Positions 1-63,322 are shown, counted from the first letter of the whole stretch. The stretch is DNA of 63,322 nucleotides, filler included, from Reclinomonas americana ATCC 50394 (GCA_048213135.1; 18 parts of 18 records of this genome joined end to end with filler, not necessarily neighbours in it), one strand, 5' to 3'. Notes: generated from the letters alone by a model not told the origin. Made by a program: numbers and translations.

Positions 1-100
1 TACGTACGTTACGTTACGTTACCGTTACCGTTACCGTTACCCGTTACCGTTACCGTTACCGTTACCGTACGTACGTACGTACGTACTCGTCGTCGTCGTC

Positions 101-102
<2 letters not shown>

Positions 103-186
<84 letters not shown>

Positions 187-581
187 GTCTCATCTCTCTC
201 TCGCCTCTCGCCTCTCGCCTCTCGTCTCTCTCGCCTCTCGTCTCTCGTCTCTCGCCTCTCGCCTCTCGTCTCTCGTCTCTCGCCTCTCGTCTCTCGCCTC
301 TCGTCTCTCATCTCTCGTCTCTCGCCTCTCGTCTCTCATCTCTCGCCTCTCGGCTCTCGGCTCTCGTCTCTCGTCTCTCTCTCGTCTCTCTCGCCTCTCG
401 TCTCTCGTCTCTCGCCTCTCGGCTCTCGGCTCTCGTCTCTCGTCTCTCGTCTCTCGTCTCTCGTCTCTTGTCTCTCGTCTCTCGCCTCTCGGCTCTCGCC
501 TCTTGTCTCTCGTCTCTCGTCTCTCGTCTCTCGTCTCTCGTCTCTCGCCTCCTCCTCCTCCTCCTCCTCCTCCTCCTCCTC
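103..581 (+). repeat. (CT)n, (CGTCTCT/CGCCTCT)n and (CCT)n simple repeats
   Basis: Directly visible tandem microsatellites upstream of the phosphatase. Confidence 0.9.
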
Positions 582-1909
582 ATGAGCGTCCATCTTTGCG
601 TGGCCTCCACATTCACCTCGCTCTGTCGTCTGTTGCTTCGACTGGCCCCTTCTGAACGTGAGCTGCTTGTCGTCTGACGCACTGCCCTCATCTGGCTCTC
701 TCTCTCTCCCTCTCCCTTTCCCTTCTCCTTTCCCTCTCCCTTTCCCTTCTCCTTTCCCCCTCCCTCACCCTCCCTCTCCCCCTCCCTCTCTCTCATCCAC
801 AGACTGCGCGCCTCGGCGCCCATCAATGGAACCACCATCCCCCTCCTCCGCCGCTGCATCGGGCTCCCATCACCACTCTCATCATCACCACTCCGGTCAC
901 CACCGTCGTCGCTCACATCGCATGGAGGTCGACGACGAACCCACCACACTGGAGATGGCGCGCGCCGCCATTGCCGACTTTGAAAAGTACGTCGAATTGC
1001 TGCACATGCCGGATCGGACAGGGTGAGTCTCTTGAGCTCTTGCGGGTTTGTCTCCCTTGTGTGACTCACGACGCACACACAGAGCCACCGGTTTCCAACG
1101 ACGCTTTGCGGAGATTGACGAGCTCGATCGACGGAATGTGATGGCGCACAACAAGGAGCTGAGGACGTTCATGTCGCCCGTTTTCAACGAGAAGAATCGC
1201 TACTCCGATGTGTTGCCTTGTTGCGTAGATCATGGCGGAGGGCGGGCGAAGGGAGATGTATCTTCTCACGTTTGCGCAACAGATCCCGAAACCATGGTGC
1301 CGCTGCGTGGCGTGACCGGCACCGACTTTGCTCACTACATTAATGCGAATTGGATTTTGGTGAGTTGGCGAGGGGCAAGTTTCTCTTTTCGTTCTGAATC
1401 GGTTGATGTCATTGGCTCTGGCTCTCTATCCTCTCTTGCACCCCCATGGCTGTCTCCCATTGCTCTCCCCCAATGCTCTCCCTCAATGCGCTTCCCAAAT
1501 GCTCTTCCCCATCGCTCTCCCTCATTGCTCTTCGCTCATTCTCTCCCTCTTTCATCTCACGCTCACCTTCAATCCACAACCAGGGCTCGCGAGTCGGCAC
1601 CTGCGGCGACTACATTGCCACACAGGGACCGCTGGAGAAGACCACGGCGGACTTTTGGCAGATTGTGTACGAGCACAATGTGCAGATTTTGGTCATGGTC
1701 ACCAACTTGGTGGAGAGCAATCGGGTGAGTGGTGGCGATGAGAAGGGAAAAGGGAAGGGAAGGGAAGAAAGAAAGTGAGGAACACGGCTGCCGTTGTCGA
1801 ATAGAGTTAGTTGTAGAAGGAAAGCACACGAGACTTGTTGGCGATCACTGGTAGATGCTCATTGTTGTGTATGTGAAGTTATTAATCGTGTCATGGAGGT
1901 AGAATGACG

Positions 1910-2000
<91 letters not shown>

Positions 2001-3610
2001 GAGGGAAGGAGAGCTTGAACTTACTCAGCGGTAGCGCGATGGCCGACCGAAAGATTGAGAAGATGTGTGTGACGATGAGTCTTGAGTTCTCGTTGCTTCT
2101 CTCTACCTCGTCATTGACGTGTTCTGTGCACGCCTTCGGACGCCATGGAACCTATCTCGCGCGCATTTCTCTTATACTCTTTCTCTCTGTCTCTCTACTT
2201 TCTCTTTTTGTCTTGCAGAGAAAGATGGCTCAGTTTGCAATATCTCGTTCTCGAGAAGATGAGGGTGGTTACGCTCTTGGTTTTGCTCCCCGTCCAGCTC
2301 TCGCATTTCACTCTCGTACATCATCTTCCCTTCTCATTTCTTCTGCTCTCACTCGCTTCCGTATTGCTGTTTCTCACGACTATTGCAGCCGATAGAGTGA
2401 GAATGCAGGGCTGCAGTTCGATAACTCACTGTCATCTTCTCCTCCCTCACCTCTCAGATCAAATGCCACCAGTACTGGCCAGAACGCGGCCAACCACTGC
2501 GCGTCCCCGGCTTCACCGTCGAATGGGTGCGCGAGGACGCCGGGCCCGACAGCATGGAGGATATCGTTGTGACCACACTGTCGGTGACCCCTGAAGTTGC
2601 GACTCTGCACGATCCCTCTCGTCCATTCCTCGGACTTTCTTTCACTCCCTTCCTCTCTTTCCTGTCTTTCTACCGCTTCTCAATCTCTTTTATATCTCTA
2701 TCGTCGCTCTTTCAATTTCTTCCCCTCTAAACAACCATCCGTTCCAGATTCTCTTCCCTTCCTTCCCTTTCTCATATTGCCTTCATTTCATCTTCACCTC
2801 CTCTGTCTTTGTCCACTTTCTCTTTCGCTTCTGGACTCGCTATGCTTTGTCTATTCTTCTCTTCTCTTTCCTCTCATTCCCTTCCCTTTCTCCCTTCCCT
2901 TTCCTCCCTTCCCTTTCCTCCCTTCCCCCCTCTCCTTCCCTCGCCACCTATAATTTTCACGCATCTCCCGTTCCCTTCCCTTCCCGTTCCTCACCCTTCT
3001 CTTCCCTTTCCTCACCGTTCCCCCTATCTCCCCCTTTCCCTCTTATTAGACCGGCGGCACCTCACGCCACGTCCACCACGTACACTTCCGCGGATGGCCC
3101 GACCACGGTGTGCCGGAGGAAGTGCAACCATTCCTCGGCCTCGTCAACTTTGTGGACAGCCTCCGCAGTACCACCATTCCGGCACTGAACGGCGATGCCG
3201 TCGTGGAGGGCGACGAAGCGGCCTCGCAGCAACCCCCTCCCGTGCTTGTGCACTGCAGTGCGGGTATTGGCAGGACGGGGACCTTGATTGCAGTGGATAT
3301 CGTGCTGCAACAAGTGCATGCAGCGGTTTGTTTTGGCGTCGCCCCGGGAATGTGTCTGTGGCCTTGCCTGACTGACCGACTGCGTTTTGTGTTGCAGTTG
3401 TGTGCGGGCATACCACCGACGATTGCCGTGGAGGAGACTGTAAAGGTGCTGAGGGAGCATCGTCCCGGCATGGTGCAGACACGAGTTGCGTGCCTTGCTG
3501 CTGCGCTGACAGCTTGAAGTGTGGCACCTGCTTATGTGTCGTTCACGCAGAGCCAATTCGAGTTCATTTTCCACTCGCTCCTGGAGGAGTTGAATCGACG
3601 ATACTCGTGA
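582..3610 (+). CDS. Classical protein tyrosine phosphatase (multi-exon)
   Basis: Exons approx. 582-657, 803-986, 1083-1219, 1283-1359, 1584-1725, 2458-2595, 3050-3313, 3398-3484, 3551-3610 splice in frame. Motifs: [63 protein letters not shown]-x-SQFEF. The start codon is uncertain. Confidence 0.93.
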
Positions 3611-3729
3611 GGAGTGGCGGGGCGCCTGCTCACGCGAATGTTCAAGTAAATATTTGGGAAAAGTGCCGTCTGATGCGTCGTCTTCTCCTTCTCCTCCTCC
3701 TGCCGCGCACTGTCTTGATTGTAGTAGGT

Positions 3730-6700
3730 TCACGGCACGTTCATGGTGGCGAGCAATTGGCGCAGTTCCTGCTTGGCGTGCGGCCGTCGCACGTGGGTGA
3801 CGTGGACGTGCACCGCTGAGCGGCCGATTACGTTATAGTGTTTCGAGGCCTTGCGAAGCCAGCCGGAGAGGGGGTCGCGTTTCATCTGGAAATAGGGGAA
3901 GGGTGGTGTGGGGAAAATTGGAGGAAAGGGAGAGTTGACAATCAGCAATTATGTTCACAGCTACTGTCTGCCATGTCCACCGCGTGCTACGGTACACTTC
4001 TATTCTCCATGCAGTCTGAGTCACTACTAAATGCAATGGCACCATTGCTGTCTTCTTGTTCCATTGTATGCACCCAGCCTGTCGAGATTGACTTCTGTTG
4101 TGCACCAGAGCTTGCTGCATCATCTGCACTGGCTCGATGAATCTATGAACGTTATTCTGCACCCAGCTACTGTCTGTTAAGGTCACAGCGTGCTACATTT
4201 TGCAGGCACTCGCAACGTGCAATAGAACTGCTCGCTGCATTTCTATTCCTTGAGTGCACGCCAAGCTGTGTCAAGATAAACTTCTGCATCACAAGGACCC
4301 TCGGTGTTCTCTAGGTTCGTACTTCCTGCGTGCACCCGCCTTGCGTCGTGACTAACTTCTATAGTGCTGAACAACAATCAAATCACATCAGGCTTGTGAT
4401 GATTGAATTCTGCTCTGTCACCTCAGCGCGCTGTCTCGTCATTTTCCAATCGCTCTTTCTCAAAAAAATGTCGATCGCTACTTGCATCACAACTTCTGCT
4501 CATTCGAAGTATTCCAGCGACCTAACTCTACGATTCCACTTGGTTATCTATCCAATGGTGACGCAAGCATGCCGCCTGATGTCAATTCTCGCGACAGTCT
4601 CAGTTTCTCACGTCACGCACAACTGCAACTTTCATATGACTCTATGTCTCTAATCTTTCCACAAATGTACAAGCAACAACAAGGACAACTGGCAAAACGA
4701 GCACAAAGTAATTTCGCAGCCATCCCCATGCCCTCTCCTTTGCCATACCCTCTCCTTCTCTGTCCCTTCCCCATCACCCTTTCCTCCATTACCTCCATCC
4801 TCCTCACGCTATCCACATTCGGCAAACGCAATCCAAGACAATACGGAAACGCAGTTTCGTACTTGCCGACCGAACACAGCATGTCGAGCTCCTGAAACCA
4901 CAGCACATCCAACAGCTTGCGCGCAAGCAACTCGGCCGGCGGACGATGCGGACGATCCTCACCCGCCAGCGCCAGACCCGTGGCCGTCGCCTCAATGTCC
5001 CACACCGGCAGTAGGCCCGTGGAGACCGCCTGCGCCGCCGCGTGCATCAGCTCTTTCAGCGATCTGCGATGCGTGGTTAGGAAGCGCAGGGAAACCTTCC
5101 TGCCGTGCATTTGCTTTCGTGTACCTGGACGCCTCGCGCTGCTGCTCGAGCAGCACAGCCAGATCGGTTCCCATTAGTGAAAAGTGGGCAATGCACGGGT
5201 GCGTGCCATCGTCCACCAGGCACACGGCGACCACGGCGAGTCCTGTGCGTCGCAAGATGAGTAATTGACGGAAGGGAGGAAGCAATCAACGGAGGAGGAA
5301 AGACGAGAAAGAGGAGTGAGCAATTGCAGAGAGGAAGTGAAGGGGGTGCAGAGAGGATAGAGTAATTTTGTAACAGCAGAGAAGAGCGAGTGATTCCAGA
5401 GCAGAGATAGATCGACGGAAGGGAAGATGTGAACGACTGCAGAGAATTATTGCAGAGAGGCGTGAGTGACTGCAGAGAGGAATGAGAGATTGCAGAGAAG
5501 AGTGAGCGACTGGAGAGGGGAGTGAGTGATTGCAGAGAGAAGCGAGTGACTGCAGAAATGAGATGAATGGCAGCAAGGAGTGAGAGATTACAGGGAGGAG
5601 TGATTGCAGACTGGAGCGAGTGATTGCAGAGAAGAATGAGTCATCATAGATTGGCGTACGTGGCTGCAGAGAGGACGGTGCTTGCAGGGAGGATAGAGTG
5701 ATGCAGAGTGGAGCAAGTGATTGCAGAGTGGAGCAAGCGATTTGAGACAGGGGTGAGTGATTGACGAAAGAAAGCATGTGAGTAATTGCAGAGAGAAAGA
5801 GACTCATTGAGGGATTGACGAGAGGAGTGAGTGATTGCAGAGAGAACGAGAGTGATCGCAGAGAGGAGTGAGTGATTGAGAGAGGAGCAAGTGAGCACAC
5901 AGAGGAGAGAGTGATTGGAGAGCGGAGTGCGTGATAGCAGGGAGCCATGAGGTGGCAGGCAATTGGCAAACCTTGAAACGTGGCGCCGTACGAGGCACTT
6001 GTTGCTTCACTGTACGACAACAGTTGATGAGAACACTCCACTGAAAACAATGCACTGCAGGTGCTAGTGGCACCTTGCAGTTTGCTCGCGAAACCACGAT
6101 TGCACCACCAGCGTCATGCTGAGAACAGTGTGCACGCGCACCAACAGGCGCACTGTGGTCGTGGTGTCCACCATCTTGCGCCGCACCATTTGGAAGAGCG
6201 TGAACACGGGAATGAGCGGTGAAACGGAGAAGGACTCGGCTCGTTCTTGTGAACTGTCGATAAAAATGATGAGCACACGAGCTCACTTGCATCACAACAT
6301 CGTCAACGCAACAAACTGCTGGTTGCAGTCAGCGGCTGTGGCATCACGGCCACGTATTCGACATGTGAGTGCTCAGCAAACTCCAGGTACGTAAAGTCGT
6401 GCTGCGAGCGACGCTGTTCCACTTGATCCAAGATCACCTTGGCGCCGGCGAACAACCAGCGTTCACTGATAAGCAAAGGAATGAGCTGAACCGGAAAGGA
6501 ATAATACGAGTGAAAGCGGACGTACCATGCACGTCGTCTCGTGTACAAGCGAATTGAAGGCACAACAGTGGCACTCGGCAGCTTCGAGCGCACGTCGTCC
6601 CATTCGGTGAGTTGAAAGTAGGTTCGTGACCGCAGTTCCCTGTAATTGATTAAGAACACAGGCGCGATGGATCCAGTGCTGGAAAGAGGAGCGAACCCGC

Positions 6701-8940
6701 CAATTTGCGACTCCACCACCAGTCGCCGTGTGATAACGGCCTTCACAGACACAACATGGTCGCCAGGTTCGCGAGAGGCGAGTTCGAGCACACCACCAAC
6801 ACTGCGGATACAAGGGGTAATTTAATGTGCATGACAACAAATGAATTCAAGAACGGTTCTGCCCCCAACATGATGAGAAGAGCACGGGCGATACACAGCA
6901 AGCACTGAAACCCTTAACGCACCGCCCCAACATGATGAGAGAGCACGGATGACACAGAGCAACTGCTTGATGCAATGCGTTGCCCGAGCATGACAAAAGA
7001 GCAAAGGTGACACGAATACTGGCCCAACGCACAGGTGACACATCACTTTGACAAATATCACTTCCCCCTTCTCCCTTCCCTTCCCTCCCTTTGCCCTTGC
7101 ACCCCTTCTACGCAACGTCAGCACGACCGGAGAACTGAACGCACGAAGCGACTCGGCCAACGCACTCGTCGTCTGGCACATGATCCACTTGTCGCCCTGC
7201 AACACAATCAGCACCTGTCGCACATCTGAACTCCTCTTTGCTGCCACCCACCGTGGTTCCAAAGCACGGCACCACCGTTTGCAGCAGTGGCTCGCCTTGC
7301 ACATTGACCACGGAGACCGGAGACAAAGACAGCGACGACGACAAGTGCACCTCCAGTCGCGAAGTCGATCCAGTTGCGCGACGCCACGACACAGACGGGC
7401 TGCGAAACATGTACGCCGCACCACTCGCGATCCACAGACGCGGCACAGAGTGCACTGTGAGACTACTCCTGCTGCTCGACGCGACGGCGGCAGCAGCAGC
7501 AGATGACGAAGCAGTGTTGGTGGCTGTCCCTTCACCGGCGGTGTTCAGTATCAGTCGAATGTCGGCGTGCGGGAAGAGGCGTTCAATCAGGCATTGTTGT
7601 TGCCTGGGAGAGAGGAGTGAGGAAATGGATTGACAGAGAAAGAACTATGAACACGGGAACGCACCCGACGACATTGCATGTGACGAAAGTTCCTTCGACC
7701 ATCACCTCCTGATGCGATGGCTCCTCGTGGAGCACGTAGCAGTGCGTCACGAGAATCATAAACGGAAAGGAGGTGGACGACAGAATTGGTGAACCTGCTC
7801 CAAAGATCAGGATTAGCAGGTGAGATGCAAGCAGGCAAGCACATGACATCATAACGCACCATCTGCAGCACCCGACGATGTAGCAGTTGCAGCCGCTGTC
7901 TTGGCCACTTTTCTGTCATCACTCTCTGCCGAAGCTGTAACAAAAGAAGAGTGGGATTCTGAATTTAGCAATCCAACTGCTATCACCACATACCATCTCG
8001 TTCCCGCTTTCCGGTGGCGCTGTCGACTCCACCGCGTAGTGGAAGCAATGAAACGTCACGTCGTTGCGCCACGAGTACAATATCTGGGTCTGGCACATCT
8101 CATCGTTAGCACATGCACGAATTGGAATCGAGCGACTCCAGCGCACCTGCTCCACCCTCCGCGTGAACCACGCGAAACCGTACAACTGCCAGAGCCGGCA
8201 AGCTCGCCGTGTCAAGGGCGACCAATTGTCCCGAGCCAGCGCTCTCATCGTCCGCGTCACTGGTGAGAAAGAGCTGCACACGGCGAGAGGATGAGATAAT
8301 GATGTCGCACGCAGATCATCTCCTTCTGTATCGCTCACCGGTCTCGACTGTGTGGCATCTCGCGCCACATACGCACCCTGCCGCAACGACGGCTCCACCA
8401 GTCCCACCCAACCCACCAGTGACTTGGTGGAGTCACCATCACTGTCGTCGTGCCGCCCGCCAAACAGATCCGCCATGCGCACACTGATACTCGGGCAGCG
8501 GTCGACGGCCACTGCCGCTCGATGGGTGCTGAATCCGTCGAAGTCGGCCAGTCTGGGGGAGTGGGGGAGTGAGGGCGGAAAGGGGTAGAGAGGAAGGAGA
8601 AGGAGAGAGGGAAGAGGAAGGAGAAGGGGGAAGAGGGAGGACAAGGGGGAAGACGAAGGAGAAGGGGGAAGAGGAAGGAGAAGGGGGAAGAGGAAGGAGA
8701 AGGGGAAGAGGAAGAGAGGGGAAGTCGGAGGAGAAGGGTGAAGAGGAAGGAGAAGGGAAGAGGAAGGAGAAGGGAAAGAGGAAGGAGACGGGGAAAGAGG
8801 AAGGAGACGGGAAAGAGGGAGGAGAAGGGAGAGAAGAGAGNNNNNNNNNNNNNNNNNNNNNNNNNNNNNNNNNNNNNNNNNNNNTTAATTAATTAANNNN
8901 NNNNNNNNNNNNNNNNNNNNNNNNNNNNNNNNNNNNNNNN

Positions 8941-8978
<38 letters not shown>

Positions 8979-9186
8979 TCAGGTGACTCCCCCCAGTGCT
9001 TGCTTTCTCTTCTTCTCATCACTCTTCTCTCTTCTCTCTCTCTCTCTCTTTGTGTTGTGTGTGATTGTTTGTTGCGCACTGTCCGTAAGCTTCACAAAGT
9101 ACGCGAGTGACTTCCGGGGCGAGTGCAGAGTCGCCGAGGCAGCGGAGAACGCTCGCGAGTGTGTCGCTCTCATCGTCGTCTTCCAT
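3730..9186 (-). CDS. CTC1: CTC1-like OB-fold protein (putative large subunit of telomere CST complex), multi-exon, spans a linker
   Basis: Exon 9186-9080 joins exon starting at 8552 in phase 2. Segments LFAGAKVILDQVEQRRSQHDFTYLEFAEHSHVEYV and AVCLVDDGTHPCIAHF resemble the C-terminal OB folds of CTC1 (recalled human [26 protein letters not shown] and LLVEDGTAEAVV). Last exon approx. 3885-3730. Internal exon boundaries are not all resolved. Confidence 0.6.
5310..5935 (+). repeat. Intronic degenerate minisatellite (GAGTGATTGCAGAGAG-like unit)
   Basis: Motif recurs about every 20 bp inside an intron of the CTC1-like gene. Confidence 0.8.
8841..8940. other. Artificial scaffold linker N44-TTAATTAATTAA-N44 (first of 17)
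   Basis: Identical 100-nt linkers also start at 11992, 14988, 16576, 20687, 28939, 31945, 33627, 38982, 40599, 44012, 46011, 47371, 56273, 57467, 59966 and 61836. The core puts stops in all six frames. Confidence 0.99.
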
Positions 9187-9373
9187 TTGGTGGTGGGAGG
9201 ACGCGTTGGTGGGACAACTGAAGGCGGATCGAGTAGAGAGACAAAGCAAAGCAGCAAAGACGTCGTCATTGGAGGTGGCGTAAGCTGTTGTTGTTGCCAC
9301 TGCTGTTGCAGCAGCAATTTCAACACTGCCGCACAGTGAGAAACAAGAGGACTGAGGGCTGAAGGCGACGTAG

Positions 9374-9530
9374 GGAGGGCACGGTGAATCTTCTTCCTCC
9401 TGCACCTCCTGCACAGCTCGCATGGCCGAGCGCGCGGAGTCGAGCTCGAAGCGAGCAAGGCCACGCAGCGTGGGCCACACTCGTATCTTCTTGTCTTGGC
9501 CACCCGCACCTACAATGTGCTGACCACTGC
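9374..9530 (-). pseudogene. Degenerate 3' fragment of the local WD40 gene family
   Basis: GQHIVGAGGQDKKIRVWPTLRGLARFELDSARSAMRAVQEVQEEEDSPCPP matches the last WD40 repeat and tail of the genes at 41402-54970; no upstream repeats and the tail is decayed. Confidence 0.8.
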
Positions 9531-9722
9531 CACAGACGACACTCATCCAGTGCTACTGGTCCGCGTCCGCATCATCCACTCCGTTGAAGGTCTGCCTCTC
9601 TGAACGAGTGTCGCATCACCGAACGGCCTGCACTTGCATTCGTGCAGTTAGATACCCTTGCACCTTCGACTCCTTTCGTTGCCTTCGTAAAAAATTGTCA
9701 CCCTCTGCTGCATTTTTCCCCA

Positions 9723-11866
9723 TCACACGCCCAGCCGCGCCGACCCCGTCAGCACAAACACCACCACACTGCCGACGAGCAACGCGAGGAGGAGCAGCGA
9801 TGCTCTGGAGGTGGAGGCACTCTGCAGGTTGAGGCGCGTGACGCGGCCAACGGCAATGCTGAGGGAGAAAATGGAGACAGCGTGCAGTGCCGCCACCGCC
9901 ATGTGCAGCAGCGAGGCCACGAGGGAGGCCACGGGCACGCCTGTAGAGGACGGTGAGCGGGATGAAGCAATTCAGTGGCGAGGAGGAAAGTGACCTTTTT
10001 CAAACGCCGGCTGGAACAGGCCACCGAGCAGCAGCAGCACGCTGCCGGCCATGGCCATGGTTGGGTAGGTTAAGCGCAGCTCCAGTGCTGAGATGCCGGC
10101 AGGAACCGCCTTGGCAATCACCGACCCTGCACATACACTTCTTTCAGCATCACATCGCCGGACATGGAGGGAAAAGATGCCGGCCTACCATGCACATCAT
10201 TCCACTCGGTTGGATCCGAGCCAAAGTGCAACATGATGGGCAACAACGAGATGAACACCAGAGGCACCGACGCGACACCCAGCTGCGCACCACAATCAAG
10301 ACATTTCAGCTCACACACAACTGCCCTTCTCCCACAATCGCATTCGCCACGCAACTACCACGGCCGTCGCCGCAATCCACAAGGCGCAACGGAACACGGC
10401 CATGAACGTGGTGCGACTCCTGGCCACCACCGGGTGCAGCTGCACGAGTGCCGCGCCGCCGAGCAGCAGCACAGTGGTGTAGAAGCTGGAGTTGCCGAGA
10501 TTGTAGACGACGACGGCCTCGACGGCCACGTACGTCACCACGCCGACGACGGCGAGGGTGGCGACCACTGCCAGTGCGTAGCGCAGGGTGCGGCCGCGGC
10601 CGCGATCGCGCGAGGGTGGCGGGTAGGCAATGGAGGAGCTGATCACCACCACGATGATGCTGAGGGCGGTCAGACCGAGGACAGGGAGGGAGCCAGAGGC
10701 GGAGACCTGGGCGCGAAGTGAGGAAAGGGGTGGGAGAGCGAGAGGGAAAAGAGGAAGCGCAACTTCGCCAGTGAGGAGGACGGCGGCGGCGAGGCGGAGG
10801 GTGCCGGCGAAAAGCCACGTCCACAGCGTCATGTACCAGTTGGCGGTGAGCGTGAGGGAGAGGCCGAGGCCGAGGGCGCCGGTGAGGCCGTCGAGCAGGG
10901 AGTCTATGAGAGGGGAAGGGTGAGGGGAGGGAAAGGGAAAGGGTGAGTGAAGGGAAAGGGAAAGGGTGATAGAAAGGGTGAGGGTGAGGGTGAGGGAAAG
11001 GGTAAGGGAAAGGGTGAGGGAAGGGGTGAGGGAGAGGGTGAGGGAAGGGGTGAGGGAAAGGGTGAAGGGAAAGGGTGAGGGAAAGGGCGAAGGAATGGTG
11101 AGGGGAAGTGCGAGGGAAAGGGCGAGGAAAAGGAAAAAGGCGAGGGAAAGAATACGGTGAGGAAAAGGGAAAGTTTGAGGAGGGACAAAGAGGAGAAAGA
11201 GGCGGTTCAGCTCAAACTGTCTCCCTCCAGCTCTCTCCGTTCTCTCTGACTCCTTTAGCACCATGTTTCTTGATAACTTCTTCGCATTTCTCACCTAACC
11301 TTTCAATCTCTCTATCTTGAAGAGAGAAGTGGAATGGCGTGAGCGGGGATGGGGAAAGGGAGTAGAAGACGAAGAAGGGAGGGTGAAACGAGAGGTGACA
11401 GAAGGTGAAGCATGAGGAGGGATGGAGAATGATGGAAGGGTGAAGGGAGAGGAAGCCTAGGGGGAGGGCAGCGGTGCTGAAATGCAGAGAAACCTCACAT
11501 AAGAGAGAGGGACGGCAAGCGAGTCAGGTTTCGTGATGACTTCTGCTCAAAGAAAGACAATGCGCAAACCGTGAATACACGTCTCTTTCTTGCTCGGTGA
11601 GTTCGGAATAAAGAGGATGACACACAGGCACAGAGAAAAGGCATCATTGTGCCGATCTTCGTCGCTGAGTATCTCCATATCTCTCTCGCTCTGTCACTCC
11701 CCTTCTCGCCACACGAAACTACTTCCAGCTCCCGACACCAGCCCGCTGGCCACAAACAGCGTCAACGTCGGCAGGAATCGCACGGACGTCGTCTCGTTGC
11801 TGAAGGCGTAGAAAATGCCCATGCCAAAGGCGGCCATGATGAGCACGCTCCAGAGCTGCAGAAATG
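9723..11866 (-). CDS. Multi-pass membrane protein of unknown function (multi-exon, ends uncertain)
   Basis: Several GC-rich exon-like blocks (approx. 11866-11620, 10903-10766, 10706-10350, 10280-10120, 9940-9723) encode consecutive hydrophobic helices and are separated by pyrimidine-rich introns. Confidence 0.5.
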
Positions 11867-12110
11867 GTGCAAGTTGAAGAGATGTCAAGAAACGTGCTGT
11901 CACCTCGCACAGTGATCCTCTTCCAGTTGTGCTTTCAGAATGCTCTCTCTCTCTCTCCTGCTGTACGGCCAAGGCGGATGTACGGTACAGCNNNNNNNNN
12001 NNNNNNNNNNNNNNNNNNNNNNNNNNNNNNNNNNNTTAATTAATTAANNNNNNNNNNNNNNNNNNNNNNNNNNNNNNNNNNNNNNNNNNNNCTCCTCTCC
12101 TCCTCTCCTC

Positions 12111-12154
<44 letters not shown>

Positions 12155-12259
12155 CCTCTCTCCTCTCCTCTCCTCTCCTCTCCTCTCCTCTCCTCTCCTC
12201 TCCTCTCTCCCTCTCCCTCTCTCTCTTGCTACCCGTCTCTCACCTTCTCCATCTCGCAG

Positions 12260-23700: not shown

Positions 23701-26700
23701 TGAGACATGAAAGCGTTGGCGATTCGTCATTTTGCCGTACCTCCACGACCATTGTTGGTGGCCATATTATTCACGAACGAAGACTGGTCGATGACGTGCA
23801 GCTGCATGGAACACGTCAGCGCGACGGCATAACCGCAGAGAGAGCAATGGGAGAGAGAGAGAGAGAAGGTACCATGCCAGCCTTGTTGCCACATTGCATG
23901 TTCAGCAGCACTGCACCACCCCCGTTGAAATCACCGGTGCTTGGTGCCGTGTTTGCCGACGTTCCTGCAGAGTTGATTGGGCATCTCTCGGTGAGTGGCG
24001 CATAGACAGAGAAGTGAGCAGGCAGACGGATACCTCCGACGCCGTTGTCATCCGCATGATTACCGACAAACGAGCAGCCGGTGATGATCTGCGCATGCCC
24101 AGTCAGTGAGCACGAGACTAGTATTGCCATCAGAGGAGACACACGCAACCTGTGCCGACTGCGAGTTTCCGTTATTACCCATCGAAGTCAACACAGCGCC
24201 GCCACCAGAATATTGGAGATGAGCCTCGCCGCTATCGTCAGACATTCCGACTGCACACGACAATTAGATGCATGTGATACAAGGCAATAGCGAGACAGGC
24301 GTCACTCACCAACGCCATTGCGTGAAGCCTCGTTGTTTGTGAATACACAGGCGTGCAGATTCTACGCAGTGGAGATGAGATATCAGAGAGAAAGCACAAC
24401 TATTGCCTCTCAGTCACGAGGTGTGGGAGAGAGGCAGAGATTGAACACTCAGTCTACGTCACCGAGAAACGAGCACAACAAAGTGTGCGACCAGTCTCTT
24501 GCCACACATTAGTGAAAGAGAAGCAGAAAAGAACACAGTCCATCTCACAGAGAAACGAGCAACTGAAGATGCACGCCCTTTCTCCCACTCGCACAGGTAT
24601 TGAAGAGAGGAAGAGACCGGACACACAGTCTACATTGCAGGGAAACGAGCACAACGAAGTGTGCGACCAGTCTCCCACTACACAGGCATTACAGCGAGGC
24701 AGAAGGAACACACAGTGTTTAGAGTCTTTATCACAGAGAAATGAGAAAAGGTAAGCATTCGCCTGGTCTCTCACTAACAGGTACTGAAGACAGGCAGAGA
24801 CTGAACACACAGTCAATATCACAGAGAAATGAGCACGACAATAGTCTCTCACTCACACAAGCATGAGAGAGGGGCACAACGAACACACAGTCAATATCAC
24901 AAAGAAACAAGCACGACTACATGTACGCCTTCTCTCACTAACACTGGAAGAGAGGCAGAGACTGAACACACTGTCTGTATCACAGGGAAACGAGCACGAC
25001 TACATGTGCGCCTTGTCTCTCACTCACGCAGATATGAAAGACAAGCACAACGAACACTCAGTCCGTATCACTGAGAAACGAGCACGACTACAGGTGCACC
25101 CTGTCTGTCACTCACATGGAGGCAGCAAATGAACACACAGTCAATATCACAGAGAAACGAGCACGACTAACTGAGCGCCCTGTCTCCTGCCGCACTTGTA
25201 TGGAAAAAGAAGCAGGAAATGAATACAGAGGCGTGCAGGCTGCATAGTATTGTGAGAAGATATAATTGCGAAACGAGCTCCTCTGCATGCACCTTGTCTT
25301 CTCTCACACAAGTATGAAAAAAAGCAAGGGGTGACAGGTGGAGCAACGAACACTGACCCTCCTACCCTTAATCTCCCTCCCACGCTCCCTCCCTCCCTCC
25401 CTGACCCCCGTGCCCTTTATCTCCCTCCCTCTCCCTTCCCCACCCTGCCCTTCTCTTCCCACCTGCGTGATTAACGACTCATCGCTGTTGAAGGCGGTGA
25501 GAATCGCACCACCGCCCATGTAGGCCGCATTGACCACAGACGTCGTCCCGAGCTCTACCCGCAACGCGCAAATTGAGTCCCCCACAACAGTAAGACATCT
25601 ACTGCTCAGCATGCACGCACCACTACCGCCATTGTCGTTCGCCGCATTGCTGGTAAACTCCGTGCCCGTCACATTCTGAATCGCATCACCGCCGTACGCC
25701 GCGAACGCCGTCCACATCGCGCCGCCACCCACAGAGCCGCCGCTGATCGACGATGAGGGACAGTAGCTGCCGCCACGCCCGAGACGGACGACAGAGTTAC
25801 CCGTGAAGACGCTGTCGCGAATTGTTTGAGACTGCACCCACCGAGATGAGTCAAACAGGATCGTTTGCAAGGACGAGTGATCTTGGTGGCGCGCAACGTG
25901 AGTCGGCCACTCAAAGACGTCGCCCGTGAACAGCGACCACATGGCACCGCCGCCAGCCGAACCACCTCTTGAGTCACACGAAGCCGAACCAGCCAGGAAT
26001 CCTGCAAAACCTGTGAGTATCTCGACGCATCCTTGCAGCTGCGCACACGCATAACGACACGAACCACCAATGGCACTGTCCGTCGCCGTATTGTTAGTAA
26101 ACTCGCAGCGATCCACTGCTTGCGTCTGTGACAGGGGCGTGAGACCATCTGCGTCGAAAGAAGAGCGCCGGCGAGTCACGAAACTGCCGATGTGAGAAAG
26201 ACTGTGAACACCGCTCCTCCGCCGACTCCTGCGGCCGTCACCGAGGCCGAGTTCTTGCAACTCGTGCCACTCGTCGCCACGTTGCTCACCACGTTGGAGT
26301 GGAAAGTAGAGCGCGAGAGCTGCGGAAGAGTGTGAGTCCCAGCAAGTCAAGCAATCCATCGGCAAATGAAGCGCAAACAAACCTCCATGGTCAGCGGCTC
26401 GGGCTCGTCAAATATTCTAAACGTGGCAAACACAGCGCCGCCGCCACTGGCCACAAACTTGTTGACGTCGGCGAGGGAACTCGGAATGTCCGTGCCCACA
26501 ATGTCGCACGACGCAGATGAGCCACTGTCACATGGCAAGTCAGCAGAAAAAGAGGAAGCCTCGACTCATACACACATGCATCACCACGCAACTAGCCTCC
26601 ACGACAGACACTGACGACGCTATTGTCTCTCATTTGCGAGTCGGCAATCTGCGCCACACGACACGATCAGGCCCTTCCCCCTGCTCCACCAAGCATGTCT

Positions 26701-28795
26701 CCCTCTCTCACCGTCAACGACAGGGCCGACTTGATATACACCGCACCTCCGCCGCACTCGTAGCCAGAGCTGCCGTCGGTGTTGAAATCGCCGCCGTTGC
26801 ACGAGCTGACAACCGAGTTGCCGACAAGAGTGCAATTTGAGAACTGCGAATAAGGGGGTGAGCACCATCACACACCCTTCAAACCCACAAGCACGCTCCT
26901 CTCACCGAGTAACGGCCGCGTGCCACACTGCTGTACAAGGCACCGCCTCCACTCTCCACTCCCCCCTGGCTCATCAGTTCACACGGACTGCCAAACTCGC
27001 ACGAGTAGCCGTTGGCCGAGTCGGAGACGTGATTGTCGGCCAACACGGAGTCGCGCACGGTGACATTGACGGGCGCATCGGTGATGGTGCCTCCTGTGAT
27101 TTGCAGTGCGCCACCACCGATTCCCGAGCGGCCGGCGGCGGCGTCCAGCGATCCATTGCCCGAGTGCACCACTCGATTGTGTCGAAACTCGGAAGCAGTT
27201 ACCTCCACAAACCCATCGTACAGCACCACCGCCACCGCACCGCCGCCGGCATTATTAAAGGGCACGCCAGCGACCGTGTTGTTGGTGAATGTGCACTCCC
27301 GCAGCGTCACATTCAGCACACCGACCTCCCCCAGATCGTTAATGTCGCCAGCAATGTACATGGCGCCGCCGGCGCCGCCAGCACCCTCCACAATACTGTC
27401 AGCAGCGCCGCCCACCACCGCCACTGTGTTGTTGCTCATGGTGACACGCACGAGTTCCACCACCGTCACCACCGCCGCCGTCTGCTCCACATGCAGTGCG
27501 GCACCAAAGGCCTGCCACGGCGCACGCACCGAGCAGTTGAAAAACACCGAGTCCTGCACGCTCACCAGGCGCACATCACCGACAATCGACAGCGCCGAAC
27601 CTCCATCGCTGGCAGAGTGGAAGCCCACAAACACCGAACCGAGCACCTCCACCACACCGCCCGCACTGCTGGCCAACACCACCCCCGCAGCTGCGCCCGT
27701 GAATGTACAGTTGCTCAACCGCGCCACCGACTCCTCCATTGCCATTTCTTCCTGCTCCCACACCAGAAACGGCGCAGAGGTACTAATGACGTCCGCCACG
27801 GTCGTGACGGTGAGGCCCGAGATTGACAGCTGCGTTGCATTGCGAAACAGCCACAGAGGGAGATCTTCGTCAGCAGCAGCAGCAGCTGGCACCAGCAACT
27901 CCACAGCATCGGCCTCGACGTGCACATCACGCCCTGCACGCACAGTGAGCACAGAGGGAAGAAGGGAGAGAGCGAGAAAAGACGGATTCGACCGCACCGA
28001 ACACGCGCATCGCACAATCGACCTCGCCCACACAATCATACACACCCGCCTCCATGTGCACCACCAGCGCCCACGACAGATCCTCACTCGCAAACTCCCA
28101 CTGCTCACATCGCGAGAGCGCATCACGGAGCGCGCACGGTTGATCCGCAGTCGATCCGCATTCATCGGTGCCAGATCGCCAGCTCACAAACACTGATGTT
28201 GCTAATGAGAGAGAAGAGGGAAGCGCGAGATGGGGAGAAAGGGAGGGCGAATGACGAACCATGACAATCGGGGCTCCCGTGTGCGCATAATGCAATCACT
28301 GGTGACAATGTGAGATACAGCGTGCAGGGAAAGGAGAGGAGAAGGTAGAGGAGAGGGAGAGAGAGGGTGGAAAGAGGAGAAGGAGGAGGAGAGGAGGAGC
28401 AGAGGGAGAGTTCGAAACGAGAAGACGAGAAACAGTGAAGAAAGCAAGAGATATGAGGGAGAAGAAGAGGAGAGGAAGAGGAGGAGAGGCATCAGTGAAC
28501 AGAGTGGCAAGAGAAAGGCAGGAGAGAAGAGCGGACGAGACACAGAGAAGAATAAAGAAGATGGAGAGGGAAGAGAAGAGAGATCGAGCTGCAGAGAAGC
28601 GAAGAGGATTAGGGAGAGGAGGAGGGTGCGACAGGCAGCAGTGAACAGAGTGGCAACAGAAGAGACAGGAGAAGAGCGGACGAGATACAGAGAAGAACAA
28701 AGAGAGAACGAGAACGCGATGCAGGGAAGAGAAGAGATGCAGAGAAGGTGATGAAGACAGACAGGCAGCAGTGGAACAGTGAGTGGGAAAGAGAC

Positions 28796-28837
<42 letters not shown>

Positions 28838-28880
28838 CTCAACAGACAAGCAGCCACCACACGCATACGCAGAGGCGCAT
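20787..28880 (-). CDS. Large secreted polymorphic-membrane-protein-like (GGA[I/L/V]/FxxN repeat, right-handed beta-helix) protein, 3' truncated by gap
   Basis: Spliced N-terminus MRLCVCVWWLLVLIALCAHGS is signal-peptide-like. Dozens of GGGAV/GGGVY and CxFxxNxA motifs occur across many exons, e.g. ORFs 26879-28165 and 20735-22081. Confidence 0.85.
24380..25310 (+). repeat. Intronic degenerate tandem repeat (approx. 60-bp unit, CACAGAGAAACGAGCAC core)
   Basis: Core recurs roughly every 60 bp in the long intron of the Pmp-like gene. Confidence 0.8.
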
Positions 28881-29492
28881 GCCTTCGCTTGCTCGTCTTC
28901 TTCTGTTGCACAGGACACATTCTGTCACTCTTTCTCACNNNNNNNNNNNNNNNNNNNNNNNNNNNNNNNNNNNNNNNNNNNNTTAATTAATTAANNNNNN
29001 NNNNNNNNNNNNNNNNNNNNNNNNNNNNNNNNNNNNNNGGAGAGAGTGCAGAAGCAAGAGACCTCAGAGAGCGAAGACAGGGACTCTCTGTCTGCCCTCT
29101 CTTCTCCGTCTCTCTCTCTCACTTTCACTCTCAGTCTCTCGCAGTCCCTCTATCTCTGTCATTCTGCTCTCTTCAGTCTCTCTCTCCGTACAGTCTCTCT
29201 CTCTCTCTCTTCCTCTTTTCCTTTCTCTCTTCCTCTCTCGCGCTTCTCTCCATTGCATTCCACTCCACACTCTGCAGTCACTGACTCCCTCGTGGAGAGA
29301 AGCTGGGGGAGAGACAGACTGCAGCGAGGGGATGAGAGAAAACGAGAGAGTCCCCGTCGCCACTCTCTAGTCTCTTGTTTCAGTGCTCTCCTTCTCTATT
29401 CATCTCGCCTCTCCTCTCTCTTTCTCTCTTTCTATTCCCATCCCCCTCTTTCACCATCTTCCCTCCCCTCGCTTTCATTCCTGTCTTGCTTG

Positions 29493-29528
<36 letters not shown>

Positions 29529-29877
29529 TCTCCCTATGTCTGTCTGTCTCTCTCCGTCTCTCTCCCCCTCTCCCCCTTGTCCCCTTTGTATTCCGCTCTC
29601 CGCAGTGTCTCTCGCAGCCAATTGGTGCTGCTGATTGTGTTTGAGAGACAGAGGATGGCTGCTGTGCCCTCCTCCTGTCCTTCTGTCTTTCGCACTCAAT
29701 CTCTTCTCCCTCTCTTTCAATCTCACTCCTCACTCCTTTCCTTGTCCCTTACTGCGCCCTCCTTTCCCCCCATACCCTCTTATTTCTCCCTGTCCTCCCT
29801 CCTTCCCTTTTTCCCTCCCCCTTCTCCCCTTTCTCTCCCCTTCTCCTTTCCCTCAACCCTCTTCCCCTCCCACGCAG

Positions 29878-30611
29878 TGGTGGTCCACGCCTTTGTCAGC
29901 CCCCGCCGCGGCATCCCCTTCAAACTCTGGCCCGCCGCCGCCGCCCTGTGCACCTTCATCGAACGCGAGGCAGTGCGCGAAGAACGCATCAGCGGGCGCA
30001 TGGTGGTGGAGTTGGGTGCCGGCACCGGGCTGGTGGGCTTGGTCGCCGGCGCGCTGGGAGCCGGAGCGGTGCTGCTTACTGATTTGGAGATTGGTGCTGT
30101 TCTTTTGCCACCGCTCCATCCTTTCCCCCCATTTTGCTCATCACCTCCCCAACAGTGGTGCCACACATGGAGCGCAACATTGAGGTGAATCGCGAGCACG
30201 GCACGGAGTGTGGCAACGTGCAGGCGCACGCGTTGCCGTGGGGCCAGCCGCTGGCACTGCTGCCGAGTGCGATTGACACAGTGTTGCTGGCCGACTGCGT
30301 GTACTGGGAGACGTTGTTTGAGCCGCTCGTGAGCACCATGGTCGATCTGTGTCGGTGGAATCTGGAGGTGTGTGCTTATAAATCTCCAATTCCCTCTTTG
30401 TCTCCTTTGCTGACCCGAGTGGTTGTTGCAGCGCGGAGCCGATCCACCCGTGTTCCTCATGTGCCAGGTGCGACGGCGGCGTCGCGTGGAGAATCGCTTC
30501 TTCGGCTTGCTGAAGAAGCGTGGTTTTGTGTATCCAATGGTGGATCGCATCGCCAGCGAGAACATTCGTGCCGGGTGTGCCTTGTATCGCATCGAGTACA
30601 CGAAACGGTGA
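29878..30611 (+). CDS. Seven-beta-strand protein-lysine methyltransferase, METTL21/Methyltransf_16 family (5' exon not resolved)
   Basis: KLWPAA, VVELGAGTGLVG, VLLTDL, LPWG, LADCVY motifs over three exons; stop at 30609-30611. Confidence 0.88.
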
Positions 30612-31125
30612 TGTGTTGCGAGGAGAGTCAGCATGCATGCATTCATGGTTTATCGCATTGTTAGGCGAGTACACTCGAGCCGAGTGTGCTTTGATGAAAC
30701 GGTGATGTGTTTGAGGCGAGTCGTGCATCCAATGGTGGATCGCATCGCCAGCGAGAACATTCGTGCCGAGTGTGCTTTGACGAAGCGACCATGTGTAGCG
30801 AGGAGAGTCAGCAGGCATGCATTCGTGCATCCAGTGGCTGATCTCATTGCCAGCGAGAACATTCGAGCCGCGTACGCCTTGTATGGCATCGAGTACACGA
30901 AACGGTGATGTGTTTGAGGAGTGTCAGCAGGCATGCATTCGTGGTTTTTCGCATTGGCAGGCGAGAACATGCGTGCCAAGTGTGCCTTGACGTAACGGTG
31001 ATGTGTTTTGAATCAGCAGGCATTCATTCGTGCATCAGGCGTTGGATCGCATCGCCAGCGAGAACACTCGAGCCGTGTGTCCCTTTACGAAACGGTGATG
31101 TGTGTCAGCAGGCATGCATTCATTC
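30525..31125 (+). repeat. About six degenerate tandem copies (approx. 75-120 bp) of the methyltransferase 3' coding end and 3' UTR
   Basis: Recurring GGATCGCATCGCCAGCGAGAACATTCG...ACGAAACGGTGATGTG...TCAGCAGGCATGCATTC. One copy still encodes ADLIASENIRAAYALYGIEYTKR*. Confidence 0.85.
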
Positions 31126-31244
31126 ATTCCGACCACAAGCACGCACGTACACAGACAAGACTAGCTGGCATTCATATAAGAGAGGGGAGATAGAGAAACA
31201 CACAAATTCATGGTTACACAGAAGAGAAGAGAGAGAGAGGAGCA

Positions 31245-34200
31245 TTATGCGTACGCCTTGATTTCTTGCAGCAGCCGTCGACTTTCGGAGACAAAGTCTA
31301 CCGGTGAGTGCTCCACCACCACGGCCTTGATGCGCTTCTCGCCATTGACGTCCTCGGCCTTGACCCTCAACTTGACATTCAGTTGCTGGAAGAGTGCCTC
31401 GTCGGCAATCGCCTTTTTGCCAGCGGGGTTGCCCTGCGCGATGCACACAGACGATGAGAATCAAATGTCGCGCATACTGTCGCCTTCTTCCTTCTTCTGT
31501 CATCCTCCTCTTCTTGTCTTCTCTTCCCTCTTCTTCCTTATTCTGCTATCCTCTCATTCTTCCTTCTGCTCTCTCTATCATCCTCTCATCTTCTCACTAG
31601 GCACAATGTCCTCGTCTTTTCCTCCTATCTCCTCCTCTTCTCCACTTCTCGTCTTCTCTCTTCCCCGTTCTTCCTTCTTTTCTGCTATCCTCTCACTCTT
31701 CCGCTCTCTCCATCATCCTCTTGTTCTTTCTCTTCTGCTCCCATCTACTCTTCTCATCTTCTCTCTTCCTCCGTCTTCCTTATTCTTCGTTCTTCTTCCT
31801 TCTTCTGTATCATCCTCCTGTTCTTCCCCTTCTGCTCTTATCTCCTCTTCTCATCTTCCCATCTTCTCTCTTCCCCCTTCCTCCTTTTTCTCTGCCATCC
31901 TCGTATTCTTTCCCTTCTCCTCCCTTCCTTCTCTTTCTCATTCANNNNNNNNNNNNNNNNNNNNNNNNNNNNNNNNNNNNNNNNNNNNTTAATTAATTAA
32001 NNNNNNNNNNNNNNNNNNNNNNNNNNNNNNNNNNNNNNNNNNNNAGAGAGGAGGAGGAGGAGGGAGGGAAGGGAAGGAGAGAGAGAGAGAGAGAGAGGAC
32101 AGAGAAGCGGGGAAGAGACAGTAAGAGCGAGAGAAGAGGGAAGGGCTCCGAAAAGAAAAAACACACATTGATCTCAACGCCACGAGAGAAGGAGAACATG
32201 AAAGAAGCACTGTCCTTCTCGCCAACGCTAAGAGAGAGACACAGACCAAAGCAAGGAAGAAAACACCGATCTTTCGAGGAAGACGGAAGCCCGGACCTTA
32301 TCGCAAAAGCCAGAGACACAGAGAGAAAGATAAAGAAAGAGAATGGAGAGGCAGGGCTCTGAAACAAGGAGAACCGATGACCTTTACACCAATCCACATA
32401 CAGCGTGAGAGGAAAACAGAAAATACGAAAGAAGCACTGCCCTACGCTGCGCAGCGAGGAAGAGATACAGAGTGAGAGGCAGAGTATGTGTGCATGAAGC
32501 ATATCTTTCTCTCTTTATGGCTCAGTGGAAGCAACTCCTCTTTCACTTTCCCCAATGCCTCTCTCTCCCTCCCCCACCCTTCCCCTTCCTTCTCCCTCCC
32601 CCTCTTCCCCTTCCTTCTCCCTCCCCCTCTTCCCCCTTCTTCCCCCTCCTGACCTTCTCGCCAAAGCCCAACTGCTCCCGATCAATCTGCAGCAGCATCT
32701 TGTGCGGGGTGCTGCGTGGACCACCCTGGCCGCCAAACGACGACGCCATGCCTTCGCCGACCGGCGAAAACGACTCGTGACGACCGGCGGAATCGTACCA
32801 CGCACGCAGGCGGTACACGTCGTCGTTCGGGGCGTTGATCAGCACCTGCGACGACATCATGCTGCTCAGCGAGCGGCCTGTGCAGGAGAGTGATGTGAGT
32901 GAGCGACAAAACAAGACAGGCAAAAGAGGAAGCGATGAGGATGTTCGGGGAAGTGGCGATGCAGAAGGCAAAGCAGGAAGCGCGAAGGAGGAGGCACTGC
33001 AGCGGGCCGAAGTGGTAGAAAAGCAGGAGGGGAAGCTGAAGACAAAGCCATGAGCCCTCCAGCTCTCGTTTTCTCTCTCTTTCTTTCTTTCTTTCTTTCT
33101 CTCTCTCTCTCTCGCTGTCGTGATCAAGAAACAAGGCAGGATGCGAAGCAAATGACCAGCGTCACTCACTCACTGACTCAGGAGTCCCTTCTTTACCTCC
33201 TTCCCTTTTTACCCCCTTCACTCTTTCCCCCCTTCAATCTTTCCCCCCTTCCCTCTTTACCTTCCTTCCCTCTTTACCTCCTTCCCTCTTTTCCCCCTTC
33301 CCTCTTTACCTCCTTCCCTCTTTTCCCCTTACCTCTTCACCCCCTTACCTCTTCATCTCCCGTCCCTCTTTTTCCCCTTACCTCTTCACCCCCTTACCTC
33401 TTCACCCCCTTACCTCTTCACCCCCCTTCCCTCTTCACCCGCCTTCCCTCTTAACCACGCAATTTTCTCTCTCTCAACACGTCGATAGAGACGCCGCGGC
33501 TGACGGTCTCCATTAACTCGGCCAATTTATGTGTGTCTCTTCTCTCTCCCTCCCTCCCTTCCTCTCTCGCTCTCTCCATTTCTCCCTCTGCCTCCCTTCC
33601 CTCTCACCCCCGCCCTTCCCTTCCCTNNNNNNNNNNNNNNNNNNNNNNNNNNNNNNNNNNNNNNNNNNNNTTAATTAATTAANNNNNNNNNNNNNNNNNN
33701 NNNNNNNNNNNNNNNNNNNNNNNNNNAATGTGAGGAGGAGGAAGGTAAGCAGGTGGGAAGGTCGTCGACAAAAACGAGGAGATGTGGCACGCACCGAAGT
33801 GTCCTCGGCCACCAAATCAATGGTCGACTGTCGCTCGTCGAGAGTGATCTCGTAGTCGTTGCGGGTCGAGTTGAACTTGGCGTTGGCGTGCTTGATGGCG
33901 CCGCCGCTGATAATGTACACGCTGTTGACCTGGATCAGCGGCTCGAACTTGTCGACGGCGTCCTTGAAGCAGGTGAGACGGATCTCGCCGCCCTGCACAC
34001 ACTCTGAGGTGAGAGAGAGAAGGAGCAGGGCGAGGGAAAGGGGGAAAGAAAGCGCAACGTAGTTGTCGACCACGTCAAAGCTGAAGAGGCGACCGGTGCC
34101 GCGCTCGTTGGTCCACGTGCGCACCTGGCCCTTGTTGGTGACGCGACCCTTGATGGTCCAGCGCGTCGAGTACAGCGTGAGCGACTGGATCGGCATCACC

Positions 34201-35480
34201 GCCTGCTGCGACACGCGCTGTACGGGGCCCGAGGCAGAGCCGCCGTACGACGACATCGGTGGCGGTGGGGCCGCAGCCGACTGGTACGCCGGGCGCGATG
34301 GGGCGGCCGCCGTGACCGGCACGCTCGCTGCCGTGGCCGCCGACTGGGTGGTCTGTGGAGGAGGACATAAGTTGTGCGCAGGCAAGAGGTGGAAGTGGGG
34401 GTGCACTCACCACCGACTTCAGCACATTCTCGTCGAGGCGAGTGGGGGTGCCGACGCGAGGGTACACACCGAGGGGTTGCACGCCCATCACGAACAGGAC
34501 GCTGTGGCGAGGCGGGTAAGGGGAAGGGGAAGGGGAAGGGAGATGAAGGCAAAGGAGAAAGAGAGAGGAGAGGGAGGAGAGAGGGAAGAAGGGGAGGAAA
34601 AGGGGAGGAGTGTGGGGAAAGTGCAACGACGAAAAGGAGTGAGTGGAGGCAAGTGAGAAGAGACGAGAGAAGGGAAGCGTGCAGCGATCGAAATGCACGA
34701 AGCGAGAGGCCAACAGAAGAGAAGGCAGCAGAAACGCTTGTCTGGGCTCGCTGCCAGTTGTGAAGCGACAAGCGAGAAAGAGAAGAGGGAGAGTGGAAAA
34801 GAGCACAAAGGGTCCCCTCGCACTCCAATAAGAATGATAACAATGAGAGAGGAGAGAAAGCAGTTCGTGAAGGAGGCGAGCGAGAGGAAACATGCGCGAT
34901 GACGGCTCGCATCACGCGCTGTCAGTCACCGAGAGGCAAGAAGAGTGAAGCAGAGAACAGAGCACAGAAAGGTCGATTTGAGCTCTCCTTTCCCTCTCTC
35001 TCACGCCACACACATACACACCGACGACTGCCGACAGCCTCCAGCATGTAATCAGTGAGACCTACCACAGAAGGAGTGAGAGAGAGCACACACACAAACA
35101 CTCACACACAAACGAAATCTCAACGAATGACAATGTCCTTGACCAGCGGCTGCGTGGATGCCTCTGCCGCATGCGGCGCAAGCATCGCCTGGTAGTAGTG
35201 CGCGCCATCAGAGAGCACAACTCTGTGCACAGAAGAGAGAAGTGAGTGTGATGGCAAACCCCCCCACCACAAAACACACGCGCTCTCTCTTCTCTCTCTG
35301 TGTGTTGCTCTCTCTCTCTCTTCTCTCCTCCTTCCCCACACACACACACCTCTGTCGCGGAGGGGCGCCGTCGTGCGTCTCCAACAACTTGATGTCCACC
35401 ATCTGCACCACCGGGTTGGGCGGGTTCAGCCCATTCAGAATATCCACCAAACACCCCGTGCTCAACGTCGGCGCGTCCAT
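31245..35480 (-). CDS. RPA1: Replication protein A 70 kDa subunit (spans two linkers, some exons in gaps)
   Basis: MDAPTLSTG..PVVQMVDIK, VVLSDG..YQAMLA, PIQSLTLYSTRWTIKGRVTNKGQVRTW..GRLFSFD, GGEIRLTCF..VDKF, LRAWYD, C-terminal LRVKAE..GEKRIK..VDFVSESRRLL. Confidence 0.95.
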
Positions 35481-35736
35481 CACAAATCAACAAGAACAAA
35501 GACAGAGAGAGAGAGTGTGTGTGCGCGCTTCAACTCGCGAGAAAGGCAAACGGGACAATGCGAGTGCGGGAGACTCGAGCACCACCGGACAGATGCATCT
35601 GTCCACAGATTCTCGCACACGATACTTTTCGCTGCCTTTCCGCACGCGATAACCTTTCACTTTCTCTCTCTTTTCTTGCTACTTTCTCTGTGTGCTGATT
35701 GTCGTGCGTGACTTTCTGGGGCTTTTCGAAAAAAAC

Positions 35737-38554
35737 ATGCCGTCTTTGGTCGCCGAATCTCACGCGGAGGTGTTGCCCTCGGCTGATGTTGCGTGCCTCT
35801 CTCTCACACACACACACACACACACATTCTCTCCTTATCTCCGTCGCACACACGCAACACACACACATGTTTTTTCGCGAGATGAAAGTGCATTCTCAAC
35901 TCCGCATATAGGTGCCGAAGCACTTGTGGAGGATACACGGGAAGCACTATGACATGAGCGACTTTGTGAGCTCGCACCCGGGCGGAGAGGAGTTCATCGT
36001 GCTCGGCAAAGGTAAGAAGAGAGCAATCATTACACTCTGCACAATGTATTGTCTGACTTGGGTGTCGTTGTTTGTGTGTTAGGCCGTGACTGCACGGAGT
36101 TGTTTGAGAGTGTGCACGCGCTGGCGAATAAGAACGTGGCCGCCATTCTCTCCAAGTACGAGGTCAAGGAGGTGGCTGCGGAGAGTTGCGTCCCCTCGTG
36201 TGCGTGCGCATAAGATTCTCCACTGTCCGTGATTGTAACTTTTCTCGCTGCCGCCACCAACAGAGGACATGTTCTCGTGGGAGGAGAATGGATTCTATCG
36301 TACCCTGCAGCGTCGTGTGCGTGCGTACTTTGCGCATGGCCAGCCGGCGGGCGTCGTTGGCAACTACAAGGCTACGCTCTTGTTTTGGACCAAGGTGGCG
36401 GTGATGGCCGTCATGTGGGCCTACTGTGTGGTGTACGGCGTCATTCTGGAGGGCTGCTGGTGGAAGGCGCTGCTGGCGGGCTTTTTCATCGAGTCCGTGG
36501 GCTTCAAGTTGCGTGCGTTTCTCATCTCCGTCAACCCCTTTATGGCTATTGAAGAATCTGCCGGACATGGCGGATTCTCACTGGTTTCTCCCCCTCCTTT
36601 CCCCGTACCTCGTGCCTGAACTCCGTTCCTCATACAGCCTGATGCACGATGGCTCGCACGGCGCAATCTCCAAGGACGCCGCTCTCAACCGCGCCGGCAT
36701 GTACTGGGGCAACATGGCGCTGTGGGACGAGTGGCTGTGGCTGACGCACCACGTGTACGGCCACCACTCGTACACGGGCGTCAATCGCCGCGATCCCGAC
36801 CTCAACAACGCCAAGGCCTTTTTGCGCAAGCACCCCGAAGGCCGCTGGAAGAGCATCCTGCGCTACCAGCACCTCTACGTGTGGCTGGTGCTGATGGTGT
36901 TCCCCAACCAGCACATTGGCCAGAGCATCCAGTACGTCATTGGTGCCTACCGCCGCCGCCTCTTTGGCGTGCCACTGGTGCACCAGCGCCCGCTCAAGTC
37001 CTCCAAAATCATCTTCCTCTCGCTGTGCGCCGCCAGCCTCACCGCCTACCTCCTCCTACCCATGTATCTGCACGGATTCTGGACGGGCGTCATTTGCAAC
37101 TGGTGCGTGTGGACGGCCGCCGGCGCCACCTACTTTATGACGGTGGCGCCGAACCACGACTCGCCCGAGTCGGCCATTCACAATGTGCCGCACCCGAAGG
37201 CCGGCGAGCGGGTCGATTGGGGGGAGCAGCAGGTGCGCTGCTCCGGCAATCACTCGACGGAGACCAGTAATCCGGTGAACTGGCTCATCACGCAGGTGTT
37301 TGGGGGGATGAATTTCCAGGTCTGTAAGGGGGAATGGTAATTAGGGGAAGGGGGAGGGGGGGAAGGGGGGAGGGGGGGAGGGGAGGATTAGGGGAGGGAG
37401 GTTGCTAGGCGTGTTCGTTAACACCGTGATCTGTGCTCTCTTAATTTCTTCTATGGGTCGGATTGACCTTTCCTCTCTTTTCTTCGACTTTGAGGTTCTC
37501 GTTAATCTTTTCTGATGATCATGCTGCGTTGGCATTGTCTGTGTGAGATTGATTGCCGACTGCTCGTTGTTGGGCTGTATTCATTGGAAAGTTGTTTCTG
37601 CTTATGAGTGTGAGTGTGTGTGCTGCTGTTTTCTGTCACGCTGTGCTCTGTCTTCCTATATTCTGGGTCTCTTAGTTTAGTGCTCGTGGTCGAAGACTGC
37701 GACCCGTTCTGCTTCACGCTCTGTCTCCGTATGTGTGGATTCTCAGTTCTTCGTCGGGATGTTGTCTCCTCGCTGTCATTGTTCGTTGTCGACGACTGTC
37801 TTGCGTTCAACTTCACGCACTGCCTGCTTCCGTGTCGCTTGCTCTTTTGGATTCTCTGTCTCCTCTCTGCTTGTGTCACTCGGTTACTGTTCACTGTCGA
37901 AGGCGGTGTTGCACTGTACTTCAATCTCTTTCTGCTTTGGGGTCTCTGATATTCGTCGGGCTGTTGTCTCCTCTCTGCCGTCATTGTTCGTTGTCAAAGA
38001 CTCTCTTGCGTTCATCTTCACGCACTGTCTGGTTCCGTGTTGAGTGCTCTTCGTTGGATTCTCTGTTGCCTCTCTGCTTGTGTCACTCGGTTACTGCTCA
38101 CTGTCGAAGGCGGTGTTACATTTGAATGCTCTCTCTGCTTCGGGGTCTCTGTTCTTCGTCGGGCTGTTGTCTCCTCTCTGCCGTGCTTCGTAGTCATTGT
38201 TCGTTTTTAAAGACTGTGTTGCATTCTGCTTCACACACTGTCTGCTTCCATGTGGGTTGCTTGTCGGTGAAGTCTGCGCTCATCTCGATTCCACTCCTTC
38301 TCCCTTTCCCCTCCCCCTCCCCCTTCTCCCACTCCCTCCCTCTTCCCCTTCTCCCCCTTCTCCCCTTCTCACAGATCGAGCACCACCTGTTCCCCTCGGT
38401 AAACAACGTGCACTTCCCCGCCCTCTCCAAGATCGTCAAGGACACGGCGCGCGAGTTCGACATTCCCTACAACTGCAAGCCGACCTGGTTCGCCGCCATG
38501 AAGTCCTACTACACCCTGCTGCGCCAGATGGGCCGCAAGGAGCACTCAGAGTAG
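35737..38554 (+). CDS. Cytochrome b5-fused front-end fatty acid desaturase (delta5/delta6-like)
   Basis: HPGG heme motif (YDMSDFVSSHPGG, GRDCTELFESVH); His boxes HDGSH, HHVYGHH and QIEHHLFP, the last spliced across intron approx. 37320-38373. Confidence 0.93.
37690..38250 (+). repeat. Intronic degenerate tandem repeat in the desaturase gene
   Basis: Recurring CTCTGCTTGTGTCACTCGGTTACTG..CACTGTCGAAGGCGGTGTT and TTCGTCGGGCTGTTGTCTCCTC. Confidence 0.75.
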
Positions 38555-38626
38555 AAACGTCGAGAGAAGAACGAACGGAAAAGTGAAATCAATGTGTCTG
38601 CGAGTCCTGCTGCGAAGAAAACACGA

Positions 38627-40478
38627 ATGTCATTCAAGCAGGTGCGCGCAGGCAACTCGCTCACGTGTCAAGCATCTCTCTCTCTCTCTCTCTCAGTTGC
38701 TCACTCATTGTGTGTTTGCATGTCAGACACAAGCATTGCCAGTGGCCACTCTGAGTGAGCCTCCCGATTTCAGTGTTCCTCCGGCCACTGCAGAGGAGTA
38801 CTTGGCGCGTGTGAGGTGAGGCAGTGAGAGAGAGGAAGGGAAAGGGGAGAAGGGAATGGAAGGGAAGGGAGAGAGAGAGAAAGAGAGAGAGAGAGTGCGT
38901 GTGAGAGCGAGAGAGACAGCAGTGAGAGAGGGAGAGAGAGAGAGAGAGAGAGAGGAGGACGGACAAGAGAGACGAGTGTGGNNNNNNNNNNNNNNNNNNN
39001 NNNNNNNNNNNNNNNNNNNNNNNNNTTAATTAATTAANNNNNNNNNNNNNNNNNNNNNNNNNNNNNNNNNNNNNNNNNNNNAGAGACAACGTGAGACAGA
39101 AAAGCAAAGGAGTCTGCAGTGACAAAGAGGGAAGTAGGAGAGGAGAGAAGAGGCTGTCTTGCAGCATGCTTCTCGTTGACAGGGACACAGAGAGAATGAA
39201 AGTGCGAGCAAGGGGAGGAATGCATAGCGGAGGTAAGTGCAAACTAGGGAGCATTGAAGGGCAAACAGAGACAACAGAGGGTTGTAAAGCAGCGAAGAAG
39301 AAAGAAAGAGAGAGAAAGAGAGAGAGGGGACTGTAGTCTGCCGTCTATCTCCGTTCTGTGCCCTTGCGCTCTCTCCTACTCTTTTCCCCTCTGCGTCTCA
39401 CTGTCTCCCCTGCTCCACAAAAGACAGATAGACACGTGACCACAGTGAAGGTTGACTCAGAGACCGAGTCAGACAGAGAGTGATGCAAGGGACAAGGAGC
39501 GAGACATACATCGACCAACTGAGAGAAGAGCGAGTGACATGCAACCAGAGAAACAACGGATTGCCTTCATTCGAGCCACTCTGCTTCAGTCTCCCTCCCT
39601 CTCCCCCTCCCTTCCCTCACCCCTCCCTTCCCTTCCCTCACCCCTCCCTCACCCTTCTCCCCCCCTCCCCCACCCTCAGATGGGAGGCCGCTCAACACCC
39701 GGCAATCATGACGGCGCTGGACGTCGACCCGCGCGCCTACGACCACCTGCAGACGCGCACCCTGCCTGCACACTCCCTCGCGCTTCCCACCGTCAGGTCT
39801 TCCCCCTCCTCTCTTTTTTGCGTTTTACTCTCGTCGATCTCACCACACAGCGCACCCAGGCACACACGGCTCCAACCGAGACCCACCTGGCAGCGCCACT
39901 TTGCCGCCTCATTCGGCGAGACACGCGCCTGGCTCTCCTCCGTGCAAGAAAGCAGGCGACCCCCTGCATCTTCCTCTTCCACCCCTCGACGACCGGTGGC
40001 ACGACACGCCGAGCGCTGGTCGACGTACTGCACGCAGGTGCCGCCCTCCACCTCGGCCGTGCTGGCCCTGGACCAGGTCGACATTCGCGCCCTGGTCGAG
40101 ATCATTCGCGAGAAACTCGAGCAGGTGCTCTCGTCGCTCTCCGCCCCCGCGGAAACCGAGCGCACACAGCTCGACGTGGAGGCCGACGAGGCCGCCGACG
40201 CGCAACTGCAGCGCCTCGGCGCCTGGGTGTTCTCCATTTGTGCACGCCTCGACCTGCCACTCGACGACGACACCTCAGCCGCCCTCCGCTCCCTCCTCCG
40301 CTCCGCCCTCCTCGCCCGCGACGCACTCGCCGACTCCTTCTCCGAGAACCCACACGAGGACAACCCACGACTCGCCGCACTCAACATTATCATCACACTC
40401 ACCGGCATCTACTTTGCACAACTCGATCCCGACGTTCCGCTGCCCGCCTACGCCCCCTCGTCCTCGCGTACACTGTAA
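38627..40478 (+). CDS. GEMIN2: Gemin2 / SMN-interacting protein 1 (spans a linker)
   Basis: QALPV...PPATAEEYLARVR|WEAAQHP, W..HF...F...R, LGAWVFSICARLDLPL...ALRSLLR, LNIIITLTGIYFAQLD. Confidence 0.88.
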
Positions 40479-40503
40479 TTACGTAATAAATAAAACCGCA
40501 ACA

Positions 40504-40598
40504 ATGGAGGAGCCATCGCCACCGCCCTCGCCCACCTCCATCTCGCTGCTGCAGGAGGCCACGCAGCTGTACGAGGCCGGCGACTACGATGCCGCCGA
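40504..40598 (+). CDS. 5' fragment of a probable TPR-like protein, truncated by gap
   Basis: MEEPSPPPSPTSISLLQEATQLYEAGDYDAA has a TPR helix-A pattern. A possible last exon lies at approx. 41012-41048. Confidence 0.45.
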
Positions 40599-40706
40599 NN
40601 NNNNNNNNNNNNNNNNNNNNNNNNNNNNNNNNNNNNNNNNNNTTAATTAATTAANNNNNNNNNNNNNNNNNNNNNNNNNNNNNNNNNNNNNNNNNNNNCA
40701 CACACA

Positions 40707-40765
<59 letters not shown>

Positions 40766-41401
40766 CCTTCACAGACGCGTGCACTGTCACTGCGCATCTC
40801 AATCACTCATCATCACAGCACCCTTCCTCTCTCTCACACACACACTCTCCCCCTCGCTCTCTCTCTCTCTCTCTCATTCCCACTCTCCTCCTCTCTCTCC
40901 CTGTCACACAACATGTCACTCACCGACTCGCCAAACAACTGCCCCGTCGGCTCATTGTAATGCTCCGCGTGATGCCCTCCACCTCCACCTCCCCTCCGCA
41001 CACCGCGCGCAGTCACTCGTCGAAAAACTCGGCTCGCAGCGTTCATAAGAGAGAGAGACACGCACGCAGCAATCCGTCGACTGGCAATCCGCTCATTTTA
41101 CTTCAATCGCGCCACGCGGTGCGCGAGATGAGTGTCGTTGCGTGTCGCCGTGTTGTATAGCATGTGCAGTTCATATCCATGTGCTTTGCATGTGAAAACA
41201 GTGCCAGCATCGCGATCAAAGTCACATGCATTCGTCGACTGGGAATCCGCTCACTTTTGCTTCAATCACGCCACGAGGTGCACGAGTCGAGTGTTGTGTG
41301 TCGCAACGTGTGCATTCACGATCCACGTGCTTACAGTGCCATTATCGCCATCAACGTAGCTTGCATTCGTCGTCTGTCGACTTGCTCAAGTAGCCTCTTT
41401 C

Positions 41402-42499
41402 ATGTCATCAACTCCTCGCCCAATCTTCCTCTGCCGGCACGTCTTGAATGGACACAGCGACTGGGTGCATTGCGTTGCTCTCACTCCCGATGGTCAGCAT
41501 GTGGTGAGTGGCAGTGGAGACAACACAGTGCGTGTGTGGTCACTGGCAACTGGTGAGGAATTGCGACGGTTGGAGGGGCACTTCAGATCAGTGAGCTCTG
41601 TCGCGGTCGCTCCCGATGGTCAGCTCGTCGTGAGCGGGAGCTATGACAAGACTCTGCGAGTGTGGTCGCTGGCGAGTGGAGAAGAAGTGCGACGGTTGCT
41701 GGGGCATATCTGGGCGGTGCTCTGTGTGGCCATCACACCCGATGGTCAGCACGTCGTGAGTGCGAGTATGGACAAGACCGTGCGCGTGTGGTTTCTCGCA
41801 ACTGGAGAGGAAGTGCGACAACTGAGGGGACACGCTCACTGGGTGCACTCTGTCGCAGTCACTCCCGATGGCCAGCACGTCGTGAGCGCAAGTAATGACC
41901 TCACAGTTCGTGTGTGGTCGCTGGAGAGTGGCGAGGTGGTGCGACACCTTGAAAGGCACCCTATGTTGATGGGGTCTGTCGCCATCTCTCCCGATGGTCA
42001 GCACATGGTGAGCGGGAGTCATGACTGCACAATTGTTGAGTGGTCACTGGCGAGTGGGAAAAAAGTACGACGGCTGCGGGAGCACGACGATGTTGTGCGT
42101 TCTGTCGCCATCACTCCCGACGGCAAGCACGTTGTGAGTGGGAGTTACGACAAGACTGTGCGAGTGTGGCCGCTAGGAAGTGGCGAGGAAGTGCAACAAT
42201 TGGAGGGACACGCTGGGCGGATGTTCTCTGTCGCTGTCTCTCCCGACTGTCAGCACATCGTAAGTGGGAACGATGACAACACAATCCGAGTGTGGTCCAC
42301 TCCATGCGGCCTCGCTCAGCTGGAGCTCTTCACAGCACGCTTGGCCATGCAGGCAGTGCGCGAAATGCAGCTGCAAGAGCAGGAGGAGGAAGAGACGGAC
42401 TCTCGGTGCTTGCCAGAGATGGTGTTGCGCTGCTTCATGGTGGAGGAGGCGGCAGTTGTGGTGCATCGATCGTTTGCCGACCCGGAGTTGCATCTGTGA
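41402..42499 (+). CDS. Intronless 7-repeat WD40 protein with conserved C-terminal tail, copy 1
   Basis: 365-aa ORF with seven GH...VAVTPDGQHVVSGSxDxTVRVW repeats and tail STPCGLAQLELFTAR...DSRCLPEMVLRCF...HRSFADPELHL. Confidence 0.95.
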   Translation: MSSTPRPIFLCRHVLNGHSDWVHCVALTPDGQHVVSGSGDNTVRVWSLATGEELRRLEGHFRSVSSVAVAPDGQLVVSGSYDKTLRVWSLASGEEVRRLLGHIWAVLCVAITPDGQHVVSASMDKTVRVWFLATGEEVRQLRGHAHWVHSVAVTPDGQHVVSASNDLTVRVWSLESGEVVRHLERHPMLMGSVAISPDGQHMVSGSHDCTIVEWSLASGKKVRRLREHDDVVRSVAITPDGKHVVSGSYDKTVRVWPLGSGEEVQQLEGHAGRMFSVAVSPDCQHIVSGNDDNTIRVWSTPCGLAQLELFTARLAMQAVREMQLQEQEEEETDSRCLPEMVLRCFMVEEAAVVVHRSFADPELHL

Positions 42500-42840
42500 G
42501 CTGGTGCTTCAATGTAAGCTTCTGTCACGTGTGCTATCCCCTTTTTTCCTTCCTCTTCTCTCGCTTTACTGCAGTCTCTCCTGAGAATGAATTCGAAATG
42601 AGTGCGACTATTCGACGTCGGGACTTCTTTGCACGCCCCCAAAGGCAGTTGCTCTTCATGCTTCTTTTGCATGCATCCCTGACTGTATTGCAATCTTTCA
42701 TAGACCAGCCAGCAGGAGCGAGGTGGGAGACAACGCGGGAAAAGAGAAGCAGTACGTAGGACACACAGTTTTTCTCTCATATCATTCTCTCTCTCACTCA
42801 CACACACCTTCCGTCTCTATCTCTCTCTCTCACGAAAGCG

Positions 42841-43941
42841 ATGTCAACGTCACCTCGCCCAATCTTCCTCTGCCAGCGCGTCTTGAAGGGACACAGCGAC
42901 TGGGTACAGTGCGTTGCTCTCACTCCCGATGGTCAGCATGTGGTGAGTGGGAGCGGGGACAAGACAATGCGAGTGTGGTCAATGGCGAGTGGAGAGGAAG
43001 TGCGACGACTGGAGGGACACACGGGTTGGGTGTTCGATGTCGCCGTCACCCCCGATGGCCAGCATGTTGTGAGCGTGGATGGGAGCAAGTACAAGACAGT
43101 GCGAGTGTGGTCGCTGGAGAGTGGGGGACAGGTGCGATTGTGGGAGGGACACTATGATGCAGTCAACTCTGTTGTCGTCACTCCCGATGGACAGCACATT
43201 GTTAGTGGGGGAGATGACCACACTGTGCGAGTGTGGTCACTGGCGAGTGGCGAGGAGGTGCGACGGCTCGAAGGGCACACCTGGTCAGTGAATTCTATTG
43301 TCGTCACGCCCGATGGTCAGCACGTGGTCAGTGGAAGCTGGGACATGACCGTGCGATTGTGGTCACTGGCGAGTGGCGAGGAGATTCGGCGACTGGAGGG
43401 ACACACCAGGTCCGTGGAGTCCGTTGCCGTCACTCCCGATGGTCAGCACATCGTGAGTGGCAGCAGAGACTGCACAGTGCGTGTGTGGTCTCTCGCGGGT
43501 GGCGAGGAGGTGCGACGGCTGGGGGAGCACGATGATATCGTGTATTCTGTCGCCATCACTCCCGACGGCAAGCACGTCGTGAGTGGTAGTTACGACAAGA
43601 CTGTGCGAGTGTGGTCACTGACGAGCGGTGAGGAAGTGCGACGACTGAAGGGACACGCTAAAGAGGTCTTGTGTGTTGCCGTCTCTTCCGATGGGCAACA
43701 CATCGTCAGTGGCAGTGGGGACAACAAGATCCGTGTGTGGTCCACTCCATGCGGCCTCGCTCAGCTGGAGCTCTTCACAGCACGCTTGGCCATGCAGGCA
43801 GTGCGGGAAATGCAGCAGGAAGAGGAGGAGGAAGAGACGGACTCCCGATGCCTGCCTGAGATGGTGTTGCGCTGCTTCATTGTCGAGGAGGCGGCTGTTG
43901 TGGTGCATCGATCGTTTGCCGACCCGGAGTTGCTTCTGTGA
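42841..43941 (+). CDS. Intronless 7-repeat WD40 protein, copy 2
   Basis: 366-aa ORF, same architecture and tail as copy 1. Confidence 0.95.
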   Translation: MSTSPRPIFLCQRVLKGHSDWVQCVALTPDGQHVVSGSGDKTMRVWSMASGEEVRRLEGHTGWVFDVAVTPDGQHVVSVDGSKYKTVRVWSLESGGQVRLWEGHYDAVNSVVVTPDGQHIVSGGDDHTVRVWSLASGEEVRRLEGHTWSVNSIVVTPDGQHVVSGSWDMTVRLWSLASGEEIRRLEGHTRSVESVAVTPDGQHIVSGSRDCTVRVWSLAGGEEVRRLGEHDDIVYSVAITPDGKHVVSGSYDKTVRVWSLTSGEEVRRLKGHAKEVLCVAVSSDGQHIVSGSGDNKIRVWSTPCGLAQLELFTARLAMQAVREMQQEEEEEETDSRCLPEMVLRCFIVEEAAVVVHRSFADPELLL

Positions 43942-44117
43942 GCTGGGACTTAATTGTAAGCTTCTGTCACTTGTGCTATCCCCTTCTTTCCTTCCTCTTC
44001 TCTCGCTTGCCNNNNNNNNNNNNNNNNNNNNNNNNNNNNNNNNNNNNNNNNNNNNTTAATTAATTAANNNNNNNNNNNNNNNNNNNNNNNNNNNNNNNNN
44101 NNNNNNNNNNNTACCGT

Positions 44118-44906
44118 GATGCAGTCAACTCTGTAGTCGTCACTCCTGACGGGCAGTATGTTGTCAGCGGGTGTTTAGACAAGACCGTGCGCGTGTGGTC
44201 ACTTGCGAGTGGCAAGGAAGTGCGACGGTGTAGAAGGCACACTGACTGGGTAATGTCTGTGGCTGTCACTCCCGATGGCCAGCACGTGGTGAGTGGAAGC
44301 TGGGACAAGACAGTGCGAGTGTGGTCACTCGCGACTGGAAAAGAGGTGCGACGGCTGGAGGGACACACCGGGTCCGTGGAGTCTGTTGCCGTCACTCCCG
44401 ATGGTCAGCACATCGTGAGTGGCAGCAGGGACTGCACAGTGCGGGTATGGTCATTGACGACTGGCGAGGAGGTGCGACGGCTGGAGGGGCACGGCGATAT
44501 CGTGTTTTCTGTCGTCGTCACTCCCAACAGTCGGTATATTATCAGTGGGAGTCGCGACCAGACAGTGGGGGTGTGGTCACTGGAGAGCGGTGAGGAAGTT
44601 CGACGACTGAAGGGACACGCTAGAGAGGTCTTGTGTGTTGCCGTCACTCCCGATGGTCAACACATCGTCAGCGGGAGCAAGGACAACAAGATCCGCGTGT
44701 GGTCCACTCCATGCGGCCTCGCTCAGCTGGAGCTCTTCACAGCGCGCTTGGCCATGCGGGCAGTGCGCGAGATGCAGCAGCAGAAGGAGGAGGAAGAAGA
44801 GCCGGACTCTCGGTGCTTGCCAGAGATGGTGTTGCGCTGCTTCATGGTGGAGGAGGCGGCTGTCGTGGTACATCGATCTTTCGCTGACACCGAGTTGCAT
44901 CTGTGA
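44118..44906 (+). CDS. Intronless WD40 protein, copy 3 (5' part lost in gap)
   Basis: Frame is open from the contig edge (DAVNSVVVTPDGQYVVSG...); five repeats plus tail are visible. Confidence 0.92.
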   Translation, partial: DAVNSVVVTPDGQYVVSGCLDKTVRVWSLASGKEVRRCRRHTDWVMSVAVTPDGQHVVSGSWDKTVRVWSLATGKEVRRLEGHTGSVESVAVTPDGQHIVSGSRDCTVRVWSLTTGEEVRRLEGHGDIVFSVVVTPNSRYIISGSRDQTVGVWSLESGEEVRRLKGHAREVLCVAVTPDGQHIVSGSKDNKIRVWSTPCGLAQLELFTARLAMRAVREMQQQKEEEEEPDSRCLPEMVLRCFMVEEAAVVVHRSFADTELHL

Positions 44907-45428
44907 GGCACAGCCATGGGAGGACAGAGCTTTCAACTCCTCTCTCGGGTGCTTTCCTCCTCTTCTCTTTCTCTGTATCGTCTCTCGTGAACGACGGTCG
45001 ATGAAATGAGTGACTGCTCGACGTCGGAACTTCGCTGCACTCCTAGACAAGCACAGGTGCCTTCCGCTCTCCTTTTCCATACGCCCTGGACTGCTATTGC
45101 GTTCAGTCATAAGCCAGCAATATGTCGAGCTCGCGATCGAGCTCGAGTGCATGCAATTGGGGAATTCGAATAAATCGATATTGCAAGACATGTACAGCAT
45201 TCACTTCAATCGCACTCCGTGATATCCACCGCTTCCTGCTGCCCACATGCACAGTGCACAGTCAACGCTGTTGCTTAGTTTAGTTAGTTGCCATGCACTG
45301 CATCCATCCATCGGCGATCCATCCACATAACTTCAATCGCGCAACGTTGTGTACGCACGTTCGTGCCTCGCGCCTCCTTCCTCGCTCCCCTGTTGCTCAC
45401 TACTCTCTCACACACAAACAGAAAAGAA

Positions 45429-47097
45429 ATGAGCGACGCTGTGAGTGCTGTGCTCGGATCTCGCCGCAATCGGTACACCAAGGACGCGGTGGAGCCACTG
45501 GAGAATGCAGTGCGCGCCAAGTGCAATGCCGGCGAGGCGTCGGTTGATCTGAATGTGGCGCTGTTGAGGTTGTATGAGGTGTGTGCGGAGAGAGGGGAGA
45601 AGAAGGGGGCGAGTGACATGGACATGTCGTCGTGAGTCATGGACACACGCGCTCGTGTGTGTGTGCGCCCACTCTCTCTTTGTGGAGTGTGTGTGCTGCG
45701 CGCAGTGAGAGGGGAGAGAGAGAGAGGGAGAGTGCTGCTTGTGTGGGGTGGTCAGCGTGTTCAATTTCGGCTTCACAGAGAGAGAGAGAGAGAGAGAGAG
45801 GGTGACAAGAAGAGTGTGAGAGACAGCACGTAAGGCTGCATTCCTGCAAGTCTGTGCTCGTGTTTGTGTTTCCATGTATCGTGCAGCCAGAGACAGAGAG
45901 AGAGTGAGTGAGAGAGAAGAGAGAGAGAGATGAGAGATGGGAGGAGAAGGATAGAAGAAGGGAGAGAGACTTGCCTGAGACAAAGACGCAAGGATGTTCT
46001 TTTGCAGCACNNNNNNNNNNNNNNNNNNNNNNNNNNNNNNNNNNNNNNNNNNNNTTAATTAATTAANNNNNNNNNNNNNNNNNNNNNNNNNNNNNNNNNN
46101 NNNNNNNNNNTTTGCCTCTCCTGTGGTTCTGTCTTCGCCGTTTTCAGCCTCTTGTCGTGCCTGTGGTGTTTCTCTTCATTGAGCTTCGTGCCGTGCTGTC
46201 TTGCGGTGCGATAGTCTGTGGTGTATCTCTCTCTCCTCTTGCTTGCCGTGCGCATGCTGTATTGTTTGTCTTCGTTGACCTATATTCGTGTCATTCGTTA
46301 CCCCCTGCATCGCATCGCACCACGCGACAGACCACCCTTTCCCTGTTCCCCCTTCTCCTCTCACCCACCCTTTCCCTTTGCCCCCTTCCCCTCTCACCCA
46401 CCCTTTCCCTTTGCCCCCTTCCCCTCTCACCCACCGTTTCCCTTTGCCCCATTCTCCTCTCGCCCACCCTTTCCCTTTGCCCCCTTCTCCTCTCACCCAC
46501 CCTTTCTCTTTGCCCCTTCTCCTCTCACCCACCCTTTCCCTTTGCCCCCTTCTCCTCTCGCCCACCCTTTCCCTTTGCCCCCCTCTCCTCTCACCCACCC
46601 TTTCCCTTTGCCCCTTCTCCCTCACCCACTCTTTCCCTTTGCCCCCCTCTCCTCTCGCCAACCCTTTCCCTTTGCCCCCTTCTCCTCTCACCCACCCTTT
46701 CCCTTTGCCCCCTCCTCCCCTCACCCACCCTTTCCCTTTGCCCCCCTTTTTCTTTCCCCCCTTCTCCTCTCTCACCCACCCTTTGCCTCCACGCAGACAT
46801 CTTCCAAACCGTCTCGCAGACCTACCAACGCCTCCAACGCACCCTGCTGGAGGAGTACCTGAACCTGACGGGCGCCGCCTTTGCCGATTTCATCACCGCC
46901 GCCGGCTGCACACTGGTCGACGACGACGTCAGACTGTCACTCAACTCGGAGAACCAACACAAGCCACGCGCCGCACCCAGCACACTCCAATTCGATCGTT
47001 GCGTTCCCCTTTCTCAATCGACGTCATCAATGTCCTGCTCACGCTGACCTTCGCCACAGAATTGACACGAGTGCTGGGCGCTGCTGTCAGTCGCTAA
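45429..47097 (+). CDS. EIF3K: Translation initiation factor 3 subunit K (middle exons in gap)
   Basis: NRYTKDAVEPLENAV...DLNVALLRLYE, then IFQTVSQTYQRL...YLNL...NSENQHKP...LQFDQLTRVL. Confidence 0.85.
46332..46785 (+). repeat. Approx. 33-bp minisatellite (CCCTTTCCCTTTGCCCCCTTCTCCTCTCACCCA)n in eIF3k intron
   Basis: About 13 near-identical tandem copies. Confidence 0.9.
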
Positions 47098-47200
47098 AAC
47101 ACACTGTAGACACGGAAAGAAGCAAGAAAGAGAAAAGCGAAACGAGTGAAAGATGCACATATGCGACGTTCAGGACGCATCTGTATCAAACGAGCTCGAA

Positions 47201-47694
47201 ATGCTGGGAACACTCGCGCGTCGCCTTCCCACTCGCTCACCACTGCTTCTCACGGTGACGCAGACAACGAAGAACGCACTCTCGTTGTGTGTGTGTGTGT
47301 GTGTGCACTCACTTTTCTTGACGCAGCAGCATCGCACCTTTACCGAGCTGCGTGTCGTCAGCACCAAAGANNNNNNNNNNNNNNNNNNNNNNNNNNNNNN
47401 NNNNNNNNNNNNNNTTAATTAATTAANNNNNNNNNNNNNNNNNNNNNNNNNNNNNNNNNNNNNNNNNNNNGCTTGCATGCAGTGCTGTTCTCGCTGGTTC
47501 TCCTCTCCCTACTTTCTCTCTCTCTCTCTCTCTGTCTGTATGTCTGTCGCTCTGTGTATGTGCCTTTGCATGTCGAGCGTGTTGGTCTTCTGCTTCTCTT
47601 TTCCGCAAGTCTCATTTGGGCTCGCGTCTATTCTCCGATTCTCTCAGGAGACCACACGACGAAGCAAGTGCACGCTTGTTATTCTCGTGTGGTT

Positions 47695-47725
<31 letters not shown>

Positions 47726-49253
47726 GCCGTTGCGTGTCAAGCTTCTTGGTCTTCTGCTTCTCTTGTCCGCACATCTCACTTCGTCCTGGTGCATGGAGAG
47801 CTTGTGGGTCGTTGGGCTCGCGTCTATTCTCCGATTCTCTCAGGAGACCACACGACGAAGCAAGTGCACGCTTGTTATTCTCGTGTGGTTCTCTTCTCTC
47901 TCTCTCTCTCTCTCTCTGCCTTTGCATGTCGAGCGTGTTGGTCTTCTGCTTCTCTTTTCCGCAAGTCTCATTTGGGCTCGCGTCTATTCTCCGATTCTCT
48001 CAGGAGACCACACGACGAAGCAAGTGCACGCTTGTTATACTCGTGTGGTTCTCTTCTCTCTCTCTCTCTCTTTGCCTTTGCATGTCGAGCTTGTTGGTCT
48101 TCTGCTTCTCTTGTCCGCACATCTCACATCGTCCTGTTGCATGGAGAACTTGTGGGTATTTGGGCTCGCGTCTATTCTCCGATTCTCTCAGCAGACCACG
48201 TCGAAACACGTTCATACTTGTTGTTCTCGCTTGGTTCTCTTCTCTCTCTCTTTTCTCTCTCTGTGGCATTGCATGTCGAGCTTGTTGTTCTTCTCTCTCG
48301 TCTTGCTTCTCTGTTTCTCTCAGCTATGTCTCACATCGTCTGGTGCTTGTTAGTCTCGCGGGGTTGTCATCTCCATTCTCTGTCTCTCTATTCCTCTCAC
48401 CGTGCCTTTTCTTGTCTTGTTTTTGTTGTCTTCTGGCTTGCTTCTTTTTTCTCCGCAAGTCTCACGTCGTTCTGGTGCATGCTTGTCTTGTTGTTCTCCC
48501 GGGTTCTCTCTCTCTCCGCGCCTCTGCATGTCGAGCTTGTTGTTTATCTCGCTCGCCTTGCATCTCCTTTTCTCATTCAGCAAGTCTCACATTGTGTTAG
48601 TGCAAGAAGAATTTGTTGGTCTTGCATCTTCATTCTCTCTCTCTCTCGGTGCCTTTGCATGGCGAGCTCGTGTGTCTTCGCTTGCTTGTTCTCCTGTCTG
48701 CAAATCTCGCTTCGTCCTGGTTCGCGAAAAGCATTTTGCTCTCGTGGGGTTCTCTCTTCCGTTCTCTCCCTCTTGCTCCCCGTGTCTCTGCGTGTCGAGC
48801 TTGTTCATCTTCTGGCGTGCTTTTCTTCTTCGTTCTCTCCCGTCTCTCTCTCTCTCCGTGCCTTTGCATGCCGAGCTTATTGATCCTCTGCTTGCTTCTT
48901 CTCCTTTTTCCTCACACCGAGCCGCAATCTGCCCCCGTGCATATCGAGCCTCTGCTCTTGCAAGGTCGTTCTTCTGACTTGTTTCTCTTCTCCCCTTCTC
49001 GCTGCAAGTCTGTCGTCATTTGGGCTTGCAATTCTTCGTCTCCGTCCACCATCGCTGTGGCACACCTTTCCCTCTCTCTTCTCATCGCCCCATCCCCCAC
49101 CTTGCCCTCATCCCTCTCCCCCTTTCCTTTTTCGCCCAGGTGTACGCCTCATTCTTCGGCGAGCACCGCCCCGCTCGCTCCACGTTTGCCGTTCGCGAGC
49201 TGCCCAAGGGCGCCCTGGTGGAGATTGAGGCGATTGCCATTCTGAAAAAGTAA
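47201..49253 (+). CDS. RIDA: RidA/YjgF/UK114 enamine deaminase, probably mitochondrial (middle exons in gap)
   Basis: Last exon 49140-49253 encodes [33 protein letters not shown]. The putative 5' exons give a presequence-like [18 protein letters not shown] and LRVVSTK. Confidence 0.85.
47560..48250 (+). repeat. Intronic tandem repeat (approx. 160-200 bp) in RidA gene
   Basis: TTGGGCTCGCGTCTATTCTCCGATTCTCTCAG occurs four times, three followed by GAGACCACACGACGAAGCAAGTGCACG. Confidence 0.85.
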
Positions 49254-49334
49254 GTCTCCCTCCCTCCTCTCTCTCTCCCTCCCTCCCTCTGCTTTCAGTG
49301 AGGAGAGTATATTTTGCCTTCCCCCGTGTATTGT

Positions 49335-50539
49335 TTACGCCATCATCGCCACAATGCCGACAACAGCAACCACCACAGCCGCCATGGTGCCGACGCTCTG
49401 CCTGCGAATTCGCGCGGTGGCGTAGAGGCGAGCTTCCAAGCGGCGAACGAGCGGGTGCTTGCGGCCGTACTTTTTGCGGTAGTACGCCACGACGTGCTTG
49501 CCTTGCATGTGCGCTGCATTGTTCATGCCGCGCGTGCCAAGAATCAAGCACAGCGAGAGACGCGCGTCAATAGTGGCCTCGTGATCGGGGCCAAACGTGG
49601 CTAGCGCCTCCGCCAGCACCACCTGCTGCGACTTCTCGGCATCCACCACGTCGTCCAGCGCCAGCAGCACCTCGTTCTCCTTCGAGCGCATCCAGAACGT
49701 CGCCGGGTGCTTGGCTCCCAGCACCGCCGTCGCCTCGCCGACCAACCTTCCGATTTCCTGCCGCACTTGTGGGTGCCTGTTCGGATCCGCACGCGCCAGA
49801 GTCGCGCACGCATCACCACGCGCCCGCATAGTGTCTGGATGCGTGGCTCCCAGCAGCTGCTGCCGCTCGCTCGCCACCTGCGCCCACTCCTTGTGTGCGT
49901 CGCTAGCGTTGTCCACTGCCGACAGCAGAGTGGCGAGCTTCTCGCGCAACGCGACACGCTCCAGTGGTGACAGTGCCGTCTCAGCGACGACCGAGTACGC
50001 GTCGTCCACCACACGACGCGCCATCTTCTCCGCCCCCGCCACGTGCCCAAGGTCCAGTAGCACATGCGACAGCGCCGATCTCGAGTTGACGAGGACGCTG
50101 GCGGCACGGGCAAGGCCGTGCACGCGCTCGGCATCGTCAACGACACTCTCCAGTACGCGCTTGGCTTCGGGGAAGGCGCTGGATGCGCCGAGTGCTTCGC
50201 CGACCGCGAGGCGAGCTTGCAGAGTGTCGAGATGAGTTTTTCCGTGCACCTGCTCCATGGCCGCCAAAGTGGCTTTGCATTTGGTGACGAGCTGAGTGGA
50301 TGAGGGGGGGAAAGGGAGGAAGGGGAAAGGGAGTGAGGGAGTGAGGAGTGAGGGAGAGAGAGAGGGGAGAGCGACAGAGTGAGAAAGGGTCAGAATCGCC
50401 ATGCATTGCAGTGTCTCTGATCGCTGCACCTCACCTCCTCTTGTGGAGACTTTGAGAAGAATGAACGCACTGTGTGTGGGCGAGCGATACCGATCGCGGG
50501 CACTCCTCGTGCGACGAAGCAGCGCACAGCGCTCAGCAT
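49335..50539 (-). CDS. TPR-repeat protein (kinesin-light-chain-like repeats) with presequence-like N-terminus and C-terminal hydrophobic helix
   Basis: Exons 50539-50435 and 50291-49335 join in phase 0. Repeats HGKTHLDTL, LGATHPDTM, LGAKHPATF, FGPDHEATI, YGRKHPLV; ends TMAAVVVAVVGIVAMMA*. Confidence 0.8.
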
Positions 50540-50939
50540 CGGGGTGGGGGACGGATGTTTCGTTCCGTCCTCCGTGTCCCCCGACGCGGCAGCGTCACAC
50601 GTGTTGGCTGGCAGCATGGCAACTTGGGCGTTCACCGCATGACGCTGGCTGAATGTATTCTTGAATTGTGCTCTGACACACAATCCAAACATGAATGGTG
50701 CGTGACCCTTGACGTCGTTGCAACGTTGTCATAACACAAGTGCACTCTTGCTGGCAGCTGAATGGACGGAAATGCAGTCCAACATGCATACAAAGTTGGT
50801 GGGAGCAACAATGCGCCGCGTGCAACGATGACGTCGCCATTTCATTCGTTCAGAAGCTGCAAACATGAGAAGCGGAAAGAAAGGGGGAGAAAAGCACATC
50901 TTGCAGAGGCTTTCGCCCCATCCTTCCGTCGCCACCGCC

Positions 50940-52058
50940 TCACAGATGCATCTCGGGGTCAACGGATGAACGATGCACCACGACCTCCGCCTCCTCGACA
51001 ATGAAGCACCGCAGCACCATCTCCGGCAAGCACCGAGAATCCGGCTCTTCCTCCTCCTCCTCCTCCTCCTCCTCCTCCTGCTGCTGCTGTTGTTGTTGCA
51101 TCTCCTGCACTGTCTGCATTGCCGAGCGCGCTGCGCGGAGCTCCAGCTGCGCGAGGCCGCATGGAGTGGACCACACTCGTACCGTGCAGTCGGCATATCC
51201 ACTCACGATGTGTTGACCATTGGGAGTGACAGCGACAGAGTGCACTGCATAAGCGTGTCCTTCCAGCCGTTGCAACTCTTCTCCATTCGCCAGTGACCAC
51301 ACTCGCACTGTGCCGTCGCAGCCCCCACTGACGATGTGCTGGCCGTTGGGAGAGACAGCGACGGAGTCCACTGACTTGGCATGTCCCTCCAGGCTTCGCA
51401 CTTCCTCGCCACTGGCAAGCGACCACATACGCACAGTCTTATCCTCACTCCCGCTCACAACGTGCTGGCCGTCAGGAGTGACGGCGACAGCGTTCACTGA
51501 GCAGGTGTGTCCCACTAGCCGTTGAACTTCCTCGCCGCTCGCCAGTGACCACACTCGCACAGCCTTATCCCAACTGCCGCTGACGATATGCAAACCGTCG
51601 GGAGTGACGGCGACAGAGTTCACTGACTTGGTATGTCCCTCCAACCGTCGCACCTCCTCGCCACTAGCAAGTGACCATACTCGCACCGTCTTATCCTCAT
51701 TCCCGCTCACCACATGCTGACCGTCGGGAGTGACGGCAACAGAGATCACCACGCCAGTGCGCCTCTCGAGCCGTCGCACCTCCTTGCCACTCGCCAATGA
51801 CCACACTCGCACTTTTCTATCAAAGTTCCCAGTCACCACATGCTGACCGTCGGGAGTGACGGCGACACAATTCACTTCTCCAGTGTCTTCTCCAAACCGT
51901 CGCTCTTCTTCACCACTCGCCAGTGACCAAATTCGCACAGTGCAGTCACCTCCAGTCACCACATGCTGACAATCGGGAGTGACTGCGACAGACACCAAAA
52001 ATGTGTGGCCCTCCAACACATGCTGGCAGTGGAAGACAGGGCGAGGAGACGTTGACAT
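50940..52058 (-). CDS. Intronless 7-repeat WD40 protein, copy 4
   Basis: 372-aa ORF with the same architecture and a long poly-Q/E linker in the tail. Confidence 0.95.
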   Translation of the reverse strand: MSTSPRPVFHCQHVLEGHTFLVSVAVTPDCQHVVTGGDCTVRIWSLASGEEERRFGEDTGEVNCVAVTPDGQHVVTGNFDRKVRVWSLASGKEVRRLERRTGVVISVAVTPDGQHVVSGNEDKTVRVWSLASGEEVRRLEGHTKSVNSVAVTPDGLHIVSGSWDKAVRVWSLASGEEVQRLVGHTCSVNAVAVTPDGQHVVSGSEDKTVRMWSLASGEEVRSLEGHAKSVDSVAVSPNGQHIVSGGCDGTVRVWSLANGEELQRLEGHAYAVHSVAVTPNGQHIVSGYADCTVRVWSTPCGLAQLELRAARSAMQTVQEMQQQQQQQEEEEEEEEEEEPDSRCLPEMVLRCFIVEEAEVVVHRSSVDPEMHL

Positions 52059-52408
52059 GGATCACGAGAGAGAGAGAGGCGGGGGGGGGGGGGGAAGGAG
52101 AGGGAGAGGAGGGAGAGAGAGAGACACAGAGATGTTGTGCGTGCGTGAGAAGAAGGTCGTTCGGTGCGTCAATGTCCTTCTCCTTCTCTCGACGTCGTTG
52201 GCAACCAAGTGCACTCTTGCTGGCAGCTGAATGGACGGAAATGCAGTCCAACATGCATACAAAGTTGGTGGGAGCAACAATGCGCCGCGTGCAACGATGA
52301 CGTCGCCATTTCATTCGTTCAGGAGCTGCAAACATGAGAAGCGGAAAGAAAAGGGGGAGAAAAGCACATCTAACAGAGGCTTTCGCCCCATCCTCCCATG
52401 GCCGTGCC

Positions 52409-53506
52409 TCACAGATGCATCTCGGGATCGGCAAACGATCGATGCACCACGACCTCCGCCTCCTCGACAATGAAACATCGCAGCACCATCTCCGGCAGAC
52501 ACCGAGAGTCCGGCTCTTCCTCTTCCTCCAGTCGCTGCATCTCCCGCACAGCCAGCATGGCCGATCGCGCGATGAAGAGTTCCTGCTGGGCGAGGACGCA
52601 CGGAGTGCACCACACTCGCATTGTCAAGTCATCGCTCCCGCTCACGACGTGTTGCCCGTTGGGAGAGACAGCGACAGACCGGACCTCTCCAGTGTGTCCC
52701 TCCAACCGTTGCACTTCCTCGCCACTCGCCAGCGACCACACTCGCACGGTCTTGTCGCGACCGCCACTGACGATATGCTGCCCGTCGGGAGTGACCGCGA
52801 CGGATCGTACATGGTCGGTGTGCCCCTCCATTCGCAGCACTTCTTCTCCACTTGCCAGTGACCACACTCGCACAGTCATGTCAGCGCTCCCGCTCACAAC
52901 GTGCTGGCCGCCAGGAGTGAAGGCAACAGAGTCCACCGCCCAAGTGTGCCCCTCCAACTGCCGCACTTCCTCCCAACTCACCAGTGACCACACTCGCACT
53001 GTCGCGTCCATACCAAACGCACTCACTGCGTGCTGACCGTCGGGAGTGACAGCCATAGAGCGCACGCCACCAGCGTGTCCCTTCAACCGTTGCATCTCTT
53101 TCCCACTCGCCAGTGACCACATTCGCACTGTGCTGTCCATACTCCCACTCACGATGTGCTGACCATCAGCGGTGACGGCGACAGACCACACCCATCGTGT
53201 GTGTCCCTCCATCCGTCGCACCTCCTCTCCAGTCGCCAACGACCACACACGCACAGTCTTGTCGAGACTGCCGCTCACCAGATGCTGCCCATCCGGCGTG
53301 ATGGCGACAGAGTACACCTCAGCGGTGTGTCCCTCCAACCGTCGCACCTCCTCGCCACTCGCCAGTGACCACACTCGGATGGACGCGTCGAGACTGCCGC
53401 TCACCACATGCTGCCCGTCGGGAGTGACAACAACACATGCCACCCAGTCGGTATGGCCCTTCAAGACATGCTGGCAGTGGAAGACTGGACGATGAGCAGA
53501 CGACAT
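52409..53506 (-). CDS. Intronless 7-repeat WD40 protein, copy 5
   Basis: 365-aa ORF with the same architecture. Confidence 0.95.
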   Translation of the reverse strand: MSSAHRPVFHCQHVLKGHTDWVACVVVTPDGQHVVSGSLDASIRVWSLASGEEVRRLEGHTAEVYSVAITPDGQHLVSGSLDKTVRVWSLATGEEVRRMEGHTRWVWSVAVTADGQHIVSGSMDSTVRMWSLASGKEMQRLKGHAGGVRSMAVTPDGQHAVSAFGMDATVRVWSLVSWEEVRQLEGHTWAVDSVAFTPGGQHVVSGSADMTVRVWSLASGEEVLRMEGHTDHVRSVAVTPDGQHIVSGGRDKTVRVWSLASGEEVQRLEGHTGEVRSVAVSPNGQHVVSGSDDLTMRVWCTPCVLAQQELFIARSAMLAVREMQRLEEEEEPDSRCLPEMVLRCFIVEEAEVVVHRSFADPEMHL

Positions 53507-53515
53507 GAATCTCGA

Positions 53516-53553
<38 letters not shown>

Positions 53554-53878
53554 CGGAGGGTGTGTGAGATGCAGTGCGAGTGTGAGGCGACGCCGATTAA
53601 AGAAATGTCCTTCCTGTCTCTAATGTGACTTCCGACGTCGTCTCCGTCGCACACTTGATGGTCGATGTATAAACGGGAAAGGGTAGTAGTTAAACATGCA
53701 TACAAATAATGCAGCGGCGCTCGGGCGCGCAACGTTGCTTCGACGTCGAGAAACTCATATGCATTTCATTCTTTCAGGAAAGACAGCCGCAGCAGCAAGA
53801 GGGAAAAGGCACACGAAACAAGAGGCAGACACTCACTCCAGCCTTCCATGGCAACTCGGTCACAGATGCATATCAGGG

Positions 53879-54970
53879 TCAGCGTAAAATCGTGTGCACC
53901 ACGACGGCTGCCTCCTCGACAATGAAGCAGCGCAGCACCATCTCCGGCAGACATCGGGAGTCCGGCTCTTCCTCCTCTTCCTGCTGCTGCTGCTGCTGCT
54001 GCATCTCCCTCACTGCCTGCATCGCCGAGCGCGCTGTACGGAGCTCCTGCTGAGCGAGGCCGCACGGAGTGGACCACACTCGGATTGTCAAGTCATCGCT
54101 CCCGCTCACGATGTGTTGCCCATCGGGTGAGACAGCGACGGCTAACACCCATTGAGTGTGACCCTCCAACCGTTGCACCTCTTCTCCGCTCGCCAGCGAC
54201 CACACTCGCACAATCGAGTCTTCGCTGCCGCCCACCACATGTTGACCGTCGGGAGTGATGGCGACCGACACAGCCCCCTCGGCGCAGCCCTTCAGCTGTC
54301 GACGTCGCACTTTTTCACCACTCATCAGTGACCACACACTCACTGCACTGTTGCAGCCACTCACAATGCTCTGGCCATCGGGAGTGACGGCGACTGAGTG
54401 CACCAGTTCGGCGCGCGCCTCCAGTCGTCGAACCTCGTTGCCACTTGCCAGTGACCACACCCGCACAGTCTTGTCGAGACTTCCGCTCACTACGTGCTGA
54501 CCGTCGGAAGTGACAGCCACAGAGCGCACGCCACCAGCGTGTCCCTCCAGCCGTCGCACCTCCTCTCCACTCGCCAGTGACCACACCCGCACAGTCTTGT
54601 CCTCACTGCCACTCACTACGTGCTGACCATCGGGAGAGACAGCGACAGACCACACCCAACGTGCGTGTCCCTCCAGCCGTCGCACCTCCTCTCCACTCGC
54701 CAGCGACCACAGCCGTACAGTCTTGTCGAGACTTCCGCTCACCACATGCTGCCCGTCGGGAGTGATGGCGACAGAGTACACCTCAGCAGTGTGTCCCTCC
54801 AATCGTCGCACTTCCTCGCCACTCGCCAGTGACCACACTCGGATGGACGCGTCGCCGCTGCCACTCACCACATGCCGACCGTCGGGAGTGACCTCGACAC
54901 TTGCCACCCAGTCGCTGTGGCCCTTCAAGACATGCTGGCAGTGGAAGATAGGGCGACGAGTCGTTGACAT
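53879..54970 (-). CDS. Intronless 7-repeat WD40 protein, copy 6 (terminal frameshift)
   Basis: Start MSTTRRPIFHCQHVLKGH at 54970 by homology with the other copies. Ends VVVHTILR* because of a 1-nt insertion; the family-equivalent stop is at 53860-53862. Confidence 0.92.
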   Translation of the reverse strand: MSTTRRPIFHCQHVLKGHSDWVASVEVTPDGRHVVSGSGDASIRVWSLASGEEVRRLEGHTAEVYSVAITPDGQHVVSGSLDKTVRLWSLASGEEVRRLEGHARWVWSVAVSPDGQHVVSGSEDKTVRVWSLASGEEVRRLEGHAGGVRSVAVTSDGQHVVSGSLDKTVRVWSLASGNEVRRLEARAELVHSVAVTPDGQSIVSGCNSAVSVWSLMSGEKVRRRQLKGCAEGAVSVAITPDGQHVVGGSEDSIVRVWSLASGEEVQRLEGHTQWVLAVAVSPDGQHIVSGSDDLTIRVWSTPCGLAQQELRTARSAMQAVREMQQQQQQQEEEEEPDSRCLPEMVLRCFIVEEAAVVVHTILR

Positions 54971-55427
54971 GATTGGTAAGAGAAGGGGGGTGAAAGGGTG
55001 GAAGGGTGGGGAAGGGAGAGGGAGAGGAGGGGGAGAAGGGGGAGAGAGGGTGCGAGACTGCAGAGAGATAGAGAACGACTGCGGAGAGAGAAGCCCGGGA
55101 GAAGGGGGAGAGAAGGTGCAAGACTGCAAAGAGAGAGAGAGAATGCAGAGGGAGACTGCGTACAGAGACTGCAGCGGGAGACTGCAGAGAAAAGAGCGCG
55201 ATACAATACAAATGCGAAAATTGAGTTCTCGACGTTGGTCGACGTTAAACGCCACGCAGGCAGCAACTATCAAGCCACTATCAAGCGCATACGTCTCTGC
55301 TATCGATGAATGGAGCTGAAGGTGCGTCCTGTCACGCGCTAATTTTCCGACAGTTTCTAGCGGGGGTCCCTCACAGAAACGCTTTTTGTTTGTTTCCGGC
55401 ACTTTCTTGTACGAGCAGATAGCAAGC

Positions 55428-58400
55428 ATGACCAGCGACATTGGACTGATCGGCCTCGGTATGCATCTTCACTGTGTGTGTCTCTCTCTCACACACTGCT
55501 CTCTCACTCTCTCTGTGAAAGGCGTAATGGGCCAGAACCTGGCGTTGAACATTGCCGATCACGGCTTCGAGATCAGCGTCTTCAACCGCACCTATGCAAA
55601 GACCGAGGAGTGTGTTGCGTAAGAGAGTGTGTGCAAGTTGTCTCTTGTGTGTGTGTGAAATGGCTGCCCAACAGAAACACACACACTTGTGCGCGTGCGT
55701 GTGTGAGAGTGTGTGTGTGAGAGAGAGAGAGAAGGGGAGAATGAGTGGGGGTGCAGGAGAAGGGAAGAGTGAATGTGTGAGCGAGAGAATGCATCAGTGG
55801 AGGATTGTGTGCATGCATGTGTGTGTGTGAGAGAGAGAGAGCGTGTGTGTTTGTGTGTTTGTGTGAGCTCACAGAGAATCATCCATCTGTCTTGTCTCTC
55901 TTTCTTTGTTTTATGTCGAGGACTCATCGGAGTTTTTCTTTCTTTTTTTTGTTTTTGTTAGTTGGCGCTTGCTGCGGAGCAAGGACATGGACGGTTCAAG
56001 ATGGTGGGCTTGGCGGCGTTGCCGGAGTTTGTGGCGTCGCTGAAGGTGAGGAGATGATGAGGAGGGGTGAAGGGGCAAAGGGGGGAGGAGGGAGAGAGAG
56101 AGGGGGAGAGCTTGGTAGAAGATGGAGGGAGAGAGGGGGGGAGAGGGGGAGAGCTTGATTGAAGAAGATGGAGGGAGGCAATATGCGATGGAGAACAAGA
56201 GAAAGAGGCGAGCGCCTTGCTTTCCGTGTCCTTACATGTTGATTGATGTGCCTCGAGTATGGAGGGAAGGAGNNNNNNNNNNNNNNNNNNNNNNNNNNNN
56301 NNNNNNNNNNNNNNNNTTAATTAATTAANNNNNNNNNNNNNNNNNNNNNNNNNNNNNNNNNNNNNNNNNNNNTGAGTGTGTGAAGGGGGGGGGGGAGAGA
56401 GAGAAGTAAAAGAAGGGAGATGGAGGGGAGGGAGATAGGGGAAGAGAGCTTGACAGAAGAAGATGGAGGGAGGCAATATGCGGTGGAGAACAAGAGATGG
56501 AGGCGAGCGCCTTGCTTTCCCTGTCCTGGCGTTACAAGATTTCGATTGACGTGTATTTGTGTGAGGGCGGGAAGGAGAGAGAAGTGAAAGAGGGGAGACG
56601 GAGGGGGAGGGAGATGGGGGAAGAGAGCTTGACAGAAGAAGATGGAGGGAGGAGGCAATATGCGATGGAGAGAAAGAGGCGAGCGCCTTGCTTTCACTGT
56701 CGATTGATGTGCCTGAGTGTGTGAGAGATCAGTGAGTATATTTGTCCTTGATCTTCCTCATTTCCTGTGTCGCTTCTCTCCTCTTCTCTTATCCTCACTT
56801 GTGCTGCATGATATTCTTCTCTGTTCGTCTTTCTCCGCCCATTCGCACTCACTTGCCTGACGACGTGGTCTTTCTCTCTTGTACCTTCTCTTTTTCCCCG
56901 ACCTTACTTCTTGCGCTGTCGAGCATGATCTTCCACTCTCCCCATCTGTCCCGTCAATTGCATTTACTTGCCACGGCATGGGTTTTCCCATCTTGTTTCG
57001 CCTCTCCTTTCTCTGATCTCGCTGCCGGTGCTTGTGCCCATTTGTATTCCCTTCGTGGAATCCTCTCTTCGCCTCTTGTGCTCACTTGCGTCGATCATGG
57101 TCTTTTGCTCTTGTTCCTCCCCTTCTTTCCCCGGCCTCATTACTTGTCGTGTATGAATTGCTACTTTCCTCCTGGTTGTGTGTCTTGTACTTGCATTCCT
57201 CGCTCATGTTCGTTCTCTCTTTTCTCTCCTCTCCTTTCTCCAATCTCCTGCTTGCGCTCACTCATTGTTTCCTCGATGATTTTCCGCTCTGTCTTTCACC
57301 CACTTGCCTGACAGCATGGTCTTTCTCTTGTGGTCCTGCCCTTCTTGCCGTGACCTGCTTGCGCTCAGTCACTGTTCGGTGATTTTCACTCTGTTTCTCT
57401 GTCTTCACACGCGTCTGGCGGCATGATCTTCTCTCTCTTTTTCCTTCCCCCTTCCCCTTCCCCTTCNNNNNNNNNNNNNNNNNNNNNNNNNNNNNNNNNN
57501 NNNNNNNNNNTTAATTAATTAANNNNNNNNNNNNNNNNNNNNNNNNNNNNNNNNNNNNNNNNNNNNCTCTCTCTCTCTTCTCCTCCTCCTCCTCCTCCTC
57601 CTCCTCCTCCTCCTCCTCCTCCTCCTCCTCCTCCTCCTCCTCCTCCTCCTCCTCCTCCTCCTCCTCCCCTTCCCCTCTCTCCCCTTCCCCTCTCTCCCCT
57701 CTCCCCTTCCCCTTTCCCCCTGTCGCTCATCTCTTCCCCTCCACAGCGCCCCCGACGAATCATCATGATGCTCACCGCCGGCGCGGCCGTCGAGGCTGTC
57801 GCCGAGCAGCTGTATCCGCTGCTGGAGCGCGGTGACATTCTGATTGACGGCGGCAACGAGTGGTACGAGGTGAGATTGTGTGCACCAGTGTGCGCATGGG
57901 TGTTTCTCGCGCTCACATCGTCGTGGCTCGCGCAGAACACGGAGCGCCGCCAGAAGCGCGCTCTGCAGGAGGGCGTGTTGTGGGTCGGCATGGGCGTCAG
58001 CGGTGCGTCGTCGTCGCTTCTCGCAGTTTCACATCTCGTGCTCGTGTTCCTCACTTTGTTTGGTGGGTAGGCGGTGAGGTGGGTGCGCGATATGGACCCT
58101 CGCTCATGCCGGGTGGCCCACGAGAGGCCTACGATGCGCTGCAGCCGATCCTCGAGTCGATTGCGGCCAAGGTCGACGACGGCCCGTGCGTCACGTACAT
58201 TGGCGAGGGTGCCTCGGGCAACTACGTCAAGATGGTGCACAATGGCATTGAGTATGCCGACATGCAGGTGGGTGGGGGGAGGGGGAGGGTAGGGGGGAGG
58301 GGAGGGGAGAGGGGGAGAGGGGAGAGGGGGAAGGGAGGATAAGTGTGGAAGGGTGGAGGGGATGCGGACATCGCCGTTTGTACGCTGTCTATCACTCACT

Positions 58401-59123
58401 GGTGTCTTTTGCAAGTCCGTCTGCTATCTTTATCAATATGTGCATATGTATTAAAATTGTATCGTGTGTTGTCCGTCGCTCATCGCTCTGTCTTGTCCGC
58501 CCCTTTTCTGCCAAGGTCGAGGGTCCAGGGTTAGCAGTGCATCCACTTTTGTCTCTCTCTCTCTCTCTCTTTCTCTTCTTTCTTTCTTCGTGCCTCATTT
58601 GTCGTCTGCTTCACACCTTTTCAACGCTCGTCTCTCCATCTCTTCTCTACCCTCTCTTCTCTCTCTCGCACACACTCTTCTTTCTTTCCTCGTGCGTTCC
58701 TTATCGTCTGCTTCGCACATCTTCGAAACTCGTCTCTCCTTCTCCCTTCTCCCTCTTTGTCTCTGTCTCTCTCTCACACTCTTCTCACTTTTCCTCTCTC
58801 CCTTCTCCCCTCTCTCTTCTCCCTTCTCCCCTCTCTCTTCTCCCTTCTCCCTTCTATCTTCTCCCTTCCTCCTTGCCTTTCCCTTTTGTTGCTCACCCTT
58901 CCTCCCTTCTCTCCAACAGCTCCTCGCCGACTCCTACGATATCCTCAAGCGCGTCGGCGGCCTCACCAACGACGAACTCGCCGAGGTCTTCACCGAGTGG
59001 AACCGTGGCGAGCTGCAGAGCTTCCTCGTGGAGATCACCAGCAAGATCTTTACGAAGAAGGACGACTTGGTCGACGACGGTTCGTTCTTGGTCGACAAGA
59101 TTCTCGATGCCGCCGGCAACAAG
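55428..59123 (+). CDS. gnd: 6-phosphogluconate dehydrogenase, decarboxylating (3' part not visible; spans two linkers)
   Basis: [99 protein letters not shown]. Confidence 0.96.
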
Positions 59124-59239
59124 GTTTGTTCTTGTCGACTGTGATCTGCAATATTCGCTATCCCTCCGTGCGAGACTGTATGCGAGCGTCTCGTTGCTGT
59201 CTCTTTGCTGGCCTCAGTTCTTGTCTCTCTTTAATTGTC

Positions 59240-59837
59240 TGCTCGTCTTTTTTCCGTGCTTGTATCTCTTTAATCTTCACTCTGTTCTTGTTGTCTCTTT
59301 CGCTAGAAAAGTCGTTCTTCTCTGCTCTCTCTCCCTCTCTCTCTTGCGTGCGAGCGACTCCTTGATTGTCTCTTTGTTTGCTTGCCTCTCTTGTCTCTCT
59401 TTCTTTCTCTTTTGCCTCAGTGCTCATCTTCCTTGCTTGTGTCTCTTCAGTCTTCGATCTGTTCTTGTTGTCTCGTTCGCTTGAGGCGTCGTTGTTCTCT
59501 GCTCTCTCTCTCTCTCTCTTGCGTGCGAGCGACTCCATGATTGTCTCTTTGCTTGCCTCTGTTCTTGTCTCTCTTTCATTCGTGTCTCTGTGCTCATCTT
59601 TCCTTGCTTATGTCTCTTCAATTTTCACTCTGTTCTTGTTATCTCTTTCGCTAGAAACGTCGTTCTTCTCTGCTCTCTCTCTCTTGCGTGCGAGCGACTC
59701 CTTGATTGTCTCATTGTTTGCTTGCCTCTCTTGTCTCTCTCTCTTTCTCTTTTGCCTCAGTGCTCATCTTTCCTTGCTTGTGTCTCTTCAATCTTCACTC
59801 TGTTCTTGTTGTCTCTTTCGCTTGAGGCGTTGTTCTT

Positions 59838-59845
<8 letters not shown>
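59240..59845 (+). repeat. Intronic tandem repeat (approx. 170-180 bp) in gnd gene
   Basis: CTCTTGCGTGCGAGCGACTCC..GATTGTCTC occurs three times with shared flanks. Confidence 0.8.
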
Positions 59846-59883
<38 letters not shown>

Positions 59884-60074
59884 TCTTCTTCTTCTTCTTC
59901 TTCTTCTTCGTTCTTCTTCTTCGTTCGTTCGTCGTTCGTTCGTTCGTTCGTCGTCTCGTCGTCTCNNNNNNNNNNNNNNNNNNNNNNNNNNNNNNNNNNN
60001 NNNNNNNNNTTAATTAATTAANNNNNNNNNNNNNNNNNNNNNNNNNNNNNNNNNNNNNNNNNNNNTCTCTCTCT

Positions 60075-60160
<86 letters not shown>

Positions 60161-60344
60161 GCGCACGCACACACACATTACCGCAACAAAACAAGAGAAA
60201 GACAGCGGCGACACGAATGCTCTCACTGGCACATGCATACTCATCCACTGAACTTCGGAGCGCTGGGTTCTCCCATAATTCACTGACGCACGACACGATC
60301 GCTCACGGAGACACCAAGAAACAAAGCGGAGAGCTGTTAGTGTT

Positions 60345-61190
60345 CTCGCACAGTGCACATCGTTCGATCTTCTTTGTCCTCCAGCTGCGCAGTTTGCCTT
60401 TTCAGGTTGACTGGCTTGCAGACCTTCCTGCAGCCCACGATGCATTGTCGCATGCTCTCCTGGCACACCTCACTGCAAGTGGCGTCACACTTCCACCCTT
60501 TCACTCCACCGACACCTTTCTCCCCCACCCAAATCCACCCCATCTCAGCGCCTCGGCGGCTGCTGCTGCTGCTGTTGCTGCCACGACGGATTCTCCCGCT
60601 CTCCACGCGGCTCCGGCATGGCCCACGGCTCCTCGCCACTGCATGACACAGCAATAAGCACCCTTGACAAATAATCACCTCACACTTCCAAATCCCCTCT
60701 CACCGATTGCCACCAGCAGCTGCACCTCCACCACCACCACCACCTCGACGACCACCCTGCAAGCACCGCATGTCAGGCACAACGAACCGCACCACCCTTC
60801 TCGCCTAACAAAACGCACCCCTCCACGTCCTCCTCCGCCACCACCACCACGACCGCCGCGCGCGTTGCCCGACGACGGCTCGCGCGCCAGCGGCGGTGCG
60901 ACAAACGGCGGCGCCGCAGACGTCGCAATGATTGCTGGATCCGACAATGGCGAAGCAGCAACGGCGGCTGCGGCGGCGGCGGCCGGCTGCGGCGGGCGCA
61001 CCTGTGGCATGTACGGAGGCGAGTCCTGTGTCAGCAGCCATGGTGAGATGCAATTCAAAGGGTCACTCCAGACTGACAAATAAACGCACCGCAGACAGCG
61101 GCGACACGGCCACATCGTCCTTCTTCTTCCACTTGCGCGAGGGTGGGCTGGCGGTGGCGTCACCCTGGTCGCGAGAGGCAAAGGAGTTAG
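60345..61190 (-). CDS. Fragment of a hypothetical multi-exon protein (Ala/Pro/Gly-rich)
   Basis: GC-rich exon-like blocks bounded by GTGCGT donors and CAG/TAG acceptors; no recognisable domain. Confidence 0.3.
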
Positions 61191-61935
61191 CAAAACACAA
61201 ACACATGCAGGATGACTCTCTCTTTCTCCCTCTCACAACAACAACAACAACAGCAACAACAACAACAGGCCACATTGTATTCCCTCTTTTTCCTTGCTGT
61301 CTCACACTTCTCCATTGTTCTTATTTCTCATACTTTCTGCCTTTCTCTTTCCCTCTCCTTCTCTCTCACACACGTACACACACAGATCCACACGACTGGA
61401 AATCACTCGTAAAGCAATGACTGGGAATGCAAGAATTTCGCTGTTTCTTGCTCCCAGTCTCACGCTGTCCCGCTTATTCTCATTTCTCTCTCTGTCTTTC
61501 TCACACACACAACAACAAAAAGTCAAAAGAATAGATGCAAGCACAAATACCCTTCGTGTCTCACTCTCTTTGTCACTCTCGTCTCAGGTAATGTCCATCA
61601 ATCTCCTCCCCCGCCCTCCCATTCTCTCTCTTTTCCTCACACCCCATACAACAACAACAATAACAACAACAACAACAAGAAAATCACTCGTAAAGCAAGA
61701 ATCGAGAAAGGAAGGGCCCACAGCACACTACGCTCTTTTCTTGCTCCTCGTCGCACGCTGCTCCCTCCTCCTTCTCCCATTTCTCTCTCTCTCTCTCTCT
61801 CTCTCACACACTTCCCCCTTCTCATCCCTCTCCCCNNNNNNNNNNNNNNNNNNNNNNNNNNNNNNNNNNNNNNNNNNNNTTAATTAATTAANNNNNNNNN
61901 NNNNNNNNNNNNNNNNNNNNNNNNNNNNNNNNNNN

Positions 61936-63322
61936 TTGCCTTGCAAGCTATTGCGACAGGAGGTTGATGCGGTTGACAGGCTGATGCGTTTCGCCAATCT
62001 TCTGCGCCGAGAGCTGCGCGGCAAGTTCAGCACCCTGGTGCTTGCCGCCAAAAGTATGGCAGATCCAGAGGAGGATGTGGTGGACCTGCAGTGCTGGCTG
62101 AGCTACTTGGACGCACTGGCGAGCATCGTGCCTTGTACCATGTCGAACGGTGTCGTGCGCGTGACGCATGGAGGCGTGTCGGCGCACTTGCAGATGCTTG
62201 CGCGGGATGGCGAGAGGAACGCATTCTCTCTCGGGTCGTTGTGTGACGAAACGGCGACGATCGCGCGGGAACTGCTGCACGTGAAGAAGCAGATCGATAA
62301 CTGCATCCGATGTTTTTCCGCATCAGCTGGTTCCACTGCATCACATGCGGATAGTGGCGTGCAGTCTCCTCTCCATCTGTCGGTGTCGTACCTGCGAGCA
62401 CTCCTGTCGCGCATTCAGTGTGATGAATCATCACAGCCGATGCACGTGCACGTCGACGATGCTGGCACCGACGATGTCGATGCTGGTCACGGTGCAGCAG
62501 GTGTTGGTGGAGGTGAGATTGTTGTTGTTGCATCGCATCGGTGCACCACCAGCGGTGTACTCACAGTCTTCATTGCATCGTCTCTCTGCAGTCACTGCAA
62601 CAATGCATGATCAGGACACGTCGACAAGCAGTGCGACGGCGGCTGCCGGTGTCGTTAACGTTCGCGATTGTGAGCACAGGCCTGACCAAGAATCCGGTGG
62701 CGGTGTGTGCATGCTGCATATATTTATGTGTGGATCGTGCGCAGCACGCATGTCATTTGTTTGTTGACACGGCATCTTTGTTTGATTGTTTGGTGCGCAG
62801 TTGCGAGTGGTGGCAATGGTGGTGGTGGTGGTGGTGGTGATGGTCGCCAGCTTCACTTGTCCGCTGTCGATTTCATGCGCTTTTTGCGCAATGACTTGCC
62901 TCGTCTGTGGGTTGCCCTCTTGAGCGACCCGGATGCTGGTGTAATCCAGCTCAACAAGCTCAGTCTGCATCTGGAGGAGAGACAGCGCGTGGTTCACGCC
63001 CTTCGCCGCATTCAGTGTGCCGTACTTGCTGGCGCGGGCGCACAGTTTTGGAACTCTTCTTCTCCCGCTGCCCCCAATCATCAACGTGAGAGTGCTCAGC
63101 ATGATGACGGTGAGTGCACCATGTATCTTTGATGTGCATTCGTGTTGGTTGCTCATCTGAATGCGCTTGTCGCTTGCTTGCCCGGCTTGCGCTCTCTCTC
63201 TCTCTCTCCTAGATGCAACGTCGTCTGGTCCACGTGGTGATGCCACCATGGCAAGCTCCATGACAATACGCGAACATCATGCGGCAGACATCGAGGACTT
63301 TATGGATGGCATCAATGCACTC
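61936..63322 (+). CDS. Fragment of a hypothetical multi-exon protein, open at both ends
   Basis: Long open frames (61936-62511, approx. 62800-63109, 63213-end) with plausible splice sites; no recognisable domain. Confidence 0.45.

What the first reader, a model, noticed from the sequence alone, without database searches (positions are those of the whole stretch)
41402..54970. Intronless tandem WD40 family with hypervariable binding-face residues: candidate diversifying recognition system
Seen: six paralogs in two convergent triplets (+ 41402-44906, - 50940-54970), all intron-free in an intron-dense genome. Each is built of near-identical 42-aa repeats with a fixed scaffold (VAVTPDGQHVVSGSxDxTVRVWSLASGEEVRRLEGH). 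Variation concentrates just after GH (SDWVHC, FRSVSS, IWAVLC, AHWVHS, TGWVFD, TAEVYS, TRWVWS, TDHVRS) and around SGSxDx (GDN, YDK, MDK, NDL, HDC, WDM, RDC, LDA, EDK). Established: these are beta-propeller top-face ligand-contact positions, the same ones that diversify in fungal HNWD (HET-E/HET-D) non-self recognition proteins; high internal repeat identity is typical of such receptors and of bacterial WD40s. Inference: a rapidly evolving repertoire recognising foreign (virus/symbiont) proteins, here without a NACHT domain.
Basis: partly seen in the sequence, partly recalled or inferred. Interest (0 to 1): 0.85.

Follow-up and report, generated by a model that had tools for sequence, protein, structure and literature searches.

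The report
Tandem WD40 propellers with variable faces
A protist genome carries a cluster of six intron-free genes for seven-bladed WD40 propeller proteins that share one bacterial-like scaffold and a unique conserved tail but differ on the ligand-binding face; the family is real, but an immune role is only a guess.

Summary
Six paralogous single-exon genes lie at the stated coordinates. Five are complete. The third is cut by a contig end.

Variation is concentrated at unit positions 1, 2, 3, 5, 21 and 23 (2.3-3.8 bits, against at most 1.6 elsewhere). These lie in the D-A loop, at the start of strand A and in the B-C turn. Positions 3, 5, 21 and 23 match the four selected codons of the fungal HNWD genes.

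Scaffold and tail are under purifying selection (omega about 0.2). The variable sites change about ten times faster. Omega above 1 is model-dependent: 1.9-3.0 with a shared synonymous rate, 0.8-1.2 with their own rate, and 0.5 in the youngest blade pairs.

Blades are 60-67% identical within a protein, below HNWD (about 85%) and the 'highly repetitive' cut-off (70%). The nearest relatives are bacterial repetitive WD40 proteins (60% identity) with the same scaffold and the same variable positions.

The tail has no Pfam or PDB match. Only three database proteins share it, one from a Reclinomonas americana EST.

Best reading: variable-face adaptors with a constant docking tail, probably built on a bacterial propeller. 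Immune recognition is untested.

The parts
41402..42499 (+). W1: complete gene, 365 aa, 7 WD40 blades + tail (tail 42290-42496)
42841..43941 (+). W2: complete gene, 366 aa, 7 blades + tail (tail 43735-43938). Same contig as W1.
44112..44906 (+). W3: 3' part of a gene (blades 3-7 + tail, tail 44697-44903). The reading frame is open from the first base of its contig, so it is truncated by the contig end.
50940..52058 (-). W4: complete gene, 372 aa, 7 blades (blades 1-2 the most degenerate) + tail with the longest Gln/Glu run (tail 50943-51176)
52409..53506 (-). W5: complete gene, 365 aa. This is the copy modelled: propeller residues 10-300, helix 302-326, helix 332-359.
52412..52615 (-). W5 tail (68 aa): helix, poly-Glu linker, then the nearly invariant C-terminal segment around the CLPEMVLRCF motif. 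No Pfam, NCBIfam, PADLOC or PDB sequence match.
53879..54970 (-). W6: gene from the family-conserved Met at 54970, 363 aa, 7 blades (blade 5 shortened) + tail (53882-54079). A 1-base frame shift replaces the last ~9 conserved residues.
52206..52403 (-). 3' flank of W5: 96.5% identical over 198 bp to the 3' flank of W4, although the two CDS are only about 70% identical. Either a recent conversion tract or a conserved 3' element.
50737..50933 (-). 3' flank of W4, the partner of the stretch above
9340..9537 (-). Degenerate seventh copy: last blade plus first tail helix only, 45% identical to W5 residues 280-345
44012..44111 (.). Contig-joining linker (44 N + 12-base stop linker + 44 N) between the W1-W2 contig and the W3 contig. 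Further linkers at 40599-40698, 46011-46110 and 47371-47470 separate the blocks of the array.

Best explanation
This is a lineage-specific tandem family of small cytosolic adaptor proteins.

Architecture: each protein is a seven-bladed WD40 propeller followed by a two-helix C-terminal tail.

Propeller: it is built from a 42-residue unit very close to that of a group of bacterial repetitive WD40 proteins. It was most likely acquired from bacteria (inferred) and then joined to a eukaryote-specific tail. Tandem duplication multiplied the gene, with some exchange of blades and flanks between copies.

Selection: it keeps the blade scaffold and the tail constant. The six top-face positions of every blade are free, or pushed, to differ. 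Each paralog therefore presents a different binding surface while all share one tail.

Inferred working: the top face binds a paralog-specific ligand. The constant tail couples every paralog to one common partner or place, in the way substrate receptors of ubiquitin ligases are organised.

Shown: gene structure, fold, distribution of variation, purifying selection on scaffold and tail, bacterial affinity of the propeller, and rarity of the tail.

Inferred: ligand binding, the tail's partner, and the horizontal transfer.
For: Fold.
- Pfam WD40 E 2e-49 to 3e-84.
- AlphaFold models have mean pLDDT 87.0 and 89.7, with 28 strands in 7 blades.
- Best structural matches are prokaryotic or designed repetitive propellers: 2ymu Z 50.4, rmsd 0.9, 290 aligned; 5yzv rmsd 1.1, 43% identity.

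Functional genes.
- Scaffold omega is 0.12-0.25 in 15 of 15 pairs.
- Tail dN is 0.03-0.13 against dS 0.17-0.82.
- ML scaffold omega is 0.20-0.22.

Variable face.
- Entropy contrast.
- Variable-site dN divided by scaffold dS is above 1 in 14 of 15 pairs (0.91-2.28).
- There are 39 distinct 5-residue combinations among 40 blades.
- The variable residues are not a neutral mix: Trp 18 observed against 5.2 expected, p 7e-6; Pro 0 against 6.8; Thr 0 against 10.
- The four most variable scaffold positions, used as a control, give omega 0.28-0.46.

Constant tail.
- 43 invariant columns among the six tails.
- The same helix-linker-LRCF architecture follows two very divergent propellers, P0125 and P0127 (24-30% identity).
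- With 9 sequences the tail models as helices 302-326 and 332-359, block pLDDT 69-83.

Bacterial affinity.
- Best database hits are 55-60% identical over the propeller only.
- L003 is 60.2% identical over 284 aa. It lies beside bacterial SelA and SelB genes.
- The unit consensus is identical at 28 of 36 scaffold positions to P0011, P0019, P0084 and P0120; the next best hit scores 0.69.
- The same six positions vary in 19 units from 5 of those proteins.
- The genes lack introns beside an intron-rich neighbour.

Expression of the family: the only close tail-bearing relative is an ORF from a Reclinomonas americana EST in EukProt, 70-83% identical to the six copies.
Against: - No ligand, partner or phenotype is known.
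- The tail matches no F-box, SOCS box or any other Pfam family, even at E up to 1. The ubiquitin-ligase analogy is therefore one of organisation only.
- With only the six paralogs in the alignment, tail residues 331-365 modelled below pLDDT 50. The two-helix tail is a moderate-confidence prediction.
- Transfer from bacteria is not tested by a rooted tree. Repetitive WD40 units drift towards a common consensus, which could inflate the likeness. P0125 and P0127 show the propeller-plus-tail architecture with ordinary, divergent blades, so the family may be older than a recent transfer would imply.
- Expression of these six genes themselves is not shown.
- The organism is not identified by any search. 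Only a relative's record carries a name.
- The order and orientation of the contigs rest on scaffolding.
Confidence: 0.6

Rival explanations
1. One reading: the family is a diversifying non-self recognition repertoire. Its top faces are driven apart by positive selection to recognise viral, symbiont or prey proteins. It would work like fungal HNWD receptors, but without a NACHT domain.
For: - The variable positions coincide with the HNWD selected codons.
- Omega at the a-priori set 3, 5, 21, 23 is 1.91 (2dlnL 21.3), and 1.9-3.0 for the five-position set (2dlnL 23-39), if the synonymous rate is shared with the scaffold.
- 39 of 40 blades carry a unique combination, enriched in Trp, Lys, Asp, His and Asn.
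- Identity between neighbours is mosaic: 64-90% per blade.
- Internal blades 2-6 do not group by blade index, which fits blade exchange.
- Tandem arrays are typical of immune gene families (general knowledge).
Against: - Omega is 0.77-1.17 (2dlnL below 0.4) when the variable codons get their own rate, and that model fits better (2dlnL 5.8-9.6).
- In the six youngest blade pairs only 8 of 30 variable residues differ, and dN over scaffold dS is 0.52. Those pairs were picked for high identity, which biases this figure downwards.
- The paralogs are old (dS 0.43-1.15).
- All complete copies have seven blades.
- There is no NACHT, NB-ARC, HET or death-type domain in the proteins, in the 28 ORFs scanned or in those scanned.
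- PADLOC gives only a generic WD-type match.
- The unit tree is poorly resolved: 22 of 37 forks are open.
Confidence: 0.15
2. Ordinary paralogs with relaxed loops: after duplication the exposed D-A and B-C loop residues simply drift because they are unconstrained. The proteins act through the tail or another surface, and no ligand diversification is involved.
For: - Omega at the variable sites cannot be told from 1 under the better-fitting model.
- The same positions are the most variable in bacterial relatives and in WD40 proteins at large.
- Close paralog blades keep most of their variable residues.
Against: - The residue mix departs strongly from the mutational expectation: Trp 3.4-fold enriched, with no Pro or Thr among 198 codons.
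- Top-face loops are the usual WD40 binding surface (PMC1805685 and PMC5587647, passages read).
- A scaffold held at omega 0.2 around fully free loops in six retained copies is hard to explain without a use for the loops.
Confidence: 0.2
3. Artefact: the copies are haplotypes, mis-assembled repeats or bacterial contamination in a fragmented assembly.
For: - The assembly is highly fragmented: there are 17 linkers in 63 kb.
- W3 is cut at a contig end.
- The propeller looks bacterial.
- The W4-W6 contig has a higher G+C content, about 0.59 against about 0.50 in its flanks.
Against: - The copies differ by 10-36% per blade at the nucleotide level, far beyond allelic variation.
- W1 and W2, and W4-W6, lie in tandem on single contigs.
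- CT-rich microsatellite intergenic DNA and the family-specific tail are unlike the bacterial loci.
- A cDNA-derived relative exists in a eukaryote.
Confidence: 0.03

Closest known systems
Bacterial repetitive WD40 proteins: the metagenomic group P0011/P0019/P0084/P0120 and locus L003; solved examples 2ymu (title: highly repetitive propeller) and 5yzv (PkwA WD40 domain of Thermomonospora curvata)
   Same: - 42-residue unit, with 28 of 36 scaffold positions identical at consensus level.
- 55-60% identity over the whole propeller.
- The same six variable positions.
- Near-identical fold: Z 50.4, rmsd 0.9.
   Different: - The bacterial proteins are 365-926 aa. They carry N-terminal coiled-coil, FHA, transmembrane or other regions and end just after the last blade.
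- The window's proteins have no N-terminal domain and carry a unique C-terminal two-helix tail.
- Their internal identity is lower: 0.60-0.67 against 0.75-0.79.
- They lie in a eukaryotic tandem array.
Fungal HNWD/NWD receptors (HET-E, HET-D, HET-R of Podospora anserina)
   Same: - 42-residue WD units with a conserved scaffold.
- Variation sits in two pairs of codons flanking a conserved residue, in the D-A loop and the B-C turn.
- A multigene family with signs of exchange between copies.
   Different: - No NACHT domain and no HET or other N-terminal effector.
- Internal identity is 60-67% against about 85%.
- A fixed seven blades, rather than the variable repeat number described for HNWD.
- Positive selection is not robustly shown.
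- A C-terminal tail absent from HNWD as described in the passages read.
Moderately or highly repetitive WD40 class of Hu et al. 2017 (PMC5587647)
   Same: Repeats are far more alike than in ordinary WD40 proteins, with diversity at predicted hotspot sites. The paper reports the class in prokaryotes, protists and fungi.
   Different: - The family falls in the 'moderately repetitive' band (0.4-0.7), not the 'highly repetitive' one (at least 0.7).
- The tandem family and the tail did not turn up in any passage I read. I saw passages only, not the whole paper or its supplements.
WD40 substrate receptors of cullin-RING ligases (F-box/WD40 such as FBXW7, SOCS-box WSB proteins, DCAFs). This is a likeness of working, recalled from general knowledge.
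   Same: The organisation is one variable WD40 recognition face plus one short constant docking module shared by many family members. FBXW7 appears among the sequence matches to the propeller.
   Different: No F-box, SOCS box or any other Pfam family is detected in the tail at E up to 1. In F-box proteins and DCAFs the docking module lies N-terminal to the propeller, not C-terminal as here (recalled). No ligase partner has been tested.

Membership tests
WD40 repeat beta-propeller (Pfam PF00400) | Repeated units of about 40 residues matching the WD40 profile above the gathering score | tested here: met
   164-275 bits against a cut-off of 27. There are 7, 7, 4, 7, 7 and 6 stretches, and 7 units in the five complete genes by unit HMM.
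WD40 repeat beta-propeller (Pfam PF00400) | Closed seven-bladed propeller of four-stranded sheets | tested here: met
   AlphaFold models have 28 strands, with pLDDT above 90 over residues 10-300. Best matches: 2ymu Z 50.4, rmsd 0.9; 5yzv rmsd 1.1.
Highly-Repetitive WD40 (Hu et al. 2017) | Internal sequence identity of repeats at least 0.7 | tested here: not met
   Mean pairwise blade identity is 0.595-0.669 per protein, with the cut-off taken. My mean-pairwise measure may differ from the paper's. The family falls in the 0.4-0.7 'moderately repetitive' band.
Highly-Repetitive WD40 (Hu et al. 2017) | Most sites conserved, hotspot sites diverse | tested here: met
   Six positions at 2.3-3.8 bits, the other 36 at or below 1.59 bits.
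HNWD / NWD (fungal NACHT-WD receptors) | NACHT nucleotide-binding domain N-terminal to the WD repeats | tested here: not met
   Only 18 residues precede blade 1. No NACHT is among the 25 best families listed per protein; that call found 52-58 families per protein and showed only the best 25. None appears in the other window ORFs scanned.
HNWD / NWD (fungal NACHT-WD receptors) | N-terminal effector domain (HET or other) | tested here: not met
   There is no room for one, and none is detected.
HNWD / NWD (fungal NACHT-WD receptors) | Repeats about 85% identical to each other | tested here: not met
   60-67% overall and 74% over scaffold positions. The threshold comes from PMC4986451.
HNWD / NWD (fungal NACHT-WD receptors) | Four top-face codons (two pairs flanking conserved residues) under positive diversifying selection | tested here: inconclusive
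   Positions 3, 5, 21 and 23 correspond. Omega is 1.91 (2dlnL 21.3) with a shared synonymous rate and 0.88 (not significant) with its own rate. It is 0.52 in the youngest blade pairs.
HNWD / NWD (fungal NACHT-WD receptors) | Concerted evolution: repeats exchanged within and between genes | tested here: inconclusive
   For: different blades are as close as the same blades of different genes (dS 0.86-0.89 against 0.75); codon identity is 0.58-0.62 against 0.39 expected; identity is mosaic; blades 2-6 do not group by index. Against: the tree is weakly resolved and divergence is high.
HNWD / NWD (fungal NACHT-WD receptors) | Repeat-number polymorphism | not testable with these tools
   All five complete paralogs have seven blades. 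No population data or reads were available.
F-box or SOCS-box WD40 substrate receptors | F-box or SOCS-box domain detectable by profile | tested here: not met
   The tail (P0121) matches 0 Pfam families at E up to 1 and 0 in NCBIfam and PADLOC. A fold-level comparison of the tail alone was not done.

The most novel reading that the evidence does not exclude
A deep-branching protist (jakobid-like) runs a NACHT-less, WD40-only recognition repertoire. It took a repetitive propeller from bacteria and fused it to a new two-helix signalling tail. It then multiplied the gene in tandem and diversified it at the same four to six top-face codons that fungi use in HET-E/HET-D. This would be an independent invention of a variable-receptor family that reports through a so far unknown common partner of the tail.
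Probability: 0.12. Interest if true: 0.8.

Novelty: new variant of a known kind. Interest (0 to 1): 0.42.

Why it matters
Repetitive WD40 propellers with variable hotspot residues are known from bacteria and from fungal NLR-type receptors. In both they sit at the end of large multidomain proteins. Here the same module stands almost alone, in a eukaryote far from fungi. It is multiplied in tandem and coupled to a short conserved tail that has no described relative.

If the tail docks to a common partner, the family gives a minimal and tractable case of 'one constant handle, many variable faces'. It may also be an example of a bacterial repeat module recruited by a protist.

It is also a clean test bed for a specific question: does the hotspot variability of repetitive WD40 proteins reflect selection for diversity, or only lack of constraint? 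The present data cannot settle that.

Tried and rejected
- Whole genome: none is held for this window, so no genome-wide census was possible.
- Sequencing runs: none was listed for 50700-55500 and no RNA holder was listed.
- Complex prediction (two copies of the tail): not available.
- Word-based search with the tail region. In the 200-639 aa range, none of 19 candidates scored. Among shorter proteins only P0122 was found.
- Exhaustive profile search with the six tails: 6 proteins with E at or below 0.001. Three of them (P0123, P0124, P0126) match only profile positions 2-28, and P0123 is a long internally repetitive protein. I set these three aside as likely spurious. P0124 and P0126 were not inspected.
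- Genome-contig scan with W5: the tool picked variable peptides as patterns and returned only two distant loci, at 32% and 23% identity.
- Viral-contig scan with the tail alignment: 588 pattern matches, none confirmed.
- The scan's earlier findings returned nothing by place, by sequence or by words.
- The IQ-TREE partition run did not print omega, so I wrote my own codon-model likelihood.
- PADLOC gave one generic WD-type match, HEAT-ARM_XIII, which I do not count as evidence of defence.
- Structure searches aligned model residues 1-303 only. The tail's fold was not searched on its own.
- Literature searches found no paper on such a family in jakobids or other protists. This covers the held library only.
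- I considered and dropped a PTS1 peroxisomal signal and a BC-box or F-box reading of the tail, by eye, because the motifs do not fit. No tool test was made beyond Pfam.

Full report
**What is there**

The window is a chain of short contigs joined by 17 identical linkers, each 44 N, a 12-base all-frame stop linker and 44 N. One contig (40699-44011) holds W1 (41402-42499, +) and W2 (42841-43941, +). The next (44112-46010) opens in frame inside a third gene, W3, which ends at 44906 and keeps blades 3-7. After a 1.3-kb contig, the contig 47471-56272 holds W6 (53879-54970), W5 (52409-53506) and W4 (50940-52058), all on the minus strand. A TPR gene (49335-50429) follows on the same strand.

Pfam sees only WD40 and propeller families in the six proteins. 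The six align without trouble. Each has:
- 18 N-terminal residues,
- seven 42-residue units,
- a tail of 66-78 residues.

W6 has a 1-base frame shift that replaces its last conserved residues. A degenerate fragment, the last blade plus the first tail helix, lies at 9340-9537 on the minus strand.

The copies cannot be alleles. Per-blade nucleotide identity between genes is 64-90%.

**The observation**

Over the 40 blades, unit positions 1, 2, 3, 5, 21 and 23 (counted from the residue after the Gly-His) have 2.33-3.76 bits of entropy and 10-16 residue types. None of the other 36 positions exceeds 1.59 bits.

Two statements need trimming:
- The repeats are not near-identical. They are 60-67% identical within a protein, and 74% over scaffold positions.
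- The picture of two convergent triplets depends on scaffold joins that I could not verify. No sequencing run was listed and no genome is held.

The neighbouring 6PGDH gene has three short GT-AG introns in 520 bp. The absence of introns from 1.1-kb genes therefore stands out. Other neighbours, however, also have long open exons.

**Structure**

AlphaFold gives a confident seven-bladed propeller: mean pLDDT 87.0 with six sequences and 89.7 with nine. DSSP puts:
- unit positions 4-9 in strand A,
- 15-20 in strand B,
- 24-29 in strand C,
- 35-40 in strand D.

So positions 1-3 are in the D-A loop, 5 is at the start of strand A, and 21/23 flank the invariant Asp of the B-C turn. Passages of Paoletti et al. 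2007 (PMC1805685) state that HNWD codons 7/9 (D-A loop) and 25/27 (B-C turn) flank conserved codons 8 and 26 and lie on the top interaction surface. Positions 3/5 and 21/23 here are the same four sites, with the same spacing. I did not compute surface exposure from coordinates.

The best structural matches are prokaryotic or designed repetitive propellers and WDR5. All alignments stop near residue 303.

**Selection**

Scaffold codons are under purifying selection in all 15 gene pairs: dN 0.11-0.18, dS 0.43-1.15, omega 0.12-0.25. The tail is too: dN 0.03-0.13, dS 0.17-0.82. These are working genes and old duplicates.

At the five most variable positions dN is 0.40-2.03. Divided by scaffold dS this gives 0.91-2.28, above 1 in 14 of 15 pairs.

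A joint codon-model likelihood on one tree gives these values:

| Model | omega, scaffold | omega, variable sites | 2dlnL against omega = 1 |
|---|---|---|---|
| Shared synonymous branch lengths | 0.20-0.21 | 1.9-3.0 | 23-39 |
| Variable codons with own rate (1.9-3.3 times faster) | 0.21-0.22 | 0.77-1.17 | below 0.4 |

The own-rate model fits better, with 2dlnL 5.8-9.6 for one parameter.

The a-priori HNWD-equivalent set (positions 3, 5, 21, 23; 28 codons) behaves the same way: 1.91 (2dlnL 21.3) against 0.88. The four most variable scaffold positions, taken as a control, give 0.46 and 0.28, both significantly below 1.

In the six most similar blade pairs, 8 of 30 variable residues differ, against 22 of 202 scaffold residues (p 0.035). 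Variable-site dN is 0.52 of scaffold dS. Those pairs were chosen for high identity, which biases the ratio down.

In sum, replacement at the face is about ten times faster than in the scaffold and at least near neutral. Omega above 1 is not robust.

Pure neutrality fits poorly with the residue mix. Among 198 variable codons:
- Trp is 3.4-fold over expectation (18 against 5.2, p 7e-6).
- Lys, Asp, His and Asn are about 2-fold over expectation.
- Pro and Thr are absent.
- 39 of 40 blades have a unique combination.

**History of the repeats**

Different blades are almost as close as the same blade in different genes: scaffold dS 0.86-0.89 against 0.75, and amino-acid identity 0.74 against 0.76. 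Where residues agree, codons agree in 58-62% of cases against 39% expected from codon usage. So the likeness of the blades is inherited at the DNA level, not convergent.

In a tree of the 40 units built on scaffold codons, only blade 7 (0 of 500 shuffles as low) and blade 1 (4 of 500) group by index. Blades 2-6 do not. However, 22 of 37 forks are unresolved.

Identity between neighbours is mosaic, for example W5/W6 at 90, 90, 81, 79, 67, 73 and 82% over blades 1-7. The 3' flanks of W4 and W5 are 96.5% identical over 198 bp although their CDS are about 70% identical.

This fits occasional conversion or blade exchange. It is much weaker than the homogenisation described for HNWD, where repeats are about 85% identical (PMC4986451).

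**Relatives**

The protein search returned 4621 hits among 7999 scored candidates. The best cover 67-95% of the query, mostly about 78%, which is the propeller alone.

The most similar (51-60% identity) are unnamed metagenome proteins whose blades use almost the same scaffold. The family's unit consensus matches theirs at 28 of 36 scaffold positions; the next best hit scores 0.69. The same six positions vary in them: 19 units from 5 proteins, at 1.7-3.1 bits against at most 1.4 elsewhere.

The closest locus, L003, is 60.2% identical over 284 aa. It encodes a 926-aa protein with a long N-terminal region and lies next to SelA and SelB genes of bacterial type on a dense 61% G+C contig.

Hu et al. 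2017 (PMC5587647, passages) already describe repetitive WD40 proteins in prokaryotes, protists and fungi whose sites are conserved except the predicted hotspots.

Together with the lack of introns, I infer that the propeller came from bacteria, at roughly even odds. No rooted tree was made.

**The tail**

The tail is the distinctive part. Among the six copies 43 columns are invariant. It has no match in Pfam at E up to 1, in NCBIfam, in PADLOC or in PDB sequences.

An exhaustive profile search of 1.84 billion representatives found three credible relatives:
- P0122, an ORF from a Reclinomonas americana EST in EukProt. It is 70-83% identical to the six copies and identical to none.
- P0125 and P0127, from anonymous assemblies. 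Their propellers are only 24-30% identical to W5 and are not repetitive, but they end in the same helix, charged linker and Leu-Arg-Cys-Phe segment.

With these added, the tail models as two helices, 302-326 and 332-359, with block pLDDT 69-83. With the six paralogs alone, residues 331-365 were below pLDDT 50.

The EST shows that a family member is transcribed in a jakobid. It says nothing direct about these six genes.

**Reading**

The data fit a family of small adaptors in which a constant handle (the tail) is joined to a variable recognition face.

- There is no NACHT or other signalling domain in the proteins or nearby.
- There is no robust omega above 1.
- There are no expression or challenge data.

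I put it at about 0.15, plain drift of unconstrained loops at about 0.2, and artefact at about 0.03.

**Limits**

- Only six to seven sequences from one fragmented assembly were available.
- Divergence at the variable sites is near saturation.
- A single tree was used despite signs of exchange between copies.
- The variable positions were first chosen from the data themselves. The a-priori set and the control address this only in part.
- Supplements of the papers were not read.

Noticed in passing
window, 17 sites, e.g. 8841-8940, 44012-44111, 56273-56372: Every gap is 44 N + TTAATTAATTAA + 44 N, an all-frame stop linker used to concatenate contigs. The window is therefore a chain of 1.2-9 kb contigs, many of which end in GA/CT microsatellites.
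   Followed up: partly
window 49335-50429 (-): A single-exon TPR gene lies directly downstream of W4 on the same strand. It matches TPR_10/TPR_12 (E about 1e-11) and, below its cut-off, NCBIfam FxSxx_TPR, and it ends in a hydrophobic stretch. Its repeats are not highly alike. This TPR type is the one found in fungal and bacterial NLR-like proteins, but no link to the WD genes was shown.
   Followed up: partly
window 52206-52403 and 50737-50933 (-): The 3' flanks of W5 and W4 are 96.5% identical over 198 bp, far more than the coding regions (about 70%). The 3' flanks of W1 and W2 are 91% identical over 67 bp, up to the contig end. This is either a recent conversion tract or a conserved 3' element.
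   Followed up: partly
window 53879-53960 (-): W6 loses the last conserved residues of the tail through a 1-base frame shift. The conserved ending is readable in another frame. This is either a sequencing error or a real lesion.
   Followed up: partly
window 9022-9552 (-): A relic of a seventh family member (last blade, first tail helix, acidic run) lies 32 kb from the array, next to a contig end. No further blades were seen upstream in any frame.
   Followed up: partly
window 57860-58290 (+): The 6-phosphogluconate dehydrogenase gene is split by three short GT-AG introns (about 65 nt for the two whose ends were seen) within 520 bp.
   Followed up: partly
upstream of W2, W4, W5, W6 (e.g. 53507-53600, 54971-55200): Long CT-rich or CA-rich tracts sit directly before the start codons of four copies. 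A TTTGTATGCATG-like element recurs in the intergenic spacers.
   Followed up: no
window 26882-28183 (-): A 434-codon open frame has a weak right-handed beta-helix match (PF13229, E 1e-5, just below its cut-off). Other neighbours are ordinary eukaryotic genes: tyrosine phosphatase at 3050-3514, Omp85 at 13584-14063, lysine methyltransferase at 30083-30661, fatty-acid desaturase at 36405-37337, and SIP1/gemin2 at 39480-40478.
   Followed up: no
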